A stretch of 64,000 bases of DNA from an uncultured Gammaproteobacteria bacterium (lineage in GTDB: Bacteria; Patescibacteriota; Microgenomatia; CAZTEW01), in the NCBI GenBank assembly GCA_964612215.1, contig CAZTEW010000001.1, forward strand, positions 12,432 through 76,431. Reading direction: 5' to 3'. Positions 1-64,000 of the stretch are shown one piece after another (positions within the stretch are counted from its first letter, which is position 1; the number at the start of each line of letters is the position of its first letter). Under the pieces are notes generated by a model. The model saw only the letters and a list, made by a program, of their open reading frames with translations, did not search any database and was not told the DNA's origin. Both the position numbers and the translations under genes were made by a program.

Positions 1-1243
1 GGGTGTTGGGTTGGGAATAAATTGCCAGAAAAGCCGCCAGCCAGGCTAAAGTACCGATGCTGACCGTTGCCTGGACAATCTTTTTCCACGGCAGCCGGAG
101 TTGTTCCCAAAACCAAGCGCTCCAAAGACAAAAAAGCGGGTAAAGGGGGAGAAGATAGCGCATGAATTTGACGCTAAATCTGCCGACGACCAAAAAGTAA
201 GCGAGGAAAAAAACCACCAGAATTATTTCTTTGGCCTCGATATCTTCTTCGCCCTTGATTCTCACCCGCCGATAAAGACTCAAGAAATACCAGGCGGTGG
301 CCAAGAAACTCATCGTTCCCAAGGTAATGCCCATGCCCCAAAGATATAAATTTTTGAGGTGATAAAGATAAGGGACAGTATCCACATATTGGAGAGTAAA
401 GGGGAAAGTGAAAGCATCTTTGGTCATTTGGTGTTGAGCCTGGATTTGCTGCCAAAAAGTCGGGAAATCAAGCAGGGCATAGGGTTCGGTTAAAGCAAAA
501 ACAGTGATTGTCGTGAGAAAAACAATCAGGCCGAAGGCAAGTAAAGGCTTAATTATTCTCCAGGTGGCGGTTTTTTTCCTGAAAATAACTAAACTGATTT
601 TCTGCCACCAGCGAGCCGTTTGTTGGCGCCAATATTTGAGAAAAATTAAAACCAGATCAAAAGCAAAAGCAGCGCCGATAGCGCTAACCAAAACTGAGGC
701 GCTGATTTTAGTGGCTAAAGCCAAGCCAAAGCTGATGCCCAGCCAGACAGCTCGCCGCCGGCTTTGTTTTTCATAAAAAAGAATCAATTGGTAAAGAGTC
801 AGGAAGATAAAAAAATTAAGTGGAACATCAACTGCGTAAAAGTGAGAAAGCTGGACCGGCAAGGCGCAAATCGCATAGAGAAAAGCCGCCTTTAACCCGA
901 TTTTTTCGGAAAAAACCCTTTGGCCGATTTTAAAAATCAAGAGCAGGGTTGCCAGGTCAAAAATGACTGATAAAATCCGGCCGACCCAATGCAGGTGGCT
1001 GTAGTGAGCCCACTGAGGACCGAAAATCAGACTGACCAACCAACCGGCAAGTTTTAAAAGATAAAGAGGCAAACTGCCATAAGCAAAAAACTTAGGATTG
1101 AGGTTGCCGGGACGCAAATTCTCCGCCACCATGATAATCATTCTTTCGTCAGGGTGGAGGTGATAACCCTGGTCCCAGTTAAGGCCATAGAGGCGGAGAA
1201 TGGCGCCAAATGCCAGAATCATGAATAATGAATTACGAATCAT
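1..1243 (-). CDS. GT-C fold membrane glycosyltransferase (GT39 PMT/ArnT-like), 3' end cut by window edge
   Basis: Own minus-strand translation from ATG at 1243 reads MIRNSLFMILAFGAILRLYGLNWDQGYHLHPDERMII..YGSLPLYLLK..LALATKISA with no stop down to position 1. Absent from the ORF track because no in-window stop. Paralog of the 1248..2774 product (shared WDQGY-HPDE, YGSL, LALATKI motifs). Polytopic. Confidence 0.55.
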   Translation of the reverse strand, partial: MIRNSLFMILAFGAILRLYGLNWDQGYHLHPDERMIIMVAENLRPGNLNPKFFAYGSLPLYLLKLAGWLVSLIFGPQWAHYSHLHWVGRILSVIFDLATLLLIFKIGQRVFSEKIGLKAAFLYAICALPVQLSHFYAVDVPLNFFIFLTLYQLILFYEKQSRRRAVWLGISFGLALATKISASVLVSAIGAAFAFDLVLIFLKYWRQQTARWWQKISLVIFRKKTATWRIIKPLLAFGLIVFLTTITVFALTEPYALLDFPTFWQQIQAQHQMTKDAFTFPFTLQYVDTVPYLYHLKNLYLWGMGITLGTMSFLATAWYFLSLYRRVRIKGEEDIEAKEIILVVFFLAYFLVVGRFSVKFMRYLLPLYPLFCLWSAWFWEQLRLPWKKIVQATVSIGTLAWLAAFLAIYSQPNT

Positions 1244-1247
1244 GAAT

Positions 1248-2774
1248 TTAGATTTCGAGAAGACTTTCATAATCACTTTCCGTGAAAAATTGGGTTTTTT
1301 GGTAAATCCTAATGACCGGGTGGTCAAAAACAGACCAGGTTTCTTCAGCCATTTCATCAGGGATTAAAGGATAAGAGCTAAGCTCTTTGATTTTAAGAAA
1401 ACCTAATTGATTAGCGAAGAGCAAATCATAAAAGCGGCTGGTCAGAGGAAACTGGTTTGGCAAGCGCTGGTGGTTGCTGAACATTCTCCGGCTTTGGACG
1501 ATAAAATAGTCAGCTTCAGCTAAGAGACCAGGCAGTTCTTGCCGGAGGCTGGCTTGCTCGTCAAGATGATAAAAATCAAAGCCGACTTTTTTCAAACTGC
1601 CGGTTAGCGGTACTTCCAGCATGTTGCCGGATTCGGTCAGAACGGTTGCTGCCGCCGGCAGATTGGCATTCAGCCAGTCAGTCGCGGTGATTCTGACATC
1701 AGGCCGGAGATAGATAGAGAAAAAGATCAAAGTCCAGAGAAAGTTAGTAAAAAGTAAAAAGTAAAAAGTAAAAAGTAAAAATTTATTTTTTATTTTTTTA
1801 TATAAATAAGCGGTGAAGATGGCGAAAAAGGGAAAGCTGGGAGCAATAAAGCGGGTCCATTTGGCAAAAAGAAAAGCATGGGGTAGAAAAAGGAGCAGAA
1901 AAGCAGCGACAACCAAACGCCAATTCGGATTTCTGATGGCCAGAAAAAAACCGATGGTTCCCAAAAGCAAAACCGCTGGTCCGAGAGCGTAAGGGAGAAT
2001 TTTCTGAAACTGGAAAAGAACAGGCAGGGTGTTAATGAACTGGCGAGTGTAAAAAACTACTGGTTGGCCGCGGCCGACACCAGTTTCATAATTTAAAGAA
2101 TGGGAGAAAGCAGAGTAATCCAGCAGGCTATAAGGGAAAGCGCAAAAGAAAACAAAACCGGCAAGGAAAAGAGGAACGATCACTTTTTCGATTAAAAGAA
2201 AAGGTTTCGTTAAAACGAAAAATAACAAAATTGGTAGCCAAAACAAAACAGTAATTTTGGTAGCCAGAGCCAGACCAAAGCTGGCTGCGGCAAGATAAAG
2301 AAATTTGAGTTTTTTTGTTTTTTGGTACTGCATACCCAAATAAAGAAATAAAAATAGCCAAAAGGTCAAGTTAGATTCTGGGGTGGCAAAATGAGCTTGC
2401 TGGATTAGGCCAGGGAGAGTGGCGCTGAGCGCGGCCGCGAGAAGCGCCTGTTTGGGAAAGAGCCGGCGGGCAATTAAATAAACAAGAATAATCGTTAAAG
2501 TGGAAAAAAGAGCGGCGTAAAAACGGCCAATAATAATAGCGGGTAGCGTGTGGCCGATGGCGGCCAGCAGCAGCTTGGTGAAATAAATGAGATAAACAGT
2601 TAATGAGCCGTAAGAGAAAAGCTCAGGGTTCATCTGGCGGGGAAAAGAGAGTCTTTCAACTGCCGCGGCAAGATGGTATTCGTCCGGATGGAAGAAGTAA
2701 CCCTGACCCCAGTCAAGCTTAAAAAACCTGAAAAAGCCGCTAATCAGAATAATCAAGAGAAGTTTAAACGACAT
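1248..2774 (-). CDS. GT-C fold membrane glycosyltransferase (GT39 PMT/ArnT-like)
   Basis: 508 aa, more than 10 predicted TM helices. N-terminal loop motif DWGQGYFFHPDE, then YGSLTVYLIYF. Tandem paralog of the upstream truncated gene. Confidence 0.6.
   Translation of the reverse strand: MSFKLLLIILISGFFRFFKLDWGQGYFFHPDEYHLAAAVERLSFPRQMNPELFSYGSLTVYLIYFTKLLLAAIGHTLPAIIIGRFYAALFSTLTIILVYLIARRLFPKQALLAAALSATLPGLIQQAHFATPESNLTFWLFLFLYLGMQYQKTKKLKFLYLAAASFGLALATKITVLFWLPILLFFVLTKPFLLIEKVIVPLFLAGFVFFCAFPYSLLDYSAFSHSLNYETGVGRGQPVVFYTRQFINTLPVLFQFQKILPYALGPAVLLLGTIGFFLAIRNPNWRLVVAAFLLLFLPHAFLFAKWTRFIAPSFPFFAIFTAYLYKKIKNKFLLFTFYFLLFTNFLWTLIFFSIYLRPDVRITATDWLNANLPAAATVLTESGNMLEVPLTGSLKKVGFDFYHLDEQASLRQELPGLLAEADYFIVQSRRMFSNHQRLPNQFPLTSRFYDLLFANQLGFLKIKELSSYPLIPDEMAEETWSVFDHPVIRIYQKTQFFTESDYESLLEI
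1747..1781. repeat. Heptanucleotide tandem repeat (gtaaaaa)x5 inside GT-C gene
   Basis: Direct read: gt dinucleotide recurs at 1747, 1754, 1761, 1768, 1775. Encodes FLLFTFYFLLFT on the minus strand. Confidence 0.85.
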
Positions 2775-3669
2775 AGATAATGAGGATAGTCATTAATCCC
2801 CAGCCCATGACGCTTAAAGAAAGAGGAATGTCACTGGTCAGGAGCTTCTCCGGCCTTTCGCCGGCCTGTTTCTCATAAATCAGCTGGGCGTAACGCATAA
2901 TGCCGAAAATGACAAAAGGAATCGTGGCGGCCATCAACCACTTTCGGCCCAGAGCCTTAGGGAAGTTAATCACTAAAAATTGAGTTAAGGGCTCGCTGAA
3001 TTCAGGCGGTTCAGTGAAAAAGGTAAAAAGAGCATAAGAGACCAAAGCGGCGTTGGCAAAAGTTGAAGTGTAAAAATCAAGCAGTTGGCGGCGGTAGGCT
3101 AACAGCGCCGGTCTGGTTTTGGCGCCTTCCAAAACCAGTTCTGATCGCCGCTTGCCGGAGGCAATAAAAAGAGCCAGAAAAATAGCGGTGAGCATAAGCC
3201 AAATGGGAACATGAAAGCCGGTCAAGGCCTCGCCGACAAAAATGCGGATGATAAAAGAACTGGCAATGATTAAGATATCAACGACGGCAAATTTTTTTAA
3301 GAAAGAAGAATAAAGAAGGTGCAGGCTGATAAAAAGAAGGCCGAGGAGAAAAACGCTGATGCCTAAAAGCAAGCTGATAATCAAGCCGCTGATCGCCAGA
3401 AAAACAGCTAGCTGAATAGCAGTCTGAGGCTTTATTTTGCCGCTCGCCAGCGGCCGGTGTTTTTTTTGAGGATGGCGTTGGTCATAAGGCAGATCGATTA
3501 AGTCATTAAAAAGATAAGAAGCAGAAGAAAGTAGGCAAAAGACGCCGAACCCGCAAAGACAGCGGAGGAAAATTTCCGGGTTAAGCAGCTGGCCGGTAAA
3601 AATAATGGCGGTAAAAACCAGCGCGTTCTTAATCCACTGACCCGGTCTCAGAGAAGTGATTATAAACAT
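2764..3669 (-). CDS. UbiA-family prenyltransferase, decaprenyl-phosphate phosphoribosyltransferase-like
   Basis: 301 aa polytopic protein. N-terminal RPGQWIKNALVF and NDLIDLPYDQRHP (NDxxDxxxD) motifs, typical of the DPPR synthase branch of UbiA. Confidence 0.6.
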   Translation of the reverse strand: MFIITSLRPGQWIKNALVFTAIIFTGQLLNPEIFLRCLCGFGVFCLLSSASYLFNDLIDLPYDQRHPQKKHRPLASGKIKPQTAIQLAVFLAISGLIISLLLGISVFLLGLLFISLHLLYSSFLKKFAVVDILIIASSFIIRIFVGEALTGFHVPIWLMLTAIFLALFIASGKRRSELVLEGAKTRPALLAYRRQLLDFYTSTFANAALVSYALFTFFTEPPEFSEPLTQFLVINFPKALGRKWLMAATIPFVIFGIMRYAQLIYEKQAGERPEKLLTSDIPLSLSVMGWGLMTILIIYVV

Positions 3670-3734
3670 TATAAAGATTATAAGAGCTTGCTCGCTTCGC
3701 TGTGCTTCCTCTTGTAATTCTCCTTACAGTCAAA

Positions 3735-4958
3735 TTATAACTCGCTTGCGACCTTTTTGCCAATTTCAATCGCATAATTAACGCCTCGATCCCAAGGATA
3801 AATTAAGGACTGGTTAGCCAGAGAGACATTTTTCAGCGGGGTTTTCATCCCTGGCATGATTTTTGAATAATTAATGGGTATGACCGGTTGAGCATAAAGA
3901 TTAGCGAACAGCGAACAGCGAACAGCGAACAGCCTGGGGTTGATTTTTTTCAAATAGGGGAGAAACTCTTTGAGAACTTCATCTTTTTTCATCTTAAAGT
4001 AGCGGTGGTTTTGCGGATAATAGCCGCCAACATAAAGAAGACGGCAGTGATGATAGTACTGCCGATTGATGAAGTTGGTGTGTTCGACTACGGCCACAAA
4101 AGGAAAACCAGGTTCGTTAATATTGAGCCAGTAAGTATTGTCAGTTAAGAACTTTTCTCTAAGAGTTAAAACTAAAACTACGGCGCCGACAAATTTTAAA
4201 GATTGGAGACGGCGACGGTAATCAACTGGCAAATGAGGGGCGATTTTTAGAAATTCCGGCGTCGGCACCGTGACGATGATAGCATCAAAACCCTTTAACT
4301 CACCGAGTTTTTTTATGGTTGTACTTGTCAAAATTTGGCCACCGCTGGCTTTGATTTCCTCAGCCAGGCGGTCAATTAAAACCTGAAAACCGCCTTTTAA
4401 GTAGCCTAATTGTGAACTTCTTTTTTTGATTCTGGCCCAAAACCAAGACATGGCGATTTCATCGGCAAAAGAGCCGAACTTGCTTTGCAGCAGCGGCTGC
4501 CAAAGGGTTTGATAGACGGCTTGGCCGTAATATTTGCGCAGCCATTTTTCCGCCGTGACTTCTTCAAAAGACAGCGCTTTGCTGGCTTTAAGCCAAGCCG
4601 TCGCTAAACCCGCGCGGATTTTTTCCGGCCAGGAAAGGTGTGGAAAAGTCATTAGCGCTAATGGCGAATCAAAGGCAGAAATCCGGTTACTTCGGAAAAT
4701 AGAAGTTTTCGGCTGGTAATAGTGAAGCTGGTTTTGAAGATTAAGTTCGCTGATTAAATTTTGGACATGATGATCAGAAGTGAAAAGGTGGTGATAGAAA
4801 CGTTCTAATGACCATTGCCAGTTTTTTTCTCGAAACCCAGCCGCCAGGCCGCCTAAATAGCCTTCTTTTTCAAAAACAGAAACAGCCTGTCCCTTTTTGG
4901 CCAATTCGTAAGCTGCGGTTAGGCCGGTAATGCCAGCGCCAATAACAGCAATCTTCAT
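3735..4958 (-). CDS. FAD/NAD(P)-binding oxidoreductase (amine-oxidase/protoporphyrinogen-oxidase/UDP-galactopyranose-mutase-like fold)
   Basis: 407 aa. N-terminal Rossmann motif MKIAVIGAGITGLTAAYELAKKGQAVSVFEKEGYLGG. HHLFTSD resembles the UGM PHIFHT signature. Exact family unresolved. Confidence 0.55.
   Translation of the reverse strand: MKIAVIGAGITGLTAAYELAKKGQAVSVFEKEGYLGGLAAGFREKNWQWSLERFYHHLFTSDHHVQNLISELNLQNQLHYYQPKTSIFRSNRISAFDSPLALMTFPHLSWPEKIRAGLATAWLKASKALSFEEVTAEKWLRKYYGQAVYQTLWQPLLQSKFGSFADEIAMSWFWARIKKRSSQLGYLKGGFQVLIDRLAEEIKASGGQILTSTTIKKLGELKGFDAIIVTVPTPEFLKIAPHLPVDYRRRLQSLKFVGAVVLVLTLREKFLTDNTYWLNINEPGFPFVAVVEHTNFINRQYYHHCRLLYVGGYYPQNHRYFKMKKDEVLKEFLPYLKKINPRLFAVRCSLFANLYAQPVIPINYSKIMPGMKTPLKNVSLANQSLIYPWDRGVNYAIEIGKKVASEL
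3903..3930. repeat. Heptanucleotide tandem repeat (agcgaac)x4 inside oxidoreductase gene
   Basis: Direct read at 3903-3930. Encodes AVRCSLFANLY on the minus strand. Confidence 0.85.
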
Positions 4959-4970
4959 AATTAATAATTA

Positions 4971-5447
4971 TCACAGAGCAAAGAGCAATCCGAGGATGAC
5001 GAGTGCGCCGCCAGCCAGAGCGGTGAGCCAGGTGGGTAGAGTGATGCCAGCTTCAGGCAGAGGAATCGGCGTCGGTGTTGGTAAGGCGTCTGGAGGAGCA
5101 GGCGGCGGCGTTGGCGTTGAAGTTGGTCCTGGGGTGGGCGTGGAAGTTGGTCCGGGCGTGCCGGTAGGCGTCGGTGTGCCGGTTGGCGTCGGTGTGCCGG
5201 TTGGCGTCGGTGTGGAGACGCCAGCGACATTAAAGCTTAAAGTGCAGGCGGCAACCGGATCCCTTTCGGCGGGTGGTAGTTGGGTGGGTGTGGCGGTCGG
5301 TTCCAGGGCCGGCGCCGGCTGGGGCGCGGTCGGAGCGACCGGCTGCTGGCGGAGCTGGTAGAGCCGCAAGGCAGTTATCACCGCAATCACCGCCAAGATG
5401 ACGGTCGCGCCTAAAATAAAAATTGTCGTCCGGTTTTTCTTTGGCAT
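4971..5447 (-). CDS. Small Pro/Thr-rich surface protein with N-terminal signal-anchor and C-terminal LPEAG-hydrophobic tail
   Basis: 158 aa. N-terminal TM. TPTPTGTPTPTG tandem repeats (tandem at the DNA level, 5100-5220). C-terminus LPEAGITLPTWLTALAGGALVILGLLFAL. Confidence 0.5.
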   Translation of the reverse strand: MPKKNRTTIFILGATVILAVIAVITALRLYQLRQQPVAPTAPQPAPALEPTATPTQLPPAERDPVAACTLSFNVAGVSTPTPTGTPTPTGTPTPTGTPGPTSTPTPGPTSTPTPPPAPPDALPTPTPIPLPEAGITLPTWLTALAGGALVILGLLFAL

Positions 5448-5451
5448 ATTT

Positions 5452-6843
5452 TTATCTCCAGCCTAGCGAGGGATTTTTTACCATCGCCTCGACCGTATAA
5501 CTACCTGAACTGGGAACTTCATACTGGACATAGAACTTGCCTGATTTTTTGCCGGTCGGTATTTGCCAGCTGCCGGCGTTAAACCGGAAGCGAGCGTCAG
5601 TAATGCCCTGAGGTTCTTCGCAACCGCCAGCGACCGCAAAATAAATTGTCTCGCCGACGCTGATCGTATTGAGATTGGTAATCGGCTGCCAATCCTCATT
5701 AAAAGCCGCCAGGCTGGTACAGCTTAAACTGTATTCTTGACCAGCTTCGCACCCCTCAACACAACCATGATCGCTGTTATGGCAGATGTCAAATCTAATG
5801 TCAGACTGCCAGGCACAATATTGAGGCGGACCATTGGCACTATTAGTATTGCCTCTGGTCCAGACTTCGTCTGGAGTGAGAGTCACTGCTTCGGAAAAAT
5901 CGCCACCGCTACAGAAGCAACTATCATTGTTTTGATGATCACACCAACGAGAAAACCAAACAGCCGTGCCGCTAATTGGCTGGTCAGTATTATTGATGAT
6001 CTTGACGCCGCCTTTATTTGCCTGACATTCTAAAGTGCCGCTGCCGACGCAAGTGCCGCCTTGACATTTGCCGGAAGCGCAATCTGAATCATAAACACAA
6101 CCAGCGTGACTGCCGCAGCTTTTACCACTAGCGCAATTGCCATTATCGACACTGCATGATTCCCAGTGAGCACAATCATTAGGGCCAGAGCAACAACCAG
6201 GTTTGCCAGGTTCTGGTTCAGGTTTACAGACGCTGCAGTTCGGATCATCGGTTTTCATGCATTGCTGGCCTTCGGCACAATCCTTGGTGCCGCTGCAGCA
6301 TTGCGTTCCCGGCGGGCTGGTGGGGCCAGGTGTTAAATCACCAGAACAGGGAGAGTTAGCTGGGTCAGGATTGACTGCTCCGGCGGAACAAGTGTACTGA
6401 TGGGTATCAGCATCACACCAAGTATCTGGCAAATCAATATAATTACAAGCTTGGTCACAGCCCCAGCGGCCGTCGGCATCGCAAGTGCTCCAGCCAGGTT
6501 CATGACCATTACATTTATGTTGGGGATTGTCAGGGTAATTACAGATATTATCGGCCATTTTGCGGACTTCCTGGCGCTGTTTGACTAGGGTCAAAGCCAC
6601 CGGCAGGGAAATGAGAATCAAAGCGATACCGGCAATTGCGGCGGCGACCCGGCCTTTTTTCTTGTTTGCCGCCGGCTTAATTTCCGGAGTTTCTTGGATG
6701 TTCCCCGGCTCTGGCTGTTTGTCAGTTGGCGGTGGCGGTGGCGGTGGCGGTGGTAGCTCAGCTGGCGGCACTGGCTGGCTGGCGGGAGGATTAATACCGG
6801 AAAGAGTTGGCGTTGCTGGCGGATTGGTCGGTTGGTCAGGCAT
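5452..6843 (-). CDS. Cys-rich ectodomain protein with polyproline N-terminal tail and single TM (type II topology)
   Basis: 463 aa. N-terminal about 60 aa Pro-rich including PPPPPPPPP. Then TM, then LVKQRQEVRKMA motif. Extracellular region has more than 50 Cys in CxxGxC-like spacing. 1-nt overlap with the upstream gene. Confidence 0.5.
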   Translation of the reverse strand: MPDQPTNPPATPTLSGINPPASQPVPPAELPPPPPPPPPTDKQPEPGNIQETPEIKPAANKKKGRVAAAIAGIALILISLPVALTLVKQRQEVRKMADNICNYPDNPQHKCNGHEPGWSTCDADGRWGCDQACNYIDLPDTWCDADTHQYTCSAGAVNPDPANSPCSGDLTPGPTSPPGTQCCSGTKDCAEGQQCMKTDDPNCSVCKPEPEPGKPGCCSGPNDCAHWESCSVDNGNCASGKSCGSHAGCVYDSDCASGKCQGGTCVGSGTLECQANKGGVKIINNTDQPISGTAVWFSRWCDHQNNDSCFCSGGDFSEAVTLTPDEVWTRGNTNSANGPPQYCAWQSDIRFDICHNSDHGCVEGCEAGQEYSLSCTSLAAFNEDWQPITNLNTISVGETIYFAVAGGCEEPQGITDARFRFNAGSWQIPTGKKSGKFYVQYEVPSSGSYTVEAMVKNPSLGWR

Positions 6844-8126
6844 TAAGGACTAAATTTAAAGTTTAAAAACAAGCCGCTAAAAATAAGGCTCAATCCCAGT
6901 ATGACAAAGAGAAGAGTGGGTGTCAAGTAGCCTGACTGAGGCACCCCGCTTTCAGTTGACGGCAAAGAAGTTCTTGGAACGCTGGTTGGCGTGGGGCTGG
7001 GGGTTGAAGTTGGCGAAACCTGGCCTGAAGGCGTGGCTGTAAAAGAAGGCAGGTCAGCCTCGCCGGCGGCAAGAATGGTAAATTCGCGGGAAACCGCGGC
7101 GCCGTCAGCGGTAGTAATCGTGATCGTGTGAACACCAGGTTCAAGATTAGCCGGCGGTACCCAGTGCCACTGGCCGTTTTCGTCAATCAAGACTTCGACT
7201 TCGAAGCTGGCTGAAGATTCCAGAATCAGGGTGACGGTTTCACCCTGAAGGCCGGTGCCCTGAAACTCAGGCCTCAAAGTATTTATCCCTTCACCTTCTT
7301 CAGGGTTAAGAATGGTTAACGGACTGATCCCGGGCCGATTGAGATTCAAAGGGTTAAGATTAAAGCCAGAGTTCCGGAATCCGGACGGCTGAGTCGGTTG
7401 AACCAGCGCCGGCCGGCGAAAATCATAAGTCTGGCCGAGAGTGATTTCTGGCACCGGCGAATCGTTTTGGCTGGTGACCAAAACCGTCGCTTCTCCCCAG
7501 CGGCCGGCCTGGACAAAAATTTCCTCGCTAGCGCTAGTACGGTCATAGTCAAAATAGCGAGTCAGGTCAGCGGTTCTGGCCATGCTTAAAGGAATTGTCC
7601 AGTGGCCGTCGGCCTGACTCAAGCCGGAAAGCGGACTGGCGCCAGCCAGGGTTAAATAAACAATCGCTTCCTGGCTAGGAGTGCCATCGGGTTGGAAAAC
7701 CTGGCCGTAGGCGGCGTCAGCCGCCGCTGCGGTCTGAAGATAAGGGCCGGTGGCGACTTCGTAAGGCCGGCCCTGCTGGTCATAGAGTTTCTCACTAGAG
7801 CCAATTTTTAAATAATATTTTGTTTCCGGCTGAAGATTTTCAATTTTTAAATAATGAAGCAAGTTAGTCTGGGTTTGAGTCTGGGTTTGGGTTAGAGAAA
7901 GAGAAGTTCCGTATTTGACAAGACCGACCGTTTCCTGATCAGTGATCCAGGAGACAGTAAAGCTGTTGGCATCAATATTAGTCACTTTAATTTGTTGAGG
8001 GATTGTTTGGGGAGCGGCGCCGAGAAAGCCAGTCCCGCCTTTTCTCAGCAAGAAAAGGCTAGCGGTCACGGCTGTCAGAATTAAAAAAAGGGCCAGGAGA
8101 GTGGGAATTGATTTTTTAGCTTTCAT
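6843..8126 (-). CDS. Surface protein with FN3-like and bacterial Ig-like domains and C-terminal hydrophobic anchor
   Basis: 427 aa. N-terminal signal-anchor. FN3-like FTVSWITDQETVGLVKYGTS..YYLKIGS. Ig-like TVTLILESS..HTITITTADGAAV. PT-rich linker. C-terminus VPQSGYLTPTLLFVILGLSLIF. Confidence 0.5.
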   Translation of the reverse strand: MKAKKSIPTLLALFLILTAVTASLFLLRKGGTGFLGAAPQTIPQQIKVTNIDANSFTVSWITDQETVGLVKYGTSLSLTQTQTQTQTNLLHYLKIENLQPETKYYLKIGSSEKLYDQQGRPYEVATGPYLQTAAAADAAYGQVFQPDGTPSQEAIVYLTLAGASPLSGLSQADGHWTIPLSMARTADLTRYFDYDRTSASEEIFVQAGRWGEATVLVTSQNDSPVPEITLGQTYDFRRPALVQPTQPSGFRNSGFNLNPLNLNRPGISPLTILNPEEGEGINTLRPEFQGTGLQGETVTLILESSASFEVEVLIDENGQWHWVPPANLEPGVHTITITTADGAAVSREFTILAAGEADLPSFTATPSGQVSPTSTPSPTPTSVPRTSLPSTESGVPQSGYLTPTLLFVILGLSLIFSGLFLNFKFSP

Positions 8127-8425
8127 TCTTTTCCAGGCTGGCCGCTAGGATTGGCACTAGAGGTTGTTTCGTTAGCTTCTGCGACCGGCCCTAATTCCTC
8201 CAGCCGGCCTAATTCTTCTTCTGAAATCCGAAGACGTTCTTTAAGCTGGTTGATTACCTCTTGATTTAATTTAGGATCCAAGGGCTGCATTTGTTGATCG
8301 AGAATTTCCGGTAGAGTATATCGAGTTAAAGCTCGGTAAACATCAAAGCCTATCCAGACCGCCACGGTCAGTAAAGTGGAAACAGCTAAGCTGATTAAAT
8401 CGCGGTTGATTTTTTTCTTTTTCAT
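8123..8425 (-). CDS. Small membrane protein (pilus-operon associated, function unknown)
   Basis: 100 aa. MKKKK plus one TM plus charged C-terminal region. 4-nt overlaps on both sides suggest translational coupling. Confidence 0.4.
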   Translation of the reverse strand: MKKKKINRDLISLAVSTLLTVAVWIGFDVYRALTRYTLPEILDQQMQPLDPKLNQEVINQLKERLRISEEELGRLEELGPVAEANETTSSANPSGQPGKE

Positions 8426-9039
8426 GGCAAAGAATAGATTTGAGCCTGAATTGTTAACATAATTGATGTTTCTTCTTCAAGGCCTGACTTTTCTTCAGCA
8501 AAGTCAAAGTTTTTTAAAATTACCAGTCTTTCCAGTTTTTCTAAATCAGTTAAGAATTTTTTTAAATCTTCATAATTGCCAGCGGCGCCAAAATCCACTG
8601 CCAGCGTCAATAGTTCGCTTTTTGGCTCAACAGGCAAGAGATCAGCCTTTTCTAGTTTAAAGCTGATGAGCTGAACGTTGTTTTTATAGGCCAAATATTC
8701 CAGTTGTTTGATGAGCTGAGAAAACTCGCTTTTTTTCGGCAAGGCGGCTTCAATATAGACCAGGTCTGGCTGGACGCGCAAATATTCCTTTTGCGCCAAG
8801 GAAAGAGAATTGATTTTTTGTTCCAGCTTTTGGCTAGCCTCACCCTTATCACGGATTTCCTTGATTAAGCCGCTGATGGTTCTTAAACTCGGCCTAATCG
8901 CGAAAAAGCCGCAAAAAGCGACCGTTAAAAGCGAAACTGCTAAAAAAGTAACATCTTTCACCGCCTGATCTTGATAAAGACCACCCAGGCGATGATAGTA
9001 GCGACGGTATTGGTGGTAAGGCTGTTGGCGATTATTCAT
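8422..9039 (-). CDS. pilO: Type IV pilus assembly protein PilO-like
   Basis: 205 aa. Single N-proximal TM, coiled-coil segment, C-terminal ferredoxin-like region typical of PilO. Immediately follows the PilN-like gene. Confidence 0.5.
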   Translation of the reverse strand: MNNRQQPYHQYRRYYHRLGGLYQDQAVKDVTFLAVSLLTVAFCGFFAIRPSLRTISGLIKEIRDKGEASQKLEQKINSLSLAQKEYLRVQPDLVYIEAALPKKSEFSQLIKQLEYLAYKNNVQLISFKLEKADLLPVEPKSELLTLAVDFGAAGNYEDLKKFLTDLEKLERLVILKNFDFAEEKSGLEEETSIMLTIQAQIYSLP

Positions 9040-9607
9040 TTTTGATTCTGTTTAAAGAATCAGCGGCCGGTGTTGCTTCACTGGCGCTGACAGTAAACTC
9101 AATCAGGCCTGATTCTTTTTTCCTGACTTCTTCAAGATTAATTTTTTCTAACTGGAGCTTTTCTTTTAAGCCGGTGAGAAAATGATGAAAGCCGGCATCA
9201 GAAATGGAGGTGGCGCTAATTTGCCAGCCGCCTTTTTCGATTTTTAACTCTGTTAAAACAACGTCCAGGGGAATGATGACCGACAATTGCTGCAGCCGGC
9301 TGGCGGCCGGAATTTGTTCACCGCTTAAGCGGTTGATTTCATTAAGTCTTTGCTGCAGCCGGCGGAAATTGGTTTCTAAGTCTTCTAACGAGCCGACAAT
9401 CGCCTGTTGTTGTTTAATGGTTTCGCTCAAGTCCATCAATTCCCGGTCAAGCTTAAACCGGGAAAGAAAACAAACAATCACGATGAGTTCAGTAGTGATG
9501 ACAATCCAGCGGCCGACAGTCAGGGTCCAATGAAGCAACTTGCCTAAGGAAGTTTGTTCAAAAGTTTTGATAAAAAGCAAATTGATTTCTTTTTTCCAGA
9601 CAGCCAT
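9032..9607 (-). CDS. pilN: Type IV pilus assembly protein PilN-like
   Basis: 191 aa. N-terminus KKEINLLF matches the PilN INLLP motif. One TM, then periplasmic coiled coil. Confidence 0.55.
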   Translation of the reverse strand: MAVWKKEINLLFIKTFEQTSLGKLLHWTLTVGRWIVITTELIVIVCFLSRFKLDRELMDLSETIKQQQAIVGSLEDLETNFRRLQQRLNEINRLSGEQIPAASRLQQLSVIIPLDVVLTELKIEKGGWQISATSISDAGFHHFLTGLKEKLQLEKINLEEVRKKESGLIEFTVSASEATPAADSLNRIKNE

Positions 9608-9640
9608 ATATTTTCAGTATAGAAATTTTCCCGGGATTTG

Positions 9641-9868
9641 TCAAAGGGCAGCAAGTTGGCTTTTGCAGCGAGCCGCTTTGTTCTGATGGAGGATGCCTTT
9701 TTTCACCGCCCGGTCAAGCACCGCATAAGCCAATGCCAGGCTTTTTTTGTTTTTCTTAGCCTTAGCTTTTTTAATCGCCATTTTGACCTTGTTTTTAATC
9801 CGGAGATTAACTAATCTACGGCGCTGGTCTTTCCGCAGGGCTTTTTTCGCTGATTGAGTGATAGGCAT
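9641..9868 (-). CDS. rpsT: 30S ribosomal protein bS20
   Basis: 75 aa. MPITQSAKKALRKDQRRRLVNLRIKNKVK..KKGILHQNKAARCKSQLA is canonical S20. Confidence 0.85.
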   Translation of the reverse strand: MPITQSAKKALRKDQRRRLVNLRIKNKVKMAIKKAKAKKNKKSLALAYAVLDRAVKKGILHQNKAARCKSQLAAL

Positions 9869-9888
9869 AGATAAATTCTATCATCTTC

Positions 9889-9917
9889 TTGTTTAATTCA
9901 CAACCAGAGGCTATACT
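9889..9917 (+). promoter_or_regulatory. Sigma70-like promoter for murJ (TTGTTT-17-TATACT)
   Basis: ttgttt at 9889-9894, 17-nt spacer, tatact at 9912-9917, 11 nt before the murJ ATG. Confidence 0.35.
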
Positions 9918-9928
9918 AAAAATACAAA

Positions 9929-11647
9929 ATGGTTGCTAATTTCTTAGGTCGGCGGCAGACGAACATTTCTTCCGCTGCCGCCATTATCAGTTTAATGATT
10001 GCTTTTTCCCGAATTCTGGGCTTGATGCGCAATCGGGTTTTGGCCCATTTTTTCTCTTCCACCGAGCTGTCTCTTTATTTTGCCGCCTTTCGTTTGCCAG
10101 GGGCTGTTTTCGACATTTTAGTTTTCGGCGTCATTTCCGCCGCTTTTATTCCTACCTTTACTGCCTATCTGGCTAAAGATGAAGAAAAACAGGCCTGGCA
10201 AATTGCCAATGGAGTTTTAATTCTGGCGTTGCTGGTATTTTTAGTCCTCTCCGGCTTGATTTTTTTATTGGCGGCGCCTCTTTACCGCCGGATTATTCCT
10301 GGTTTTAGCCAGGAGCAAATTGACCAAGTGGTTTTCCTGGCCAGAATCTTAATTGTTTCCCAGGGATTTTTCCTGCTGTCTTACTTTTTGACCGGCATTT
10401 TGGAATCATGGCAGCGCTTTTTAGTGCCGGCGATTGCGCCGATTTTCTATAACCTGGGAATTATCGGCGGCACGGCTTTTTTGGCGCCGAAATTGGGATT
10501 AACAGGGTCGGTTTTAGGCGTCGTGGCCGGCGCTTTTTTTCATTTTATTATTCAATTGCCTCTAGCTTTCAACCTTGGCTTCCGGCCGCGGTTAATTTTT
10601 AATTTTTCCCAGCCCGGTTTGAAAAAGGTGGGTCGATTAGCCTGGCCGCGGATAATTGAGCTTTCTCTTTTAGAGCTGGCGAAAACCATTGAGCTTTTTT
10701 TTGCTTCTCTAGTTTCAGTCGGCGCCTATACTTGGTTGACTTTTGCCAATTCGCTGCAGCTCTTGCCGGTGGATCTTTTCGGCACCAGCTTGGCCAAAGC
10801 CACCCTACCGACCTTTTCTTCTTTAGCGGCCCGCGAGGAAAATGACCAGTTTAAAAAAGTTTTTCTTTCATCCTGGCAGCAAATTCTCTTTTTAACTTTG
10901 CCGGCGTCGGTTTTTCTGGTGGTTTTGCGGGTGCCGATCGTCCGGCTGGTTTTTGGTGCCGCCCGCTTTACCTGGGAATCAACTTTGGAGACCGGGTACA
11001 CTCTTTCGGTTTTTTGCCTGGCGATTTTTTCTCAGGCTTTAGTTTTACTGCTTAACCGCGCCTTTTATGCTTTTCAAGAAACAAAAACAGCCGTGAAAGT
11101 TTCGGTTTTTTCTACTTTAATCAATATTATTCTCAGCGGACTCTTGATCTTAATTTTAAAATTTCCCCTTTGGGGGCTGGCTTTGTCTTTTACCCTGGCT
11201 TCTTTATTGCAGTTTTTAATTCTTTTTCGGCTGCTGGCAAACAAACTGGGCGGCTTTAGCAAAGAAGAAACCCTAACTCCTTTTTTGAAGACCGCCTTAG
11301 CAGCTGTTGTTGCCGGCGGTCTGATGTTTTTTCTTTTGAAAATTTTTGACCGGTCGGTTTGGGATAAACGGCTGTCTTTTTTAAATTTTTTCGGCTTGAG
11401 ACTTTCCACCAGCCTGGAGAAATTCGTTCTCGATACCCGCTACACGACTAATCTCATATTATTAACGGCTTTAGTGGCCCTAGCAGGCGCCGGGGCTTAT
11501 TTAGGCTTAGCTTGGGTTTTGAAAATCAAGGCCTTAATGGTCTTTTTAAAAACCGATTACCGGCTGGCCGGAAGAAATTTCTTTAAAGAGCCAGACCGAG
11601 AAATAATAACAGCAACCCCGAAAGAAGGCTCAGAACCGTTGGTGTGA
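9929..11647 (+). CDS. murJ: Lipid II flippase MurJ (MviN)
   Basis: 572 aa, 14 TM helices. N-terminus SRILGLMRNRVLAHFFSSTELSLYFAAFRLPGAVFDI matches the MurJ signature. Confidence 0.85.
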   Translation: MVANFLGRRQTNISSAAAIISLMIAFSRILGLMRNRVLAHFFSSTELSLYFAAFRLPGAVFDILVFGVISAAFIPTFTAYLAKDEEKQAWQIANGVLILALLVFLVLSGLIFLLAAPLYRRIIPGFSQEQIDQVVFLARILIVSQGFFLLSYFLTGILESWQRFLVPAIAPIFYNLGIIGGTAFLAPKLGLTGSVLGVVAGAFFHFIIQLPLAFNLGFRPRLIFNFSQPGLKKVGRLAWPRIIELSLLELAKTIELFFASLVSVGAYTWLTFANSLQLLPVDLFGTSLAKATLPTFSSLAAREENDQFKKVFLSSWQQILFLTLPASVFLVVLRVPIVRLVFGAARFTWESTLETGYTLSVFCLAIFSQALVLLLNRAFYAFQETKTAVKVSVFSTLINIILSGLLILILKFPLWGLALSFTLASLLQFLILFRLLANKLGGFSKEETLTPFLKTALAAVVAGGLMFFLLKIFDRSVWDKRLSFLNFFGLRLSTSLEKFVLDTRYTTNLILLTALVALAGAGAYLGLAWVLKIKALMVFLKTDYRLAGRNFFKEPDREIITATPKEGSEPLV

Positions 11648-12686
11648 GAAAGCCGGTTGCCGGCAAGTCTTCAGCGTCGGCCACCGTGAAAGAGACCGAG
11701 TCAGTGGTGGTTTGGCCGCTGCTGTCAGTGGCAGTGACTGTGGCCGTATGGCTGCCGGTTTCCAATTCGCTGGGCGGCGTCCAAGACCAGTTGCCGGCCG
11801 CATCAGCATAGACCATGCCGGTGATCGGCGTTGATTGCACGGTGATGGTGATTTTCGCTCCGGGAGCCGCGGTGCCAGATAAAGTTGGCGGATTACTGCT
11901 GCTGGAAATACTGCTTAAGCTGACCGGATTACTGGAGGTTCCGCCACCAGAAGCGGTAGTCGGTGTTGCCGTCGGCGAGGCGCGAGTTGGCGTCGGCGTG
12001 TTAGTGGGTTCGCCAGCTGATTGAGTGGGTGTGGGAGTATTCGTTACTCCGGCTGATTCTGTCGGCGTGGCCGTGGCTTCTGGCGGTATGGTTGTTGGTG
12101 TCGCCGTGGCTGTTGCCCCACCGCCAATCGTGTAAGAGCCATTGCTCGTCGGCGTCAAAAGAATATCGACATTGTCAATCTTGCTTTGAATTTTGCTTTG
12201 TTGAGGATCGAAACTTAAAACCACCGGATTAACCGCCGGCACTTCATTAGCCACGAGATTAAAAGAAGCGAGTAAAGTATCGCTGGCAGCGGTAAAGCCT
12301 TCAGTGGTAATATTAGCGCAGGCGATATCAATTTCAACCTGACTGCCTGTTGGAGTAATGGTTTTCACCGGACACATCCAGTTGCCGCTCGTCAGAAAAG
12401 AAGGATTAATTTGTAGACTAGAAGCCGTTAGGTTGCCGCTCAACGGATAAGTAATCCGCACCGCAATCGAAGAAATGGGAATGCTGACTGGATTAAAATA
12501 GACGCTGACTGGAAATGATTGGCCGACTTCATAATTACCTGAAGCTGGCGAAAGAGAAACTAGGGCTGTGCCGCTTGGCGTCGAAGCTCTTTTTCTGATT
12601 TCCTGACGCTGTTTGACTAAATAAACCCCCAAAGGAATGGCGACAATGACCAAAATAATAAAGAGTAAAATGGCAATTTTTTTCAT
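11583..12686 (-). CDS. Surface protein: N-anchor, cohesin-like domain, PT linker, Ig-like domain, C-terminal LPATG-hydrophobic signal
   Basis: 367 aa. N-terminus MKKIAILLFIILVIVAIPLGVYLVKQRQEIRKRA. Cohesin-like beta-sandwich region identical to that of 13294..14712. C-terminus LPATGFLTPTVLSLLSGLLLLFLGLAL. Confidence 0.5.
   Translation of the reverse strand: MKKIAILLFIILVIVAIPLGVYLVKQRQEIRKRASTPSGTALVSLSPASGNYEVGQSFPVSVYFNPVSIPISSIAVRITYPLSGNLTASSLQINPSFLTSGNWMCPVKTITPTGSQVEIDIACANITTEGFTAASDTLLASFNLVANEVPAVNPVVLSFDPQQSKIQSKIDNVDILLTPTSNGSYTIGGGATATATPTTIPPEATATPTESAGVTNTPTPTQSAGEPTNTPTPTRASPTATPTTASGGGTSSNPVSLSSISSSSNPPTLSGTAAPGAKITITVQSTPITGMVYADAAGNWSWTPPSELETGSHTATVTATDSSGQTTTDSVSFTVADAEDLPATGFLTPTVLSLLSGLLLLFLGLAL
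12205..12605. repeat. Copy A of perfect 401-bp direct repeat (partner 14219..14619)
   Basis: Compared both stretches base by eye and they are identical. Boundaries set by flanking mismatches. Encodes the shared RKRASTPSGT..VLSFDP cohesin-like domain. Confidence 0.8.
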
Positions 12687-12689
12687 CGT

Positions 12690-13307
12690 TTATTTAATTT
12701 GGTAAATGCCTGTTAGAAAATTAAGCTTTACTTTTTGGTTATCTTTAGTTGTTAATTTAGTCTGTTGAGGATCAAAAGCTAGGATTAAATTTTCAATCGC
12801 CGCTTCGGCCGTCAATTCAATTGTGCCTAAAATATCTTCTCCGTTTAGTTGAAAACCAGTCAGGGTTGGGTTAACAGCCGCTAATTCAAGATTAACAGTT
12901 TTATTTTGCCAGTCAACCCAAACTTTATTGATTGGGTAGATCCAGCCCTGTTGCTGCCAGTCAGAATTAGGTTGAATTTTAGTGCTTTGGGGTTGTAAAG
13001 GCGGGATTTTATCAAAAGGATAACTTAAGTGAAGAGCAATGCCAGAAAGAGAAAGATTTTGACCGGTTAGTCTGATCTCCAAAGATAGGTTTTGATCAAC
13101 CACTAATTGACTGTTTTGAGGAACAAGAAAGAGACTGGCTTGAGTTTCTGTCGTCATTTGCTTTTCCGGCAAACTAGATTCCGTGACTGCTTGGTGGAAA
13201 GCTGGATTTTTTGTTCTCTGCAGATTGAGAAAAACTAGCCAGCTGCCTATCACTAATAAAATGATTAGACCAAATAAAAACAACTTTTTCATTTTATTGA
13301 TCTCCAA
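12690..13307 (-). CDS. Membrane-anchored single-domain protein (cohesin-like)
   Basis: 205 aa. N-terminal TM then LNLQRTKNP. Beta-rich domain ending LAFDPQQTKL, similar to the FDPQQSKI region of the neighbours. Confidence 0.4.
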   Translation of the reverse strand: MEINKMKKLFLFGLIILLVIGSWLVFLNLQRTKNPAFHQAVTESSLPEKQMTTETQASLFLVPQNSQLVVDQNLSLEIRLTGQNLSLSGIALHLSYPFDKIPPLQPQSTKIQPNSDWQQQGWIYPINKVWVDWQNKTVNLELAAVNPTLTGFQLNGEDILGTIELTAEAAIENLILAFDPQQTKLTTKDNQKVKLNFLTGIYQIK

Positions 13308-14712
13308 GTACAGTCAAGGCAGTATAGTTTAATAAAACAGCAGAGATATCATCAATTTCGATGAAACTATTAGCATTGACATCAAATTGCTGATTACTAG
13401 CGCTAACCGGCACTGATAGAGCCGTGTAAACGCCAATAACGGCGCCTACGTCATCAATGTCAAGCTGATTATCATTATTAAAGTCGCCGCTCTTAACTTC
13501 AATTGAATTCCAAGAAGCAGAGGCCTGATTATTGCTGGCTGTGAGAGTGATGTTGCCAAGTTTTTTTTGTAAATGACCGTTATCTTTAACAAGAACTTCA
13601 ACATTAACGCCACCAGCAGGGAAAGAGAGATTGGCCAGAGAAATAGGATTAACAGGTGCAAAAGAACTATGAGCGCCGCTTTGACAAATAACACTGGGAT
13701 AAACTTGACCAGACGGTCCTTTAAGAGTTACCCGGATAGATTTAGAAATTCCTTGTTGATTGATTCCTTGCATTCTGAAACCAAAAGAGAGCGTGGGAGC
13801 GTTAGTCGTGGCTTCAGCAATATTTGACAAATTAGAAATGTTGCCCGCAGTATCAATAGATTTAATGGCAAAATAGTATTTTGTTCCGGGATTAAGTCCA
13901 GAAACAGTAAATGTTTCAGCTTTTCCAGGGTTGCCTGGGATTGGTAATCCACTCACTGGTGTAGCGCTAGACCAATTAGTGTTAGTAATCACTGAAGTAG
14001 AATAGCGCAGGTCGTAAAGGTTGGCTTTTCCAGCTGGTCCTGCGTCAGCGGGAGCGGTCCAAGACAAACTTAAGGAGTTAAAGGAGACGTTAGTTATATT
14101 CAGATTAGTGATGGCGGCTGGCGGTGTCAAGTCTAGGTTAATTGTATATGAAGCAGCGGCTGGCGGTGTTAAGAGAATGTCTTGATTTTGAGCTTTGCTC
14201 ATGATTTTACTGGCGGCTGGATCAAAACTTAAAACCACCGGATTAACCGCCGGCACTTCATTAGCCACGAGATTAAAAGAAGCGAGTAAAGTATCGCTGG
14301 CAGCGGTAAAGCCTTCAGTGGTAATATTAGCGCAGGCGATATCAATTTCAACCTGACTGCCTGTTGGAGTAATGGTTTTCACCGGACACATCCAGTTGCC
14401 GCTCGTCAGAAAAGAAGGATTAATTTGTAGACTAGAAGCCGTTAGGTTGCCGCTCAACGGATAAGTAATCCGCACCGCAATCGAAGAAATGGGAATGCTG
14501 ACTGGATTAAAATAGACGCTGACTGGAAATGATTGGCCGACTTCATAATTACCTGAAGCTGGCGAAAGAGAAACTAGGGCTGTGCCGCTTGGCGTCGAAG
14601 CTCTTTTTCTGATTTCCTGCTTTTCTTGAGTAAGTTGAGAAGCAACAACCAAACCAATGATTAAAATTAAAAGAAAGAAAAAACCCAAAAGATATTTTTT
14701 CATTTTATTCAT
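13294..14712 (-). CDS. Surface protein: N-anchor, cohesin-like domain, FN3 domain, C-terminal type I dockerin
   Basis: 472 aa. N-terminus LTQEKQEIRKRASTPSG. FN3 LSLSWTAPAD..YYFAIKSIDTAGN. Dockerin repeats GDFNNDNQLDIDDVGAVIGVY and QFDVNANSFIEIDDISAVLLNY with Ca-binding D/N at positions 1, 3, 5, 9, 12. Confidence 0.55.
   Translation of the reverse strand: MNKMKKYLLGFFFLLILIIGLVVASQLTQEKQEIRKRASTPSGTALVSLSPASGNYEVGQSFPVSVYFNPVSIPISSIAVRITYPLSGNLTASSLQINPSFLTSGNWMCPVKTITPTGSQVEIDIACANITTEGFTAASDTLLASFNLVANEVPAVNPVVLSFDPAASKIMSKAQNQDILLTPPAAASYTINLDLTPPAAITNLNITNVSFNSLSLSWTAPADAGPAGKANLYDLRYSTSVITNTNWSSATPVSGLPIPGNPGKAETFTVSGLNPGTKYYFAIKSIDTAGNISNLSNIAEATTNAPTLSFGFRMQGINQQGISKSIRVTLKGPSGQVYPSVICQSGAHSSFAPVNPISLANLSFPAGGVNVEVLVKDNGHLQKKLGNITLTASNNQASASWNSIEVKSGDFNNDNQLDIDDVGAVIGVYTALSVPVSASNQQFDVNANSFIEIDDISAVLLNYTALTVLGDQ
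14219..14619. repeat. Copy B of perfect 401-bp direct repeat
   Basis: Identical to 12205..12605, offset 2014 bp. Confidence 0.8.
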
Positions 14713-15982
14713 CGCCAGGTATCACTAAAGCAGTATAATTTAATAAAATGCCAGAAACATCAGTGATATCAATCATATTATCACCATTAATATCAAATTG
14801 TCGAGTGCTGCCGCTCACCGGGACCGATAGAGCGGTGTAAACGCCAATGATGGCGCCAACATCGTCAATTGCAAGCTCGTTGTTGTTATTAAAATCACCG
14901 GCTTTGAGGATTTGTTCGGGCGCGTTGAGGAGAGCGGCTTGGCCGGCGGCGAGCTCGACTTGGCCGAGATTTTTTTGCAAATGAGCCCAGCCTTTGACGA
15001 AAACAGTATAAGCGCCGGGGTCAAGGTTATGGAGAGTGCCGACATAGACGCCGCTGCCGTCGTGACCGAACTCAAAATTATCAAAAATCTGATCGTTGCC
15101 ACTATTTGGTCGAAGAGTGACTTTAGCTGTTTTTACTCCTTTATCGCCATCAATGCCCTGAAATTTGATTTTAATCGTTAAATTGCCTTTTTGCGGTTCC
15201 TGGGTAGGCGTTGGGCTGGGAATTGGCGTGTTGGTCGGTGTCGGCGTGTTGGTCGGTACTGGCGTGGCGGTTGGGTTAGGCGTTGCTGTCGGCGTTGGTG
15301 TCGTTGTGGCGGTAGGCGTAGGTGTGTTCGTTGGTTCGCCGGCCGGAACAGCCTCAATGACAATCGCATCAGCGGTTCCCAAAATGTCTTCACCTGCCTG
15401 ACTAACAACATTGGTATCCGGCGTACTGCCTTGAATAACTGTTTCCTGGCAACTGGCATCAGCCGTACTGCGGAAGCAGAAACTAATCTTGCTGCTGCCT
15501 TCAGCCAGAGCTTTGAAAACAATAGTTGCTAAGGGATTGACGATGGTTTCAACAGGATCGGTAGCGCTATCAGCCATCCAATTAAAACCTAAAGCGCCAA
15601 AAGAAAGCATGCCGGTTTGATTGGCTTGAGCGATGACTGTGTCTTTATCAAAACTGCCATCTGCAAGAACCGGAGCAAAGGTTTTTAAGTTTGTGGTAAG
15701 GTTAGGCATAATATCCATTACTTGCAGTAAATTTTTATCAAAAGTTAATATGATATCAGCGGCAACGACACTTTGACCGCCAGGGTTAAGAATCAGATTA
15801 ACATCAAAATTGTTGCCAACTACTGGTTGAGTTTCGCCAGCTAAAACCAGTGCGGCGCTGTAGTTAACGGCTTTTTTTCTAATTTCTTGATGCTGCTGGA
15901 CAAGAATAGAAACAGTCACGAGAGCGGTTAAAAGCAGCAAAAAAGAAAAAATCGCCCACCAAGTTTTTCTGGTTATTTTCAT
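14705..15982 (-). CDS. Surface protein: N-anchor, cohesin-like domain, long PT linker, C-terminal type I dockerin
   Basis: 425 aa. N-terminus LVQQHQEIRKKA. PTNTPTPTATTTPTPTATP linker. Dockerin repeats GDFNNNNELAIDDVGAIIGVY and QFDINGDNMIDITDVSGILLNY. Confidence 0.55.
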   Translation of the reverse strand: MKITRKTWWAIFSFLLLLTALVTVSILVQQHQEIRKKAVNYSAALVLAGETQPVVGNNFDVNLILNPGGQSVVAADIILTFDKNLLQVMDIMPNLTTNLKTFAPVLADGSFDKDTVIAQANQTGMLSFGALGFNWMADSATDPVETIVNPLATIVFKALAEGSSKISFCFRSTADASCQETVIQGSTPDTNVVSQAGEDILGTADAIVIEAVPAGEPTNTPTPTATTTPTPTATPNPTATPVPTNTPTPTNTPIPSPTPTQEPQKGNLTIKIKFQGIDGDKGVKTAKVTLRPNSGNDQIFDNFEFGHDGSGVYVGTLHNLDPGAYTVFVKGWAHLQKNLGQVELAAGQAALLNAPEQILKAGDFNNNNELAIDDVGAIIGVYTALSVPVSGSTRQFDINGDNMIDITDVSGILLNYTALVIPGDE

Positions 15983-16030
15983 TTAATTTTCATCCTAAAG
16001 TAAAATTTGACTAAAGTCAACTCTTAGGAC

Positions 16031-16067
16031 TTGACAACAATTAGCAGTCGTGTTATGCTTCTGCTAA
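16031..16067 (+). promoter_or_regulatory. Promoter TTGACA-17-TATGCT overlapping a CIRCE-like inverted repeat (TTAGCAGTC-N9-TTCTGCTAA), the HrcA operator
   Basis: ttgaca at 16031-36, tatgct at 16054-59. Inverted repeat at 16041-16067 resembles the CIRCE consensus TTAGCACTC-N9-GAGTGCTAA (1 and 2 mismatches). Confidence 0.5.
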
Positions 16068-16069
16068 AG

Positions 16070-16786
16070 ATGCTTGATGACCGACAGAGAAAGATTTTAG
16101 GCGCTATTATTCAAGAATACACTGAAACCGGCGAGCCGGTAGGCAGCGCCATTCTTGACAAAAAATATAATCTGGGAGTTTCGCCAGCCACCATCAGAAA
16201 CGAAATGGTGGTTTTGAAAAAAGAAGGTTATTTAGAGCAGCCCCACACTTCTGCCGGCCGAAGACCGACCGCCATGGCTTTCCGCTTTTACATCAAAGAA
16301 TTAATGAAAGAAAAGGAGCTTTCGGTGGGTGAAGAGGTAGCGGTTAAGGAAAGAGTCTGGGATTATCGCCGGGAGCCGGAAAAATTATTTCGGGAAATCG
16401 CTAAGGCTTTAGCGCAAAGAACCAAATCCTTGGCAGTAGTGATGACTGACAACGGCGATCTTTATCATGCCGGCTATGCCAACATTCTGGAGATTCCTGA
16501 ATTCTACGACATTGATGTTACCAAAAGCGTTCTTTCTCTTTTGGATGAAGCCAGCCAGTTGACTAGTCTTTTTGCCAAATCTTTAAGCGAAGAACCGATC
16601 CGGGTTTTAATCGGTAATGATTTCGGTCTAGAGGCGTTGTCGTCCTGCAGCCTAGTTTTTGCTGATTTTAAAACCGGACAGGACAAAAGCGGCAAAGTAG
16701 GTGTCATCGGCTCCTGCCGTTCTGATTTTGCCTATGTCATTCCGGTTCTAAGATACTTTGTTAATTTAATTAAAGAGATGGGTTGA
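16070..16786 (+). CDS. hrcA: Heat-inducible transcriptional repressor HrcA (short form)
   Basis: MLDDRQRKILGAIIQEYTETGEPVGSAILDKKYNLGVSPATIRNEM is the HrcA N-terminal wHTH. Start placed at ATG 16070 rather than the track TTG at 16031 because the CIRCE/promoter occupies 16031-16067. Confidence 0.75.
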   Translation: MLDDRQRKILGAIIQEYTETGEPVGSAILDKKYNLGVSPATIRNEMVVLKKEGYLEQPHTSAGRRPTAMAFRFYIKELMKEKELSVGEEVAVKERVWDYRREPEKLFREIAKALAQRTKSLAVVMTDNGDLYHAGYANILEIPEFYDIDVTKSVLSLLDEASQLTSLFAKSLSEEPIRVLIGNDFGLEALSSCSLVFADFKTGQDKSGKVGVIGSCRSDFAYVIPVLRYFVNLIKEMG

Positions 16787-17214
16787 TGATCGTGAAGAAA
16801 AAACAAAACCACCGCTTGGCTGATAAAGATTTGGAAAACAAATGGAAAAGAGCCCTGGCTGATTATGATAATTTGAGAAAACGAGTAGAAAAACAAAGGG
16901 GTGATTTGGTAAAGTTTGCCCATGCCGGCCTGGTTGATAAGCTTTTGCCGGTGCTTGACAGTTTGGAAAAATGTCGGCAACATATAAAAGACAAAGGTTT
17001 GGATTTAACCTGTGAACAGTTGCAAAAGGTTCTCGCCAGCGAAGGCTTAACGGAAATTAAAGCGCAGGATGAAGAGTTTGATCCGGAAAAAATGGATGCG
17101 GTGGAAATGGTCAGGGGTAAAAAAAACAAAGTGGTTGAAGTTGTTTTGAAAGGTTATAATTTAAATGGCCGGGTAATTCGACCGGCCAAAGTAAAAGTTG
17201 GTCAAGGAAATTAA
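16783..17214 (+). CDS. grpE: Nucleotide exchange factor GrpE
   Basis: 143 aa with coiled-coil N-terminus and GrpE C-terminal domain. Located between hrcA and dnaK. Confidence 0.85.
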   Translation: MMIVKKKQNHRLADKDLENKWKRALADYDNLRKRVEKQRGDLVKFAHAGLVDKLLPVLDSLEKCRQHIKDKGLDLTCEQLQKVLASEGLTEIKAQDEEFDPEKMDAVEMVRGKKNKVVEVVLKGYNLNGRVIRPAKVKVGQGN

Positions 17215-19119
17215 ATGACAGACACTAAAAAAGAAAAAATCATCGGCATTGATTTAGGCACCACTAATTCCTGCGTGGCGGTGATGGAAGCTGGCCAGCC
17301 CAAGGTAATTCCGACTGCCGAAGGCGGCAATTTAATTCCTTCGGTGGTCGAGCCGGCTAAGGGCTTGGTCGGCCAAGTAGCCAAGCGCCAGATGATCATT
17401 AATCCCCAAAACACCATTTTTTCGATTAAAAGACTGATGGGTCGGCGCTTTAAAGACAAATCAGTGCAGCAGGATAAAGAATGGCTGCCTTATCAAATTG
17501 CGGCCGGCAAAAACAGCTTGGCTGTGATTGAGGTTGGCGCTAAACAATACACGCCTCAGGAAATTTCCGCCAAAATTCTGCAAAAAGCCAAAGCCGATGC
17601 CGAAGCGTATTTAGGCGAGAAAGTAAAAAAGGCAGTGATTACAGTGCCGGCCTATTTTGATGATTCCCAGCGCAAAGCCACCAAAGAAGCCGGTGAAATT
17701 GCCGGCTTAGAAGTGGTTAGAATTATTAATGAGCCGACGGCGGCCAGCTTGGCTTATGGTTTGGAAAGAAAGAAAGCGGAAACAATCGCGGTTTATGATC
17801 TGGGCGGCGGTACTTTTGATATCTCTATTCTCGAACTCGGCGAAGGCGTTTATGAAGTCAAGGCGACGAATGGCGATACTCATTTAGGCGGCGATGATTT
17901 TGACAAGCGGATTCTAGATTACCTGGCAGAAGAATTTAAAAAAGAGCACAGCGTTGATTTACGCAAAGACCCTCAGGCGTTACAGCGTTTGCGGGATGCG
18001 GCGGAAAAAGCGAAAATTGAACTTTCCAGCGCCCAGGAAAGCGAAATTAACCTACCGTTTATCACCCAAGGCGATTCCGGACCGCTGCATTTAACGCTTA
18101 AATTAAACCGGGCCAAACTGGAACAACTGGTTGACGATCTAATCGAGAAGTCAATGAAGCCGGTGGCATCATGTTTAAAGGATGCAAAATTAACAACCAA
18201 AGACATTGACGAAGTGATTTTGGTGGGCGGCCAGACCAGGATGCCGAAAATTCAGGCAATCGTCAAGAAGTTTTTCAACAAAGAACTGAACAAGAGTGTT
18301 AATCCGGACGAAGTGGTGGCGGTCGGTGCGGCCATTCAGGCCGGGGTTTTAGCCGGCGAAGTCAAAGAAGTTTTGCTGTTAGACGTGACGCCGTTAACTT
18401 TAGGCTTAGAAACTTTAGGCGGCGTCCGCACACCGCTGATTGAACGCAATACCACCGTGCCTACCTCCAAGTCTCAGATTTTTTCTACGGCCGCTGATAA
18501 CCAAACTCAGGTAGAAATTAATATTCTTCAGGGTGAAAGGGCGATGGCAGCGGATAATAAATCTCTCGGCCGCTTTATTTTGGCCGGCATTCCATCGGCG
18601 CCCCGGGGCGTACCGCAGATCGAAGTCATTTTTGACATCGATGCTAACGGTATCTTGAGCGTGACTGCCAAAGACAAGGCGACCGGCAAAGAGCAATCGA
18701 TTAAAATCACCGGTTCCACTGGCCTTTCTGACGATGAAGTCAAAAAAATGACTGAGGAGGCTGATCAATTCAGCGAGGACGACAGGCAGAAAAAAGAACT
18801 GGTGGAAGCGAAAAATACGGCGGATAACCTGTGTTATACCGCGGAAAAGACCCTGAAAGACGCCAGGGATAAAGTCAAAGAAGAAGACAAAAAGCAAATT
18901 GAAGAAGAAGTGAAAAAAGTCCGCGAGATTCTTGCTAAAGAAGGAGTTGGCAAAGAAGAAATTGAAGAGGCTGCCAAAATTCTGGGCGAGGAATTGCAGA
19001 AATTAGGCGCCTCAATGTATCAGCAATCAGCCGACCAGCCAGCGACGGGTCAATCAGAAACAGACCAGAAAGCCTCTCCAGACAAAGATAAAGCTGAAGA
19101 AGGCGAAGTGGTAGAGTAG
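17215..19119 (+). CDS. dnaK: Chaperone DnaK (Hsp70)
   Basis: 634 aa. [33 protein letters not shown] signatures. Confidence 0.95.
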
Positions 19120-20001
19120 ATGCATGGCCCGAAAAGAGACCATTACGATGTTCTAGGAGTTGATCGAAAAGTCTCATCGGTCGAGATTAAGAAAGCTTAC
19201 CGCAAATTAGCGCTGCAATATCATCCGGATCGGAATAAGTCAGCCGACGCCGAGAAAAAATTCAAAGAGATTAACGAAGCCTACGAAATTCTTTCGGACG
19301 CCAAAAAGCGTCAGGTTTATGATCAGTTTGGTCATCGGGCCTTTACTGGTCCGGCTGGTTTTTCTGGCCAGAGTGATTTTACCTGGCCTTTCGGCGGCTT
19401 CAGCCGAACTTATCAATCCAGACCGTTTACCTATACGTATACGAGCCGGGGCGGTGAAAACGACGGCGGCTTTGGCGGCTTTTCCGATCCTTTTGAAATT
19501 TTTGAGGCTTTTTTCGGCGGGGCGTCGCCTTTCCGGCAGAGCCAGAGAATTCCCCGGATAGGCGTTACCTTGGATTTCATGGAAGCGGTTAAGGGCTGTG
19601 AAAAAGAAATCGAAATCGCAGGCAAAAGGAGACAGATTAAAATTCCGGCCGGCGTGGATGATAACACCCGCATTAAATTCAATGATTTTTATTTAGTCAT
19701 TAGGGTGCGGTCGGATAGGGTTTTCCGGCGGGAAGGGGTAAATTTGATTGTCAATCACGAAATTCCTTTTACTCTGGCGGCTCTGGGCGGCATCACTGAA
19801 GTACCGGGGATTGATAGGCCGATCAAAATTAAAATCAGGCCAGGTACTCAGCCGGGAACTTTAGTTCGGCTCCGCGGCCAAGGCGTCGCTTATCTCCGGT
19901 CTCGCCGCCGGGGCGACCAATACATCCGTTTGCTAATTACTATTCCTAAACGTCTTTCCCGCCGCCAGCGCCAGCTTCTCGAAGAATTTGAAAAAATTTG
20001 A
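19120..20001 (+). CDS. dnaJ: DnaJ-family co-chaperone lacking the zinc-finger domain (CbpA-like)
   Basis: 293 aa. J-domain [35 protein letters not shown]-rich region, C-terminal substrate-binding domains. No CxxCxGxG repeats. Confidence 0.8.
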
Positions 20002-20033
20002 CTTTCAGGCTGGCTCTTGCTATAATCCTTTCA

Positions 20034-20058
20034 AATCCTCCTAAGTGAGGATTTTTTA
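20034..20058 (+). terminator. Rho-independent terminator after dnaJ
   Basis: aatcctc-ctaagt-gaggatt stem-loop followed by ttttt. Confidence 0.5.
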
Positions 20059-20080
20059 ATGGGGCTGATTAACCCCGACG

Positions 20081-20650
20081 ATGTTATGGAAACTATTGCC
20101 GAAAACCAGAAAAAGTCATCCTTTGAGCAAACTTTTGCGGCCCTTTTTCGAGGCTAAAAAAAGCAAAAGGCAGCTAGGGAGCTTGTTATTGGCGCTAGTG
20201 ATGACGACCAGTTTTTTAGTGACTTCCGCTTCGGCTTTTGAAACCTATCCGGCTGATGAATTAGTGGTCTTGGCAGCAGAAGTGGAAACAGAGACTCATG
20301 AGAGAAACAAAGCGCCCCTGGAAGAGTTCACTATTTCTCAGGGTTTTTGGGTTCTGCATCCGGCAATTGACTTAAGCGCGCCTCAAGGAACTCCGGTCTA
20401 TTCAATTGAGGCCGGAAAAGTGACCCAAACTGAATTCAGCTACTGGGGTTATGGCAATCAGGTGGTGGTTGATCATGCCAACGGCCTGCAATCTCGTTAT
20501 GCTCATCTTTCCCGGATTACGGTTCAAGAGGGACAGGAAATTAATCAGGGAACAGTGATTGGTTTAGTGGGGGCGACTGGTTTGGCTACCGGCAACCATC
20601 TTCACTTGGAGATTATTGACCAAGGCCAACTAATTAATCCGCAGACTTTT

Positions 20651-20662
<12 letters not shown>
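20081..20662 (+). CDS. Peptidase M23 (LytM-domain) family protein
   Basis: DHANGLQSRYAHLSRITVQEGQEINQGTVIGLVGATGLATGNHLHLEI is the M23 HxxxD..HxH core. N-terminal signal-like segment. Exact start uncertain. Confidence 0.75.
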
Positions 20663-22618
<1,956 letters not shown>

Positions 22619-22625
22619 TTAGGAT

Positions 22626-22654
22626 ATTGTAAAAAAATCAACCGTTTTTGTCAA
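22626..22654 (-). promoter_or_regulatory. Sigma70-like promoter for groES-groEL (TTGACA-17-TACAAT) inside the 3' end of the upstream gene. No CIRCE seen.
   Basis: Reverse complement of 22649-54 is TTGACA and of 22626-31 is TACAAT, with 17-nt spacing. Confidence 0.4.
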
Positions 22655-23174
22655 GTAGCAATTTTGTGGTAGAAATTTCCGGATTATACTGATGAACGAT
22701 TTTCAATTGACAGTCGATTTTTTGACAGTCTTTTCTTTTTTGTTTTTCTAACGGATCCTGGCTGCTGATTGCTAAGACATCAGGTTTGATTAATCGAAGG
22801 AAAGCCAGGCGAACAGCCGAATTAGCGAAAAAAACAGGCAGTTTAATGACCGCCTCGACTTCTTTTAAGCGAAATAGATTTTCAGCCCTTTTGCGCCAGG
22901 AATTTAGAGGGCGGTCTTTGCCTTTCAGGGCTTTAATGCGCCCGTCGCTTTCCAAACCAACGACAAGGAAGTCTCCCTGGTGTCTGGCTTTTTTCAATAA
23001 GTTTTTATGTTCTTGATGAAGAATGTCAAAACAGCCAGTGACGAGGACGATTTTTTTACCCAGAACTTTGTTTAAACGAACTTGATGGAGAGCGATAATT
23101 TGTTCACTTTTGTCTTGGGGATGAAAAAAAGCATAATGAGGACTAATAAGCTCAGCAGTGAGGCGGCCTTTCAT
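22638..23174 (-). CDS. Cytidylyltransferase-like nucleotidyltransferase (HxGH family, RfaE domain II / TagD-like)
   Basis: KIVLVTGCFDILHQEHKNLLKKARHQGDFLVVGLESD matches the (H/T)xGH adenylyl/cytidylyltransferase motif. Start trimmed to an internal Met. The track ORF extends to 23234. Confidence 0.5.
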   Translation of the reverse strand: MKGRLTAELISPHYAFFHPQDKSEQIIALHQVRLNKVLGKKIVLVTGCFDILHQEHKNLLKKARHQGDFLVVGLESDGRIKALKGKDRPLNSWRKRAENLFRLKEVEAVIKLPVFFANSAVRLAFLRLIKPDVLAISSQDPLEKQKRKDCQKIDCQLKIVHQYNPEISTTKLLLDKNG

Positions 23175-23197
23175 ATATTTTCTTTGCCACCTAAAAG

Positions 23198-23833
23198 CTA
23201 TTTTTTCCAGTTGGGTAAAAATTTTACTAGCCATTGGTTAGCATCTAAAAAGCGCTGATGAAAATTATCTTTTTGATTCAGCACCTGCATTTGGCAAATT
23301 TCATGAGCCGTAAAAAGGTTACGTTTGGATGGGGGAAGAGTCAAATGATTCTCGTCAAGAAGCACGTTGAGACAGGCTTTATCACGGACATTAATGTCGT
23401 TTGGCCTTCTTCTTTTTCCCAGAATTTCGGTTAAAAGAAGGACAAAAAATCTTGTCAACCAAAGCCGGTTAGCCGCGGTGATAATCAAAAAATCAAGATC
23501 ATCATTTTCTTTGGCATTGCCGATGGCGACCGCGCCGGTGGCGGCAATCAATTTGATGGTTGGCAGTCGCCGCAGCCAACGACTGATCCGCCGAGCGCTA
23601 GCCAGCTTTTTTTGGCTGGTTTTTTGCCGCCGGCGACGGATTTTAACAATTTCCCCACGCCCTGCCAAAAAATAAAAGCCGTTCTTTTTTTGGACTTGTT
23701 TTTTTTTAATTAAATTTTGAATTTTTAATTGGGAATTGCCAATCAGAAATTTACTAATTTCTGATTGGGTCAGCGGATAGTCAAAAAGATCATGATAGCA
23801 AAGAGTGCTCAGAACAGCTAACTTGATCGTCAT
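23198..23833 (-). CDS. Hypothetical protein with Pol-beta-type nucleotidyltransferase-like motif
   Basis: 211 aa. ATGAVAIGNAKENDDLDFLIIT resembles the GS..DxD NTase fold motif. Weak. Confidence 0.35.
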   Translation of the reverse strand: MTIKLAVLSTLCYHDLFDYPLTQSEISKFLIGNSQLKIQNLIKKKQVQKKNGFYFLAGRGEIVKIRRRRQKTSQKKLASARRISRWLRRLPTIKLIAATGAVAIGNAKENDDLDFLIITAANRLWLTRFFVLLLTEILGKRRRPNDINVRDKACLNVLLDENHLTLPPSKRNLFTAHEICQMQVLNQKDNFHQRFLDANQWLVKFLPNWKK

Positions 23834-25291
23834 TTAAGGCGCGAGCTGATATTGATTGAGGACTTGGGCCACGCCTTGAGAGGTAATTTGCAGTGATTCT
23901 TGGGCGTTCTGGCCGGCCAGAACAGCATTGACAGCATCCTCAAAATATTTGATGATTTTTTCATTAAGGCCATTATCCCAAGTCCTTGAGGCCAAATACC
24001 AGGATTGGGCATAAGGAGCCTGCTGGAGAAAGGGAGAGATTTGAGGGTGATTTTGATAAAGGTTGGCCATGTCAGTGCGCGCCGGAATCTCACCGAAGAG
24101 CCGGCCGGATTGACTGGCCTGAGAATGAAATTTTTGCAAAGTTTCTTTCTGGGATAAAAACTTCAGCAATTCCCAAGCGGCTTCTTGGTTAGCGCTTTTT
24201 TGGCTGACGCCCTCAACCCAGTAGCTAGCCCAAGCTACCTTGTCGTTGGTTAGCTGGGGAACAGGCAAGATCTCAAAACGCAGCTGGGGATTAATCACCT
24301 TGATATTAAAAACCTGCCAGGAAGGGGCAAAAATCATGGCGGCTTTACCGGTAGCAAAAGCATAGATTGACGCTGGCAGGGTCTTATCCCAAACCCGGTC
24401 AGTGGTAGAAAAAAGAGTGTAAAAAGTCAAGGCATCAGCCCCGGAACAGGTTTCAGTTTCTCCAGCCTGAAAACAAGAATCTGGTTCCGCCGGATTAACG
24501 CCATTCTGAAGCATCATTAAGCCGAGAATATCACTCCAGTGATCAACATTGCTGGTTTCGCCCAGGGCGACGCCAGCGATTTCAATTTTTCCTTGATAAT
24601 CATAAACAGTCAGTTCAGCAGCCGTCGTTCTCAGCTCGTCCCAGGTGGCTGGCGGCTGTTTGGCCGCGGCCTGGAAAATCTCCTGGTTAATGAAAAGAGC
24701 CAGGCAGTCAAACATTAAAGGAATGCCGTAATAATTAGAACCCAAACGCAGGTCTTTTTTGACCGCCGGGTAAAAAACCGTCTCAAAGGCGTTAGCATCG
24801 AAAACATTAGCCGGCACCGCCGCCAGTTCGTTTTTCAGCATCGCCAGCCAAGTATTATGGAAACGGAAAATATCCGGACCTTCACTGCGAGCCAAAGCTG
24901 ACTGAAGCCTTTCCCGGTAATCTTTGTGATACTGCTGAGAATAATTGATTTTAATATTGGGATACTGCTGTTGGAATTCAACAATTAATGGCGCCATGAT
25001 TTCTGGCGTTTCCCAAAGGCCCCAGTAATTAAGGGTAACTTCTTTAGTAGAGGCGCCTTTCTTAAAAAGAGGCAGGATAACCTTAAAAACCAAGAGAACA
25101 ATCAAGCCAATAATTAAGGCTGGTAAAAGAAGCTTAAAAAGTCTTTTGAGGGGCGATTGGCCGGCTTGAATGATTTGCTGAGCTTTTTCTTCAACTGCTT
25201 CGACGCTGGCCTCAGTCGTGGACTGAGCCACGGTTTGATCTTCCATGATTTTCATCATAGAGGAAAAAAAACCGGAATGCAACCGAGCCAT
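23834..25291 (-). CDS. Membrane-anchored ABC-transporter substrate-binding protein (family 1, sugar-type)
   Basis: 485 aa. N-terminal TM anchor then MalE-like SBP fold (LNYWGLWETPE..; periplasmic-binding-protein pattern). Confidence 0.55.
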   Translation of the reverse strand: MARLHSGFFSSMMKIMEDQTVAQSTTEASVEAVEEKAQQIIQAGQSPLKRLFKLLLPALIIGLIVLLVFKVILPLFKKGASTKEVTLNYWGLWETPEIMAPLIVEFQQQYPNIKINYSQQYHKDYRERLQSALARSEGPDIFRFHNTWLAMLKNELAAVPANVFDANAFETVFYPAVKKDLRLGSNYYGIPLMFDCLALFINQEIFQAAAKQPPATWDELRTTAAELTVYDYQGKIEIAGVALGETSNVDHWSDILGLMMLQNGVNPAEPDSCFQAGETETCSGADALTFYTLFSTTDRVWDKTLPASIYAFATGKAAMIFAPSWQVFNIKVINPQLRFEILPVPQLTNDKVAWASYWVEGVSQKSANQEAAWELLKFLSQKETLQKFHSQASQSGRLFGEIPARTDMANLYQNHPQISPFLQQAPYAQSWYLASRTWDNGLNEKIIKYFEDAVNAVLAGQNAQESLQITSQGVAQVLNQYQLAP

Positions 25292-25329
25292 GATACAATT
25301 TCGTTAATGAAAAAGCTATTTCTTTTTTA

Positions 25330-26673
25330 ATGAAAAAGCTACTTCTTTTTTTCCTCATCATTTTTGGTGAAACGCTGTTTGTCTACGAATTAATTCATCA
25401 AAACAAAGTTTATCCTGGTGTTTCCGTGGCTAACTTAGACTTTAGCAACCAATCTCAGGAAGAAATTCGGTCTTTTTTCCAAGCTCAAAACCAATTTTTT
25501 TTTGCAACCCAGTTTATTTTTCATTTTGAAGACAAAGCCGCGACAGTCTCCGGTCAAGAACTGAACTGGGGTTATGATGAAGAAAAAATAAGCCAGGCCG
25601 CCTTCAAGGTGGGTCGCAGCGACAACGCCCTGGTTTCCTGGCAAGAAAAATGGCGTGCCTTTTTTCAGGGAATTAATCTTGAACCAGATTATTCTTTTGC
25701 TGAACAACAGCTTTGGCAAATCCTTGCTCCTCTGGAAAATGCTATTTATCAACCACCCCAAGAGGCCCTTTTTCAGTTTAAAAACGGCCGCGTGGTTGCT
25801 TTTCAAAAAGAAAAGGAAGGCCGGAGACTAGATAAAGAAAAACTCCTGCAAGTACTCCAAGAAAAGCTAGGAGAGGCAAGCCGGGTGATAGAGATTGTTT
25901 TAGAGACTCAGCCAATTTTGCCGTTGACGAGAGTTGATGAGGTTAATAATTTGGGCATTAAAGAAATTTTAGGCAAAGGTCTTTCTTATTTCTGGGGTTC
26001 TCCTGCGGCCAGGGTTCACAATATTGTGTTGGCTGCCAGCCGCCTCAACGGCCTACTTTTACCAGCGGGCGAGGTTTTCTCTTTCAACCAGTCTTTGGGT
26101 TTGGTTTCTCAGGCAACTGGTTATCAACAAGCTTATGTGATTAAAGAGGGTAGGACTATTTTAGATGACGGTGGTGGTGTTTGCCAGGTATCCACCACTC
26201 TTTTTCGGGCGGCTTTGGCGGCAGGTTTGTTGATTATTGAGCGGCACCCCCATTCTTACCGAGTGAGCTACTATGAGCAGGGCGGTTTTGGTCCGGGCCT
26301 GGATGCGACTGTTTTTTACCCGACGGTCGATTTAAAATTTAAGAATAATACTCGCCACAATATCCTTATTCAGGCGGCAGTAGACACCAAGAAAGGAATT
26401 TTAATTTTTGAGCTTTACGGAACTAGCGATGGCCGCCGGGCGAAACTGGGTCAGCCGAAAATTTGGGAGCAAACCGCGCCGCCAGAAGATCTTTATCGAG
26501 ACGAGCCGGCTTTGCCTCAGGGAGAGGTTAAACAACTTGAGAGGAAGGCTTGGGGAGCAAAAGTAAGCGTTGATTGGCAGGTAAAACGAAGAGAAGAAAT
26601 TCTGGAAGAAAAAACTTTTTGGAGTTATTATCAACCCTGGCAGGCAGTTTATTTAAGAGGAGTAGGCGGGTGA
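25330..26673 (+). CDS. VanW-domain protein
   Basis: 447 aa. N-terminal TM. C-terminal VanW core GGGVCQVSTTLFRAALAAGLLIIERHPHSYRVSYYEQG. Confidence 0.65.
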   Translation: MKKLLLFFLIIFGETLFVYELIHQNKVYPGVSVANLDFSNQSQEEIRSFFQAQNQFFFATQFIFHFEDKAATVSGQELNWGYDEEKISQAAFKVGRSDNALVSWQEKWRAFFQGINLEPDYSFAEQQLWQILAPLENAIYQPPQEALFQFKNGRVVAFQKEKEGRRLDKEKLLQVLQEKLGEASRVIEIVLETQPILPLTRVDEVNNLGIKEILGKGLSYFWGSPAARVHNIVLAASRLNGLLLPAGEVFSFNQSLGLVSQATGYQQAYVIKEGRTILDDGGGVCQVSTTLFRAALAAGLLIIERHPHSYRVSYYEQGGFGPGLDATVFYPTVDLKFKNNTRHNILIQAAVDTKKGILIFELYGTSDGRRAKLGQPKIWEQTAPPEDLYRDEPALPQGEVKQLERKAWGAKVSVDWQVKRREEILEEKTFWSYYQPWQAVYLRGVGG

Positions 26674-28046
26674 TGGAAATTTTCTTTTTTCTTGGTCTTT
26701 TCTTTTTGTCTTTTTTACCAGCGCTGGATCCTGATTTGGGCTGGCAGTTAAGATGTGGACAATTGATTCTTCAGGGGCAAGGATTTTGCGGCCAAAATCA
26801 ATTTTCTGCTTTAATGAGCGGTTATCAATGGGTTAATCACTATTGGCTTTATCAGACGATGCTTTTTTTCATCTGGGAACATTTTGGGTTTTTAGGACTG
26901 AGCATTTTTAATGCGCTGATAGTGACGCTAATATTTTTTGTTTTTGACCGAACAATTAAAAATTATCTTTGGGAGAAAAAAATAGCCATTCTTTTGCTTT
27001 TCTATTTTAGCTGGGGCGTTTTTTCTTTGGGAATCAGAGGTCAGCTCTTAGGGATTCTTTATTTTACCTTAGTCTTTTTTTGCCTGACCAAGAAAAAAGA
27101 AATTTATCTGCCTTTAGTGTTTCTTTTTTGGGCGAACACGCACGGCTCAGCTGTTTTCGGACTAGCGACTCTGTTGCTTTTTCTTTTCCAAGACTTTAAA
27201 AATATCAGCGCCAAGATGCTCATTTTCTCTGCCTGTTTTTTTGCTACCTTTCTTAATCCATTTGGCTGGGGTATTTTTCCAGAGGCCTGGCGACATCTAG
27301 GAGGGGTTCATTTGGACCAATTGATTGCCGAATGGGTGCCGCCGTCAGTCAACCAACGGGTTTTGCTTTTTCTCAGCGGTTTAGGTCTTTTATTTTTCAG
27401 TCCGCGGCCATTATGGCCGGTAATTTTTAGCCTGTTTTTTCTGGCTTTGCGCGCGAGAAGAAACGTTCCTTTTTTCTGGTTGCTCTTTTTTATTCTTTTT
27501 TTCCAGAGCCGGGTGGTGCAAAAATGGCTGACCGGCTGGCAAAAAAAAGAGTCTTTAAGAAAAGACCTGCTTTTATTAACCAGCTTTTTGCTTTTCTTTT
27601 ATGGTTTAGTTATCCAGCCGCGCCAGACTTTTCAGGCCAATGCTTCCTGGGGAAATTATTGTCAGACCTCTACTGTTGGCTATCCTTGTCAGGCGGTTGA
27701 GTTTTTAAAAAAGCAGCCTGCCTCTTCGGCGGGTAATTTATTCAACCGCTATGAATGGGGCGGTTTCTTGATCTGGCAGCTGCCGCAATTTAAGGTTTTT
27801 GTTGATGGCCGCATGCCAGCTTGGTCGACCCCCAGTCCTTATACCATTTATCTGGAAACCCTACAAACTCAACCCGGCTGGCAAGAAACACTTGATCAGC
27901 ATCAAATTAAGTGGATTTTAATCAGCCCCGGGACTTTTATGGACTTAAAACTCCAGCCAGACCCGGAAATCTTCGGTTGGCAAGAAGCCTATCGTGATAA
28001 AATCAGCGTGATTTATCGAAGAATATTTGTTGATTATCTTGAATGA
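26673..28046 (+). CDS. Polytopic membrane protein (possible GT-C/O-antigen-polymerase-like)
   Basis: About 457 aa from ATG 26673 (TGATG overlap with the VanW stop; AGGAG 12 nt upstream). More than 10 TM helices. The track start at 26574 overlaps VanW and is rejected. Confidence 0.4.
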   Translation: MEIFFFLGLFFLSFLPALDPDLGWQLRCGQLILQGQGFCGQNQFSALMSGYQWVNHYWLYQTMLFFIWEHFGFLGLSIFNALIVTLIFFVFDRTIKNYLWEKKIAILLLFYFSWGVFSLGIRGQLLGILYFTLVFFCLTKKKEIYLPLVFLFWANTHGSAVFGLATLLLFLFQDFKNISAKMLIFSACFFATFLNPFGWGIFPEAWRHLGGVHLDQLIAEWVPPSVNQRVLLFLSGLGLLFFSPRPLWPVIFSLFFLALRARRNVPFFWLLFFILFFQSRVVQKWLTGWQKKESLRKDLLLLTSFLLFFYGLVIQPRQTFQANASWGNYCQTSTVGYPCQAVEFLKKQPASSAGNLFNRYEWGGFLIWQLPQFKVFVDGRMPAWSTPSPYTIYLETLQTQPGWQETLDQHQIKWILISPGTFMDLKLQPDPEIFGWQEAYRDKISVIYRRIFVDYLE

Positions 28047-28277
28047 GCGCGGCGCGGCGATTGGCTTTTTTCAATTGATTTCTTAAAGAAAGCAAGATAA
28101 GCCAAAAGAGCCACAATCATCGTTAAAGCGAAAGCAATAATAACCCTAGTATTAAGATCCCAAACATTAATCATTTATCTTTAAATTTTTCCTTAATCTA
28201 AAAGCAATCACTAAACAAAGGCTACCAAAGAGCACATCCATTGTCAAGAAACTTACCGTGATAAAATTAGTCAAGAA

Positions 28278-29276
28278 ATGAGAATTTTGGGCATTGAGAC
28301 GAGTTGTGATGAGACGGCGGCGGCCGTGGTTGAAAACGGGACAAAAGTGCTATCCAGCGTGGTTGCTTCTTCAGTGGCTTTACACCAAAAAACCGGCGGC
28401 ATTATTCCGGAAACCGCGGCTCGGGAGCAGGTTAAATATATTATTCCGGTTATAGAGGAGAGTTTAAAAGTATCAAGGTGTAAAAGTTTAAAAGAGATTG
28501 ATGCCGTGGCAGTGACCGTCGGGCCGGGTTTGATCGGTAGTCTTTTGGTCGGCGTGGAAACCGCTCGCGCCCTGGCCTATGTTTGGCAAAAACCAATTGT
28601 AGCGATTAATCATCTTCAGGCGCATCTCTACGCGAACTTTCTTAATTCAAAATTCAATCCGCCAGCTGGCGGACAAAATTCTGAATTATTCCCGGCGATT
28701 GGCTTGGTGGTGAGCGGCGGGCATACGGACTTGGTCCTGATGAAAGATCACGGGAAAATAAAATGGCTGGGCGGCACCCGTGATGATGCCGCCGGTGAGT
28801 GTTTTGATAAATGCAGTCGCTTGCTTGGTCTTAGCTATCCTGGTGGACCAGCGATCGAGGCGATCGCCTCTAAATTAAAAATTAAAAATGAAAAATTAAA
28901 AATTCTATTGCCGCGGCCAATGATGAATCAAAAGAATTATGACTTTTCTTTTGCCGGCTTAAAGACGGCTGTTTTTCATCAGGTGAGCAAGTTTACTGCG
29001 GAGCAATTAGCCAATGAGATTCAAGAGGCGATTGTGGAAGTGTTAGTGACGAAAACGATTAGGGCGGCTAAAGAATATCACACCAGGTCAATTTTACTTG
29101 GCGGCGGCGTGGCCGCGAATTCTTTGCTTCGCCAAAAGTTCAAAGTTCTACCGCCAAAAAATCTTTGTTCTGATAATGGTGCGGTGATTGCCGCCAGCGC
29201 TTTTTTTAATTACCGGCCAGTTAGTTGGCGGAAGATTAAAGCCAACCCTTCTCTTGGGATCGATGAAATTGTATAA
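28278..29276 (+). CDS. tsaD: tRNA N6-adenosine threonylcarbamoyltransferase TsaD
   Basis: MRILGIETSCDETAAAVVENG.., HLQAHLYAN, GGVAANSLLR are Kae1/TsaD signatures. Confidence 0.9.
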   Translation: MRILGIETSCDETAAAVVENGTKVLSSVVASSVALHQKTGGIIPETAAREQVKYIIPVIEESLKVSRCKSLKEIDAVAVTVGPGLIGSLLVGVETARALAYVWQKPIVAINHLQAHLYANFLNSKFNPPAGGQNSELFPAIGLVVSGGHTDLVLMKDHGKIKWLGGTRDDAAGECFDKCSRLLGLSYPGGPAIEAIASKLKIKNEKLKILLPRPMMNQKNYDFSFAGLKTAVFHQVSKFTAEQLANEIQEAIVEVLVTKTIRAAKEYHTRSILLGGGVAANSLLRQKFKVLPPKNLCSDNGAVIAASAFFNYRPVSWRKIKANPSLGIDEIV

Positions 29277-29283
29277 TATCTTC

Positions 29284-31341
29284 ATGGATAAAGCTTATCA
29301 GCCCCGGGAATATGAGGCTAAGATTTATCAATTTTGGGAGAAAAAAGGGTTTTTTAAGGCGACTCTTCAGACTGATAAAAAGCCGTTTGTGATTACTTTG
29401 CCGCCGCCAAACGTCACCGGCGGCCTGCATGCGGGCCACGCCATGTATGTTGTCGAAGACGTTCTTGCCCGCTACCATCGGATGAAAGCTGAGCCGACCC
29501 TTTTTTTACCCGGGTTTGATCATGCTTCCATCGCGGTTGAGTATTTAGTCAAAAAACAATTGGCTAAAGAAGGAAAAAGCAGGGAAGAGATCGGCCGGGA
29601 GGAGTTCCTGAAAAAGGCGGAAAAATTTGCTGAAGATTCTAAAAAATATATCCGCGGGCAGTTAAAAAAACTCGGCTTTTCTCTGGACTGGAGCCGGGAG
29701 GCTTACACCATGGATGTTGTCCGTTCTCAGGCAGTCAAAGAAGCGTTTCACAGGCTTCATCAAAAAAAGCTGATTTATCAAGGAGAGCGGATGATCCATT
29801 GGTGCGTTAAATGTCAAACGACTCTTTCTGATTTAGAAGTTGATTACCAAGAGCGAAAAGACCCGCTTTACTATTTAAAATATGGTCCTTTTATTTTGGC
29901 GACGACCAGGCCGGAAACCAAGTTTGGCGATACGGCGGTGGCAGTTAACCCGAAAGACAAGCGATATCAGTCCTGGGTCGGCAAAAAATTTATTTACCAG
30001 TCTTTAATCGGGTCGAGACAGATGAAAGTGATTGCTGATGAAGCGGTTGATCCGGAGTTCGGCACTGGGGTAGTGAAAGTCACACCGGCCCACGATTTTA
30101 ATGATTTTGAAATCAGCCAGCGACATCATTTAGATGTTCTAGCGGTAATTGACTGCCGCGGCAGGCTTAATCAAAACACAGGTCGGTTTAGCGGCTTAAC
30201 TATTCAACAGGCGCGGGAAAAAGTCGTAGCTGAACTGAAAAAGAAAGGCGATTTAATTAAAATTGACGAAAATTATCTGCATCGGGTGGGTACTTGTTAT
30301 CGCTGCGGCGCCGTGGTGGAGCCAATGATTTCCAAGCAATGGTTTGTCAAGATGAAACCTTTAGCTGCCAAAGCCATAGAAGCCGTGAAAACCGGTCGAA
30401 TCACCATCATTCCCCAGCGGTTTGAAAAGATTTATTTTCACTGGTTGGAAAATATTCAGGATTGGTGTATTTCCCGTCAGCTTTGGTGGGGTCATAAAAT
30501 TCCCTTGGCAGGCGAAGATGACGTTCTTGATACCTGGTTTTCCTCCAGCCTTTGGCCGATTTCTGTTTTCGGCTGGCCAGAAAAAACTAAAGATCTGCAA
30601 TTTTTTTACCCGACAACAGTCAGGGAAACTGGCTATGATATTTTATTTTTCTGGGTAGCCAGGGAAATTATGATGTGTTTGGCGATGACCGCTGAAATTC
30701 CTTTCAAAACTGTTTATTTTCACGGTTTGGTTCGGGATGAACAGGGCAGAAAATTCAGCAAGACCGCCGGGATTGGTTTTGATCCGGTTGAGATGATGGA
30801 GAAATACGGCGCTGATGCTTTACGCTTTGCTTTAGTCATTGGTAACGCGCCGGCTAGAGACCTGAAAATCCAGGAAAATAAGGTTAAAGCTTATCGTAAT
30901 TTCAGCAACAAGGTTTGGAATGCGGCGCGATTCATCACGATGAACCGCGAGGTCAAAACTCAATCCGCCAGCTGGCGGACAAAACTCAAAACTACAACTC
31001 AAAAGTTAAAGCTGGAAGATAAACAGATGATTAAAGAAATTAATCAACTAATCGTTTCAGCGACGAAACACTTAGATGAATTTCGTTTTGATTTAGCGGC
31101 AGAAGAAATTTATCAATGTTTTTGGCACCGGTTTTGCGATCATTATCTGGAAACAACCAAGTCGCGTCAAAAGGAGGCGGCGGCTCAGTGGACACTCCAG
31201 GTTTCTTTAAGAACTTTCTTAAAATTACTGCACCCTTTCATGCCTTTTATCACGGAAACAATTTGGCAGAAATTAAAAACCAAAAACGATCCAGATTTGA
31301 TAGTCGCACCATGGCCAGGAAAAATAAAAATCAGCCAGTAA
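29284..31341 (+). CDS. valS: Valine--tRNA ligase (short, CPR-type)
   Basis: MDKAYQPREYEAKIYQFWEKKGFFKA aligns with ValRS N-termini. HIGH motif GGLHAGHA. KMSKS-like KFSKT. Start set at ATG 29284, not the track 29188, which overlaps tsaD. Confidence 0.88.
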   Translation: MDKAYQPREYEAKIYQFWEKKGFFKATLQTDKKPFVITLPPPNVTGGLHAGHAMYVVEDVLARYHRMKAEPTLFLPGFDHASIAVEYLVKKQLAKEGKSREEIGREEFLKKAEKFAEDSKKYIRGQLKKLGFSLDWSREAYTMDVVRSQAVKEAFHRLHQKKLIYQGERMIHWCVKCQTTLSDLEVDYQERKDPLYYLKYGPFILATTRPETKFGDTAVAVNPKDKRYQSWVGKKFIYQSLIGSRQMKVIADEAVDPEFGTGVVKVTPAHDFNDFEISQRHHLDVLAVIDCRGRLNQNTGRFSGLTIQQAREKVVAELKKKGDLIKIDENYLHRVGTCYRCGAVVEPMISKQWFVKMKPLAAKAIEAVKTGRITIIPQRFEKIYFHWLENIQDWCISRQLWWGHKIPLAGEDDVLDTWFSSSLWPISVFGWPEKTKDLQFFYPTTVRETGYDILFFWVAREIMMCLAMTAEIPFKTVYFHGLVRDEQGRKFSKTAGIGFDPVEMMEKYGADALRFALVIGNAPARDLKIQENKVKAYRNFSNKVWNAARFITMNREVKTQSASWRTKLKTTTQKLKLEDKQMIKEINQLIVSATKHLDEFRFDLAAEEIYQCFWHRFCDHYLETTKSRQKEAAAQWTLQVSLRTFLKLLHPFMPFITETIWQKLKTKNDPDLIVAPWPGKIKISQ

Positions 31342-31646
31342 AGGAACTTCTGCTGCCGCTATTCTTGGTGCTGCTTTTGCTTTCAGTCTTTTGGCCGAAA
31401 AGAAATATTATCAGCGAGTGGCAGAGAAAAGAAGCCATCGAAGCCGAAATTAATTTTTGGGAAAAGACCGCTGAGCAATATCCAGGCGATGGCGATGCTT
31501 TTCTCAGACTAGCGGTTCTTCATTGGCAGGTACATCAACAGGCTACCGCCGCTGATTATTTAGAAAAAGCCCGCTACTTGAACCCGAATTCAGAGAAGAT
31601 TAAGGAAGTAGAAGGTCTGATTGCTGATCAGCTCGAGGCTCAATGA
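31311..31646 (+). CDS. Small membrane-anchored protein with TPR-like C-terminus (hypothetical)
   Basis: 112 aa from ATG 31311 (MARKNKNQPVKELLLPLFLVLLLLSVFW..). Overlaps the valS 3' end in another frame. The longer track ORF from 31116 is rejected. Confidence 0.3.
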   Translation: MARKNKNQPVKELLLPLFLVLLLLSVFWPKRNIISEWQRKEAIEAEINFWEKTAEQYPGDGDAFLRLAVLHWQVHQQATAADYLEKARYLNPNSEKIKEVEGLIADQLEAQ

Positions 31647-32091
31647 TTAATTTTCTCTCCCGGCCTTGACCTTCAGAACGGGTGGTAACGCCGGGATGAT
31701 CGGCCAAAACTAGATGGATGACTCTTCTTTCGGCGGCATTCAGGGCCGGTATCGTAACTGGCTTTTGAGAAAACTTAACTCTTTGGGCGGCGGCTAAAGC
31801 CATGGTTTTCAGCTGTTCTTCACGTTTCTCTTGCCAGCCGGCAATATCGACGAGTAAGCGCTGCCAAACACCGGATTTCTTATAGACGATCAGATTAAGC
31901 ATCAGTTGAAAGGCATAAAGATTTTCGCCATGAAAACCAATTAAGACCCCAGAGTCCTGAGTTTCAATTGAGAGTTTAAGCTGACCATCGCTAATTTTTT
32001 CCAGGCTGATTGCCGGCGCTTCAATTTTCAGAAGCTGCAGCAGCTCCTGAGCAGTTTGTTGAGTAATGGTTTCTAGGTTTGCTTCGACCAT
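31600..32091 (-). CDS. khpB: RNA-binding protein KhpB/Jag (KH + R3H domains)
   Basis: 163 aa. R3H-like ERRVIHLVLADHPGVTTRSEG. Immediately downstream of yidC, the conserved yidC-jag synteny. Confidence 0.7.
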   Translation of the reverse strand: MVEANLETITQQTAQELLQLLKIEAPAISLEKISDGQLKLSIETQDSGVLIGFHGENLYAFQLMLNLIVYKKSGVWQRLLVDIAGWQEKREEQLKTMALAAAQRVKFSQKPVTIPALNAAERRVIHLVLADHPGVTTRSEGQGRERKLIIEPRADQQSDLLLP

Positions 32092-32768
32092 TGGGAAAAG
32101 AACTGTTGCTGAATAATGGAAAAAAGAGTCGTGGCTACCCAGTAAAGAGCCAAACCAGAGGGCAGCTTAACAGAGATTAAAATTGTCATTAAAGGCATCA
32201 TCAGGTTCATTTGTTTCTGCATGGCCGTCGCCATATCTTCTTTCTTGGCTGATTTTTTCTTAATTTGAGGCGGTGATGGCAGTGGCATGATTTTCACGAG
32301 AAAAAACTGAGAGAGACCGGCGAAAACAGGCAAGACATAATAAGGGTCTGGCTGGGCTAAGTTTAACCAAAGAAATTCCATGTTGACCTGAGTGTTGTCG
32401 ATCATCCCAGTTTGGATAAAGTTGGCAAAGACCCGGTAAAGAGCAATCAGAACCGCGAACTGCAGCAGAAAAGGGAGACAGCCAGCCGCCGGATTAAGGT
32501 TATACTGGCGGTAAAGTTTAAGTTGTTCTTGTTGAAGCCTCCTTTTGTCTTGATATTTTTCCTTGAGTTTTTCTAATTCCGGCTGCAAATCCTTGAGACG
32601 TTGACTGGAGCGGAGAGTGGGTAAAATTAAAGGGATTAAAAGACTGCGAATCAGAATGGTGATGGTAATAATGGCCCAGCCGAAATTATTACCCAGGGCC
32701 TTATAGAAAAAGATCAGGCCTTGTAAGATGGGTTGATAGAATAGTGAATTCCAGAGGCTTGACATCAT
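32073..32768 (-). CDS. yidC: Membrane protein insertase YidC (short form)
   Basis: 231 aa. GWAIITITILIRSLLIPL..LQPELEKLKEKY..NPAAGCLPFLLQ. Confidence 0.8.
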   Translation of the reverse strand: MMSSLWNSLFYQPILQGLIFFYKALGNNFGWAIITITILIRSLLIPLILPTLRSSQRLKDLQPELEKLKEKYQDKRRLQQEQLKLYRQYNLNPAAGCLPFLLQFAVLIALYRVFANFIQTGMIDNTQVNMEFLWLNLAQPDPYYVLPVFAGLSQFFLVKIMPLPSPPQIKKKSAKKEDMATAMQKQMNLMMPLMTILISVKLPSGLALYWVATTLFSIIQQQFFSQWSKQT

Positions 32769-33502
32769 TTCTTTGCCGCCGCTTCTTTTTCTGCCGGAGA
32801 CGACTGTTTCCCTTTTTCTTCCTTTTTAGCTTCTTCGGCCTTTGGCTGGGCTTTCTTTTCCCCGGCGTCAGCAGCAACCCCTTCAGGTGCCGCCAGCGTC
32901 TCTTTGGCTTCCGGCTGAGGTTGAACTACGGCTTCTTCTTTTTCCGGAGGCGCAATTCTGGCAACAACCTCATTGGCAGCGGTGAGGATTTTTATTTTTC
33001 TTTGGTCAACATCAATGTCTTTGACCCGCACCATATCATCAACCTTTTCTAATTGATCAACGTTAACGATGATTTTCTCTGGCAGGTCAGCAGGTAGGGC
33101 TTCAACCTCAAGGTTATCAAGAATAGTCATCAGAATACCCACGCCGCTTTTTTCGGCCGGCGCTTCGCCAACAAGTTCGACTGGCACTTCAACCGTGGTT
33201 TTTTCCGTCAGACTAATCTGGCGGAAATCAGCATGAAGCGGCAAATCAGTGACCGGGTCGAGCTGAACATTGTGGATCAAGCCGGGACGGGTTTTACTTT
33301 CACCGCTAACTTTTATCTCGACCACGCCGGTTTCGCCTACTTCTTGGTAGACAGCCTTGAAGGCTTTTAAATCAACCTGAACCGCAGTTGATTTTATTTT
33401 TTTACCGTAAATATTAGCCGGGAGAATATTCTCAGCGCGGAGTTTTTTGACCTGCTTGCCTTGAACTTTTCTTTTTTGAACTTCAAGTTGCGGTTTTTTC
33501 AT
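32765..33502 (-). CDS. rplY: 50S ribosomal protein bL25 (Ctc form) with K/A/E-rich C-terminal tail
   Basis: MKKPQLEVQKRKVQGKQVKKLRAENILPANIYGKK.. is canonical L25. Confidence 0.8.
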   Translation of the reverse strand: MKKPQLEVQKRKVQGKQVKKLRAENILPANIYGKKIKSTAVQVDLKAFKAVYQEVGETGVVEIKVSGESKTRPGLIHNVQLDPVTDLPLHADFRQISLTEKTTVEVPVELVGEAPAEKSGVGILMTILDNLEVEALPADLPEKIIVNVDQLEKVDDMVRVKDIDVDQRKIKILTAANEVVARIAPPEKEEAVVQPQPEAKETLAAPEGVAADAGEKKAQPKAEEAKKEEKGKQSSPAEKEAAAKK

Positions 33503-35262
33503 CGACTTAAATTAACTGAAAATAAGCGGTCTTTCAGTAAGTCTGTATTATATAAGATTGACTGGGGTCCGGTCAAGGCTTGGGGAGAAATTTGGCTTGC
33601 CTGGTAAGTTTTCGGGTAGCGAATCAGAACCACGAGCGGGTCTTGAGAAACCCCGGGCTGTTTTTGGAATAAAAGAGAATAACTGAGACTGCTAGCGGCA
33701 GTAAAAGGCAGTTGATAATTGATTTTTACTTTTCTTTTTTCAGCTGGCGGGACTTCAACCAGAAAACCAAAAACTTTTTTTTCTGACTCCTGAAGGTGAT
33801 CGACTTTTTCCAGGTCCAAAACTTGATCGTCAATGAAAACGCTGAGTAGCTGGCTTTGAAGAGGCGTATAAACTCGCAGATAATTTTTATAAGTCCCGCC
33901 GGGCCAGGTTTGCGTCGGACTGTCATTCTGATAATCAATGGTCAGGGTTTCCTCAATGGTTTCTTTAATTTCAACTTGATGAGTGAAGCTTCTTTGTAAA
34001 AAAAAGTTAGTTTTGTTAACACCGAAATTACTTTCTACCACCATTAAGTAGTCTTCCAGGCAAGATTCCCCAAGCGGTCGATTAATTGACACACAGTGAT
34101 GATTGGCCAGCAGTCGGCCGTCCCAGCCGTAATCACTGATGATACTCATGACTTTCTGGTCGTTAAGTTGAATCAGAATTTGTTTTTCTTCCAGACCGGA
34201 GAGAAGCGGCGCGGCCAGTTTTAAGAAATTATCTCCATTTTTGATTTTCTCAAAAAGCTGACGGGTGAGGCTGCTGAGAAAGTCTTTTTTCTGGGTTGAA
34301 CCCGGAAAAAAACCAACTTCGCTGTGATATTCAGCCCGTTCAAAAAGATTGTGAGCGCTGATCGCTTCCTGATAATCCGGCAATTCAACCGAACCAATGG
34401 CCTGGAGGATTTTTTCAATCACTAAAAGATTAACCGCAATAACGCCGTCGACAGACTGACCAGTTTCTTTTTGCAAGAACCAGGCTGCTTTTTCAGCGGT
34501 GCGGGGAAAGTCAGGATCAAAATTGCTGTCGCGCAAATACCAGCCAGCTTCGCCGAGGTATTTTTTAATCGCTGCTGGCGGTTCAACATGGCCGCGAAGC
34601 TGGCCATCAGCTTCGTAAACATCTTGAACCTGAAAATCCAGCAGCTGGCCGTTTTGAAAAGTAGCTAAAGCAAAGGAGCCGATGAAGCCGCCAGTGGGCC
34701 TCAGTTCCATGTTGTTTTGGAGAAGGAAAAGATAGGTTTTGCGGCTGGTCGCCGCGAAAATTTCCGGCGTAACCGAGAGCAGTTTTTTACCGATTTCAAT
34801 TTTTTGCCGCAGAGAGCCGGTATCAATGAGGGGCACTTTCTTTAGTTTTGCTTCCAGCAGAGAGAGCTCTTTCCAAGCCAGACCGAGATTGTCCTCGGCT
34901 TCTTGAGCATATTTAGTCAGGCTGCCTTGTTCCCGGCCAAAAATTAAATAATCGACTCTGGTAAGGCTGGCGCCGGTTCTGGCCAAATAAAAGGCAGTTT
35001 GAGAAAGAGATTCGCCGACTTCAACCCAGTCTTGAACTTGAAAGGCTTTGCCCAAAAAGGGAAAAAGAGCTAAGGTTTTCTTAGCTTCTTGGAAAGACAG
35101 AGTGGCTTCTTCGGCCAGGGCTTGGCTGCGGCTAAAATCAGCCGCTAAAAGAGCTGTTTGGGTTTTCTCCAGGCCTTTCTTGCCCTGCCAAAGATAAAAA
35201 ATAAAGCTCAAGATCACCGCGAGAATCATCAGGAAAATCGAAAAAAAGAAAGCTTTTTTCAC
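33499..35262 (-). CDS. Large N-terminally anchored extracytoplasmic protein (DUF4012-like, common in CPR)
   Basis: 587 aa. One N-terminal TM. Family assignment from memory of DUF4012 architecture only. Confidence 0.4.
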   Translation of the reverse strand: MKKAFFFSIFLMILAVILSFIFYLWQGKKGLEKTQTALLAADFSRSQALAEEATLSFQEAKKTLALFPFLGKAFQVQDWVEVGESLSQTAFYLARTGASLTRVDYLIFGREQGSLTKYAQEAEDNLGLAWKELSLLEAKLKKVPLIDTGSLRQKIEIGKKLLSVTPEIFAATSRKTYLFLLQNNMELRPTGGFIGSFALATFQNGQLLDFQVQDVYEADGQLRGHVEPPAAIKKYLGEAGWYLRDSNFDPDFPRTAEKAAWFLQKETGQSVDGVIAVNLLVIEKILQAIGSVELPDYQEAISAHNLFERAEYHSEVGFFPGSTQKKDFLSSLTRQLFEKIKNGDNFLKLAAPLLSGLEEKQILIQLNDQKVMSIISDYGWDGRLLANHHCVSINRPLGESCLEDYLMVVESNFGVNKTNFFLQRSFTHQVEIKETIEETLTIDYQNDSPTQTWPGGTYKNYLRVYTPLQSQLLSVFIDDQVLDLEKVDHLQESEKKVFGFLVEVPPAEKRKVKINYQLPFTAASSLSYSLLFQKQPGVSQDPLVVLIRYPKTYQASQISPQALTGPQSILYNTDLLKDRLFSVNLSR

Positions 35263-35729
35263 GACTGAACCAAGGCTTTTTTCACTAAAGCATCCGCTTC
35301 TTGATTTTTTTCCCGAGGAATGTATTGGTAACGAAAACAGCCGCCAGCTTCTTGTTCTAATTGCCTGATTTTAATAGCTAAATTTCGCAGCTGGTAGTTT
35401 TTAATCTTAAAAACGCCGTTTAATTGATTAACCACCAGTTTTGAGTCGAGGTAAAATTTAATTTTTGCCACTCGCCACTTGCCACTAGCTACGAGCCAGT
35501 TTAAAGCTTCAATAACCGCGGTGTACTCGGCTACATTATTAGTAGCATAGCCAATAGGTCTGCCAAATTTATGAATTGTTTTTTCCTCATAAATTTTTAC
35601 ATTTCGCAGAAATCCCGCCTTGCGGGCTTTTTCATTTTTAATTTTTAACTTTACTATCACGCCGATAGCGGCTGGCCCGGGATTGTTGCTGGCGCCGCCG
35701 TCAGTGAAAATGGTTAAAAGATTTCTCAT
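35259..35729 (-). CDS. rnhA: Ribonuclease HI
   Basis: IFTDGGASNNPGPAAIGV.., NNVAEYTAVIEAL, DSKLVVNQ, REKNQEADALV are RNase H catalytic motifs. Carries an in-frame insertion, listed in the next entry. Confidence 0.85.
   Translation of the reverse strand: MRNLLTIFTDGGASNNPGPAAIGVIVKLKIKNEKARKAGFLRNVKIYEEKTIHKFGRPIGYATNNVAEYTAVIEALNWLVASGKWRVAKIKFYLDSKLVVNQLNGVFKIKNYQLRNLAIKIRQLEQEAGGCFRYQYIPREKNQEADALVKKALVQS
35591..35649. mobile_element. Palindromic hairpin element copy 1, in-frame within rnhA
   Basis: aatttttACATTTCGCAGAAAT-CCCGCCTTGCGGG-ctttttcatttttaatttttaac. The core cccgc-ctt-gcggg is a perfect stem-loop. Encodes the extra loop KLKIKNEKARKAGFLRNVKI. Confidence 0.6.
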
Positions 35730-36265
35730 TTTCTTATTTTATCACGATAAAAATCAGGATTGAGAAAAGGAGCCAGGCTGAAAATCACCGCGGTTTCGAA
35801 AACTAGCCTTCGGGTGATAAGGTGAGCAGTTAAAATCCCAGCCGCCCCTTCTCGCCTCCGGGTATCTTTCTGGCCAATGAATTCATCCATAACCAAGCCG
35901 AGTTCTTGGCCTTGCTTGATGCCGTTGATCACTGCCGCCGGCAGTAAAAGCCGGCCGCTGGAGCCGATGCCGATCCGGCCAGACTGATTAACCGCTGCTG
36001 CCCAGCCAGAAACAAACATTTGGCCGGCGACCTGAGTAACACAGCCTTCCAGGCCAAAAGCCAAATCAGCCTGAGTGATGATCAAAGCCTTTCTGGCTCG
36101 ATTTTTAGCGCCCCGAATTGCTTCTTCATCTGATAACGGTTGGGGTCTGATTCCAGAACTGACTGCCATGTTTATCACCTTGACCTGGGGCCAGAGGCGG
36201 CGCACCACTCTTTTCACAGCGCTAACCTTAACCGGATTGTCCGACCCGACCGCGATCTGCTTCAT
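35726..36265 (-). CDS. Non-canonical purine NTP phosphatase (YjjX/inosine-xanthosine triphosphatase family)
   Basis: MKQIAVGSDNPVKVSAVKRV.. aligns with the YjjX N-terminus. Track ORF trimmed to this Met. Confidence 0.65.
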   Translation of the reverse strand: MKQIAVGSDNPVKVSAVKRVVRRLWPQVKVINMAVSSGIRPQPLSDEEAIRGAKNRARKALIITQADLAFGLEGCVTQVAGQMFVSGWAAAVNQSGRIGIGSSGRLLLPAAVINGIKQGQELGLVMDEFIGQKDTRRREGAAGILTAHLITRRLVFETAVIFSLAPFLNPDFYRDKIRK

Positions 36266-36282
36266 GCTAAGATAATAAATTA

Positions 36283-37092
36283 ATGGCTGATCTTCGTCAA
36301 TCAATCCAATACGGCCGCTATCTTCAAGTTCTTGGTTGGCAAGCGATTAAAATTGATCACTGTCAAGTTTTTATCAAAAAAATTCCTTTACTGCCTTTTT
36401 CGATTATCAAAATTCAGCGACCAGAATTGCCGCTGCCGTTAGCAAAAATTGACAGACTGGCTAAAAAACGTCGCGTTTTTCTAATTAAACTAGAACCATT
36501 GACTATTCGCCATCACCTTTTTGCCAGATTCGGCTACCGCCGCGACTCTTGGCCACTGTTGCCAACCAAGACAGTCCAGATTGATTTAACCAAGAGCGAA
36601 AAGCAGTTATGGCAGGCAATTAATAAAAAGACAAGAAATTGCATCAAAAAAGCCCAATTCAACAATTTAACAAGAGATTATTTCTATCAAAATTTTAAAA
36701 AATTCGGCAAAGGCGATGTTCCTCAGGAAAAAGCATTTCAGGCTTTAATGGCGGCTTTTGGTCAGAATGCCTGGCTGTTGACATTTCATCCGCCCGCCTC
36801 ATCGGCGGGCTTCGCCGGAGCCCTGATTTTAATTCACGACCAAACTGCCTATTATTACTATGCTTTTACTTCGCCGGCCGGTCGTCGGGTTTTCAGTCAA
36901 CACCTGTTGGTTTGGCTAGCAATCAGGCAAGCCAAAAAAGCCGGCTGCCGGATTTTTGATTTTGAAGGCATTGCTGACCGGCGCTATCGCTTTACCCGCC
37001 AATGGCAGGGTTTTTCCCATTTTAAAAAATCCTTCGGCGGTCAAGAAATCACCTATCCCGGTTCCTTCAGCCGCTGGCGCCTACCGATTTAA
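36283..37092 (+). CDS. FemAB-family peptidoglycan aminoacyltransferase-like protein
   Basis: 269 aa. C-terminal YYYAFTSPAGRR..HLLVWLAIRQAKKAGCRIFDFEGI resembles the Fem/lipid II aminoacyltransferase GNAT-fold C-domain. Confidence 0.5.
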   Translation: MADLRQSIQYGRYLQVLGWQAIKIDHCQVFIKKIPLLPFSIIKIQRPELPLPLAKIDRLAKKRRVFLIKLEPLTIRHHLFARFGYRRDSWPLLPTKTVQIDLTKSEKQLWQAINKKTRNCIKKAQFNNLTRDYFYQNFKKFGKGDVPQEKAFQALMAAFGQNAWLLTFHPPASSAGFAGALILIHDQTAYYYYAFTSPAGRRVFSQHLLVWLAIRQAKKAGCRIFDFEGIADRRYRFTRQWQGFSHFKKSFGGQEITYPGSFSRWRLPI

Positions 37093-37093
37093 C

Positions 37094-40090
37094 CTATTGC
37101 CAGGCGTCGCAGAGGAGTTGGTAGGGGCAGAAATCGCAGAGCTTGCTGGGTGTGGGCAAAAATTGACTTTTCTGAATTGCTTCAGCTTTTTGGATGATTT
37201 CTTTTTTGGCACTGGTCAGTTGGATTGCGGTTCGTTGCGTGGAAAGTTTTTGCACCGGCTCGAGGAAAATGAAACTGAGAATGATTTCTTCTGGTTTTTT
37301 GCCGTAAATGCCCGAATCAGTGGCCGCCAAGGCATAAATTGTCGCTTGTAAATCTTGGTCAACTTCTTTTTGGGTTTTCGCCTTGCCGGTTTTATAATCA
37401 ATGATTTCCATTTTGCCCGCCGACGAGGCGGAGTCAATCCGGTCGATTTTGCCTCTGATTTTCAGGCTGCGGCTCAGGGGGAAAGAAAAGCCCTGTTCTA
37501 AAGCCAGAGGTTTGATGCTGGAGTCATAAAGCTTTTTATAAAAATGGCGTAAAATAGTTTTGCCCCGCAGTAGCATTTTCTTTTCATGAGCTTTTGAAGA
37601 ATAGCCTAATGGCGACCAATTTTTTTCCAGAAGAGACAGGAGTTGCTGACCAGCAGGCTGTTTGAGCCGGTAAAAGTCTCTTAGGGTTTTATGAATCGTC
37701 TCGCCAAAACTAAGGCTGGCTGAGGCTGGTGTCGGTATTCGCAAAAGATATTGATATTTATACTGCAGAGGGCAAACAGCAAAGGTGTTAATTTGAGAAT
37801 AGGAAAGAGAGCTGATAGTGATTAGCGGTTCGCCAGCTGGTCCGCCTGCCAGGCGGGCAGGTCGGACTGACGGCGCTGGTTTAAAGTCAAGAAAAGAAAG
37901 CTGATCAGCCGGTTGCTTGGCTTGACGGCCAGGCATTTCTCCTAAAGTTTCAGAGACAAACGGTGAGATTTTTTTCTTCTGCTTAGCCTCAGCGTAATAA
38001 TCGGCCGCGGTTAAAAAAAGCCGGTCTTGAGCCCGGGTCAGCCCGACATAAAACAGCCGGCGTTCTTCTTGCTGGTGATAATCGCCCTGAGGCAAAAACT
38101 CCTTGATGATTGCTTCTGGCAAGGGGATTTGTTCCGGACGCTGGGTAGTGGGGAAGCGCTGATTAACGAGATTGACTAAGAAAACGACTGGAAACTCCAA
38201 ACCCTTAGCTGAGTGGATGGTGAGGAGATTGACCGCGTCGGTTTCGCTCCAATCGACATCAGCCGCCAAAGGCGATTCACCCAGGTTGATTTTCATCTTC
38301 AACCAGTCGACGACCGGAAAAACAGAAGCGTCTTCATGGTTGCTTTCATAAGTTCTCAGCTGGTCAAAAAATTTGGCTGTGTTCAGCGCTTGACGCTCAG
38401 CCAGGGCCGTCTGGTAGCTGGTAATCGCTTTCAGCAAACCGGTTTCTTCGAGGAAGTAATAAAGAATTTGACCGCTGCTTTTCTTGGGGATTAATTTTAA
38501 ATGCCGGTGAATCATTTTAATGATTTTGCTGATTTTCTGTTGGGAGTCGAGGCTGATTCTGGGTCGGGGCCGCTGGCTTTCTTCTTGACTGACTTCTTCA
38601 CAGCCTGTAAATAAAGACAGCTGATGTTTGCGGCTGAAACTGCGGATGGCCGCTAAATCCCGGGCCGAAACCTGGAAAATATCCATGGTTAAAACTCTGA
38701 AGAAAGCGACATCATCTTCAAAATCATCAAGAACTTGAAGATAAGCGATGAGATTCTTGATTTCTGGCTGGCGCAAAAGCCGGCCCGGGCCTAAAAATTG
38801 AGAGGGAATGTCATGACGAGTTAAGGCCTGGCTAAAAGGATGAGCATGGTTATTGGCCCGGACGAGAATCGCAAAATCCGACCAACGATAATTTTTACAT
38901 TTCGCAGAAATCCCGCCTTGCGGGCTTTTTAATTTTAAATTTTTAATTTTCTTTGCCACTGCTTCTGCTTCGTTTTCGACTCGATCAAGATGGAGAAATT
39001 CAATTTTTTCGCCTTTGATTTTCCGAACAGGCATGAGTCGTTTGTTGATTTTCTCCTGAATCTCGAGCCGGTCAGGATTGTTATGTTGGATAAGTTGATA
39101 AGCGGCGTCAAGAATCGTTTTCGTCGAGCGGTAATTGCGGATCAGAGAAACGACTTTTGCTTTGGGAAAGCGTTTTCTGAACTGAAGAACATTGGCAATG
39201 GCCGCGCCGCGCCATTTGTAGATCGCCTGGTCATCGTCACACGCAACGGTAATATTGGCCCGCCGATGAGGCGGGCGGGCGAGAAGAATCGCCAGTTCGT
39301 TTTGGCTGATGTTGGTATCCTGAAATTCGTCCACCAGCAGGTATCTAAAGCGCTGCTGATATTCTCTCAGAATATATTTTCTCTTTCGGAAAAGCTGGAG
39401 GGTATTGCTGATTAGGTCACTGAAATCCATTCGACTCTCTTTGATTTTCAGCTCTTGGTATTTTTTGAAAGCCCGAGCCAGCTCAAGATATTTTCTAACT
39501 TCAGTTTTATCAATTTTGATTTTTGATTTGTCATTTTGACTTTTGACTTGCCCGCCTTGCGGGATTTCTGCGAAATGTGACTTTTGAGTTTGAGCCCAAT
39601 GAAAATATTCATTGGGCGATATATCTTCGTCACGCAAGCGATTAAAATGCTGGAGCAAACCGCCGAGGAATTTAGTCGGGTTGCCTTGGGGTCGGAAATA
39701 ATTGAGCGGCAAGTCAAAAAGATGGTTTTTCAAGAACAGCAAAGATTCAGCTTCAGTCATCAGGACGAAGCCTGGGTCTAGGCCGACATTCACCGCTTCA
39801 TCGCGCAAAACCCGGTCGCAAAAAGAATGAAAAGTCGCAATCCACATTTGGGTGTAGCCGTAAGGCATGGCCTGGTCAACCCTTTCTTCCATTTCCTGAG
39901 CGGCTTTCTCGGTGAAAGTTAGGGCCAGGATTTCTGCCGGCTTGGCAAGACCCTGATTGATCAACCACCTGATTCGTTCAGTGATGACGGTAGTTTTGCC
40001 AGTGCCAGCGCCGGCAATAATCAACAAAGGACCTTGTTTGTGTTCGACCGCTCTTTTCTGTTCTGGATTAAGAACTTTTCTGTCCGTCAC
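37094..40090 (-). CDS. UvrD/PcrA-family helicase fused to C-terminal PD-(D/E)xK nuclease with 4-Cys cluster (AddA/AddB/Cas4-like)
   Basis: 998 aa. Walker A IIAGAGTGKTTV. UvrD motifs. C-terminus CPLQYKYQY..CDFCPYQLLCDAWQ. Carries two in-frame palindromic element insertions. Confidence 0.8.
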   Translation of the reverse strand: MTDRKVLNPEQKRAVEHKQGPLLIIAGAGTGKTTVITERIRWLINQGLAKPAEILALTFTEKAAQEMEERVDQAMPYGYTQMWIATFHSFCDRVLRDEAVNVGLDPGFVLMTEAESLLFLKNHLFDLPLNYFRPQGNPTKFLGGLLQHFNRLRDEDISPNEYFHWAQTQKSHFAEIPQGGQVKSQNDKSKIKIDKTEVRKYLELARAFKKYQELKIKESRMDFSDLISNTLQLFRKRKYILREYQQRFRYLLVDEFQDTNISQNELAILLARPPHRRANITVACDDDQAIYKWRGAAIANVLQFRKRFPKAKVVSLIRNYRSTKTILDAAYQLIQHNNPDRLEIQEKINKRLMPVRKIKGEKIEFLHLDRVENEAEAVAKKIKNLKLKSPQGGISAKCKNYRWSDFAILVRANNHAHPFSQALTRHDIPSQFLGPGRLLRQPEIKNLIAYLQVLDDFEDDVAFFRVLTMDIFQVSARDLAAIRSFSRKHQLSLFTGCEEVSQEESQRPRPRISLDSQQKISKIIKMIHRHLKLIPKKSSGQILYYFLEETGLLKAITSYQTALAERQALNTAKFFDQLRTYESNHEDASVFPVVDWLKMKINLGESPLAADVDWSETDAVNLLTIHSAKGLEFPVVFLVNLVNQRFPTTQRPEQIPLPEAIIKEFLPQGDYHQQEERRLFYVGLTRAQDRLFLTAADYYAEAKQKKKISPFVSETLGEMPGRQAKQPADQLSFLDFKPAPSVRPARLAGGPAGEPLITISSLSYSQINTFAVCPLQYKYQYLLRIPTPASASLSFGETIHKTLRDFYRLKQPAGQQLLSLLEKNWSPLGYSSKAHEKKMLLRGKTILRHFYKKLYDSSIKPLALEQGFSFPLSRSLKIRGKIDRIDSASSAGKMEIIDYKTGKAKTQKEVDQDLQATIYALAATDSGIYGKKPEEIILSFIFLEPVQKLSTQRTAIQLTSAKKEIIQKAEAIQKSQFLPTPSKLCDFCPYQLLCDAWQ
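38890..38950. mobile_element. Palindromic hairpin element copy 2, in-frame within helicase gene
   Basis: aatttttACATTTCGCAGAAAT-CCCGCCTTGCGGG-ctttttaattttaaatttttaatttt. Identical 36-nt core to copy 1. Encodes KKIKNLKLKSPQGGISAKCKN. Confidence 0.6.
39511..39590. mobile_element. Palindromic hairpin element copy 3 (opposite-arm variant), in-frame within helicase gene
   Basis: ttttgatttttgatttgtcattttgacttttgacttg-CCCGCCTTGCGGG-ATTTCTGCGAAATGtgacttttgag. The right arm is the reverse complement of the left arm of copies 1 and 2. Flanked by direct repeat tgacttttga. Encodes EIPQGGQVKSQNDKSKIKID. Confidence 0.55.
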
Positions 40091-41116
40091 CTATAAGCCT
40101 GCTTTTAGCTGTTTGTTTTCTCGGATGGACTCGGAAAGAGCTTGAGTCGAGGAGAGTTTTTGGCCGAGCAAAGAAAAGCTTTGGAGAACATGGGCAAATT
40201 GATTATAAGCATTATTAAGGTGTTTGCCTAAAACCTGAAGAACGCTGTCAGTTTTCTGATAGTCTTTTTGAATCGCTCTCAGCAGGCGAAAGACTTGACG
40301 CGATCGGGCTTCAATTTTTTGGCCCTCAAAAGAAAGCAGAACGGTTTGCAGGTGGACATAAAGAGTGTTAGGTGAAACTGGATAAACCCGCTGCTGGCGA
40401 GCATATTCAAGAAGAGAAGCATTGTTAGCCACTTCGTAAAAGACTGTCTCTGAAGGCAAATACATGAAAGCAAAGTCTAACGTTCCTTCCTCAGGCAAAA
40501 TATATTTTTTGGCGATGTCCTGGATATGTTTTTTAATGTTCTGACTGAAGGTTTTTTTGGCGGCCTGGCGGTCGGCCTTAGTTTGGCTGGTGATCATCCG
40601 CCGAAAGTTTTCCATGGGAAACTTGGAGTCAATCGGCAGGATGCCGGCTGAAGTTTTAATGGCGGCATCAACTTTTTCGCCGGACTTAAAGGAGTGCTGG
40701 AAAAAAAAGCTGCCCTTGGGAAAAGCTTCGGCAATTAAGTCTTTGAGAACCTGTTCGCCAATATTGCCCCGTAGCTTTGGTGATTGGAGGAAAACCTGAA
40801 GTTCGCGCATGCTACTGCCTAGCTCTGACATTTTCCCTACTTCCTTAGAGACTTGACCAATAAAGCGCGCGGCATTATCCAGTCTTTCATTGATGGTTTT
40901 GGTAGTTGTTTGCAGAGTGTCAGAGATATTTTTCGATTGGTCCTGAAGGCCTTTTTGCACGCCGGCAGTGCCTTTTTGAAAAATCTCCATTGCCTTGAGA
41001 AAGTTTTCATCCGGTTTAAGAGATTTGGTCAATTGCTGGAGGCGGCGGTTAATTAACCAGAAAAGCACCGCCAAAGCGGCAATGATCAGAGCGCTAATCA
41101 GATAGACTTCCTGGTT
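40091..41116 (-). CDS. rmuC: DNA recombination protein RmuC
   Basis: N-terminal TM, coiled coil, RmuC core RGNIGEQVLKDLIAEAFP..ILPIDSKFPMENF. Start moved to MNQEVYLISALII (41116). The Lys-rich 80-aa track extension is rejected. Confidence 0.65.
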   Translation of the reverse strand, partial: NQEVYLISALIIAALAVLFWLINRRLQQLTKSLKPDENFLKAMEIFQKGTAGVQKGLQDQSKNISDTLQTTTKTINERLDNAARFIGQVSKEVGKMSELGSSMRELQVFLQSPKLRGNIGEQVLKDLIAEAFPKGSFFFQHSFKSGEKVDAAIKTSAGILPIDSKFPMENFRRMITSQTKADRQAAKKTFSQNIKKHIQDIAKKYILPEEGTLDFAFMYLPSETVFYEVANNASLLEYARQQRVYPVSPNTLYVHLQTVLLSFEGQKIEARSRQVFRLLRAIQKDYQKTDSVLQVLGKHLNNAYNQFAHVLQSFSLLGQKLSSTQALSESIRENKQLKAGL

Positions 41117-41150
41117 CATTATTGTTAGTATATCATTGACAGCCAGGCCA

Positions 41151-41474
41151 ATGAAATTAATTAAACGCCGCCGGTCTAACTTTCTCTTGACTTTGATTTT
41201 CGCGGTTTTCTTTTGGCTGGTGTGGTTTTTTATCGTTTTTTTTGCTTCTCCGACCGACAAGTTCATGACGCCGTTTTTCTTTTTCGCCCTTTTTTTATCT
41301 TTAAGCCTGACTTTAGGCATGATGCTGGCTAATTGCCGCCGCGGTTTTTTCATAGCCTCTGGCCTTGTTTTAGCCTTACTTTTGCAATGGCAGCAACTAA
41401 TTCATTGGCTGAATCTTATTCTTTTGGCGGCTGTCCTTCTTTGTTTTGAAGCCTACTTTACAAAAAAGAAATAA
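41151..41474 (+). CDS. Small polytopic membrane protein (hypothetical)
   Basis: About 107 aa from MKLIKRRRS. 3 predicted TM helices. Confidence 0.3.
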   Translation: MKLIKRRRSNFLLTLIFAVFFWLVWFFIVFFASPTDKFMTPFFFFALFLSLSLTLGMMLANCRRGFFIASGLVLALLLQWQQLIHWLNLILLAAVLLCFEAYFTKKK

Positions 41475-41504
41475 TATGCTAGTCTTTTTTCGATTAAACG
41501 AAAT

Positions 41505-41873
41505 ATGCAGATTTCAGGTAAAAAATTAAACCAAAATCTAGAAAAACAGATTTTCCAGGTTCTTCATCAGCTCGTGGCTGATTTGGGAAGCCCAAAAGAG
41601 GTAGAAATCTTTCTTGACGACTTTCTAACCGCAGCGACGAAGACAAGCCTGGCTAAAAAAGTGATGATTGCGCTCTTTCTTGATCAGAAAATGGCTTATG
41701 AAAAAATCCGTGATAGCCTTAACGTTTCCACCTCGACCATTTCCGAGATCTATAATCGCCTGGGTCATGATGGAATTCAGCTAGCTATCAAGAAAATCAA
41801 AGCTGAAGAATGGGCGAATAAATGGTCTAAAAAAATCAACAGCGTTCTTGCCAAAATTCTTCCCAAAACCTAG
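41505..41873 (+). CDS. TrpR-like DNA-binding protein (YerC/YecD family)
   Basis: 122 aa. FLDDFLTAATKTSLAKKVMIALFLDQKMAYEKIRDSLNVSTSTISEI matches the YerC/YecD Trp-repressor-like fold. Confidence 0.5.
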   Translation: MQISGKKLNQNLEKQIFQVLHQLVADLGSPKEVEIFLDDFLTAATKTSLAKKVMIALFLDQKMAYEKIRDSLNVSTSTISEIYNRLGHDGIQLAIKKIKAEEWANKWSKKINSVLAKILPKT

Positions 41874-41894
41874 CTTTCCTGCTAAAATATCTTC

Positions 41895-43331
41895 ATGGCC
41901 AAGAAATTTTACATTACGACCGCTATTCCTTACGTCAATGCCTCACCCCATTTAGGTCATGCCTTGGAATTTGTTCAGGTCGATGCTGCTGCCAGGTATC
42001 ATCGCTTAGTCGGGGAGGTCTTTTTTGCTACCGGCTCTGATGAGAATGCCTTGAAAAATGTTCAAGCAGCCCAGAAAAGGAACATGACCACTCAACAGTT
42101 GTGCGACCAGGTGACTCAAGAATTTAAGAAGTTTGCCAGACGGCTTAACATTCAATATGATGTCTGGCGCCGAGGGTCTGATAAAAAAAGACATTGGCCA
42201 GGGGTGCATCGACTTTGGCAGCTTTGTCAAAAATCCGGCGATATCTATAAGAAAAGTTACCAGGGGCTTTATTGTGTCGGTTGTGAAGCTTTTTTGACTC
42301 CTAAAGACCTACAGAATGGTCAATGCCCGTACCACTTAAAGAAGCCAGAATTGATTGAAGAAATAAATTATTTCTTTCGCCTGTCCAAATACGAAGACAA
42401 GATAAAACATTTAATCGAGTCGAACGAACTGAAAGTTTTTCCTAAAAAAAGAAAAAATGAAATTTTAGCTTTCATTAATCAGGGGTTGAAAGATTTTAGC
42501 GTTTCTAGGTCAACTCAAAGAACGCATGGTTGGGGCATCCCTGTTCCTGGTGATGATTCCCAAATGATTTATGTTTGGTATGACGCCTTAACTATTTATA
42601 TGACGGCGGTGGGTTGGGGTTATGACCAAAAGCGCTGGAAGGGGTTCTGGCCAGCCGACCTTCATGTTATCGGCAAGGATATCGTCCGTTTTCATGCCGT
42701 TTATTGGCCGGCAATGCTTTTAAGCGCCGGGCTAGCTTTACCCAAAGCAATTTTAGTGCACGGTTTCATCACCTCCGGCGGCCAAAAAATGGCCAAGAGT
42801 TTAGGTAATGTTGTTGATCCTCAGGAAATTGCCAAAAAATACGGCGCTGATGCCCTGAGATATTATCTTTTAAAAGAAATTCCTACTCAAGATGACGGTG
42901 ATTTCACTGTTAAGCATTTTGAGGAAATTTATAATGCTGATCTGGCTAATGGGCTAGGGAATTTAGTGCAGCGGGTGGCAAAGCTAGCCGAAGATTATAA
43001 AATTTATAACAATTATAAACTTTATAAAAACTATAAAATTTATAATAAATTTTTTAGTGAATATCGCTTTAACGACTGTTTGGTTTGGTTGTGGGAAAAA
43101 ATTGCCAGTGTCGATAAATACCTTGATCAAACTCAGCCGTGGAATAAGAAAGGGAAAGAACGAGTCAAGATATTAGTGAAACCAGTGAAGGAGATTCGCG
43201 AGATTGCTTTTCTTTTACAGCCATTTTTGCCGGAAACAGCCGTGGCCATTGAGAAAATATTCAGCGCCGATAAAATAAAAGCACCGGGAAAACCACTTTT
43301 TCCGCGCCTGCCGGTCGGCAGGCAGGGGTGA
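41895..43331 (+). CDS. metG: Methionine--tRNA ligase
   Basis: 478 aa. HIGH-type PYVNASPHLGHALE. KMSKS as KMAKSLGN. Confidence 0.9.
   Translation: MAKKFYITTAIPYVNASPHLGHALEFVQVDAAARYHRLVGEVFFATGSDENALKNVQAAQKRNMTTQQLCDQVTQEFKKFARRLNIQYDVWRRGSDKKRHWPGVHRLWQLCQKSGDIYKKSYQGLYCVGCEAFLTPKDLQNGQCPYHLKKPELIEEINYFFRLSKYEDKIKHLIESNELKVFPKKRKNEILAFINQGLKDFSVSRSTQRTHGWGIPVPGDDSQMIYVWYDALTIYMTAVGWGYDQKRWKGFWPADLHVIGKDIVRFHAVYWPAMLLSAGLALPKAILVHGFITSGGQKMAKSLGNVVDPQEIAKKYGADALRYYLLKEIPTQDDGDFTVKHFEEIYNADLANGLGNLVQRVAKLAEDYKIYNNYKLYKNYKIYNKFFSEYRFNDCLVWLWEKIASVDKYLDQTQPWNKKGKERVKILVKPVKEIREIAFLLQPFLPETAVAIEKIFSADKIKAPGKPLFPRLPVGRQG
42993..43048. repeat. 9-nt tandem repeat (tataaaNNt x about 6) encoding YKIYNNYKLYKNYKIYNK inside metG
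   Basis: Direct read: gattataaaatttataacaattataaactttataaaaactataaaatttataataaa. Confidence 0.7.
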
Positions 43332-43335
43332 AAAT

Positions 43336-44820
43336 ATGCGACGATTCTTCAGAAGACATGATCGGCAGATTACCCGGGCTTTGGAAATTTTGCCCGGCTT
43401 CCTTTCTTGGAACCTGATTCTTTTTCCATTCTGGGGAGCTTTTTTTTCGCCGCTCTTGGTCGGCTATTTTATTCTTGCCTTTGACGTTTTTTGGCTTTAT
43501 AAATCAGCCTCGCTGGCCTTAACGGCGACCCTTTCTCATTTTAAAATCCGGGCATCGGAAAAACTTGATTGGCTCAGAGAAGTCAAGGGTTTTGGTGATT
43601 GGCAAAAAGTCCATCATCTTGTTTTAATTCCTACCTATCAAGAACCGCTCCATATTTTAAGAAGGACGATTCGCAGATTGAGCGAACAAACTTTTCCGGC
43701 AAAACAAATCACGGTAGTTTTGGCCACTGAAATTCGGGAAAAAGAGGCGGTGGTAAAAGCTAAGATCTTGAAAAAAGAATTTGGCAGTTATTTCGGCCAG
43801 TTTTTGATTACGGTTCATCCGGACATTCCCGGCGAAGTCAAAGGCAAATCTTCTAACCAGGCTTGGGCGGGCAAGCAGGCAAAAGAATATCTAGTTGACA
43901 AACTAAAATACAATCTTGATTATTTGACGATTACTTCGCTTGATGCTGACGGCCTGCTTCATCCACAATATTTTGCTTATTTAACTTTTAAATTTCTTGA
44001 CAGTCCTCAGCGCTATCGGCTTTTTTGGCACTCGGCGGTGATGCATTACAATAACTATTGGCGGGTGCCGGCGCCAATCCGAGTGATCAACACTATTGGC
44101 TCGGTTTGGCGGACCGGGATTTTGATTCGCCGCGACCGCCTCATCCAAATGTCAGTCTATTCGGCTTCCCTCAAGATGATTGATGAGGTGGGCTATTGGG
44201 ATGTGGATGTGATTCCTGAGGATTACCGCATCTTTTTTAAGTGCTTTTTTCACTTTCAAGGCAAGGTTGAGGTTGAACCGATTTTTCTAGCAACCTTTGT
44301 TGACGCTGCGGAAAGCACCAGTTATTGGCGGACAATGGTTAATCAGTACGAACAAATGAAACGCTGGGCCTGGGGCGTTTCTGATGACCCCCAATTAATT
44401 AAATGGTGGTTTACCGCCCCGCAAGTTTCTTTTTGGGATAAAACCATTCATTTGTTAAAGGTTCTTGAAGACCATGTCCTTTGGCCGGTTAATTGGTTTA
44501 TTATTACTTTAGGAGTTAATATCCCCACGCTGATTAATCCCAATTTCCGACGCTTGGCCTTGGGTTTTAATTTACCGCGGCTTTCTTTCTGGATTTTAAC
44601 GGCCTGTCTGTTCTTTTTAGGAATAGTTTTAATAATCAACGCTCGCCAGCGGCCGCCGCGGCCGAAACACATTTCCCGCTGGCGTTCTTTCCTGATTCCT
44701 TTTGAATTCCTTTTAATGCCGATTGTCGGTTTTTTCTTTAATGCTTTACCTGGTCTTGACGCCCACACCCGCTTGATGCTCGGCAAATACCTTGAATACC
44801 GAGTGACAGAAAAGGTATAA
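43336..44820 (+). CDS. Processive family-2 glycosyltransferase (cellulose/chitin/PNAG-synthase-like)
   Basis: 494 aa with N- and C-terminal TM bundles. DXD-like TSLDADG. QxxRW motif in EQMKRWAWG. Confidence 0.6.
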   Translation: MRRFFRRHDRQITRALEILPGFLSWNLILFPFWGAFFSPLLVGYFILAFDVFWLYKSASLALTATLSHFKIRASEKLDWLREVKGFGDWQKVHHLVLIPTYQEPLHILRRTIRRLSEQTFPAKQITVVLATEIREKEAVVKAKILKKEFGSYFGQFLITVHPDIPGEVKGKSSNQAWAGKQAKEYLVDKLKYNLDYLTITSLDADGLLHPQYFAYLTFKFLDSPQRYRLFWHSAVMHYNNYWRVPAPIRVINTIGSVWRTGILIRRDRLIQMSVYSASLKMIDEVGYWDVDVIPEDYRIFFKCFFHFQGKVEVEPIFLATFVDAAESTSYWRTMVNQYEQMKRWAWGVSDDPQLIKWWFTAPQVSFWDKTIHLLKVLEDHVLWPVNWFIITLGVNIPTLINPNFRRLALGFNLPRLSFWILTACLFFLGIVLIINARQRPPRPKHISRWRSFLIPFEFLLMPIVGFFFNALPGLDAHTRLMLGKYLEYRVTEKV

Positions 44821-44827
44821 TCTTTTT

Positions 44828-46102
44828 ATGAACCAATTTACCGCCAGTTTGTGGGGAGATGAAGCCTTTGCTGCGGTTTTAGCCCAAAAGCCATATTGGC
44901 AAATTGTTCTCAGGGCTGCCAGAGACACTTCGCCGCCTCTTTTTTATCTTTCCCTTCATACCTGGATGAAGTTTTTTGGCAGCAGTGAGCTGGCCATCAG
45001 AACCCACTCCTTTCTCTATTTCCTCTTGTTGATTTATGTGGTTTATCTTTTTGGGAAACATCTTTTCAATAAGAAAATTGGCATGATCGCGGCAATGTTA
45101 ACCTTTCTCAACCCTTTTTTATTTCAATATGGTTTTGAAGGCCGAATGTATTCCATTCTAGCCTTTTATTCTACTTTATCGATGTATTTTTTTATCACCC
45201 AAAAGAAATGGCCCTATATTTTAGCGAGCACGGCTGCCTTGTATTCTCATCATTTTGCTATTTTTATTATTTTGAGCCAATTTATTTTTCAGCTACCAAA
45301 ATTAAAGAAAAATTTCATAGAAACGATTAAACCATTTTTCTGGATAGGATTTTTCTACCTTCCTTGGCTTTATCCTCTTTATTATCAGACTTCATTAGTC
45401 ACCAGTGGTTTTTGGTTGGCTAAACCTGATTTAGAAAGCGTTTATCATCTTTTTAGAAGTTTTTTGGCGGGCGGCTTTGAGCATCAGCTTAAGAACAAGA
45501 TTTTACTGGTTAGCGGTTTATTGCTTTTAGGCCGGCGCTGGCAGAAAGAGGATTTCTTGCTTTTGGGCTGGCTGGCTTTACCAATTAGCCTGACCTTCCT
45601 TTTTTCTCAACTTAAACAATCCATTTTTTTTGACCGCTACTTGCTTTTTGTCATCCCGTCCCTAATTTTGCTTATGACATCCCGACTAAGAAAAATAGCC
45701 TATCCGTTGTTAGTCTTGTTGATTTTCTGGCTGGCAGTGACTAATTTTTCCTATTTTACCCAGCCGACAAAAAGGCCGTTTCGAGAATTGGCTCAATTTG
45801 TTCACCAAACAGCTAGGCCTGGCGACGCATTAATTAACTGGAGTGGTCAGGCTCATCATTTTTTCGAATCTAAATATTATGGTCTATCAGCACCGCTTTA
45901 TTATCCCCAAGGCGAACCGCCATTTTATATTGGGACTGCTTTAATGGAAGCAGAAGATATTATTAAAGAGTTGCCAGTCAAAGGAAGAACTGGAGTGGTT
46001 ACCAGCGACTCAACCGAGTCAGTAACCTTGCCTGGCTACCAACAAGAACAGGTTCATAATTTTGGCGGTTTGAAATTAATATGGTTTATCAAAAGATTTT
46101 GA
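44828..46102 (+). CDS. GT-C fold membrane glycosyltransferase (ArnT/PMT-like)
   Basis: 424 aa polytopic. N-terminal WGDEAF..DTSPPLFY loop typical of GT39/GT83. Confidence 0.55.
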   Translation: MNQFTASLWGDEAFAAVLAQKPYWQIVLRAARDTSPPLFYLSLHTWMKFFGSSELAIRTHSFLYFLLLIYVVYLFGKHLFNKKIGMIAAMLTFLNPFLFQYGFEGRMYSILAFYSTLSMYFFITQKKWPYILASTAALYSHHFAIFIILSQFIFQLPKLKKNFIETIKPFFWIGFFYLPWLYPLYYQTSLVTSGFWLAKPDLESVYHLFRSFLAGGFEHQLKNKILLVSGLLLLGRRWQKEDFLLLGWLALPISLTFLFSQLKQSIFFDRYLLFVIPSLILLMTSRLRKIAYPLLVLLIFWLAVTNFSYFTQPTKRPFRELAQFVHQTARPGDALINWSGQAHHFFESKYYGLSAPLYYPQGEPPFYIGTALMEAEDIIKELPVKGRTGVVTSDSTESVTLPGYQQEQVHNFGGLKLIWFIKRF

Positions 46103-47532
46103 TCATTATTTTGATTGGCGCTTTTTTCTTGCGGCTGCCTTCGCTTTTTGAACCTTTTACTTATGCTGATGAAGGTATTTATTTAACCTTGGGCCAGGCA
46201 ATGCAGCAAGGTAAAATTCTTTACCGAGAGATTCATGATAATAAACCGCCCTTACTTTATCTTTTGGCGGCCCTAGCGGGTAACTTTACTTATTTTCGCC
46301 TTTTATTGATGATCTGGGGCCTGTTTACTATTTATCTTTTTTCACTTTTAGCCCGCCAACTTTTTCCTCAAAAACCAAAAGCCTGGTTACTTGCCACTGG
46401 TTTTTTTGCTATTCTCACCTCAGTTCATACTTTTGAAGGTAATATTGCCAATGCAGAAAATTTTATGCTTTTACCAACAATTGCTGGTTTTTGGCTGATT
46501 CTTAAAAACCTTAAAAATAAGTCAATGTTTCCTTTTTTTCTCGCCGGCTCCTTTTTTGCTTTAGCTGTCTTATTTAAAATTCCCGCTGCCTTTGATTTCT
46601 TGGCCGCCTTAATCTTTCTTTGCTTCATTTCGATTAAACGAAAAGAGAAGCTACCTGCTAGTCGCTACCTGCTAGTCTCTATTTTAGGATTTGCCTTGCC
46701 TTTTCTGATGACTTTTATTTATTTTTACTACCAGAAGGCTCTTTCTCAATATTTAGTCGCGGCCTTTTATCAAAATATTCCCTATCTTTCTTCGTGGGGA
46801 GGCCAGTCTCAAGCTTTCAGCTTCCCCTTTGGCTTTTTAGCTCGGAGTTTAATCGTCGCCGGAACAGTGATCATTGTTTTTCTTTTCAGCAAGAGGCTAA
46901 CCCTGGCAAGCCAATTGATTTTAATTTGGTTTTCTTTTTCACTTTTTGCCGCCTTACTTTCTTCAAGACCTTATCCGCATTATTTATTGCAAATCATGCC
47001 GAGCTTGTCTTTAGCCTTTGGTTTGATTTTGATTTGCTCTTGGGAGAAATTTTTGCCTTTTTTCCTAATGGCGGTTTTTGTCGCTACTTTTTGGGCCTTT
47101 CATTTCTGGCATTATCCCAACCTAAGCTATTATCTTAATTTTTATCAATTTGCCCTAGGAATGAAGACCAAGGATCAATATTTGACTACTTTTGATCCCC
47201 GAGCAGAGATGACTTATCAGCTAGTTCATTATATTTGCAGTCATACTCAAGTTGAGGAGCCAATTTTTATTTGGGGAACCGAGCCATCGGTTTATGCCTT
47301 GTCTCGCCGGCCGCCAGTTGGTCGCTATACGGTCAAATATCATATTATTGATTTCAACGGTTATACAGAAACGATGGCCGCTCTTAAACAAACGCCGCCC
47401 CGTTTAGTGGTGATTATCGGCGATGCAGAAAAAGAGTTTTCAGAACTAGCTTTTTTTCTGAAGAAATATTATTTCAAGAACCATAATATTGGCGAGAGTG
47501 AAATTTACTGGCTTCGAGAGAAACCATCATGA
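46081..47532 (+). CDS. GT-C fold membrane glycosyltransferase (ArnT/PMT-like)
   Basis: 483 aa. YADEGIY..HDNKPPLLY loop motifs. Contains a 14-nt exact tandem duplication at 46649-46676. Confidence 0.55.
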   Translation: MVYQKILIIILIGAFFLRLPSLFEPFTYADEGIYLTLGQAMQQGKILYREIHDNKPPLLYLLAALAGNFTYFRLLLMIWGLFTIYLFSLLARQLFPQKPKAWLLATGFFAILTSVHTFEGNIANAENFMLLPTIAGFWLILKNLKNKSMFPFFLAGSFFALAVLFKIPAAFDFLAALIFLCFISIKRKEKLPASRYLLVSILGFALPFLMTFIYFYYQKALSQYLVAAFYQNIPYLSSWGGQSQAFSFPFGFLARSLIVAGTVIIVFLFSKRLTLASQLILIWFSFSLFAALLSSRPYPHYLLQIMPSLSLAFGLILICSWEKFLPFFLMAVFVATFWAFHFWHYPNLSYYLNFYQFALGMKTKDQYLTTFDPRAEMTYQLVHYICSHTQVEEPIFIWGTEPSVYALSRRPPVGRYTVKYHIIDFNGYTETMAALKQTPPRLVVIIGDAEKEFSELAFFLKKYYFKNHNIGESEIYWLREKPS

Positions 47533-47870
47533 GAAGATTTATCAGAGATAAAAGAAACCGTCTGCCGATTAAAATCTTTTTCGGATTTTTAATCTTTGAT
47601 GTTTTGCTTTTGTTGTTTTTTGTTTTTTCTCTGCCGCCGGAAATTCCTCTTTTTTATTCCCGTCCGTGGGGAGAAAGCCAGTTAGCCGCGCCAGGATTAA
47701 TTTGGCTGCTGCCGACAGCTGTCTTCTTGATTGGTCTCTTGAACCTTTATTTAGCCGTCATTTTTTTTGCAGAACTGCCATTTTTGTCTCATGTTTTAAA
47801 TTGGAGCAATGTCCTGATGTCTTTCTTGGCGACGGTTTCAATAGCGAAGATTATTACCTTGGTTTTTTAA
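47529..47870 (+). CDS. Small membrane protein (hypothetical)
   Basis: 113 aa. 3 TM helices. 4-nt overlaps with neighbours. Confidence 0.3.
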   Translation: MRRFIRDKRNRLPIKIFFGFLIFDVLLLLFFVFSLPPEIPLFYSRPWGESQLAAPGLIWLLPTAVFLIGLLNLYLAVIFFAELPFLSHVLNWSNVLMSFLATVSIAKIITLVF

Positions 47871-48887
47871 ATGAATCTGGTTATTTTGCCGCTTATTTTA
47901 AGTTTTTGCGCCGTGTTCTTCATTACGCCGCTGGTGATCAAACTAGCTAATTTTTTTGGTCTGGTTGACGATTCCCAAAAAAGAGAACACCCGGCTCATA
48001 CCCATCATGGCGTTGTGCCTCGAGCCGGCGGCTTAGCCGTTTTTTTAGGAATTTTCCTGATCAGTTTAATTTTTTTGCCGTTGGACAAACATCTTCAGGG
48101 AATTTTGTTAGGCAGTTTGATTGTCGTTCTGGTTGGTTTACTGGACGACAAATACGACCTGAGCCCCTATTTGCGGCTAGGAACTAATTTCTTGGCGGCC
48201 GGCTGTTTAGTGGTTGCCGGCATTGGCATCAACTTTATTAATAATCCGTTGGACGGCATTTTAATTTTAAACAAAACCGAGTCAGTTTTTTTCGCTGTTT
48301 TTTGGGTGGTTTGGTGCATGAACATGGTTAATTGGAGCAAAGGAGTTGATGGCCAGATGCCTGGTTTCGTGGGGATTGCGGCCACGGTTATCGGCCTGCT
48401 TAGTTTAAGATTCAGCGCTGATATTACTCAGTGGTCGGTGACGATTCTGGCTTTTATCACCGCCGGCGCTTTTTTAGGGTTTTTGCCCTGGAATTTTTAT
48501 CCGCAAAAAATTATGCCTGGTTACGGCGGCGGCAGTCTTGGTGGCTATCTACTGGCGACTCTTTCGATTCTTTCAACCGCGAAAGTAGGCACCATGCTTC
48601 TGGTTTTAGGAATTCCTTTAATTGACGGCGGTTACACCATTCTGCGCCGGATTTTGACCGGCAGACTGCCTTTTTGGGGAGATCGCGGCCATCTTCATCA
48701 CCGCTTGTTGGCCATGGGCTGGGGTCGGCGCCGGATTGCTTTTTTTTACTGGCTGGTTTCTGCTTTTTTGGGCATGATTGCTTTATCCTTAAATCCGCGG
48801 CAAAAATTTTATACGGTAATTTTCTTGACGGCTTTATTGGGCGGAGCGCTGCTTTGGCTGACCCAATTTCTTAAAAAGAAGTCTTAA
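47871..48887 (+). CDS. Polyprenyl-phosphate N-acetylhexosamine-1-phosphate transferase (WecA/MraY family, GT4)
   Basis: 338 aa. LLDDKYDLSP and NMVNWSKGVDGQ motifs of the MraY/WecA superfamily. Confidence 0.75.
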   Translation: MNLVILPLILSFCAVFFITPLVIKLANFFGLVDDSQKREHPAHTHHGVVPRAGGLAVFLGIFLISLIFLPLDKHLQGILLGSLIVVLVGLLDDKYDLSPYLRLGTNFLAAGCLVVAGIGINFINNPLDGILILNKTESVFFAVFWVVWCMNMVNWSKGVDGQMPGFVGIAATVIGLLSLRFSADITQWSVTILAFITAGAFLGFLPWNFYPQKIMPGYGGGSLGGYLLATLSILSTAKVGTMLLVLGIPLIDGGYTILRRILTGRLPFWGDRGHLHHRLLAMGWGRRRIAFFYWLVSAFLGMIALSLNPRQKFYTVIFLTALLGGALLWLTQFLKKKS

Positions 48888-49711
48888 TTTTTAGTGGCAT
48901 ATTGGCCGGCAATCCAACCCTCTTGGCCTTCCTCAAATTCAATTTTATACCAACCATTGTTTTCTTCCAGGAGAATAAATTCAGCGCCTGGCTTGACCCT
49001 AGCCGCTTCAGTGGCAGATAAATTTGGTTCCCAGCGCACGCGAAGCCAGCCAGTAGGAGTTTCATTGATAACGACCGTCTTTTGCCCTGCTTCTTTGATG
49101 GCCGCGCTGGCAGTAGCCTCCGGAGATAACACTTCTTCCCCATCAGCTGTTTTGGCCAGCTGAACGTTAATGATTAATTTCCGGCCGAGAATTGTTTTGG
49201 CTTTGATTTCCTTTTGCTGATAGCCGGGTAAAGTCAAGGAAACCAGGTGGTCGCCTTCCTGGATGTCTTCCAAAGAAATCGGAGTAAAGCCGCGAGTCAC
49301 AGCGTCAACTTTCACCAAAACGCCATCTGGTTGAGAAATAATTGCCAAAACCATCAATCTTTTGTTATTGAGTGATTCTAGGTTCAGGATGGTGCTGCTG
49401 GACTTTTCTTCGCTGGCAGCTAACTGACAATCAATCACCGTGGAAACGCCGGAAACTAGAGAAACTTTTTTTTCCCAAGAAATCAACCCCGCCTCTGGCG
49501 GGGTTATTTTTAAGAGATATTCGCCAGGTTGAAGATTTTCTTGCTTGAAAGGCGTCTGGCCTAAGTGCTTGCCCTCGAGGAAAACAATCGCCTCCGGCTG
49601 GCAATTAATTTCTAGGCCGGCATGCTTTTGAAAGGAAAACGGCCGGAAATGAAAAAATAAAGGAGCGGCAATAATCAAAATGACCCCGACGACAATTAAT
49701 AACCATTTCAC
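48884..49711 (-). CDS. PEGA-domain protein with C-terminal bacterial SH3 domain
   Basis: 275 aa. N-terminal TM. Two PEGA-like repeats (GKHLGQTPF.., GFTPISL). SH3b-like TGWLRVRWEPNLSATEAARVKPGAEFILLEENNGWYKIEF. Confidence 0.5.
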   Translation of the reverse strand: MKWLLIVVGVILIIAAPLFFHFRPFSFQKHAGLEINCQPEAIVFLEGKHLGQTPFKQENLQPGEYLLKITPPEAGLISWEKKVSLVSGVSTVIDCQLAASEEKSSSTILNLESLNNKRLMVLAIISQPDGVLVKVDAVTRGFTPISLEDIQEGDHLVSLTLPGYQQKEIKAKTILGRKLIINVQLAKTADGEEVLSPEATASAAIKEAGQKTVVINETPTGWLRVRWEPNLSATEAARVKPGAEFILLEENNGWYKIEFEEGQEGWIAGQYATKN

Positions 49712-49802
49712 GACCCTTAATTTATATCACAAAACTGGCTTTCTGGCAAGCTGAGACAGGTTTGTTTTCAAGCAAGATTTATGATAAAGTAAGGTTTACT
49801 CA

Positions 49803-49873
49803 GACCGCGTACCCAAGAGGTTAGGGAGTTGTCTGCAAAACAACTAACGCCGGTTCGAATCCGGCCGCGGTCT
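49803..49873 (+). tRNA. tRNA-Cys (GCA)
   Basis: Hand-folded. Acceptor GACCGCG/CGCGGTC. Anticodon stem gttgt/acaac with loop ctGCAaa. T-arm gccgg-ttcgaat-ccggc. Discriminator T. CCA not encoded. Confidence 0.8.
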
Positions 49874-49893
49874 CAAAGAAACAAGAGTTAAGG

Positions 49894-49917
49894 GTTTAAA
49901 AGTTTAAGAGTTTAAGA
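49894..49917. repeat. 8-nt tandem repeat gtttaaRa x3 (left flank of cassette)
   Basis: gtttaaaa gtttaaga gtttaaga, directly after the tRNA. Confidence 0.8.
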
Positions 49918-50345
49918 GTATAATTTTTTGTTTAAGTATTTTTTACGCAGCATCGCTTTGAATTCTTCGGCTGAATCTTGAGTTTCTTTTTTCCATTTTA
50001 AACCTTTATACTTTGACACCTTGACACTCTCAATAAATTTATAAATTATTCCTGAAGTTTGCCTGGCCAAATTAAAGGCTTTTTCAAATCCTTGCTTGTT
50101 AATAAAGTTTTGGTCCAGAGCGACATAGAGCTGGGCTCTGACTTCGCCGCAAGAAGCCTTGGCGATATAGAGAAAATAAAGCAGGTCGTCTTTTGTTCCC
50201 CGCTCAAAGCCTTCAGCGATATTGGATAAGACAGAGACGGCGGCGCGCCGGATCTGGTCTTTCAGAGAAAAGTCGGAAAAGCTTTAGTCCGGGCTTTTTG
50301 CCAGCAATAAAGATCTTCGAAGGTTTTTACTTTTAACTCGGGCAT
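49912..50345 (-). pseudogene. Four-helix-bundle protein (23S rRNA-intervening-sequence-protein family), frameshifted and N-terminally degenerate
   Basis: Own translation. MPELKVKTFEDLYCWQKARTKAFPTFL then a stop. A different frame continues FSDFSLKDQIRRAAVSVLSNIAEGFERGTKDDLLYFLYIAKASCGEVRAQLYVALDQ... This matches the WQKA..FP..SQ.RRAA.S..NIAEG family pattern but with a missing segment and a frame change. Not in the ORF track. Confidence 0.55.
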
Positions 50346-50373
50346 TAACTTAATTTAAACATAAAGACTGTTG

Positions 50374-50413
50374 CTTTAAAAGTTTAAAAGTTTAAAAGTT
50401 TAAAGGTTTAAGA
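50374..50413. repeat. 8-nt tandem repeat (c/g)tttaaRR x5 (right flank of cassette)
   Basis: ctttaaaa gtttaaaa gtttaaaa gtttaaag gtttaaga. Confidence 0.8.
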
Positions 50414-50462
50414 GGCGAGCCCGCCGCCATCAACTTGACTGCCTTTCCACTGTTTCTGCAAA

Positions 50463-50759
50463 TTAAATTGCTGTCGGTGACTCGCTGGCCGTAGGCGGTT
50501 CTTGAGCTGGTTTTTGATAAGCCTCAAAAGCGGCTGTTGCTGTCGGATTAACTTTTTTCAAGACCTCCAAAACCTGGTTTCTCACCTCAAAACTCTTGAT
50601 TACTCCCCCGATGGCCGCTCCCTGCACCCAAGCTTCGACTTGCTTAGTTACTTCCTCCGCTTGTTCAGGAGTTGAGCCGGCTTTAACAACACCATTCAAA
50701 ACCTTATTGCGGTCAAAATCTTCTGTGTTTCCGTCTTTTTTCTGAACCTTGACTGGCAT
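50463..50759 (-). CDS. ATP-cone domain protein
   Basis: MPVKVQKKDGNTEDFDRNKVLNGVVKAG fits the ATP-cone (NrdR/NrdA N-terminal-type) pattern. 98 aa. Confidence 0.55.
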   Translation of the reverse strand: MPVKVQKKDGNTEDFDRNKVLNGVVKAGSTPEQAEEVTKQVEAWVQGAAIGGVIKSFEVRNQVLEVLKKVNPTATAAFEAYQKPAQEPPTASESPTAI

Positions 50760-50786
50760 TTTTCCTCACCCCCTCTCCAATATAAA

Positions 50787-51554
50787 TTAACTGGCTAACC
50801 AACCACCATCAACATAAATCACTGTTCCGGTGATATAATCAGCTTCGTCTGAGGCCAGAAAAGCGGCCGCCGCGCCAATATCCGCTGGCTTGCCGGTCCG
50901 GCCCTTCAGGATTCTGGTCATTAAGCCCTGTTTGGTTTTTTCATCCGCCAGCATGTCTTTAGTCATATCGCTTTCAATCACGCCCGGGCCAATGGCGTTA
51001 ACATTAATGCCTTTTTTCGCTAAATCAACCGCCATGTTTTCCGTAAGAGCGACGACGCCGCCCTTGGAAGCGGTGTAATGAGAAATATTGCTGAAACCAA
51101 CACCCACTCCGCCGGAAGCAATCGAGGCGATATTGATAATTTTACTGCCGGCAGTCATCAATTTGACCGCTTCCTGAGAGCAAAGAAACTGGCCTTTAAG
51201 ATTAACGGCCATCAGTTGATCCCACTGCTCTTCGGTTAACTCCTCAAACGGCGCAAACTGGAGAATACCGGCGTTGTTAACCAGGATGTCTAATTTAGCC
51301 CATTTTTCTTTGATGCCGGCGAACATTTTTCTGACGGCTTCTGAACTAGACACATCCGCCTGGAGACTAAAACTTTCCCGGCCCATTTGTTTAATCTGGC
51401 TGACGACTGCTTCAGCGGCTTCGGCCTGGGAATGGTAATTAATCGCCACGGCTGCACCCTGAGTTGCCAAGGCCAAGACAATTCCCTTGCCGATACCCCG
51501 GGAGCCGCCGGTGACTAAAGCTTTCTTGCCGCTTAAATCAAACATTTTTTTCAT
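50787..51554 (-). CDS. Short-chain dehydrogenase/reductase (FabG-like)
   Basis: KKALVTGGSRGIGKGIVLALA; NNAG; YxxxK present (YTASKGG). Start trimmed to MKKMFDLSGKK. Confidence 0.8.
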   Translation of the reverse strand: MKKMFDLSGKKALVTGGSRGIGKGIVLALATQGAAVAINYHSQAEAAEAVVSQIKQMGRESFSLQADVSSSEAVRKMFAGIKEKWAKLDILVNNAGILQFAPFEELTEEQWDQLMAVNLKGQFLCSQEAVKLMTAGSKIINIASIASGGVGVGFSNISHYTASKGGVVALTENMAVDLAKKGINVNAIGPGVIESDMTKDMLADEKTKQGLMTRILKGRTGKPADIGAAAAFLASDEADYITGTVIYVDGGWLAS

Positions 51555-52551
51555 TGCCAATCTGAATAACAGTTTCAATTAATCTTTGGCTGGTTGCCCA
51601 TTCATTGTCATACCAGGCAATAATTTTGGCAAAATTATTGCCAATCACCTGGGTTCTTTCCAAGTCCACAATGGCCGAATGGGGATTGGCGATAATGTCA
51701 GAAGAAACCAATGGTTCTTGAGTAGTCGTCAGGATATTTTTCAAATCAGATTGAGAGGCTTGAAGAAAAGCACGATTAATGGCGTCGGCGTCAGTTTCTT
51801 TTTCCAGGATGACTGCCAAATCAAGCAAAGAACCGGTGATTACCGGTACGCGGACAGCCAAACCATCAAGTTTACCTTTGAGCTGGGGAATGGCCTTGGC
51901 CACCGCTTGGATAGCGCCGGTAGAAGTAGGAATAATATTCTGGCCAGCGGCCCGAGCTCGTCTAAGGTCTTGACGAGAGCTGTCTTGAAGATTTTGATCG
52001 CCGGTATAAGCATGAACCGTCGTCAGAAAAGCTTTGTTTATCCCGAAGTTTTCCAAAATGACTTTTAAAACCGGCGCGGCGCAATTAGTGGTGCAGGAGC
52101 CACCATCAATGATTTCTTCGCCTTGATATTGATCTAGATTAACCCCGACGAGATAGGTTGGAATTTTCTCATCTTTGGTCGGCGCCGAAATCAGGACTTT
52201 TTTAGCACCGGCCTGAAGATGGCCGTTAACGCCGGCTTGATCGCGGAAAACCCCAGTCGCTTCTAAAACCACATCAATGTCATATTGCCGCCAGGGTAAT
52301 TTAGCTGGCTCCCGCTCGCCAGAAAGAGGGATTTTCTGCTGGCCAATCATTAAATGGTTTTGATCACTGGTAACTTCTTTTTGATAAGGTCCGTAAGCCG
52401 TGTCATATTTAAAAAGATGAGCCCAGCCGGCGGCTTCCATGCTGCCAGAAGTATTAATGGCCGCCACCTTGATTTCTTGAGGATGCTCTAGGGCAATTCT
52501 GAAACTGACGCGGCCAATACGGCCAAAGCCATTAATCGCTAACTTCACCAT
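51538..52551 (-). CDS. gap: Glyceraldehyde-3-phosphate dehydrogenase (type I)
   Basis: MVKLAINGFGRIGR.. and active-site SCTTNCAAP. Start at MVKLAING. The 32-aa track extension is rejected. Confidence 0.9.
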   Translation of the reverse strand: MVKLAINGFGRIGRVSFRIALEHPQEIKVAAINTSGSMEAAGWAHLFKYDTAYGPYQKEVTSDQNHLMIGQQKIPLSGEREPAKLPWRQYDIDVVLEATGVFRDQAGVNGHLQAGAKKVLISAPTKDEKIPTYLVGVNLDQYQGEEIIDGGSCTTNCAAPVLKVILENFGINKAFLTTVHAYTGDQNLQDSSRQDLRRARAAGQNIIPTSTGAIQAVAKAIPQLKGKLDGLAVRVPVITGSLLDLAVILEKETDADAINRAFLQASQSDLKNILTTTQEPLVSSDIIANPHSAIVDLERTQVIGNNFAKIIAWYDNEWATSQRLIETVIQIGNEKNV

Positions 52552-52660
52552 CGCTTGACTAGCATAACACAAGGGATATTGACTGATCAACCGTTTTTTG
52601 GTAATATCAAGCCAGGAGTAGAGAAAGAGGTGGGAGACAGAACCCACCTTTTTTAAAAAT

Positions 52661-53704
52661 ATGGCAGTTATTAGTGCGAGAACAGAATTTGCCAGCGCCC
52701 TGAATCAGATTTGCGCGGAAAGGGGCATAGAATTAAAAGCGGCTCTAGAATCAATTGAAGCCGCGATTTTAGCCGCTTTTAAGAAAGATTTTGGTTTGGA
52801 AGAGGACTGGGAATACAGTGTCCAATTAGACAAAAATACCGGTCATGCCAAGATTTTCCGGTACTCCGAAGTAAAACCAGAAGACAGGAAAGAAGTAACG
52901 CCGCGGGGTTTTGGCAGAATTGCTGCTCAAACCGCCAAGCAGGTGATTCTGCAAAAAATTCGCGAAGCGGAAAAAAGCGCCATCCTTGATGAATACAAAA
53001 CCAGAATTGATACTTTGGTTAACGGCCGGATTCTCCGCTTTGACGGAGCCAACATCATCTGTGATATTGGTCGCGGGCAGGGCGTGATGTTGCCGGAAGG
53101 CCAGGTGAAAAGCGAGAATTACCGGCCTAACCAGCGCTTGACTTTTTATATTGTCAAGATTGGTGAAACCGAAACTGGGGAACAAGTGATTGTTTCTCGG
53201 GCTGACGAGCGTTTAGTCACCAGTCTCTTTCGCCGAGAAGTGCCGGAAATTGCCTCCGGAGCCGCAGAAATCAAGGCGATTGCCCGGGAAGCCGGTAATC
53301 GGACTAAAATTGCTGTTTTTTCCAATAAACCTGGAGTTGATCCGGTGGGTTCCTGTGTCGGCCAAAAAGGAGTTAGGGTTCAGGCAGTGATTGATGAAAT
53401 TAACAACGAGAAAATCGATGTTATCCAATGGTACGGAGACCCGGCGAAGTTCATTGCCGCCAGCCTGGCGCCGGCAGAAAAAGCCAAAGTTGAACTAAAT
53501 GAGAAAAAGAAGACGGCTTTGGTAACGATTAGCGAGAATCAGCTTTCCTTGGCGATTGGTAAAGAAGGCCAAAATGCCCGCTTAGCCGCTAAGCTGACCG
53601 GCTGGAAAATTGATGTGAAGCCTTCCTCTGTTAAAACTAAAAGAGAGGAGAAACCCCACTCCGCTAAAGCTCCGTTAGGGGTTAAAAAAAGTGAGGCCAA
53701 GTGA
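52661..53704 (+). CDS. nusA: Transcription termination/antitermination factor NusA
   Basis: NusA N-terminal domain (SIEAAILAAFKKDFG), S1 (GRILRFDGANIICDIGRG), KH (VGSCVGQKGVRVQAVIDEI). Confidence 0.85.
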   Translation: MAVISARTEFASALNQICAERGIELKAALESIEAAILAAFKKDFGLEEDWEYSVQLDKNTGHAKIFRYSEVKPEDRKEVTPRGFGRIAAQTAKQVILQKIREAEKSAILDEYKTRIDTLVNGRILRFDGANIICDIGRGQGVMLPEGQVKSENYRPNQRLTFYIVKIGETETGEQVIVSRADERLVTSLFRREVPEIASGAAEIKAIAREAGNRTKIAVFSNKPGVDPVGSCVGQKGVRVQAVIDEINNEKIDVIQWYGDPAKFIAASLAPAEKAKVELNEKKKTALVTISENQLSLAIGKEGQNARLAAKLTGWKIDVKPSSVKTKREEKPHSAKAPLGVKKSEAK

Positions 53705-55131
53705 AAAAACCACCGGTTGTGGCCATTCTCGGTCATATTGATCATGGCAAAACCAGCTTGCTTTCAAAAATCAGAGCTCAGGATTTAACCAAAAAAGAAT
53801 CAGGCGGGATTACTCAGCATATTGGTGCTTATCAGGTAAAGCACCAAGGCCAGACGATTACTTTCATTGATACTCCAGGTCACGTTGCCTTTGCCAAGAT
53901 GCGGGCTCGGGGAGCACAAGTGACTGATTTGGTGATTTTAGTGATTGCGGCTGATGATGGCATCATGCCCCAGACCAAAGAATCTTTGGCGCATATTCGG
54001 GCCGCCAAAACGCCATTCTTGGTGGCGATTAATAAGGTTGATCTAGCGGCAGCCGGACCGCAAAAAGTCAAAGAACAGCTTCAGAAAGAAGGGATTTTAG
54101 TCGAGGATTTAGGCGGCGACGTTGTGGCTGTTGAGGTTTCGGCTAAAACAGGCCAGGGAATTAACGAGCTTTTGGAATTAATCCTTCTTTCCGTGGAGAT
54201 GCAGGAGAAAAAGGTTGATCCGGCAGCTCGTCTGAGAGCCGTCGTGATTGAATCGACGCTTGATCATCGCCGTGGTCCAGTGGCTAGCCTGCTGGTCCAG
54301 GATGGAATTTTGCGCCTCGGCGATGAACTGAAATCAGGCCGGATTGAAGGCAAGGTGAAAGCGATGTTTAACGAAGACGGCCAGAAAATCACTGCGGCCG
54401 GCCCGAGCCAGCCGGCTGAAGTGCTGGGATTTAAGGAAGTACCGCCGGTAGGCAGTCTGGTGAGAAAAGCGCTGGATCCAGCCGCGCTTCAAGATCACTT
54501 TTTCTCAGCGAACGAAGACCGGCTACAGCCAGATCAGACAGCAGTGGAGAAAAAACTTAAAATCATCCTGAAAGCTGATGTTCAAGGCACCCTAGAAGCG
54601 ATTAGCAGCAGTCTGCCGGCTGAAGTTGAGATTGTTGTCGGTTCAGTCGGTTTAGTGACCGAATCTGACGTTCTTTTGGCTGAGACGACGAAGGCGGAAA
54701 TCTTTGGTTTTCGGATTAAAGTGTCGACTAGCGTCGCTAAGCTGGCGAAAACAGAAGCAGTGAAGATCCAAAACTTCAACCTTATTTATGAATTGCTGGC
54801 TGAGATTAACAGGAGAATGATCGAACCAGAGAGAGTTGAAGAAATCCTTGGCCGAGCGGAAATCGTAGCAGAGTTTCAATATAACCAGACAAAAGTGGCT
54901 GGTTGTCGGCTGAAAGAAGGGAAAATCAGAAAGAGCGATTTAGTGCGTCTGCAGCGGGGCAAAGTCATCGTGGCTGAGACCAGAATCAAATCGATGAAAT
55001 ATAAAAAAGAAGACATTGAGCTGGCTAAAGAAGGCCAGGAATTCGGGGTGATTTTCAAATCCGAGCTTGACTTTCAAGCAGGAGATAGTGTATTATCGGT
55101 CGTGTTTCCGAGAAATGAATCAAAATCTTGA
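53701..55131 (+). CDS. infB: Translation initiation factor IF-2 (N-terminally short form, GTG start)
   Basis: G-domain AILGHIDHGKTSLL, DTPGH, NKVD. 476 aa beginning at the G domain. Conserved nusA-infB synteny. Confidence 0.9.
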   Translation: MKKPPVVAILGHIDHGKTSLLSKIRAQDLTKKESGGITQHIGAYQVKHQGQTITFIDTPGHVAFAKMRARGAQVTDLVILVIAADDGIMPQTKESLAHIRAAKTPFLVAINKVDLAAAGPQKVKEQLQKEGILVEDLGGDVVAVEVSAKTGQGINELLELILLSVEMQEKKVDPAARLRAVVIESTLDHRRGPVASLLVQDGILRLGDELKSGRIEGKVKAMFNEDGQKITAAGPSQPAEVLGFKEVPPVGSLVRKALDPAALQDHFFSANEDRLQPDQTAVEKKLKIILKADVQGTLEAISSSLPAEVEIVVGSVGLVTESDVLLAETTKAEIFGFRIKVSTSVAKLAKTEAVKIQNFNLIYELLAEINRRMIEPERVEEILGRAEIVAEFQYNQTKVAGCRLKEGKIRKSDLVRLQRGKVIVAETRIKSMKYKKEDIELAKEGQEFGVIFKSELDFQAGDSVLSVVFPRNESKS

Positions 55132-55969
55132 CCTGGCTTCATTATCATCTTTACTCAGTTCCAGTCAAAGCGCCCTGGTGGTTTTGCCGCCAAGTTCAGG
55201 CTTCGACAGAATTGCCGCCTCTTTGGCTCTTTATTTGGCTCTGAAAAAGGCTGGTAAAAAAGCCGGCATTGCTTGTTCGCAAGCGATGACGGTTCAGTTT
55301 TCTCAGCTAATCGGCGTCGACAAGATTACCGATAAAATCGGCCAACGGGATTTGGTGATTTCTTTTGATTATAAGCAAGATTTGATTGAGAAAGTCAGCT
55401 ACAACATTGAGGATGACAAGTTTAATCTGGTTATTCAGCCCAAGGCCGGTTTTCCGGCGCTTGATCCGAAAACGGTTGCCTATTCTTCCTCAGGTACAGA
55501 CGCGGATTTAATTTTCGTCGTCGGCAGTCAGAAGCTGGAAGATTTAGGTGAACTCTATCAGCAAAATAAGTCTTTTTATCAAAGCGCCGCCGTGGTTAAT
55601 ATTGATCGTCAGGCCGGCAACAGCCAATTCGGCAAAGTCAACTTGGTTGTTTCTCAGGCGGCGGCGGACAGCGAATTAGTGGCGCTGATTTTGAAAGGAT
55701 TAAAACTGGCGATTGATGAAGATATCGTCACCAATCTCTATCTCGGGCTGCAATCAGCCACCGGGAATTTCCAGGCCGCTGAAGTGTTGGCTGATACCTT
55801 TGAGGCGGCGGCTTGGCTCTTGCGTAGCGGTGCCAGGCATTCTCAGTCAACGGCCGTGAAACCAGAACCCCAGCCTGATTCTCAGACTGAGATGGAAAAG
55901 GAAGATGCGGCGGCAGCGTCACCTGACTGGCTTTCACCAAAAATCTACAAAAGTACGAGCAGGGTTTGA
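55115..55969 (+). CDS. Hypothetical protein, possibly degenerate DHH/NrnA-like
   Basis: MNQNLDLASL..LVVLPPSSGFDRIAASLALYLALKKAG has the architecture of DHH phosphoesterases but no clear DHH motif. Sits at the position of rbfA/nrnA after infB. Confidence 0.3.
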   Translation: MNQNLDLASLSSLLSSSQSALVVLPPSSGFDRIAASLALYLALKKAGKKAGIACSQAMTVQFSQLIGVDKITDKIGQRDLVISFDYKQDLIEKVSYNIEDDKFNLVIQPKAGFPALDPKTVAYSSSGTDADLIFVVGSQKLEDLGELYQQNKSFYQSAAVVNIDRQAGNSQFGKVNLVVSQAAADSELVALILKGLKLAIDEDIVTNLYLGLQSATGNFQAAEVLADTFEAAAWLLRSGARHSQSTAVKPEPQPDSQTEMEKEDAAAASPDWLSPKIYKSTSRV

Positions 55970-56017
55970 CGGTAGAGGAACTTCGGAGTAAAATAGATAA
56001 ATCAATTAAGATAAATT

Positions 56018-56287
56018 ATGGCGAAGAAGCTTTCGGAGAAACAGAAGATTATCAAGAAGTTTGCTACCAAAAAAGGTGATACTGGTTCGCCTGAAGTTCA
56101 AGTAGCGCTTTTGAGCCAGCAAATCAAAAATTTAACCAAGCATTTAAAAGAACATAAAAAAGACACTCATTCTCGCCGTGGCCTGTTAACCATGGTGAGC
56201 AAGCGCCGCCGCCTTCTCAACTATCTATCTAAAAAAAGCGAGAAGCGATACCGGGAATTGATTAAGGAACTTAAACTGAAGAAGTAA
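56018..56287 (+). CDS. rpsO: 30S ribosomal protein uS15
   Basis: [57 protein letters not shown]. Confidence 0.9.
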
Positions 56288-58488
56288 TGGCGATTAAGCA
56301 AAAGAAACTAGAAATTGGCGGCAGGGAATTAATCTTCGAAACCGGACACTTTGCGGAACAGGCGAACGCGGCCGTTACCTGCTGTTACGGCGGGACGGTG
56401 GTGCTGGCAGCGGTTGTGGCCGCACCGTGCCGGGAAGAAATTGATTATTTTCCGCTTTACGTTGAATATCAGGAAAAGCTTTATGCTGGCGGCAAGATTA
56501 AAGGCAGTCGCTGGGTCAAGCGCGAAGGCCGACCTTCTGATGAGGCGATTTTAACGGCGCGTTTAATTGATCGCAGTCTCCGGCCGCTCTTCCCTAAAGA
56601 CTATAAGAATGAGGTTCAGGTGGTGGTGACAGTGCTTTCCGTGGACGGCGAAAACGATCCGGAAATTCCCGGTATTTTAGCCGCCTCGGCCGCCCTGGCG
56701 ATTAGCGATATTCCTTGGGACGGACCAGTGGGGGCGATTCGGGTGGGCAATAAAACCAGCACTTTTTTTGCTAACCCGACTTATGGCGACTTAGATTTTT
56801 CTGACATGAATATTATCGCTGCCGCGACCGAAGATAGCTTAATTATGCTTGAGGGTGAAGCGCGCGAGGTCAGTCGCGAACTGGTGACCCAAGCCTTAGA
56901 ATTCAGCCATCAAGAGATTAAAAAAATAGTGAAGGCGATTAAGGAGTTTCAGAAAGAAGCCGGTCGGAAAAAACAGGCGCTGAAGCCGGCAATCGTTGAT
57001 CAAAAAATAAAACAGGCGGTGCAGAAAGAAATTAAAGCCCACTTCGAAAGCTTCAGGGACGGCACGGTGGATTTTGATGAATTTAAAGCCGCCTTAGCGG
57101 AGAAAATGGCAGATAAAAAAGCCGCCATCTTTGCCGAGGAGCTGTTTTTTGAAGCAATACGAGAGGAAATCTTAACCAAAAAAATTCGTTTTGACGGTCG
57201 CAAAGCTGATGAAATCCGGAAAATTACCATTGAAACCGGCATTTTGCCCCGAACCCATGGCTCAGCAATGTTCAAAAGAGGCAAAACTCAAGCTCTGACG
57301 ATTACCACGCTCGGGTCGCCTTCCCTGGAGCAGTTGGTTGAATCAATGACCGGCGAGGAAACGAAAAGATATATGCATCATTATTATATGCCGCCTTATT
57401 CGGTGGGCGAAACCGGCCGTTTCGGCTGGCCATCCAGAAGAGAAGTGGGTCATGGTACCCTGGCTGAGCGCGCTCTGGAACCGGTTTTACCGAGCGAAGA
57501 AGAATTTCCCTATACGATTCGGGTTGTTTCCGAACTGATGTCTTCGAACGGTTCAACTTCCATGGCTTCGGTTTGCGGTTCGACTCTTTCTTTAATGGAC
57601 GCCGGCGTGCCCATCAAGAAACCAGTGGCGGGTATTGCTTTGGGATTGATTAAGAATGAAAAAAGCCATGTGGTTCTCACTGACATTTCAGGCTTAGAAG
57701 ATCACTGCGGCGATATGGATTGTAAAATCGCCGGCAGTCAAGACGGCATCACCGCTCTTCAGATGGATGTTAAGTCGCCGCTGCCATTGAATTTAATCGA
57801 AGAAATTTTCGAACAGGCCGATCAAGGCCGGGCTTTCATTTTGGAGAAAATGATTAAGGCAATGCCCAAATCCAGAACCGCAATTTCTCAATACGCCCCC
57901 AAAGTTGCTGTCATTAAAATAGAGGCAGAGAAAATCGGTGAAGTCATTGGCCCCGGCGGCCGTATGATTAGGCAGATCATCAGCGAGACAGGAGCGGCGG
58001 TTGACGTTAAAGATAGCGGCGAAGTGACAATTTCTGGTCCTCAGGAAGGCGTGAAAAAGGCCAGCGAATGGGTGAAAAATCTGGTTCGGGAAGTCAAGAT
58101 CGGCGAAACTTTTAGCGCTGAAGTGAAACGCATCCAGCCTTTCGGCGCTTTTGTGGAAATTCTACCTGGCAAAGAAGGTTTGGTGCATGTTTCCAAAATG
58201 GCCAACCGTTTTATTAAAGATCCCAGCGAAGTGGTAAGTCTTGGCGATAAAGTCCAGGTGAAAGTGGTAGAAATTGACGAGCGCAAAAGGATTAATCTTT
58301 CCATGATTTTAGATGAGAAGCCGGGTGAGCGTCATTTTTCCGGCCGAGGAGATCAACAGCGCCGGCCGTTTCCGCAAAATCGCTCCCGCTATCCTTCTCG
58401 CCAGTCCTCCCGTTCTGGAGACAGACCGCCTTTCCGTTCCCAGCGTTTTCCACGACCCCGTTCAGACTTCCGCTCCCGGGAAAGATAA
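56287..58488 (+). CDS. pnp: Polyribonucleotide nucleotidyltransferase (PNPase) with R/S-rich C-terminal tail
   Basis: Two RNase PH domains, KH (GEVIGPGGRMIRQI), S1 (GETFSAEVKRIQPFGAFVEI). C-terminal RSRYPSRQSSRSGDRPPFRSQRFPRPRSDFRSRER. Confidence 0.95.
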   Translation: MAIKQKKLEIGGRELIFETGHFAEQANAAVTCCYGGTVVLAAVVAAPCREEIDYFPLYVEYQEKLYAGGKIKGSRWVKREGRPSDEAILTARLIDRSLRPLFPKDYKNEVQVVVTVLSVDGENDPEIPGILAASAALAISDIPWDGPVGAIRVGNKTSTFFANPTYGDLDFSDMNIIAAATEDSLIMLEGEAREVSRELVTQALEFSHQEIKKIVKAIKEFQKEAGRKKQALKPAIVDQKIKQAVQKEIKAHFESFRDGTVDFDEFKAALAEKMADKKAAIFAEELFFEAIREEILTKKIRFDGRKADEIRKITIETGILPRTHGSAMFKRGKTQALTITTLGSPSLEQLVESMTGEETKRYMHHYYMPPYSVGETGRFGWPSRREVGHGTLAERALEPVLPSEEEFPYTIRVVSELMSSNGSTSMASVCGSTLSLMDAGVPIKKPVAGIALGLIKNEKSHVVLTDISGLEDHCGDMDCKIAGSQDGITALQMDVKSPLPLNLIEEIFEQADQGRAFILEKMIKAMPKSRTAISQYAPKVAVIKIEAEKIGEVIGPGGRMIRQIISETGAAVDVKDSGEVTISGPQEGVKKASEWVKNLVREVKIGETFSAEVKRIQPFGAFVEILPGKEGLVHVSKMANRFIKDPSEVVSLGDKVQVKVVEIDERKRINLSMILDEKPGERHFSGRGDQQRRPFPQNRSRYPSRQSSRSGDRPPFRSQRFPRPRSDFRSRER

Positions 58489-58499
58489 GCAAGTCATTC

Positions 58500-58528
58500 T
58501 TGACAGGTTATATAAATCTTATATAATA
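58500..58528 (+). promoter_or_regulatory. Sigma70-like promoter for the RHH-PIN operon (TTGACA-16-TATAAT)
   Basis: ttgaca at 58500-05, tataat at 58522-27. Confidence 0.4.
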
Positions 58529-58536
58529 GACTTACT

Positions 58537-58785
58537 ATGCAGACGCAGATGATTAATTTTATGATTCCCAGCGAACTGCTTCGACAGGTAGATAGTTTGG
58601 CAGCAAGAGAATTCCGCAGTCGTTCTGAATTGCTGCGCGAGGCGGCTCATTGCTATCTGAAGAGGCAAGAAGCGCGAAGAAAACTCTTTGCTTCTATTAG
58701 AAAGACAGCTGCTAGGCTTGATCTTTCTGAAGAAGAAGCAATGAATCTGGCTGAAAAGGCGAAGCTTTGGGCGAGAGGCAAGTGA
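58537..58785 (+). CDS. Ribbon-helix-helix antitoxin (CopG/VapB-like)
   Basis: 82 aa. FMIPSELLRQVDSLAAREFRSRSELLREAAHCYL is an RHH fold. Confidence 0.6.
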   Translation: MQTQMINFMIPSELLRQVDSLAAREFRSRSELLREAAHCYLKRQEARRKLFASIRKTAARLDLSEEEAMNLAEKAKLWARGK

Positions 58786-59231
58786 GGGTTGTTTTTGACG
58801 CTAATATCTATATTAGTTTTTTCTTAACTCGAGGGCCGACAATTACTTCGATTTTTTCTTACTGGGAGAAAGATTGTTTTAGTGTTTTGATTTCCCCAAT
58901 CATTATTGAAGAAATCGAAACCGCATTTCAGTATTCAAGGATAAAAGAAAGGTTAAAGGCGAAAGACTTTCTCAATCTTTATTTGCTTCTAGAAGAGGCA
59001 GAAATGATTTATCCGCATTCAAAAGTGGGAATTATTAAAGACCTAAAAGACAATATGTATCTGGAATGCGCTCAGGACGGCAGCGCTGATTATTTAATTA
59101 CCGGCGATAAAAAACACCTTTTGCCATTAAAAAAATTCGGCAGAACCAAAATTATTTCACCACGAGAATTTGTGGCAGAAATCGGTCGTGATTGTCGTGA
59201 TATAATGAAAACATGCCCAATGAGCTTCTGA
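58782..59231 (+). CDS. PIN-domain toxin (VapC-like, TIGR00305-type)
   Basis: VRVVFDANIYISFFL.. with downstream acidic residues. GTG start overlapping the antitoxin stop in GTGA. The track ORF uses TTG at 58767. Confidence 0.6.
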   Translation: MRVVFDANIYISFFLTRGPTITSIFSYWEKDCFSVLISPIIIEEIETAFQYSRIKERLKAKDFLNLYLLLEEAEMIYPHSKVGIIKDLKDNMYLECAQDGSADYLITGDKKHLLPLKKFGRTKIISPREFVAEIGRDCRDIMKTCPMSF

Positions 59232-60274
59232 TTGAAATTCAGAAATTAAGAGAAAAAATTAAAAAAGCCGAATTGCCAGCCGGATTGCTAGAAAAGACAG
59301 CCGCAATGGTGGCGCGTCTGAACCGAGTGACTAAATTCGCTGGTTATTCAACGGAGTACGAACGGATGAGCCGCTATCTTGATTGGGTGACGGCTCTTCC
59401 CTGGCACCAGCGAACTGAAGACATCCTTGATCTGGAAAAAGCCAAAGCAGTTCTTGACAAGAGCCACTATGATTTAGATGAGATTAAAGAAAGAATTCTG
59501 GAGCACTTGGCCGTTTTGAATTTGCGGCGCCAGCGATCAGCCGGCAAAGACCGGCCGCCAGCTTTGCGAGCGCCGATTCTTTGTTTAGTGGGTTTAGTGG
59601 GGACGGGTAAAACCAGCTTGGGTGCTGCCATCGCTGAGGCGATGGGGAGGAAATTTATCAGAATTCCTTTCGGCGGCATGGGTTCAGCTTTGGAGTTGCG
59701 GGGTCAATCCCGGCTTCACCCGGAATCTGAACCAGGCCAAGTGATTAAGGCCCTGCGGCGCTGCGGCAGTAAAAATCCGGTCTTGCTTTTAGATGAAATT
59801 GACCGAGTGGCAGAAGAGACCAGAAGCGATATCATGGGCGTCCTGATCGAGCTTCTGGATCCAGAACAAAATCTGGCTTTCAGCGACTATTTTGTTGATT
59901 ACCCGTTTGATTTGTCAGAAGTTCTTTTTGTGGCTACCGCCAACAACACCACTAACATTTCAGCGCCGGTGCTGGACCGGCTCGAACCATTGTCAATGCC
60001 TTCATATTCTGACGGAGAAAAAATTATTATCGGCCGCGATTATGTTTTGCCTCAGGTTTTAGCGGAAACCGGCTTAACCAAAGCAGACTTGAAGATCGAC
60101 GACGCTGTCTGGCCGCAGATTGTCCGGCCCTTGGGCTATGATGCCGGTATTCGGACCCTGGAGCGAACGATTAAAAGGATTTGCCGGAAAGCGGCGAAAA
60201 TGATTGTCCAGAAAAAAGGTCAAGAATTTCAAATCACCACCGAAAATATTAAAGAATATTTATCCCAATGGTAA
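59213..60274 (+). CDS. Lon-like AAA+ ATPase module without protease or N-terminal LON domain
   Basis: 353 aa. Aligns to the Lon central region: ..ILEHLAV.., Walker A GLVGTGKTSLG, Walker B LLLDEIDR, LDPEQN, TANN, sensor and alpha domain. No S16 protease domain. rnj starts immediately after. Confidence 0.65.
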   Translation: MPNELLIEIQKLREKIKKAELPAGLLEKTAAMVARLNRVTKFAGYSTEYERMSRYLDWVTALPWHQRTEDILDLEKAKAVLDKSHYDLDEIKERILEHLAVLNLRRQRSAGKDRPPALRAPILCLVGLVGTGKTSLGAAIAEAMGRKFIRIPFGGMGSALELRGQSRLHPESEPGQVIKALRRCGSKNPVLLLDEIDRVAEETRSDIMGVLIELLDPEQNLAFSDYFVDYPFDLSEVLFVATANNTTNISAPVLDRLEPLSMPSYSDGEKIIIGRDYVLPQVLAETGLTKADLKIDDAVWPQIVRPLGYDAGIRTLERTIKRICRKAAKMIVQKKGQEFQITTENIKEYLSQW

Positions 60275-61569
60275 AAGTAACTCCTTTAGGCGGCGTTGCC
60301 GAAGTCACCAATAACCTGTTTGTTTACGAAACCGAGAAAGAGGCTTTAGTGGTTGATTGCGGCGCTGGGTTTCCTGAAGAAGAAGAGGGAGAAAATAAAA
60401 TCCTGATTCCGGACTTTGCTTATTTACAAACCATCAGAAAAAAACTCCGCGGTTTGATCATTACTCATGCTCACTTTGACCATTACGGCGCCATTCCTTA
60501 TCTTTTGGAGCAGTTTAATCTGCCGGTTTTTGGCGTCCGGATCAGCTTAGAATTCCTGAGGGCAAAGATGATTGACCTGAAAATCAAAAAAGAAACAAAA
60601 CTGCAACAACTGTCGTTTCGAAAAAATGTTAGCCTCGGGAGTTGGAAAATAACGCCTTTTTTAGTTAACCATTCGGTTCCGGATGCTTCTGGTTTAGCGA
60701 TTTCGACGCCAGCCGGGAAGATTTTCCATGTCAGCGATTTTAAATTTGACTTGACGCCGGTTGACGGCCGGGTTTTTGATTTTCAAAGCTGTATTCAGCT
60801 GGCCCAGAGCGGCGTTTTGGCGCTTTTCTCAGATTGCCTGGGCGCGTGCGAAGAAGGCTTTACCCAGACCGAAAAGAAAGTTGGCCAAACCCTTTTCTCC
60901 TTGATGGCCAAAGCGCCGGGCCAGCTTCTAATGACCACTCTTTCCTCTAATATTCACCGGCTGCGGTTAATGATTGAGGCCGCCAGAGTCTTAGGCAGGC
61001 AGATAGTACCTGTTGGCCGCTCGATAGAAACCAGCTTGGCAATTGGCGAGCGCTTGGGTTATCTGCCTCGGTTGTCGAGAAAAAAACAGAAAAATTCCCG
61101 CCGCTTAGTCTATTTAGTCGCCGGCAGCTATGGTCAGGAGAATTCCAACCTGATGCGTGTCGCTCAGGGAAAGCATCCGGGGTTGAAATTAGAAAAAGGA
61201 GCGACGGTGATTTTTTCCGCTGACCCTTCGCCGCCCAACACCGAAGCTAAAGTGAACAAACTAGTTGACCTCTTAACACTCCAGGGAGCTAGGGTTCATT
61301 ACTACGAAATTCAGGAAAATCTGCATGCTTCCGGACATGGTTCAGCTGGAGACCTTCAGCTGTTAATGGCTTTGGTGAAGCCGAAATTTTTCGTTCCCAT
61401 CGGCGGTTGTCCGCGGCACATGCGGGCTTACGCCGCCTTAGCCAAGGAAATGGGGATCGGGCCGGAAAGGGTTTTCGAACTTTTGCCGGGCGAGAGTTTG
61501 ATTTTCGGACTACACAGTGCCAGGCGGGGAACGGTCATCGAGCTTAAAAAGAAAACGATTTTAGTGTAG
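60268..61569 (+). CDS. rnj: Ribonuclease J (metallo-beta-lactamase/beta-CASP)
   Basis: HAHFDHYGAIPYL (HxHxDH), ..SDFKFD.., FSDCLGA align with RNase J. Confidence 0.8.
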   Translation: MVKVTPLGGVAEVTNNLFVYETEKEALVVDCGAGFPEEEEGENKILIPDFAYLQTIRKKLRGLIITHAHFDHYGAIPYLLEQFNLPVFGVRISLEFLRAKMIDLKIKKETKLQQLSFRKNVSLGSWKITPFLVNHSVPDASGLAISTPAGKIFHVSDFKFDLTPVDGRVFDFQSCIQLAQSGVLALFSDCLGACEEGFTQTEKKVGQTLFSLMAKAPGQLLMTTLSSNIHRLRLMIEAARVLGRQIVPVGRSIETSLAIGERLGYLPRLSRKKQKNSRRLVYLVAGSYGQENSNLMRVAQGKHPGLKLEKGATVIFSADPSPPNTEAKVNKLVDLLTLQGARVHYYEIQENLHASGHGSAGDLQLLMALVKPKFFVPIGGCPRHMRAYAALAKEMGIGPERVFELLPGESLIFGLHSARRGTVIELKKKTILV

Positions 61570-61587
61570 AATGGTGGTGGAGGCAAG

Positions 61588-63633
61588 ATGAGTCAGCGCG
61601 GTCGCAGGAAAAACCCTTATAAGCTTAAATTAAAAAAAGAATCGCTTTATGCTATCGCCAGCATTTTTCTTTTTTTCAGCGGCGGCTTGGTGATGCTTTC
61701 TTTTTCCCAGCAAGGAGAGATTTTAACCAAAGTCCATTTGCTTTCGCGCCAGCTTTTTGGCGTTGGCTCTCTTTTTTTGCCTTTTCTTTTGGTAGCGGCG
61801 GGGTTAATGCTGACTAACCTGCAATGGCGCCTTTGCCGGCCGCATGTTTTAGTCGGCGGCTTCCTGATGGCTTTAAGCTTTATCGGAGTTTTAAAAACCG
61901 GTAGCGTCGGCCAAGTGGTTTTTCAAAATATGAGCGCTTTGATTACCGGTTTTGGCGCTTATTTAGTTCTTCTGGCTGCCGGTTTAATCGGCTTTATTGT
62001 TCTTTTTGAAACTTCGTTTGAAGATATTTTCCTGTTTTTTGGCCAACTTTTGGCCCGGCTGAAAGAGAAAACGCCGGCGATGCCTAAAAAAGGATCATTG
62101 ATTCTAGCGCGGCGAGTCAAAAAAGAATCAGGCCACGAAGATAAAGAGCTGGAAAAGACAACGGCGGCTGTCCAGCCAGTTTCTTCAACCAGTCAAGGAA
62201 TTTGGGAATATCCACCTCTTGATTTATTAGTGAACGAAATCGGCGGTGAGGCTGATCGTGGTGACGTCAAGCAAAATCAGGCTGTCGTTGAAGAAACACT
62301 GGCTTCTTTTGGTGTTCAAGCTAAGGTCGCCGAAGTGAATTATGGACCGGCGGTCACCCAATATGCCTTGGAAATCAGCCGCGGCACCAAGCTTTCTAAA
62401 GTGACCGCTCTTGCTAATGACCTGGCTTTGTCTTTGGCCGCGCCGACCGGTCAAATTAGAATTGAAGCGCCGATTCCGGGCCGTTCTTTAGTGGGCGTGG
62501 AAGTTCCGAATAATTCTTTGGAAATTGTGCCTTTGAAAAAAATTCTCGCCTCTAAAGAAATGAAAAAAGAGAAGCATAAATTAAACGTGACTTTAGGGTT
62601 GGACGTTTCCGGCCGGCCGATGATTGCTAATTTGGCCAGAATGCCTCATGTTTTGATTGCCGGCGCGACCGGTTCAGGCAAAACCTGCTGTTTGAATTCT
62701 TTTATTGCCACTATTCTTTTTCGGGCCAGTCCCGAAGAAGTCAAATTAATTTTAATTGATCCGAAGCGAGTCGAATTGGTGTCCTATAATGGCATTCCTC
62801 ATCTGCTGACACCGGTGATTACTGATCCGGAACAGGTAATTTCTGCTTTGAAATGGGCGATTAGCGAGATGGATCGGCGTTATAAGCTTTTTGCCCAGGT
62901 CGGGGTACGCAACATTGACAGCTATAACCAACTTTCTGGCTTTCAGGCGTTGCCCTATATGGTGATTATCATCGACGAACTGGCGGATATTATTCTTTTT
63001 GCGCCGGCTGATGTTGAGGACGCTATTACCCGGATTGCGCAAATGGCGCGCGCGACCGGAATTCATCTGGTAATTTCTACTCAAAGACCGTCAGTTGACG
63101 TTCTGACTGGCCTGATTAAGGCCAACATTCCCTGTCGAATTGCCTTTAATGTTACGTCTGCGGTTGATTCCCGGGTAATTCTGGATATGGGGGGTGCGGA
63201 AAAGCTCCTGGGCCGCGGCGACATGCTTTATATTCCGCCGGATCAGGCGAAACCGAGCCGGATTCAAGGCACCTATGTTTCTGACGCGGAAATTCAGAAA
63301 CTGATTGAGTTTTTGAAAAAGACCGGTGAGCAGCCAAAATATATCAATGAAGTCACCACCAAATATAAACCTCTGACAGTCACCGAAGAAGAAACTGAAA
63401 AGGACGATTTGTTTGACGAAGCCGTCCGGGTAGTTTGCCGCTATGATCGGGCTTCGGCTTCCCTGTTGCAGCGCCGGCTATCAATTGGTTATGCCCGGGC
63501 GGCCAGAATTTTAGACCAGCTGCAAAAAGCAGGCTTGGTCGGTCCGCCGGAAGGTAGCAAGCCGCGAGAGGTTTTGGTTCGCAGTCCGGAAGAATACTTC
63601 AGCCGCAGCGCTGGTTGGCGGACTGACGCTTAG
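61588..63633 (+). CDS. ftsK: DNA translocase FtsK/SpoIIIE
   Basis: N-terminal TM domain. Motor Walker A GATGSGKTCCLN. C-terminal gamma wHTH (LLQRRLSIGYARAARILDQL). Confidence 0.9.
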   Translation: MSQRGRRKNPYKLKLKKESLYAIASIFLFFSGGLVMLSFSQQGEILTKVHLLSRQLFGVGSLFLPFLLVAAGLMLTNLQWRLCRPHVLVGGFLMALSFIGVLKTGSVGQVVFQNMSALITGFGAYLVLLAAGLIGFIVLFETSFEDIFLFFGQLLARLKEKTPAMPKKGSLILARRVKKESGHEDKELEKTTAAVQPVSSTSQGIWEYPPLDLLVNEIGGEADRGDVKQNQAVVEETLASFGVQAKVAEVNYGPAVTQYALEISRGTKLSKVTALANDLALSLAAPTGQIRIEAPIPGRSLVGVEVPNNSLEIVPLKKILASKEMKKEKHKLNVTLGLDVSGRPMIANLARMPHVLIAGATGSGKTCCLNSFIATILFRASPEEVKLILIDPKRVELVSYNGIPHLLTPVITDPEQVISALKWAISEMDRRYKLFAQVGVRNIDSYNQLSGFQALPYMVIIIDELADIILFAPADVEDAITRIAQMARATGIHLVISTQRPSVDVLTGLIKANIPCRIAFNVTSAVDSRVILDMGGAEKLLGRGDMLYIPPDQAKPSRIQGTYVSDAEIQKLIEFLKKTGEQPKYINEVTTKYKPLTVTEEETEKDDLFDEAVRVVCRYDRASASLLQRRLSIGYARAARILDQLQKAGLVGPPEGSKPREVLVRSPEEYFSRSAGWRTDA

Positions 63634-63645
63634 AAAGGAGGAGAA

Positions 63646-64000
63646 GTGCAAAAAGCAGGCGAGCTTTTGAAAAAAAACCGTCAGCGCAAAAAATTATCTT
63701 TGACGACAGTTGCCAAGAGAACTAAAATTAGAAAAGACTATTTAATCGCCCTGGAAGAAAGCCGCTATCAAGATCTGCCTAGCGGCACCTATATTCAAGG
63801 ATTTATCAAAAACTACAGCCAGGTTTTAGGCGTTGATCCCCAGCCGTTTTTAGCGGTTTTTCGCCGGGATTATCGGGAGAAAAACAGGCCGACATTTAAA
63901 ACTTCCCAACTGGAGGGTTTTTACTGGACGCCAAAAACCACTCTACTGGCGATTTTCATTCTCGGCCTCCTGTTTTTTTTCGGCTATCTCTTCTGGCAGT
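63646..64000 (+). CDS. rodZ: RodZ-like HTH (XRE) membrane protein, 3' end cut by window edge
   Basis: AAGGAGG then GTG at 63646. VQKAGELLKKNRQRKKLSLTTVAKRTKIRKDYLIALEESRYQDLPSGTYIQGFIKNY then TM. Runs off the window. Not in the ORF track. Confidence 0.5.
   Translation, partial: MQKAGELLKKNRQRKKLSLTTVAKRTKIRKDYLIALEESRYQDLPSGTYIQGFIKNYSQVLGVDPQPFLAVFRRDYREKNRPTFKTSQLEGFYWTPKTTLLAIFILGLLFFFGYLFWQ

Follow-up and report, generated by a model that had tools for sequence, protein, structure and literature searches.

The stretch of DNA analyzed here (64 kb at its full length, hereafter termed the window) comes from an uncultured, ultra-small CPR bacterium of the Microgenomates type. Positions 1–4958 encode, on the minus strand, two GT-C paralogues, a UbiA-family enzyme and an FAD oxidoreductase (the flavoprotein), and genes for Ser/Thr/Pro-rich surface proteins lie directly 5΄ of these enzyme genes. 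Together they belong to a long operon, of which the enzyme genes form the 3΄ half, with the order rpsT, pilN, pilO, small protein, fn3 protein, Cys-rich protein, PT-rich protein, flavoprotein, UbiA, GT-C a and GT-C b; no gap exceeds 65 nt in this co-directional run, which begins at rpsT/pilN. Its 5΄ portion (8123..9868, minus strand), whose order is shared with relatives, comprises an S20-like ORF (rpsT, 9641–9868), genes matching Pfam PilN (9032–9607) and PilO (8422–9039), and a gene for a small protein of 100 aa between pilO and the fn3 gene (8123–8425). No prepilin G-F/M-T-L-I-E motif was found anywhere in the window, and the only adjoining pilus genes are pilN and pilO. Two promoter-like sites on the minus strand, both purely consensus matches (11/12 in each case), are located upstream of pilN (9616..9644) and ahead of UbiA, where the flavoprotein gene has its 3΄ end (3734..3763); the latter may be an internal promoter.

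The gene preceding the flavoprotein (4971..5447, minus strand) encodes a small surface protein. Its 158 aa comprise a TM at the N-terminus, a linker rich in TP and, at the C-terminus, LPEAG and then a hydrophobic tail. The linker includes TPTPTGTPTPTGTPTPTG, a stretch encoded by tandem DNA repeats (18 nt × 3.2 and 24 nt × 2.2), and the richest 30-aa window of the protein is 87% S/T/P; most pilN-linked relatives have such a protein encoded immediately 5΄ of the flavoprotein. Further 5΄ on the same strand are genes for a Cys-rich, Pro-rich, membrane-anchored protein (5452..6843, 463 aa), which has no Pfam domain and has partial homologues at the same position in relatives, and for a conserved fn3/Big_13 surface protein recognized by Pfam (6843..8126), which carries an S/T/P-rich stalk in juxtamembrane position and, at its C-terminus, VPQSG plus a TM. 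Orthologues of the fn3 protein were present in 28/28 pilN-linked loci, with an STP-rich segment (57–80%) located nearly always just before the C-terminal TM. An earlier note on this DNA had described the Pro/Thr-rich genes as lying downstream of the enzymes; they are indeed adjacent, at higher coordinates, but are transcriptionally upstream in the same co-directional run. We scored a protein as Ser/Thr/Pro-rich if a 30-aa window contained ≥70% S/T/P, and found in 26 CPR loci that 41/59 proteins encoded between the fn3 gene and the flavoprotein were of this kind, compared with 3/348 other ORFs. The association between the enzymes and Ser/Thr/Pro-rich surface proteins, from which the earlier note proposed a dedicated glycosylation system, is statistically strong in relatives and is correlative in nature.

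The two PMT/ArnT-type GT-C paralogues named in the earlier note are present, and both pass the Pfam cut-offs for PMT_2 (26.1 bits) and PMT (22.7 bits). GT-C a (1248..2774, minus strand; 508 aa, ∼9 TM and a C-terminal soluble domain), which was also placed by synteny, scored 42.9 and 33.1 bits, respectively, and GT-C b (1..1270, minus strand) scored 51.6 and 30 bits. GT-C b is truncated by the start of the window, which leaves its N-terminal 423 aa; its orthologues, located after GT-C a in relatives, have 553–621 aa. The paralogues share 26% identity (E 5e-31) and an HPDE after TM1, and in an alignment of 21 GT-C a orthologues P30-D31-E32 was invariant and F28 nearly invariant; an acidic motif in the first extracytoplasmic loop is thus found together with PMT_2/PMT scores above gathering. 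PMT_2 matched 18/21 of the orthologues, and PMT_2, PMT, TMEM260-like and STT3 were the only families matched among the 21. Compared with PDB, the profile of this alignment yielded weak matches to AglB/STT3, PMT2 and ArnT. These similarities place the GT-Cs, by prediction, in the PMT/STT3/ArnT-like class. More specific identities were rejected: GT39 protein O-mannosyltransferase, given no MIR hit and a PMT2 profile match of just E 8e-4 over ∼140 residues; ArnT, the lipid A aminoarabinose transferase that the earlier note had raised as a contrary grouping, given an E value of 0.28 for 5ezm, weaker than AglB and PMT2; and Emb/Aft arabinofuranosyltransferase, given no Emb/Aft/GT87-type family among the Pfam hits of the 21 orthologues and no Emb/Aft among the PDB profile hits. 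An Emb/Aft-type transferase was likewise not found in the window.

The UbiA gene (2764..3669, minus strand), which overlaps the start of GT-C a by 11 nt, encodes a protein of 301 aa with no additional domain; the motifs quoted in the earlier note as a DPPR synthase signature, RPGQWIKN and NDLIDLPYDQRHP, are both present. Its scores for the NCBIfam DPPR synthase models NF008978, NF008977 and NF008976 were 193.5, 187.4 and 150.3 bits, which are below the equivalog cut-offs of 207 (narrowly), 234 and 474, respectively, whereas other, non-PRTase prenyltransferase models reached ≤52.6 bits; a sister CPR subfamily carries the name DPPR synthase at NCBI itself. The top PDB match was Rv3806c (8j8j, E 1e-31). 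Of the 15 substrate- and Mg-binding residues of Rv3806c, taken from its published Mg2+, pyrophosphate, 5΄-phosphate and polyprenyl-phosphate sites (PMC10994848), 12 are identical in UbiA (R22, K28, Y70, N73, D74, D77, D81, K87, R90, Y138, K143 and K191 in Rv3806c numbering) and three differ (Q135H, Y157F and K208P), Phe at residue 157 being found in some mycobacteria as well (PMC10994848). The predicted activity is therefore that of a decaprenyl-phosphate phosphoribosyltransferase (DPPR synthase, PPPRS)-type enzyme, a PRPP:polyprenyl-phosphate 5-phosphoribosyltransferase, and the profiling proposed in the earlier note favored this type over quinone/heme prenyltransferases.

The flavoprotein (3735..4958, minus strand) was assigned by its family model to NF005560 (PRK07233), with 422.4 bits against a cut-off of 252 over residues 1–406 of 407. 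This uncharacterised family, of which the protein is by sequence a member, comprises 877 clusters at 50% identity (E ≤ 1e-30). The fold is phytoene desaturase (PDS)/PPOX-like; plant-type phytoene desaturase and protoporphyrinogen oxidase are structural neighbours, with just 16–18% identity and family models far under cut-off. CPR genomes are not known to make carotenoids or heme. The protein contains HHLFTSD, in which H56, H57, F59 and D62 were invariant across 15 homologues.

The order flavoprotein-(UbiA)-GT-C repeats across dozens of CPR loci, whose counts are not independent because the loci are phylogenetically related, and this recurrence argues against a chance arrangement. In 32 CPR loci, the flavoprotein was followed by GT-C a (15 loci), by UbiA and GT-C a (8) or by a weakly GT-C-like protein of ∼549 aa with ≥9 TM (the remaining 9), and GT-C a directly followed UbiA in 30/33 informative loci selected by UbiA. 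GT-C a is the constant partner of both enzymes in CPR relatives. The flavoprotein and UbiA themselves are separable, since many loci have the flavoprotein and GT-C without UbiA and others have UbiA and GT-C without the flavoprotein, which weakens a strict role of the flavoprotein on the UbiA product.

We searched the window for further components of a lipid-linked donor pathway. No HAD or PAP2 phosphatase was hit among the scanned proteins of the 64 kb, no GtrA/SMR or MATE flippase was found there, and the phosphatase or epimerase that the earlier note had suggested seeking did not emerge; DprE1/E2 were not found in the window, and its sole SDR is generic. The sole flippase-type gene near the enzymes is a conserved neighbour encoding MurJ, a MOP-superfamily lipid flippase (9929..11647, plus strand; TIGR01695, 280.9 bits against a cut-off of 235.55). 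In variant loci lacking the flavoprotein, MurJ is co-directional with the run from pilN to UbiA-GT-C; any role of MurJ in the pathway is speculative.

Given PMT/STT3/ArnT-like GT-Cs and a UbiA of the DPPR type, a lipid-linked pentofuranose consumed by the GT-Cs is the best reading, and the furanose donor postulated in the earlier note is retained in this form. It matches a pathway type described in 2024, in which experiments have shown pentofuranose to be added by a PPPRS acting together with a GT-C (PMC11127046). We consider it somewhat better than an even chance (a probability of roughly 0.55) that the four genes form a polyprenyl-phosphate-pentofuranose and GT-C module for extracytoplasmic glycosylation, which probably O-glycosylates the stalks of the co-transcribed surface proteins, with the flavoprotein tailoring the lipid-linked donor. 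We infer the sugar, the acceptor and the flavoprotein reaction, each within the following scheme. At the cytoplasmic face, UbiA, judged by homology and its conserved substrate-binding residues, would move ribose-5-phosphate from PRPP to polyprenyl phosphate, and the product would be dephosphorylated and flipped by enzymes presumably encoded outside the locus. Outside the membrane, the two tandem GT-C paralogues would consume the lipid-linked pentofuranose, one probably adding the first residue and the other extending it. The likeliest acceptors, by association, would be the Ser/Thr/Pro-rich stalks of the sortase-signal-like surface proteins on the same transcript. The flavoprotein, a predicted peripheral-membrane enzyme, most likely would tailor the donor before flipping, either by oxidizing or epimerizing the 2΄/3΄ position of the ribosyl group, a DprE1-like role, or by modifying a C=C bond in the polyprenyl carrier.

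The same donor pathway could instead serve a non-protein acceptor: the tandem GT-Cs would synthesize or decorate a secondary cell-wall glycopolymer or a lipoglycan, of an arabinan- or ribofuranan-like kind and subsequently linked to peptidoglycan, and the surface-protein genes would be mere neighbours by conserved gene order. We regard this possibility as less probable than a protein acceptor but as the leading alternative. In its favor, relatives have 2–5 GT-C genes in a row with DUF2298 and a LytR-CpsA-Psr (LCP) ligase, beside MurJ and FemAB; Gottesmanbacteria-type loci retain flavoprotein-UbiA-GT-C without any STP-rich neighbour; and the mycobacterial DPPR synthase pathway, the best studied, supplies polysaccharide assembly (PMC11127046, PMC10994848). 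However, the LCP ligase is encoded on the other strand, the families matched by the GT-Cs do not include those of the Emb/Aft/GT87 type, the profile comparison placed AglB/STT3 and PMT2, which modify proteins, nearest among solved GT-C relatives (weak matches), and STP-rich proteins are very strongly enriched within the same transcription unit.

Other alternatives concern the enzymes themselves. It is improbable in our view that the flavoprotein is unconnected with glycosylation, being for instance a housekeeping enzyme of the PPOX-like or amine-oxidase type whose position reflects inherited gene order. JGI pipelines label its homologues protoporphyrinogen oxidase, in line with the fold, and some UbiA-GT-C loci lack it; however, an orthologous relationship with protoporphyrinogen oxidase was rejected, as the score was 39.7 bits against a cut-off of 97.85. 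The flavoprotein also still adjoins GT-C in two loci (L008 and L009) whose context has otherwise changed to Rho/LysM-M23, and in Chloroflexota the gene for a PF03706 flippase-like membrane protein lies directly upstream in 19 loci, with one PF03706-flavoprotein fusion protein; that is, in another phylum the flavoprotein is translationally coupled to, and once fused with, another polytopic lipid-handling protein. The proposal of the earlier note, a UDP-galactopyranose mutase (UGM)-like enzyme as the source of galactofuranose, on the pattern of the actinobacterial Galf/Araf logic, drew on HHLFTSD, which resembles the HIFHT box of UGM. This identity is very unlikely: TIGR00031 gave 25.5 bits (cut-off 303.75), the structure is nearer to PDS and PPOX, no UDP-sugar or Galf-transferase gene was found in the locus, and no mutase would be needed because the PRPP-derived donor is already a furanose. 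Of the two assignments to be decided between, Glf and PPOX, neither was thus borne out, and NF005560 took their place. Hardly credible is an ordinary aromatic or heme prenyltransferase (for quinone, heme O or archaeal-type lipid synthesis) in place of the predicted DPPR synthase. UbiA does belong to Pfam PF01040, like every UbiA enzyme, but aromatic/heme models gave ≤53 bits, compared with 150–194 bits for DPPR synthase models, and it keeps K28 and Y70 of the phosphoribose-binding sites, sites that the UbiA superfamily is reported not to share with Rv3806c (PMC10994848).

The pentofuranosylation reading can be compared with four known systems. The three-component system of Citrobacter youngae O1/O2 consists of the ORF15 PPPRS, a MATE flippase, a GT136 GT-C and, in some cases, an SDR epimerase (Kelly et al. 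2024, PMC11127046). As in that system, a UbiA-type PPPRS is encoded beside GT-Cs with an accessory tailoring enzyme alongside, and the predicted route is cytoplasmic synthesis of the donor followed by its use outside the membrane; unlike it, the present locus has neither a fused or separate phosphoribose phosphatase nor a MATE or SMR flippase, has at least two PMT_2-type GT-Cs, has as accessory enzyme an FAD protein of PDS/PPOX fold, not SDR or DprE1/E2, and lies in a monoderm CPR host in the context of surface proteins, not O-antigen. The mycobacterial decaprenyl-phospho-arabinose pathway (Rv3806c, Rv3807c, DprE1/DprE2, Rv3789 and the Emb/Aft GT-Cs) shares the homologous first enzyme, several GT-C paralogues consuming a lipid-linked furanose donor and a flavoenzyme encoded in the pathway neighbourhood. 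However, the flavoprotein is unrelated to the VAO-type DprE1, and DprE2, an Rv3807c-type phosphatase and a GtrA-like protein were not found here. The actinobacterial parallel drawn in the earlier note is incomplete: the DPPR-type UbiA and the GT-Cs stand, but galactofuranose logic was not seen, and DprE1/E2, a phosphatase, a GtrA-type flippase and Emb/Aft-type transferases were not found in the window.

The D-Araf O-glycosylation of group IV pilin in Pseudomonas aeruginosa (TfpW and PsPA7_6246–6249; bioRxiv 10.1101/2020.04.19.049825) similarly combines a DPPR-synthase-type donor pathway with a GT-C and linkage to pilus genes, and its GT-C O-glycosylates Ser/Thr of a surface-appendage protein. 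Here, the pilus linkage is limited to pilN and pilO, stalk proteins anchored in the membrane or wall are the candidate acceptors, and DprE1/E2 and GtrA are not present. In architecture and likely logic, the locus also matches the Pgf system of Streptococcus mutans and streptococcal GtrB/PgtC2 (PMC11092751). [quoted passage not shown] In contrast to UbiA, which would depend on PRPP, the Pgf/GtrB donor synthase is a GT-A using nucleotide hexose or HexNAc; the Pgf tailoring enzyme is an SDR-type epimerase, and the GT-C families differ (PgtC2 is of the YfhO type). Extracytoplasmic sugar addition of this type is already known, and the version predicted for this CPR operon is new.

All genes in the first 9868 nucleotides of the window lie on the minus strand and either overlap or are separated by gaps of at most 65 nt. 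In order of transcription, the run begins with rpsT, an S20-like ORF (9641–9868), followed by pilN (9032–9607) and pilO (8422–9039), each matched by its Pfam model, a small protein of 100 aa (8123–8425), an fn3/Big_13 surface protein (6843–8126), a Cys/Pro-rich protein without a Pfam domain (5452–6843), a PT-rich protein of 158 aa (4971–5447) whose TP-rich linker is encoded by tandem DNA repeats, an FAD oxidoreductase (3735–4958; hereafter the flavoprotein), a UbiA-family protein (2764–3669) and two paralogous membrane glycosyltransferases, GT-C a (1248–2774) and GT-C b (1–1270; 423 aa visible, with the gene extending past the window edge). Promoter-like sites with 11 of 12 consensus matches lie 5' of pilN and immediately 5' of UbiA, and a scan of the gene run found no convincing terminator between the module genes. 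The earlier note had read this region as an O-glycosylation module; the gene set that it described was confirmed, and the motifs that it cited were all found exactly as quoted. The GC content of positions 4001–8000 is 0.50–0.525, compared with approximately 0.44 elsewhere; this rise coincides with the genes of Pro/Thr/Gly-rich surface proteins and is probably an effect of amino-acid composition, not of foreign DNA.

The window also holds dnaK and groEL operons, MurJ, FemAB-like genes and numerous PT-linker surface proteins, and the closest homologues of its proteins come from Shapiro-, Gottesman- and Levybacteria. By this sequence evidence, the source genome points to a Microgenomates-type member of the CPR (Patescibacteria). 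A LeuRS-like class I aminoacyl-tRNA synthetase of 717 aa (29188–31341) matched the leucyl editing-domain model over only about 50 residues, which suggests a reduced editing domain.

The UbiA protein scored 193.5, 187.4 and 150.3 bits against the three DPPR-synthase models of NCBIfam, compared with at most 52.6 bits against each of the quinone, heme, chlorophyll and archaeal-lipid prenyltransferase models; grouping with menaquinone or heme enzymes was not observed. Its nearest solved structure is M. tuberculosis Rv3806c (8j8j, E = 1e-31). We mapped the Rv3806c residues that contact Mg2+, the PRPP pyrophosphate, the ribose 5'-phosphate and decaprenyl phosphate (residue set from PMC10994848), and found that 12 of the 15 are kept, including K28 and Y70, which touch the 5'-phosphate in Rv3806c (PMC10994848); the substitutions are Q135H, Y157F and K208P. 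In the wider UbiA superfamily, the phosphoribose-binding sites of Rv3806c are reported not to be conserved (PMC10994848). The assignment to the DPPR-synthase type made in the earlier note is thus upheld by the model scores, the structural match and the residues, and we class the protein on sequence grounds as a DPPR-synthase-type (PPPRS) enzyme; because it falls below the NCBI equivalog cut-offs (193.5 versus 207 for the best model, a close value), we do not call it an orthologue.

GT-C a and GT-C b both scored above the Pfam gathering scores of PMT_2 and PMT; the two share 26% identity (E = 5e-31) and an HPDE motif after the first transmembrane (TM) segment. Plain phmmer searches of the PDB with either protein gave no matches, and a 21-sequence GT-C profile gave weak ones. 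The Pfam families matched were PMT_2, PMT, TMEM260-like and STT3 only, all weakly, and the Emb/Aft families were never matched in the Pfam and PDB profile searches. Weak matches to PMT_2, PMT and STT3 alone do not prove that the acceptor is a protein. An AF2 model of GT-C a, computed from an alignment limited to the window paralogues, had a pLDDT of 45, too low for use.

We compared the gene context in 169 loci of relatives, fetched by exact-protein contig look-ups, by a scan of GTDB species genomes with the flavoprotein alignment and by a metagenome scan with the UbiA alignment. ORFs were called with a simple longest-ORF caller and homology was assigned by tblastn/blastp with window queries, so that divergent genes are under-counted in these loci. 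Among CPR loci, one variant has the order pilN-pilO-small-fn3-(STP proteins)-flavoprotein-GT-C, where STP denotes Ser/Thr/Pro; another, the arrangement of the window, has UbiA between the flavoprotein and GT-C; and a flavoprotein-less variant has the order MurJ-pilN-pilO-fn3-(STP protein)-UbiA-GT-C a-GT-C. As judged from gene order, UbiA and GT-C are tightly coupled: GT-C a directly follows UbiA in 30 of the 33 informative loci. Across the 32 CPR loci selected by the flavoprotein, the gene after it is GT-C a (15 loci), UbiA and then GT-C a (8 loci) or a conserved protein of about 549 aa (9 loci) with at least nine TM segments and a weak hhalign link to the GT-C core (91.5% probability over 47 columns). 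Two loci (L008 and L009) keep flavoprotein-UbiA-GT-C, with the pilN context swapped for Rho/LysM-M23 and a small Big_1 protein. To see whether genomes whose flavoprotein-GT-C locus has no UbiA beside it encode one at another site, we compared the lengths of the flavoprotein contigs with those of matches to the Levybacteria-type UbiA; among the 120 matches listed, none had a length in common with them.

UbiA genes also occur in other settings. A second glycosylation cluster of the window (43336–49711) comprises a membrane GT2 (43336–44820), two PMT_2-type GT-Cs (44828–46102 and 46081–47532), a 113-aa TM protein, a WecA/MraY-like GT4 (47871–48887) and a convergent PEGA/SH3 protein. In Levybacteria-type loci (L128–L133), which represent another CPR lineage, a DPPR-synthase-type UbiA lies between the GT4 and PEGA/SH3 genes, in the order GT-C-small-WecA-like GT4-UbiA-PEGA/SH3; the window counterpart (44828–49711) lacks UbiA there. 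The non-CPR metagenome loci (L134–L169) carry more distant DPPR-synthase-like UbiA proteins (34–39% identical), often with a gene for a DUF362 protein of about 360 aa directly after them (13 loci); in one further locus (L007), the CPR module itself has a radical SAM gene and a DUF362 gene downstream.

The flavoprotein matched NF005560 (PRK07233, 'hypothetical protein') over its full length with 422 bits (cut-off 252). The earlier note had likened it to Glf, but it scored 25.5 bits against the UGM model (cut-off 303.75), and this part of the proposal is dropped; genuine PPOX identity is likewise not supported, with a score of 39.7 bits (cut-off 97.85). Since the NF005560 model is passed and the UGM and PPOX cut-offs are missed, we regard the flavoprotein, by these scores, as a separate family within the PDS/PPOX/MAO/UGM superfamily. 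NF005560-type proteins form 877 clusters at 50% identity (E ≤ 1e-30), were found here in CPR and Chloroflexota, and are 55–60% identical across Microgenomates; our literature search found no paper on the family. Invariant blocks include YHHLF.SD, WFWARIKKR, TYWLNIN..FPFVAVVEHTN and YPWDRG.NYA. The aromatic-basic WFWARIKKR lies in the helical region that corresponds to the membrane-binding lobe of PDS and PPOX, and may be an interfacial or phosphate-binding element. Three homologues (P0480, P0437 and P0455) are natural fusions: in one, a PF03706 (MprF-flippase-like) membrane domain precedes the flavoprotein, and in two a class I SAM methyltransferase is attached at the C-terminus. These fusions hint at chemistry on a membrane lipid.

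The flavoproteins of Chloroflexota are 42–45% identical to that of the window. In the Chloroflexota loci (L042–L087; Anaerolineae, Caldilineae and Ardenticatenales), neither GT-C nor UbiA was found within 10 kb of the flavoprotein; in 19 loci it is preceded by a PF03706 (LPG_synthase_TM) gene, whose stop codon often overlaps the flavoprotein start codon, and UDP-glucose 6-dehydrogenase follows it in 7. No PF03706 homologue was found in the window or the CPR loci. Gene order thus suggests a flavoprotein coupled to polytopic proteins of membrane lipids or lipid-linked substrates, yet separable from UbiA. Cultured Chloroflexota, Caldilinea aerophila among them, seem to have the flavoprotein (L062 and L080), and it is therefore a tractable target.

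The experimentally defined scheme that comes closest to the module is the 'three-component' pathway for pentofuranose described by Kelly et al. (2024), in which a PPPRS turns PRPP into polyprenyl-P-ribofuranose(-5-P). A phosphatase cleaves off the 5'-phosphate, and after export by a flippase the product is transferred by a GT-C on the outer side of the membrane; optional epimerases convert Ribf to Xylf or Araf (PMC11127046). By homology and conserved residues, UbiA would make a lipid-linked ribose donor. The GT-Cs would consume it, as the earlier note had proposed for a lipid-linked furanose donor, and the coupling of the genes and the known chemistry of the family support this step. A scan of the 64-kb window found no phosphatase, no GtrA/SMR or MATE flippase and no DprE1/E2. 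The sole SDR of the window (50787–51578) was considered as DprE2 and rejected as generic FabG/glucose-dehydrogenase-like. MurJ, the sole MOP-family gene in the module neighbourhood, is probably the lipid II flippase because it passes its equivalog cut-off.

Such donors and GT-Cs act on a Ser/Thr-rich surface protein in the TfpW pilin system of P. aeruginosa (bioRxiv 10.1101/2020.04.19.049825), and the Pgf system of S. mutans, with a synthase, an epimerase and two GT-Cs, targets LPXTG Ser/Thr-rich adhesins (PMC11092751). In 26 CPR loci, the stretch from the fn3 gene to the flavoprotein encloses genes for 59 proteins, 41 of which have a 30-residue window with at least 70% Ser/Thr/Pro; among the other ORFs within 10 kb, only 3 of 348 have one (Fisher P = 2e-38, a value that overstates independence because the loci are related). 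An STP-rich segment is present in the fn3/Big_13 orthologue of each of the 28 loci, nearly always just before the C-terminal TM segment. The gene immediately upstream of the flavoprotein encodes a small protein of divergent sequence, in which an STP tract and a C-terminal TM segment usually occur together. This association makes STP stalks plausible acceptors, as the earlier note had suggested for surface proteins, although no STP-rich neighbours were found in Gottesmanbacteria-type loci. A wall glycopolymer is a serious rival acceptor, because DUF2298, an LCP ligase and as many as five GT-Cs occur in relatives. In six loci (L001, L003, L004, L008, L009 and L031), the row of GT-Cs ends with a large DUF2298 membrane protein (674–789 aa), followed in several of them by a convergent LytR-CpsA-Psr ligase gene. 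Pilin glycosylation was set aside because no prepilin motif was found anywhere in the window.

Three window surface proteins (4971–5447, 6843–8126 and 11583–12686) have a common ending, [LV]P-x-[AST]-G-x-x-x-P-T (LPEAGITLPT, VPQSGYLTPT and LPATGFLTPT), and then a hydrophobic tail. The LPEAG/VPQSG form with xxxPT and this tail resembles a sortase signal; no sortase was found among the window proteins scanned. Positions 11583–15982 encode a row of four further proteins, secreted or anchored, whose domains are of Big_13, fn3 or cohesin-like type; several have PT-rich linkers and N-terminal signal anchors that end in a conserved QE(I/V)RK(R/K)A.

From its context, fusions and fold, the flavoprotein would tailor a lipid-linked substrate. 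We tentatively propose, with a probability of roughly 0.3, that the NF005560 family is a new class of enzymes that act at the cytoplasmic face of the membrane to tailor lipid-linked glycosyl donors. Its substrate could be the sugar part of the donor, since in known systems an epimerase occupies exactly this position; the family would possibly then be a single-protein, flavin-dependent polyprenyl-phospho-ribose oxidase/epimerase in place of DprE1/DprE2, and arabino- or xylofuranose would be expected on CPR surfaces. The substrate could also be the polyprenyl chain, as favoured by the independence of the flavoprotein from UbiA, by its nearest fold, which acts on isoprenoid C=C bonds, and by its PF03706 and methyltransferase partners. 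A polyprenyl-phosphate C=C reductase or desaturase is accordingly also possible, and it would provide bacteria with a dolichol-like or otherwise marked carrier reserved for GT-C donors.

CPR bacteria are ultra-small, mostly uncultured episymbionts that attach to hosts via their surfaces, and to our knowledge almost nothing is known of their envelope glycans. PRPP-derived lipid-linked pentofuranose chemistry is most familiar from the tuberculosis cell wall and was generalized only in 2024. The pathway type is already known; new are its setting in CPR, its place within an operon of surface proteins and its flavoprotein partner, and our literature search found no paper joining CPR/Patescibacteria with DPPR-synthase-type enzymes or pentofuranose donors. 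The locus predicts PRPP-derived lipid-linked pentofuranose donors in a large CPR branch (Microgenomates), and also their probable targets, the stalks of co-transcribed surface proteins. It further highlights a large, well-conserved flavoprotein family whose genomic partners are GT-Cs in CPR and a flippase-like PF03706 protein in Chloroflexota. Should the flavoprotein take the place of DprE1/E2 or alter the carrier lipid, bacterial glycobiology would gain a new enzyme type.

Follow-up and report, generated by a model that had tools for sequence, protein, structure and literature searches.

Bacterial simple sequence repeats (SSRs) are usually pictured as long, length-variable contingency tracts or as intergenic repeats. 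In Neisseria meningitidis, pglE, a glycosyltransferase gene of protein glycosylation, is phase-varied by a heptanucleotide repeat in its coding sequence, and both ON and OFF states are present among carriage isolates (PMC7157529). Haemophilus influenzae carries several heptamer SSRs: (TGAAAGA)13–38 in the hmw1A/hmw2A promoter, (AACAACC)1–13, and (AATTTTG)14 inside hmw1A (PMC2651432). Heptameric SSRs are moreover over-represented in many bacteria, which PMC4692102, citing Mrazek 2007, ascribes to a polymerase active-site footprint that favours 7-nt slippage.

The DNA analysed here, which we call the window, is a 64-kb stretch from an uncultured candidate-phyla bacterium (Microgenomates, candidate phyla radiation, CPR) with heptanucleotide arrays in two genes of a putative glycan operon. 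CPR bacteria live as episymbionts, and the glycans on their cell surface probably serve in attachment to hosts and in recognition by phages; to our knowledge nothing is known of how they vary their surfaces, and our literature search found no paper linking heptanucleotide repeats with CPR. Exact look-ups of the window's proteins returned no match on record, and a search of genome contigs returned no relative above 51% identity. Because arrays of this kind recur at the same gene positions, differ in unit and are always in frame, those of the window look like tightly constrained slippage hot spots rather than proven on/off switches.

Both arrays were found to be 100% perfect by TRF and an exact scan. 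Array 1, (AGTAAAA)×5.1 at 1746..1781 (minus strand), lies in a GT-C glycosyltransferase gene and reads (TTTTTAC)×5.1 on the coding strand, with (TTTTTAC)5 = KFLLFTFYFLLFTNF; it encodes FLLFTFYFLLFT, which makes up the N-terminal half of the enzyme's last transmembrane helix (helix 331–356 of the AF2 model). The site falls at GT-C profile column 363, a hot spot at which relatives have 19 arrays. Array 2, (AGCGAAC)×4.4 at 3903..3933 (minus strand), lies in a flavoprotein gene; on the coding strand it is (GTTCGCT)×4.4 = RLFAVRCSLFAN, and it encodes LFAVRCSLFA in a β-strand or hairpin directly ahead of the conserved AQP motif (strand 345–358 of the AF2 model, pLDDT ~92). The sequence-only reading of this DNA had reported the identical arrays at 1747–1781 and 3903–3930, the second of which in fact extends 3 nt further. 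By the exact scan, the 64-kb window has just four perfect tandem arrays of 20 nt or more, and simulations with Markov orders 1, 3 and 5 (300 each) never produced a heptamer array of at least four copies.

The two genes had been named as a GT-C glycosyltransferase and an FAD oxidoreductase, essentially correctly by Pfam and NCBIfam, and a UbiA-family gene lies between them. The gene with array 1 (1248..2774, minus strand, 508 aa) scores 42.9 bits against PF13231, above the curated cut-off of 26.1, and 33.1 bits against PF02366. Its product has an invariant acidic motif in the first extracytoplasmic loop (H29-P30-D31-E32-Y33), an AF2 model (pLDDT 88.8) with many transmembrane segments and a C-terminal α/β domain, and 988 homologues, mostly from Microgenomates; sequence and model agree on a predicted GT-C fold glycosyltransferase (PMT_2/GT39-like). 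The gene with array 2 (3735..4958, minus strand, 407 aa) scores 106 bits against PF01593 (Amino_oxidase) and 422 bits against NCBIfam PRK07233. An N-terminal GxGxxG dinucleotide-binding motif with G7, G9 and G12 invariant and an AF2 model (pLDDT 92) whose best PDB folds by Foldseek are 5mog (TM 0.83) and 2ivd place its product, a putative FAD-dependent oxidoreductase, in the flavin amine-oxidase/phytoene-desaturase/PPO superfamily. The gene between them (2764..3669, minus strand; Pfam UbiA 92 bits) bears no array and is polyprenyl-phosphate phosphoribosyltransferase-like, scoring 193 and 187 bits against NCBIfam decaprenyl-phosphate phosphoribosyltransferase models, slightly below the cut-offs (NF008978, 193.5 versus 207).

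A second, tandem GT-C paralogue (1..1243, minus strand; Pfam PMT_2 52 bits) is cut by the window start. A degenerate array of the units ATGATTC, GTAATTC, ATTATTC and ATGATTC at 1216..1247 (minus strand; TRF period 7, 4.6 copies, 80%) covers its start codon and first eight codons, and an equivalent N-terminal array, of CTATTYG, is found in the related locus L083. The tandem GT-C pair is also present in L002, L163, L164, L165 and L166. Elsewhere in the window, a lag-7 scan detected a degenerate AAATTAA×4.7 array at 28872..28904 (plus strand) inside tsaD (ORF 28278..29276; Pfam TsaD 270 bits), the same repeat class in an essential housekeeping gene, which served as an internal control.

To place these arrays in their clade, we surveyed 1.45 Mb of related Microgenomates loci. 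Period-7 arrays number 102, and periods 4, 5, 6, 8, 9, 10, 11 and 12 yield 14, 7, 11, 1, 1, 2, 0 and 1, respectively. Coding arrays make up 93 of 98, with more than 40 different units; several can occur within one operon, and the assemblies that bear them stem from many projects and assemblers. Perfect arrays have three copies in 23 cases, four in 30, five in 5 and six or more in none, the longest in the clade being 36 nt. Over some 150 related loci, GT-C genes are 7.2-fold enriched in heptamer arrays (p = 7e-15) and the partner flavoprotein 4.6-fold, which bears out the suggestion that two arrays in one glycan operon exceed chance expectation. The arrays gather at fixed hot spots, the two window sites among them. 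Hot spots also occur in DUF2298 proteins, and the housekeeping genes tsaD and miaA carry similar arrays, at a miaA site shared by three lineages. UbiA orthologues have no array in 62 kb, against 8.7 expected at the GT-C rate; since UbiA is polytopic too, the T-richness of membrane-protein genes is ruled out as the cause.

Within the GT-C family the arrays are concentrated at particular positions. Hot spots lie at profile columns 80–82, 209–219, 306–312, 354–366 and 500–502 and are common to both paralogue types. At the site occupied in the window, position, register and length are constant among orthologues and the unit sequence changes: TTTTTAC×5 in the window, TGGTCAT×4 in L002, a perfect TTGCTAT×4.7 in L083, GGGTTAC×3.4 in L089, TTTCTAG/T in L164 and L165, and a decaying TTTTTAC array in L163. 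In L164 and L165, TAT stands where the unit would otherwise give an in-frame TAG. Programmed −1 ribosomal frameshifting is ruled out: although the unit in the window is similar to a U-rich slippery run, orthologous arrays such as TGGTCAT, TTGCTAT and GGGTTAC contain no slippery motif. At the flavoprotein site, mean lag-7 identity among 51 orthologues is 0.525 versus 0.26 in controls, other lags being at baseline, and the peptides are 7-periodic and hairpin-like in most orthologues. Arrays at column 501 share a conserved TTGG core; read in the three frames it gives L, W and G, and it lies in a conserved hairpin (x-L-x-I-G-x-W-x-L-x-I) that the window lineage lacks altogether. L083 has the unit CTATTTG at three sites, two of which are equivalent positions of tandem paralogues. 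Perfect arrays are kept at the same sites across 54–77% protein identity. Orthologues encoding the same peptide in non-repetitive DNA, named at the outset as the outcome that would tell against switching, are clearly not what is seen; other heptamer arrays stand at the same sites. Judged from sequence, this turnover of units at fixed sites is concerted evolution.

In silico, adding or removing one unit truncates each of the two proteins, the GT-C enzyme to 345–346 aa and the flavoprotein to 354–368 aa, and the frameshift mechanics first proposed are therefore correct. The predicted products lack C-terminal parts that are invariant in the alignments. Of ON/OFF switching itself we found no evidence. 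Among ~93 coding arrays of relatives not one has lost the frame, all lying in intact ORFs; the counts, 0 of 47 for unbiased arrays and 0 of 93 overall, put 95% upper bounds of 6% and 3%, respectively, on an OFF-majority state. An HMM-coverage screen of ~270 GT-C genes found no split gene, the lone candidate (L041) being interrupted by the Ns of a scaffold gap. With the N-terminal 345 aa as query, a few short proteins turned up, and no slippage-truncated allele was found among the 120 best homologues. The one truncated allele checked (P0349/L169) proved to be an inversion or fold-back junction (chimera) at a 15-nt inverted repeat and not slippage.

Copy-number comparison across strains, the check suggested with the sequence-only reading, gave no variation by single units in the strains compared. 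L001, the sole near-identical contig and from an independent ENA assembly, has the same array with the same five units. No difference of one unit was seen in six identical-flank pairs from a flank-anchored comparison of all loci (pairs possibly from the same samples) or within several 90%-identity clusters. Where close strains differ at an array, the difference is in frame only: a 27-nt in-frame insertion inside an array between strains at 99.2% identity, and the replacement, in a gene otherwise ~99% identical, of a ~100-nt patch by one bearing a different array allele. Other arrays compared between close strains are identical. At the column-80 hot spot, a 7-aa (three-unit) length difference is seen. 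A diversity-generating retroelement target is ruled out, the variation being whole-unit and periodic and not adenine-specific substitution.

These results bear on the proposal that the arrays are true contingency loci, at which second-order selection would keep reversible slipped-strand ON/OFF switches of surface glycosylation (adaptive phase variation). Such switches might, for instance, hedge against recognition by phage or host, with OFF cells forming minority subpopulations masked by consensus assemblies. In keeping with it, both arrays have a unit not divisible by three inside an ORF, and a one-unit change is predicted to abolish the functional product of either gene, leaving truncated and almost certainly null proteins. 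The genes enriched in arrays (GT-C, DUF2298 and partner enzyme) are of the classical phase-variable functional class, an operon may hold more than one array, and the persistence of perfect arrays over 54–77% identity implies continuing homogenisation; heptanucleotide repeats in Neisseria pglE (PMC7157529) and at several H. influenzae loci (PMC2651432) set a precedent. Known phase-variable species commonly carry OFF alleles in their genomes (PMC2651432), yet ~93 coding arrays and ~270 GT-C genes from natural genomes include none, the 120 best homologues yielded no truncation of the slippage type, and no comparison of close strains showed a one-unit difference. The tracts, 5.1 and 4.4 units here and 4–5 units with a 36-nt ceiling in the clade, are also far shorter than the strain-variable ~6–38 units of proven H. 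influenzae loci (PMC2651432), taken here as the measure of a tract that can slip often. They lie at 65% and 85% of their ORFs, away from the 5′ end, and comparable arrays occur in tsaD and miaA, where an OFF state would be harmful. The on/off switching of surface glycosylation inferred at first thus found no supporting evidence in our data, and we regard contingency loci as a rather unlikely explanation.

Distinctly less probable, in our judgement, is that the 7-nt/7-aa periodicity is itself selected, whether at the protein level (symmetric β-hairpins of the KLEI-GNW-KLEI kind, or a transmembrane helix packed in heptads), as a nucleic-acid binding or pausing signal, or as a recombination substrate, identical arrays in tandem paralogues serving domain shuffling. 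The array-coded peptides do fall in ordered, high-pLDDT elements of the AF2 models, and the TTGG core within the column-501 hairpin, the 7-periodic flavoprotein peptides and the repeated use of CTATTTG in L083 are what it would lead one to expect. But selection on protein cannot require synonymous positions, or the three frames of a unit, to be identical, and the window lineage has no column-501 hairpin; units vary freely between lineages, so there is no common nucleic-acid motif, and no recombinant paralogue was observed. We assign a negligible probability to low-complexity sequence arisen by chance and to an artefact of assembly or sequencing. The sequence is T-rich and encodes hydrophobic residues, and short-read assemblers may mishandle repeats, but 900 Markov simulations gave no such array, which rules out chance and composition; the same array in L001 and arrays in assemblies from many sources rule out an assembly artefact, and 36 nt is far below read length.

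We favour, with moderate confidence, slippage-maintained coding repeats whose frame is kept by purifying selection and which are latent OFF switches at best. The window arrays are two members of a Microgenomates-wide class of ~28–36 nt and 4–5 units. Its arrays occupy fixed hot spots in GT-C glycosyltransferases, in DUF2298 proteins and in the partner flavoprotein, encoding 7-residue-periodic peptides in elements that probably tolerate change, a transmembrane helix or a β-hairpin. Slippage or conversion among units is the probable homogenising force; it would uphold the 7-nt periodicity by concerted evolution and so leave a different homogenised unit at the same position in each lineage. Purifying selection, the likely reason for frame-locking, would purge every frameshifting copy-number variant, so that only in-frame states remain: fixed length, changes of three units, in-frame insertions and recombinational replacement of whole alleles. 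A slip of one unit must presumably happen at some low rate and yield a null allele, which would make the arrays latent OFF-mutation hot spots; the data give no sign of such variants at appreciable frequency.

Several observations count against slippage under purifying selection. Neutral tolerance poorly explains both the 7-fold GT-C enrichment and the zero in equally hydrophobic UbiA, and hot spots common to anciently diverged paralogues, the TTGG core at column 501 and a length distribution that is non-monotonic (23/30/5/0 for 3/4/5/≥6 copies) are not easily neutral. The polymerase-footprint idea accounts only weakly for period 7 being ~50-fold commoner than period 8. Allele replacement between 99%-identical strains could reflect diversifying selection, beyond mere tolerance.

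At the sequence level, the arrays form what appears to be a lineage-wide, gene-family- and site-specific class of coding heptamers outside the standard bacterial SSR picture. A bolder reading, which we offer tentatively and hold to be doubtful, is that Microgenomates keep position-fixed ~35-nt arrays in GT-C genes as evolvability devices: either low-frequency frameshift switches or rapidly exchanged, re-homogenised cassettes, with an unknown process regenerating the 7-nt periodicity. If true, CPR would gain its first described contingency-locus-like system, one different in kind from long, length-variable SSR switches. Arrays that do switch would give this major uncultured radiation its first phase-variation system. 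Arrays that do not would offer a clean natural case of non-triplet repeats frozen in frame by selection and still evolving in concert, with a bearing on the way protein-coding repeats are shaped by slippage, recombination and selection.

Compared with known systems, the arrays share with pglE a 7-nt unit that lies within the ORF for a surface-acting glycosyltransferase, a frame shift on one-unit change and repeats in several genes of one glycosylation module. Unlike pglE, they keep to a fixed 4–5 units, ~93 of them yielded no OFF allele, and lineages differ in unit sequence at a conserved site. Like the H. influenzae heptamers, which are produced by slipped-strand mispairing, they are SSRs tied to surface-protein genes (PMC2651432); the H. 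influenzae tracts are long, strain-variable in length, mostly in promoters and include frameshifted alleles, whereas the Microgenomates arrays are short, frame-locked and intragenic. A specific excess of period 7 over neighbouring periods and lineage-specific units are also features of the heptamers of Mrazek 2007 (cited in PMC4692102), the cyanobacterial STRR and the GGGNATC repeats of Xanthomonas and Nostoc, for which the proposed cause is favoured polymerase slippage of 7-nt units. Those repeats (Xanthomonas GGGAATC among them) are overwhelmingly intergenic, built from one or few units genome-wide and length-variable. The Microgenomates arrays, by contrast, are coding in 93 of 98 cases and in frame, hold to particular sites of their protein families and have more than 40 different units.

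[quoted passage not shown] Array 1, (AGTAAAA)×5.1 at window positions 1746–1781, falls in the gene for a 508-aa PMT_2/GT-C glycosyltransferase (1248..2774), and array 2, (AGCGAAC)×4.4 at 3903–3933, in the gene for a 407-aa amine-oxidase-family flavoprotein (3735..4958; NCBIfam PRK07233). Both arrays, as proposed in the sequence-only reading, are real and free of mismatches by TRF and by an exact scan. The same strand also carries a UbiA-family polyprenyl-phosphate phosphoribosyltransferase-like gene (2764..3669) and a second GT-C gene that starts at 1243 and extends beyond the window edge. In the whole 64-kb window only four tandem arrays of 20 nt or more are perfect, and Markov-chain simulations of orders 1, 3 and 5 (900 in all) gave no heptamer array of four or more copies. 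On the coding strand, (TTTTTAC)5 of array 1 encodes FLLFTFYFLLFT and (GTTCGCT)4.4 of array 2 encodes LFAVRCSLFA. In AlphaFold models built from alignments of 33 GT-C and 38 flavoprotein homologues (pLDDT 88.8 and 92.2), the array 1 peptide forms the N-terminal half of the last transmembrane helix (331–356), directly before the C-terminal α/β domain, and the array 2 peptide lies within a β-strand (345–358) of a phytoene-desaturase/PPO-like fold. The expectation that one unit more or less would frameshift each gene was borne out in silico: losing or gaining a unit cuts the GT-C to 345 or 346 aa and the flavoprotein to 354 or 368 aa, with loss of invariant residues, and changes of three units keep the frame in both.

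Further tandem repeats occur elsewhere in the window. Between two minus-strand ORFs, an intergenic stretch of 750 nt (49712–50462) holds the only period-8 arrays in the window, AAGAGTTT ×5.2 at 49883–49923 and TTTAAAAG ×4.6 at 50375–50411, which may be promoter, regulatory or origin-like elements. Adjoining the flavoprotein gene, a small minus-strand ORF (4971..5447) with a weak Rv2743c-family match contains 18- and 24-nt tandem repeats at 5107–5214 (GTGCCGGTTGGCGTCGGT ×3.2), in frame and Pro/Thr-rich on the coding strand. An AT-rich 9/18-nt tandem repeat, TTATAAAAT ×5.7, occupies 42994–43051.

The closest sequences belong without exception to Microgenomates-type Patescibacteria. One of them, an independent contig from ENA (L001, 99.9% identity), has the same five units at array 1. 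The next relative, L002, with proteins 74–77% identical and gene order conserved, has no indel at either site, and its GT-C carries another heptamer in the same register as the window (ATTCTAT TGGTCAT TGGCCAT TGGTCAT TGGTCAT). Among GT-C orthologues at 54–65% identity, the array 1 site holds perfect TTGCTAT ×4.7 (L083), perfect GGGTTAC ×3.4 (L089), a degenerate TAGTTAT array (L084), TTTCTAG/TTTCTAT (L164 and L165) and a decaying form of TTTTTAC, the window's own unit (L163). In L164 and L165, TAT replaces TAG at the unit where TAG would be in frame, which points to homogenisation held in check by selection to keep the frame open. The flavoprotein site is likewise occupied by unit-variable arrays over a wider range of orthologues (40–76% identity), with units TTTATCA (×4.7, perfect), ACTCATC, CTATTCA, CAAATTT, ATTCTCA, AACTTTG and AATACTA; across 51 non-redundant orthologues, mean lag-7 identity there is 0.525 versus 0.26 at control positions, and lags 5, 6, 8, 9 and 10 are at baseline. 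Together, the conserved position, the homogeneous units peculiar to each lineage and, at the window's GT-C site, the conserved length mark an old array evolving in concert.

Such arrays form a clade-wide class. A screen of 165 related loci (1.45 Mb), set to a minimum of 4 copies and 86% lag identity, yielded 102 arrays of period 7, compared with 14, 7, 11, 1, 1, 2, 0 and 1 for periods 4, 5, 6, 8, 9, 10, 11 and 12, respectively. After overlapping segments were merged and the window's three arrays added, 93 of 98 lay in long open reading frames. Density is 1.40 arrays per 10 kb in GT-C genes (63 arrays, 274 genes), 0.90 in the flavoprotein gene, 0 in the UbiA gene (the GT-C rate predicts 8.7, P = 2e-4) and 0.19 in all other genes (rate ratio of GT-C to other 7.2, p = 7e-15). 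These other hosts are mainly DUF2298 proteins, which we take to be GT-C-like membrane proteins, and also include tsaD, with an array in the window itself (28872–28904), and the IPP transferase gene miaA. Arrays in miaA occupy a single shared site, in an insertion loop after the DIGTGK motif, in three lineages (TTTTGAA at L123:3478–3517, AATTTTC-type at L127:1904–1932 and CTTCCAT at L129:3461–3498), which shows that site-specific heptamer arrays extend beyond glycosylation genes.

Mapped to a GT-C profile, the arrays cluster in discrete hot spots common to both paralogue types (columns 80–82, 209–219, 306–312, 354–366 and 500–502). Window array 1 maps to column 363, in a hot spot that holds 19 arrays; columns 500–502 hold 18. 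At column 501 the units have a TTGG core in common, and the peptide they encode is a hairpin-like E-I-G-N-W-K-L-E-I that the window lineage has lost. Perfect period-7 arrays number 344, 23, 30 and 5 at 2, 3, 4 and 5 copies and 0 at six or more; the longest spans 36 nt, a maximum that array 1 reaches. A degenerate stretch of about 10 TTCTCAN units (~70 nt) near FTQSIFSFLTSHFSFLKSHFPLLASHFS in the column-80 hot spot of L089 far exceeds this 36-nt limit on perfect arrays. In L083, CTATTTG recurs in the last TM of GT-C 1 (5026–5062), the N-terminus of GT-C 2 (5583–5650) and the last TM of GT-C 2 (6741–6781), so that tandem paralogues are identical over at least 33 nt at corresponding positions; this sharing suggests inter-array conversion, or a possible substrate for recombination between paralogues and shuffling of their domains.

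Several observations speak against the proposal that the arrays act as slipped-strand phase-variation switches of glycolipid genes. Every coding array is in frame, and behind each column-501 array an invariant EETWSVFDHP or ADESFTVYDHP motif reads on in the same frame. No split GT-C gene occurred among ~270, the one apparent exception being a run of Ns. Out-of-frame (OFF) arrays numbered 0 of 47 in unbiased flanking genes, limiting an OFF majority to fewer than ~6% of populations, and no one-unit difference separated proteins of the same 90%-identity cluster. With the N-terminal 345 residues as query, no truncated allele of the slippage type turned up among the 120 best homologues; the one truncated allele inspected ends at an inversion or fold-back junction.

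In that allele, on contig L169 (Ga0452210_484105; 2950–3119), the GT-C gene breaks off immediately upstream of the array site, and from the break the contig runs on as the reverse complement of the gene's next ~150 nt (…LEVPLTGS back to FFSIY). The junction lies at a 15-nt inverted repeat, TTTATTAAAGGAACC, and the contig stops before the second junction; the arrangement would stem from an inversion within the gene or else from a fold-back in the assembly. On a 5508-nt contig, a flavoprotein orthologue in the cluster of P0157 is called as 208-aa and 94-aa fragments (P0283 and P0284). The first stops, away from the heptamer site, after an AAKIKEGSG segment that is longer by KI in the sister allele P0279 (AAKIKIKEGSG); the split may reflect a pseudogene or a gap in the assembly.

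Closely related alleles do point to instability: the array sites clearly change in other ways that preserve the frame. Two GT-C alleles that are 99.2% identical (L165:542–2113 and L166:161–1804) differ by two in-frame insertions: 27 nt of GC-rich, non-repeat sequence within the heptamer array (CATTCCAAGGGAATCCTGCTAAGCGGGC, with an ATTCC/GGAAT inverted repeat) and 45 nt flanked on both sides by 9-nt direct repeats, CTTTGCTTA. Comparable GC-rich inserts occur at the flavoprotein array site of P0198 and P0321 and in the tail of P0338; such inserts may be a small mobile element inserting in frame. Two flavoprotein genes (L167:1187–2410 and L168:3001–4221) are ~99% identical outside one ~100-nt patch that begins exactly at the array, where CTATACG ×4 is replaced by perfect CATGTTA ×4.7 (+9 nt), followed by ~60 nt at ~85% identity. 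The CATGTTA allele is also present in lineages 67–73% identical overall, and the patch resembles a short recombination tract through which an array allele was brought in from outside. Three different alleles occupy the flavoprotein site within one 90% cluster, and at the column-80 hot spot L089 is exactly 7 residues (3 units) longer than its orthologue P0020.

We conclude that both window arrays are real slippage-type heptanucleotide repeats. The periodicity of the class is probably maintained actively, with purifying selection probably locking copy number in frame. The arrays are thus potential hot spots of OFF mutation, but no observation indicates that OFF variants ever become common. The polymerase-footprint hypothesis (PMC4692102) is also compatible with this reading but accounts only weakly for a 50-fold excess over period 8. 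Neutral tolerance of the arrays leaves four features unexplained: the GT-C enrichment, the fixed hot spots common to paralogues, the bump at 4–5 copies with its hard cap, and the exchange of array alleles between near-identical strains. Together they leave room for an adaptive role, as low-frequency switching or diversification cassettes, which we consider unlikely. Switching off tsaD or miaA is implausible, and the arrays there count against a switch.

Heptanucleotide loci with proven phase variation carry far more units and vary between strains, OFF alleles included (PMC2651432; PMC7157529), a further point against switching at the arrays described here. Coding heptanucleotide repeats in a glycosyltransferase gene are already known (pglE); a literature search turned up no publication that connects CPR bacteria with heptanucleotide repeats. 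Across the sequences compared, the arrays described here are position-conserved, unit-variable, length-capped and always in frame, which sets them apart from classical contingency tracts as well as from intergenic heptamer families.

Follow-up and report, generated by a model that had tools for sequence, protein, structure and literature searches.

A unit of about 35 residues at the N terminus, consisting of an entire transmembrane (TM) helix and the polar box that follows it, is shared by hundreds of otherwise unrelated surface proteins of the Microgenomates (CPR), uncultivated bacteria of very small size, where it probably anchors or sorts the builders of an attachment surface. Sequence comparison supports the box as a class-specific N-terminal tag that is neither a chance occurrence nor a local feature of the window, by which we mean the whole 64-kb stretch of DNA that was analyzed. 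The original prediction described the box as a dedicated sorting or processing signal; a class-specific tag on unrelated extracytoplasmic proteins is indeed what is found, and it is the cleavage site proposed along with it, RKRA followed by STP, that is not supported.

Box-bearing proteins of the window

A regular-expression search of the 64 kb in every reading frame of both strands finds the strict motif Q-x-Q-E-[IV]-R-K-x-A at only four sites, in four minus-strand ORFs and in each directly after the sole N-terminal hydrophobic helix. The N-terminal module of P7 (ORF 11583–12686; module 12579–12686, minus strand) is composed of MKK, a 21-aa helix with an AIP kink, and KQRQEIRKRA (box at 12585–12614). 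The box reads QEKQEIRKRA at 14599–14628 in P9 (ORF 13294–14712; module 14599–14712, minus strand), QQHQEIRKKA at 15869–15898 in P10 (ORF 14705–15982; module 15869–15982, minus strand), and KQRQEVRKMA at 6553–6582 in P2 (ORF 5452–6843; helix and box 6553–6648, minus strand). When the window is searched with a profile HMM made from unrelated sequences in the databases, these four ORFs score 38.7–54.7 bits (P7, 54.7; P9, 38.7; P10, 43.4; P2, 47.7), and no further ORF is detected down to E ≤ 1. The motif had been attributed to seven clustered proteins; it was verified in the four ORFs named for it, and the other three do not have it.

The DNA of P7 and P9 is identical from the QEIRKRA codons onward, and the proteins are identical over ∼190 aa. 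Judging from this identity the two are recent duplicates, and the window therefore holds three independent copies of the box. Synonymous-site codon differences between the copies (CAG/CAA, ATC/ATT/GTC, and AGA/CGC) point to selection on the box at the protein level. The 12-residue strings carry a net charge of +4 in P7, +2 in P9, +2 (plus one His) in P10, and +3 in P2, that is, +2 to +4 and not the +4 to +5 first reported. STP follows the box in the two duplicates only; elsewhere conservation ends at A-[A/V/S].

Several neighboring surface proteins are without the box. P8 (12690–13307, minus strand) is cohesin-like; its N-terminal TM helix is followed by LNLQRTKNP, and the protein has no HMM match. 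P3 (6843–8126, minus strand) contains FN3 and Big_13 domains and a family-specific variant of the box, LLRKGGTGFLGAAP, and ends in VPQSG followed by a TM segment; its orthologues have a conserved box of their own, of the LIKQGxxLFLKAxP type, give weak HMM matches, and keep the same position in the operon. P1 (4971–5447, minus strand), a small PT-rich protein ending in LPEAG and a TM segment, has the variant box LRLYQLRQQPVAPTAP, and a WKLYQLRKAPVAPT-like box is present in the few relatives found. The window's housekeeping exported proteins (SBP, VanW, DUF4012, PEGA, and M23) have no box.

Architecture of the conserved module

The description of the box by itself proved too small, as the conserved unit takes in the whole TM helix. 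A basic residue, usually Lys, precedes a helix of 21–22 residues, after which the sequence runs L-V-[KQR]-Q-R-Q-E-I-R-K-[E/K]-A-[A/V/S]. The hydrophobic part runs from position −24 to position −4, and the helix displays a face of small residues in a small-xxx-small arrangement (G−19, S/A/G−12, and A/T/G/S−8) and, in 75% of sequences, has Pro at −10; such an S-xxx-A/Pro pattern is typical of helix–helix packing. The invariant Ala lies at +6, with Lys at −3 relative to it in 92% of sequences; for the following Ala, position −3 is Glu or Lys. Past the invariant Ala and one small residue conservation drops abruptly; at the second residue after the Ala the relative entropy is down to ∼0.6 bits, and Pro is among the more frequent residues there (12% of cases). 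The module has no Cys, and its consensus has neither a twin-arginine motif (S/T-R-R-x-F-L-K) before the helix nor a lipobox (L-x-x-C). In the AF2 model of P7 the helix covers residues 2–25 (24 residues) and gives way to a linker; it is not carried through the box, which is modeled as coil at low confidence (pLDDT 63–74).

The box had first attracted attention as a positive cluster on the wrong side of an N-in/C-out anchor, an argument that is not supported when both flanks are counted: in 143 representatives the inside flank has a net charge of +3.0 (3.3 K+R) and the outside flank +2.5 (4.0 K+R). The flanks are nearly equal, and Glu is as frequent as Lys at position +5; the conserved property is the sequence and not the charge. 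Long Sec-translocated domains are known not to follow the positive-inside rule strictly (von Heijne).

The region before the helix varies in length. P2 has a Pro-rich cytoplasmic N-terminal extension of 65 aa (6649–6843, minus strand), the ATG of which overlaps the P3 stop codon (TAATG). More than 40 aa precede the helix in 39 of 143 aligned motif proteins and more than 80 aa in 17 of them, with a maximum of about 130 aa, and in one related subfamily these cytoplasmic extensions contain conserved M[DN]NLP and IE[IV]GSL motifs.

Distribution

A 34-residue profile of the module retrieves at least 316 protein clusters (50% identity) at E ≤ 1e-3 among 1.84 billion representatives, so the motif is by no means confined to this locus, and the profile search returned 148 new representative sequences, 143 of them with the box. 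Scanning 185,579 species genomes with the strict DNA pattern yielded 66 matches, 11 of which come after a TM helix or its visible end, with no helix upstream of the remaining 55. Eight of the 11 are in records titled Microgenomates group or Patescibacteria and three in MAGs titled “Gammaproteobacteria,” of which two share synteny with the island. Tandem arrays of tagged genes are frequent. No Pfam or NCBIfam model matches the module, isolated N termini return nothing from NCBIfam even at E ≤ 10, and no account of it was found in the searchable literature, in agreement with the original remark that it was not recognized as a described signal.

Domains joined to the module

The module is fused to cohesin, dockerin, Ig, FN3, β-helix, and Cys-rich domains, and the clusters are otherwise unrelated downstream. 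In the window, the remainder of P7 (11583–12578, minus strand) comprises a cohesin-fold domain, a PT linker, a Big_13 Ig domain, and a C-terminal LPATG plus TM segment with no basic tail; that of P9 (13294–14598, minus strand) a cohesin-like domain, FN3, and a dockerin-like C terminus; that of P10 (14705–15868, minus strand) a cohesin-like domain, a PT linker, and a dockerin-like C terminus; and that of P2 (5452–6552, minus strand) a Cys-rich extracytoplasmic part. Cys exceeds 3% in 48 of 136 motif proteins. The domain assignments made at the outset are upheld, FN3 and Big_13 by Pfam and dockerin by sequence together with Pfam matches in homologues.

The cohesin family (PF00963) is subthreshold by Pfam in the window and significant in 14 tagged relatives. 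The P7 domain is predicted by AF2 (pLDDT 89.5) to form a nine-stranded jelly roll matching solved cohesins, with 6kgf_C as the best Foldseek match (E 2.1e-10, TM 0.75); nearly all of the top 48 matches are cohesins, the exception being a CLIPPER adhesin domain at rank 41. The cohesin domain begins ∼7 residues after the invariant Ala, and in the paralogue L141_8323 it begins 5 residues after a canonical signal peptide. In one related locus (L149), a protein that combines the box with cohesin and dockerin adjoins five or six dockerin-bearing proteins of β-helix, CBM, or SBBP type that have canonical signal peptides, with a hydrophobic stretch of about 13–18 aa as read by eye.

A sortase-type C terminus, [LIV]P-x-[AST]-G followed by a TM segment, is present in 37 of 136 motif proteins (27%). 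LPXTG-like pentapeptides with a hydrophobic segment are found in the window in P7 (LPATG), P1 (LPEAG), and P3 (VPQSG). These C termini have no positively charged tail and end directly after the helix (...LFLGLAL and ...SLVFIL).

Association with pilN and pilO

The order pilN-pilO-X-P3-P2-P1 is translationally coupled in the window. The first gene of this operon encodes a PilN-like bitopic protein (9032–9607, minus strand; N-terminal EINLL motif; PF05137, E 6e-8), which is followed by a PilO-like bitopic protein (8422–9039, minus strand; PF04350, E 3e-15) and by protein X (8123–8425, minus strand), a 100-aa protein with a single TM segment that always lies between pilO and P3 and has no family match above cut-off in Pfam or NCBIfam. 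The order recurs in 34–40 independent loci (pilN in 34 and pilO in 40), counts in which operon-resident families are favored because the related loci were chosen by similarity to the tag. The suggested link to pilus machinery is supported by gene context, which could instead reflect conserved synteny without physical interaction. In Gottesmanbacteria-like loci, cohesin-type motif proteins adjoin hrcA/murJ, with pilN/pilO several kilobases off. The annotated window ORFs include no pilB, pilC, pilM, or pilD.

Processing and alternative explanations

A Sec/SPase I signal has a short h-region (about 7–15 aa, up to about 18 in monoderms) and small uncharged residues at −3/−1, 3–8 aa after the h-region; the hydrophobic stretch of the module is 21–22 aa, and the box does not supply such residues. 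Neighboring genes in related loci use classical AXA sites (cleavage after VHA, AYA, AQA, TAA, ASA, VFA, or AFA). With Lys at −3 and AXA sites in these neighbors, the box is not a standard signal-peptidase site, and the tag is distinct from the neighbors' signal peptides. Among 762 ORFs in about 635 kb around tagged genes there is no sortase or S26 signature (regular-expression search), and the 45 largest neighbor families include none that is peptidase-like. A looser SMxPT pattern matched ORFs with no resemblance to peptidases, such as surface proteins of the P3 type.

Cleavage by a specialized peptidase unlike SPase I, at or next to the Ala (K-[E/K]-A before A/S/V), is a serious rival to an uncleaved anchor, and somewhat less probable. 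The module would then be a dedicated processing signal that releases the mature protein, working on the same principle as SipW-cognate or prepilin signals except that the helix would be cut on its outer side. The sharp stop of conservation at A-[A/V/S] favors it, as do the similar spacings from Ala and from the L141_8323 signal peptide to the cohesin domain, and the conserved helix residues could serve as an intramembrane recognition determinant. In known monoderms, proteins with a sortase-type C-terminal signal lose their N-terminal signal, and the 27% of tagged proteins with an LPxxG-type end would be expected to shed the N-terminal helix. Against it, no candidate peptidase emerges from the surveys of neighboring ORFs and families, a cut would waste the long motif-bearing cytoplasmic extensions or uncouple them from the outer domain, and the frequent Pro two residues after the Ala disfavors classical serine signal peptidases. 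An ordinary Sec signal peptide with a long lineage-specific c-region, cut by SPase I at variable small-x-small sites downstream, is improbable; the targeting role of the box would in that case be spatial or kinetic only, like that of YSIRK-G/S in staphylococci and streptococci. Compatible (−3, −1) sites do lie 8–14 residues past the box in many copies (GTA before L in P7 and P9; APA before T in the Gottesmanbacteria type), and the tag resembles YSIRK in being found on structural proteins of the surface, one in four of them with an LPxxG anchor. This lineage also has long polar c-regions with VLA at their end, in paralogues of locus L132, some of which have LKLSHQEKPVLA after the TM segment and Q next to the cut, with Q-E at the same distance from the canonical VLA site. 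However, the low relative entropy past the Ala shows no site fixed in position, a c-region of 18–22 residues after a 21-residue helix is beyond the usual SPase I geometry, and N-terminal extensions as long as those described above are atypical of cleavable signal peptides.

The tagged proteins might also be noncanonical pilin-like subunits, whose helix would be extracted by the PilN/PilO-associated type IV pilus machinery into or onto a fiber. Type IVa pilins have G14 and P22 in their N-terminal helix, and the Gly and Pro of the helix here recall them. The tagged genes share an operon with pilN/pilO, and the Saccharibacteria pilus proteins PilX1 and PilX2 are known to have no PilD signal (PMC11623550). 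This account is nevertheless very unlikely: the module has no GFTLIE site (cut after the Gly) and no Glu5 and does not match N_methyl models (PF07963/TIGR02532), AF2 predicts a 24-residue helix and linker instead of a lollipop with an ∼50-residue α1, and pilB, pilC, pilM, and pilD are missing from the annotated window ORFs. A canonical prepilin sequence, KGFTLIELLVV, does occur in one related metagenome locus (L094); GFTLIE is found in 1 of 762 related-locus ORFs, and that ORF has no box. Strongly disfavored, with hardly any probability left to it, is a tag without a function of its own, spread by duplication, gene conversion, or cassette shuffling of the 5′ segment among paralogues. The identity of P7 and P9 and the frequent tandem arrays are what such spread would leave, but the copies differ at synonymous codons, and the tag persists among records whose titles name Gottesman-, Woese-, and Blackburnbacteria, as well as in 316 clusters with nothing in common past it.

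Proposed role of the module

We favor, tentatively and at somewhat less than an even chance, an uncleaved N-in/C-out anchor combined with an interaction module that is possibly tied to the co-operonic PilN/PilO platform. As expected of a type II anchor, the module has one N-terminal TM helix no shorter than 20 aa and a basic cytoplasmic flank, and conserved motifs in long cytoplasmic tails make sense only in a stable bitopic protein. It would insert via Sec/SRP as a type II signal-anchor that SPase I leaves intact, and would keep a particular group of structural or scaffold proteins of the surface attached to the membrane. The polar juxtamembrane box and the conserved face of the helix would jointly be the handle by which all of these associate laterally with one common membrane partner, for which the bitopic PilN/PilO/X platform of the same operon is the leading candidate; the basic residues of the box would act as a sequence-specific recognition surface and not as a topogenic charge signal. 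Dockerin-bearing cargo, exported by cleavable signal peptides, would then dock onto the membrane-tethered cohesin proteins. A protein with both an uncleaved N-terminal anchor and an LPxxG end would be tethered at both ends. The LPxxG C termini, the abrupt stop at Ala plus a small residue, which looks like a processing site, the L132 paralogues with their canonical VLA site, and the coil modeled for the box count against an anchor.

A further possibility, which we consider doubtful, is that helix and QRQEIRK[K/E]A form an address label for an undescribed Microgenomates sorting pathway, in which a cognate partner would recognize the label in the membrane and assemble a cohesin–dockerin surface layer or attachment organelle around the base of the pilus. 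Either PilN/PilO/X, working outside classical pilus assembly, or a new processing enzyme with its gene elsewhere in the genome could be this partner.

Comparison with known systems

Among described signals, a Tat or lipoprotein signal was rejected on the consensus, which is without twin-arginine, lipobox, or Cys, and a class III prepilin signal on the absence from the module of a PF07963/TIGR02532 match and of a leader Gly followed by F/M-T-L-I-E. Type IV prepilins resemble the tagged proteins in their conserved hydrophobic N-terminal helix with Gly/Pro kinks, their divergent C termini, and the pilN/pilO context, whereas the module has no leader-Gly site, Glu5, or lollipop fold and its conserved polar box lies on the outer side of the helix. 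In YSIRK-G/S signals (TIGR01168), too, a conserved motif in the N-terminal export signal marks a subset of surface proteins, many of them LPXTG-type, while others have plain signals; YSIRK ([YF]SIRKxxxGxxS), however, lies in the n/h-region before the core, in peptides that are cleaved at AXA, whereas the box comes after a helix of TM length, with Lys at −3. Isolated N termini gave no TIGR01168 or other NCBIfam match at E ≤ 10, and with the box behind the helix this assignment was set aside. SipW-cognate signals (TasA/CalY, TIGR04088) are likewise class-specific, with a motif past the hydrophobic core of matrix or surface structural proteins, but that class is defined by an adjacent SipW-type peptidase; the module has no TIGR04088 match, and no S26 box E signature was found near tagged genes by regular expression.

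Type II anchors (PilN, PilO, sortase A, and PBPs) share with the module an N-terminal TM segment of ∼21 aa, a basic cytoplasmic flank, a large outer domain, and the lack of an SPase I site, and the module is encoded beside PilN/PilO; ordinary anchors, in contrast, are not conserved between unrelated proteins, whereas the module is conserved at nearly every position over hundreds of passengers that are unrelated to one another. The anchoring scaffoldins of cellulosomes (SLH- or sortase-anchored) offer a parallel in their surface-held cohesin proteins, with genes nearby for secreted dockerin proteins that have normal signal peptides. Here, in a noncellulolytic CPR lineage, anchoring would instead be by a conserved N-terminal helix, sometimes in addition to LPxxG. 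If the address-label reading is true, the sortase, exosortase, and rhombosortase systems would have a counterpart here, at the N terminus and in the outer leaflet.

Tagged Surface Proteins in the Window

The seven co-oriented minus-strand ORFs at 4971-15982, which encode the surface proteins P1, P2, P3 and P7 to P10, each begin with a single hydrophobic helix. The original prediction gave these clustered proteins a common box directly after the helix, near-identical in four and looser in the others; the box is confirmed in those four of the seven: P7 (11583-12686, minus strand), whose N-terminus is LVKQRQEIRKRA; P9 (13294-14712, minus strand), LTQEKQEIRKRA; P10 (14705-15982, minus strand), LVQQHQEIRKKA; and P2 (5452-6843, minus strand), LVKQRQEVRKMA. 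A regular-expression search of all six reading frames of the window confines the strict pattern Q-x-Q-E-[IV]-R-K-x-A to those four sites. The net charge of the four 12-mers, counted from the sequence, is +4, +2, +2 and +3, lower than the +4 to +5 first claimed. In the window, exported proteins with housekeeping roles (a solute-binding protein, VanW, DUF4012, PEGA/SH3 and an M23 peptidase) have no box after their N-terminal helices, which argues that the tag, a unit of about 35 N-terminal residues comprising the helix and the box, marks structural or adhesive surface proteins and not exported proteins at large.

The box codons of the four copies vary synonymously (CAG/CAA, ATC/ATT/GTC, AGA/CGC), so that selection acts on the protein; this variation rules out both conservation of the box at the RNA or DNA level and a recombination cassette. 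From the QEIRKRA codons onward P7 and P9 have the same DNA sequence, and their proteins match completely over about 190 residues; their helices differ, and the two are therefore recent duplicates or gene-conversion partners. Within 12087-12686 and 14113-14712 (minus strand), the identity spans the box through the cohesin domain; the C-terminal halves differ, with Ig and LPATG in P7 and FN3 and a dockerin in P9. As read from the sequence, the pattern points to a recent shuffling of domains, or to gene conversion, in the island.

The passenger domains are, as predicted, extracytoplasmic in type, with FN3 and Big_13 matches (Pfam), a cohesin fold (AlphaFold) and dockerin-like ends. The AlphaFold model of P7 residues 1-200 (pLDDT 89.5) folds first into a helix, residues 2-25, followed by a lower-confidence coil over the box and then a β-sandwich that among PDB structures matches cohesins best (6kgf_C, E = 2e-10). 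The C-termini of P9 and P10 carry dockerin-like calcium-loop repeats; those of P7, P1 and P3 carry LPATG (11586-11666), LPEAG (4974-5060) and VPQSG (6846-6945, all minus strand), each followed by a G-rich helix without a basic tail. The consensus of this C-terminal signal, LPEAGFxLPTFGAIIGGxLLI, comprises [LIV]P-x-[AST]-G, a conserved G-rich helix and the protein end. Such a tail-less C-terminus is atypical of sortase substrates and may reflect a variant sortase or a different C-terminal system.

Anatomy of the Tag

The consensus was derived from 143 representatives aligned on the box, with positions numbered so that the invariant Ala is +6 and the hydrophobic stretch runs from -24 to -4. Position -26 is basic (K 58%, R 12%) or Q (14%), and the hydrophobic stretch comprises 21-22 residues. 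Within this stretch, Gly occupies -19 in 46% and Pro -10 in 75%; -12 is small (S/A/G/T, 96%), as is -8 (94%), -11 is I or L, and Leu (95%) and Val (81%) prevail at -5 and -4. The box reads [KQR]-Q(89%)-R(86%)-Q-E(95%)-I(85%)-R-K(92%)-[EK]-A(99%)-[AVS], with E in 43% and K in 37% before the invariant Ala and A in 58% after it; beyond this point the relative entropy drops to ~0.6 bits.

The original prediction placed strong positive charge on the wrong side of the anchor. Across the 143 representatives the flanks are balanced, not inverted, with 3.3 K+R and a net charge of +3.0 inside and 4.0 K+R and a net charge of +2.5 outside, and because Glu occurs at +5 as often as Lys, charge itself is not the conserved feature. 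In a crude Kyte-Doolittle count on polytopic proteins of the window, a weak control in which TM calling is too rough for MurJ and the GT-C proteins, K+R divide 6 versus 17 in MraY and 1 versus 19 in YidC; both obey the positive-inside rule, which suggests that the rule holds in these two proteins of this organism. Given balanced flanks and a long Sec-translocated passenger, the tag is unusual, not paradoxical: it is a well-conserved instance of strongly basic sequence being translocated routinely beside an anchor.

More than 40 residues precede the helix in 39 of the 143 representatives, and more than 80 in 17. The cytoplasmic extensions of the P2-like family (window 6649-6843, minus strand; L075, 9277-9960; L092, 2315-3448; about 50 others) are of low complexity and have a conserved M-[DN]-N-L-P-x-D at the extreme N-terminus and a second motif, [PT]-I-E-[IV]-G-S-L, ~20-30 residues before the helix. 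The 65-residue extension of P2 is unlikely to be a start-codon artefact, as its ATG overlaps the P3 stop codon.

Variant boxes are also present. Genes of a second family adjoin those of tagged cohesin proteins (L006, 1-1146; L027, 6925-8000; L036, 5200-6516; L040, 1045-2484). The post-helix box conserved in this family is LLLLAAYQTATIISRA[AT]G, that of the P3 family is LIKQGxxLFLKAxP, and the few P1-like proteins seen carry WKLYQLRKAPVAPT-type strings. What these boxes have in common, a helix, then [KY]Q, some six residues, [KR]-A and a helix breaker, hints at a broader superfamily of such juxtamembrane elements.

Distribution and Passengers

The proposed search for the motif beyond its locus found it, in 11 helix-preceded matches among species genomes and in 316 cluster representatives. 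A degenerate DNA pattern for QxQEIRK[KR]A, scanned against one genome per species (185,579 species), returned 66 matches, a number within a few-fold of a rough chance estimate based on uniform codon probabilities. A hydrophobic helix lies in frame upstream in 11 of these, one of them at a contig end that retains the last helix residues only; none of the other 55 has an upstream helix, and many contain stop codons. Eight of the 11 are in records titled Gottesmanbacteria, Woesebacteria, Blackburnbacteria, Microgenomates or "Patescibacteria group", and three are in MAGs titled "uncultured Gammaproteobacteria": L004 (OZ246397.1, a 615 kb chromosome), L006 (CAZLDC010000053.1) and L019 (CAYIUF010000003.1). 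L004 and L006 are syntenic with the window island, with murJ/pilN/pilO or hrcA-grpE-dnaK-dnaJ beside the tagged gene, and their housekeeping proteins are 43-69% identical to those of the window; L019 has in common with it only the tagged proteins and the adjacent FAD-oxidoreductase family. The Gammaproteobacteria titles of the three look wrong or like placeholders.

A HMMER search of 1.84 billion cluster representatives with a 34-position profile built from 14 N-termini found 316 proteins at E ≤ 1e-3; of the 148 new sequences retrieved, 143 have the box at the expected place. Scanning JGI metagenome contigs added 79 loci, and ~635 kb of such loci contain ~160 tagged ORFs (score ≥25 bits), often in tandem. 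A four-N-terminus profile run against a word-indexed set of 5.8 billion proteins gave one match (P0001) and missed the window proteins, this index being unsuited to queries of ~40 aa.

Pfam matches among 132 tagged representatives comprise Cohesin (14), Dockerin_1 (12), Big_13 (9), Big_6 (5) and fn3 (2), with β-helix/NosD, Laminin_G_3, GH5, TSP_1 and others in one representative each; the majority match no Pfam family. In a slightly different set of 136 tagged proteins, a Cys content above 3% is seen in 48, a dockerin-like C-terminus in 24, and a terminal [LIV]P-x-[AST]-G with a helix but no basic tail in 37. One metagenomic locus, L149 (JGI Ga0452208_007911, 2048-14300), is a tandem array of a single tagged cohesin/dockerin protein and, after it, five or six β-helix (pectate-lyase-like), CBM6/35, CBM9 and SBBP proteins that bear dockerins and canonical signal peptides. 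In its predicted domains this array, on a contig of CPR type, resembles a cellulosome-like docking system.

Genomic Neighborhood

The genes pilN (9032-9607, PF05137), pilO (8422-9039, PF04350) and X (8123-8425), which encodes a 100-residue single-pass protein, form with P3, P2 and P1 a six-gene translationally coupled operon (4971-9607, all minus strand), with overlaps of 8, 3, 4 and 1 nt and then a 4-nt gap. No pilM, pilB, pilC or pilin gene lies near this operon in the window, and its gene order is repeated in 34-40 other loci, which suggests a PilN/PilO-based envelope assembly separate from core pilus genes. A homologue search with X recovered four close relatives only. Downstream (1248-4958, minus strand) are an FAD amine-oxidase-like gene, a UbiA prenyltransferase and a PMT_2 GT-C glycosyltransferase; the FAD enzyme occupies this position in 37 loci, and UbiA and PMT are seen in 3 and 10, respectively. 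A further three PMT_2/GT2 genes are found at 43336-47532. With the (T/P)-rich linkers that P1, P7 and P10 contain, these genes suggest that the surface proteins are glycosylated from a polyprenyl-phosphate sugar donor. P7-P10 lie across a convergent murJ from the pilN operon, followed by hrcA-grpE-dnaK-dnaJ. The 3′ ends of murJ (plus strand) and P7 (minus strand) overlap by 65 nt (11583-11647), and the same overlap is also found in the syntenic locus L067 (11085-11149) and its relatives L068 and L069.

Clustering the 762 ORFs of the window plus 93 related loci gave the neighbor families, of which PilO and X are the most frequent (40 loci each), ahead of the FAD enzyme (37), PilN (34), MurJ (32) and S20 (28). 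A recurring order, murJ / rpsT-pilN-pilO-X-P3-tagged proteins-FAD enzyme, extends to genomes with as little as 57% MurJ identity. The co-occurrence with type IV pilus components that was proposed for testing is found in loci chosen by similarity to the tag; this choice favors the two operon-resident families, and the PilN/PilO association may be partly synteny.

Anchor or Cleavable Signal

Textbook signal peptides are found in the related loci, in L034_5807 (...SPISVFA/DD) and L050_6619 (...KLAFA/QN) and on the dockerin-bearing proteins of L149 (...SSVHA/ID, ...TSAYA/LP, ...PQAQA/QS, ...PTAA/QQ, ...VASA/ED and ...QVFA/QP; the slash marks the cleavage site). These were inspected individually, a heuristic caller having proved too permissive (181 positives) and its contingency table having been discarded. 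Their hydrophobic cores are, by eye, ~13-18 residues, versus 21-22 in the tag, and the Lys at -3 of the invariant Ala makes the tag incompatible with the -3/-1 rule evidently used elsewhere in the lineage. An SPase I signal with a targeting box, of the YSIRK kind, is an improbable reading. We tentatively favor a tag that would hold the surface proteins as an uncleaved type II anchor and would also serve as a sequence-specific handle. This is favored by the TM-length helix, by the absence of an SPase I site when other proteins of the lineage have classical ones, by the cytoplasmic tail motifs conserved in one subfamily, by the conserved small-xxx-small/Pro helix face, by operon partners that are themselves bitopic, and by the split in L149 between the tag on the cohesin-bearing protein and cleavable signal peptides on the dockerin-bearing enzymes.

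Against the anchor count the sortase-type C-terminus on a quarter of tagged proteins, the sharp end of conservation at Ala and a small residue, and a Q-E in the L132 paralogues that is equally distant from a canonical VLA/ site; these leave room for cutting by a dedicated peptidase, a serious though less favored alternative. No protease or sortase partner was found near the tagged genes: regular expressions for sortase (TLxTC) and S26 box E, motif-level and not HMM annotation, hit no plausible protein among the 762 ORFs, and none of the 45 largest neighbor families is peptidase-like in motif-level checks. The particular site first proposed, RKRA/STP, is unsupported, as conservation ends at A-[AVS]. 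Furin/kexin-like dibasic cleavage is ruled out by Glu at +5 in 43%. With Ala at subsite P1 and Ile at subsite P4, the tag fits the Strisovsky motif; rhomboid-type cleavage was set aside, since the helices that rhomboids cut are N-out and the P2′ residue of the tag is not hydrophobic. That the tagged proteins are pilin-like subunits, as their PilN/PilO neighbors might imply, is very unlikely; the one canonical prepilin found in the related loci is without the box. Non-functional shuffling, for which the P7/P9 exchange could be cited, is scarcely credible beside the selection seen on the box protein sequence.

Implications and Relation to Known Systems

Patescibacteria (CPR) are thought to live attached to other microbes, and almost none are cultured; to our knowledge, their surface biology is almost unknown. 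The tag offers a direct route to cataloguing, from metagenomes, the surface proteins of one large CPR class, as it marks at least 316 clusters, including proteins with cohesin, dockerin, Ig and Cys-rich domains. It also points to a way in which these cells may tether a cellulosome-like docking system and is a concrete handle for finding a new sorting or assembly partner, of interest to the fields of protein sorting and the CPR cell surface. Standard predictors would probably call its helix, which is of TM length and without AXA, a plain transmembrane segment and miss the common identity.

Neither full-length proteins nor, at E ≤ 10, isolated N-termini gave a match of the module to a Pfam or NCBIfam model, YSIRK, prepilin N_methyl and SipW-cognate models being among those searched; the SAG1386/EF1546 family (NCBIfam) scored 17 bits versus a cut-off of 80 and was taken as noise. 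A full-text literature search with motif strings and on CPR secretome, sortase and cohesin topics returned nothing relevant. The M-[DN]-N-L-P-x-D motif of the P2-like extensions bears a loose resemblance to the PilM-binding INLLP motif of PilN. The proposal of an undescribed class-specific sorting or anchoring signal was broadly right, and the signal extends far beyond the locus, even as the charge argument and the cleavage site offered with it fell away. The tag belongs with the class-specific N-terminal signal or anchor domains.
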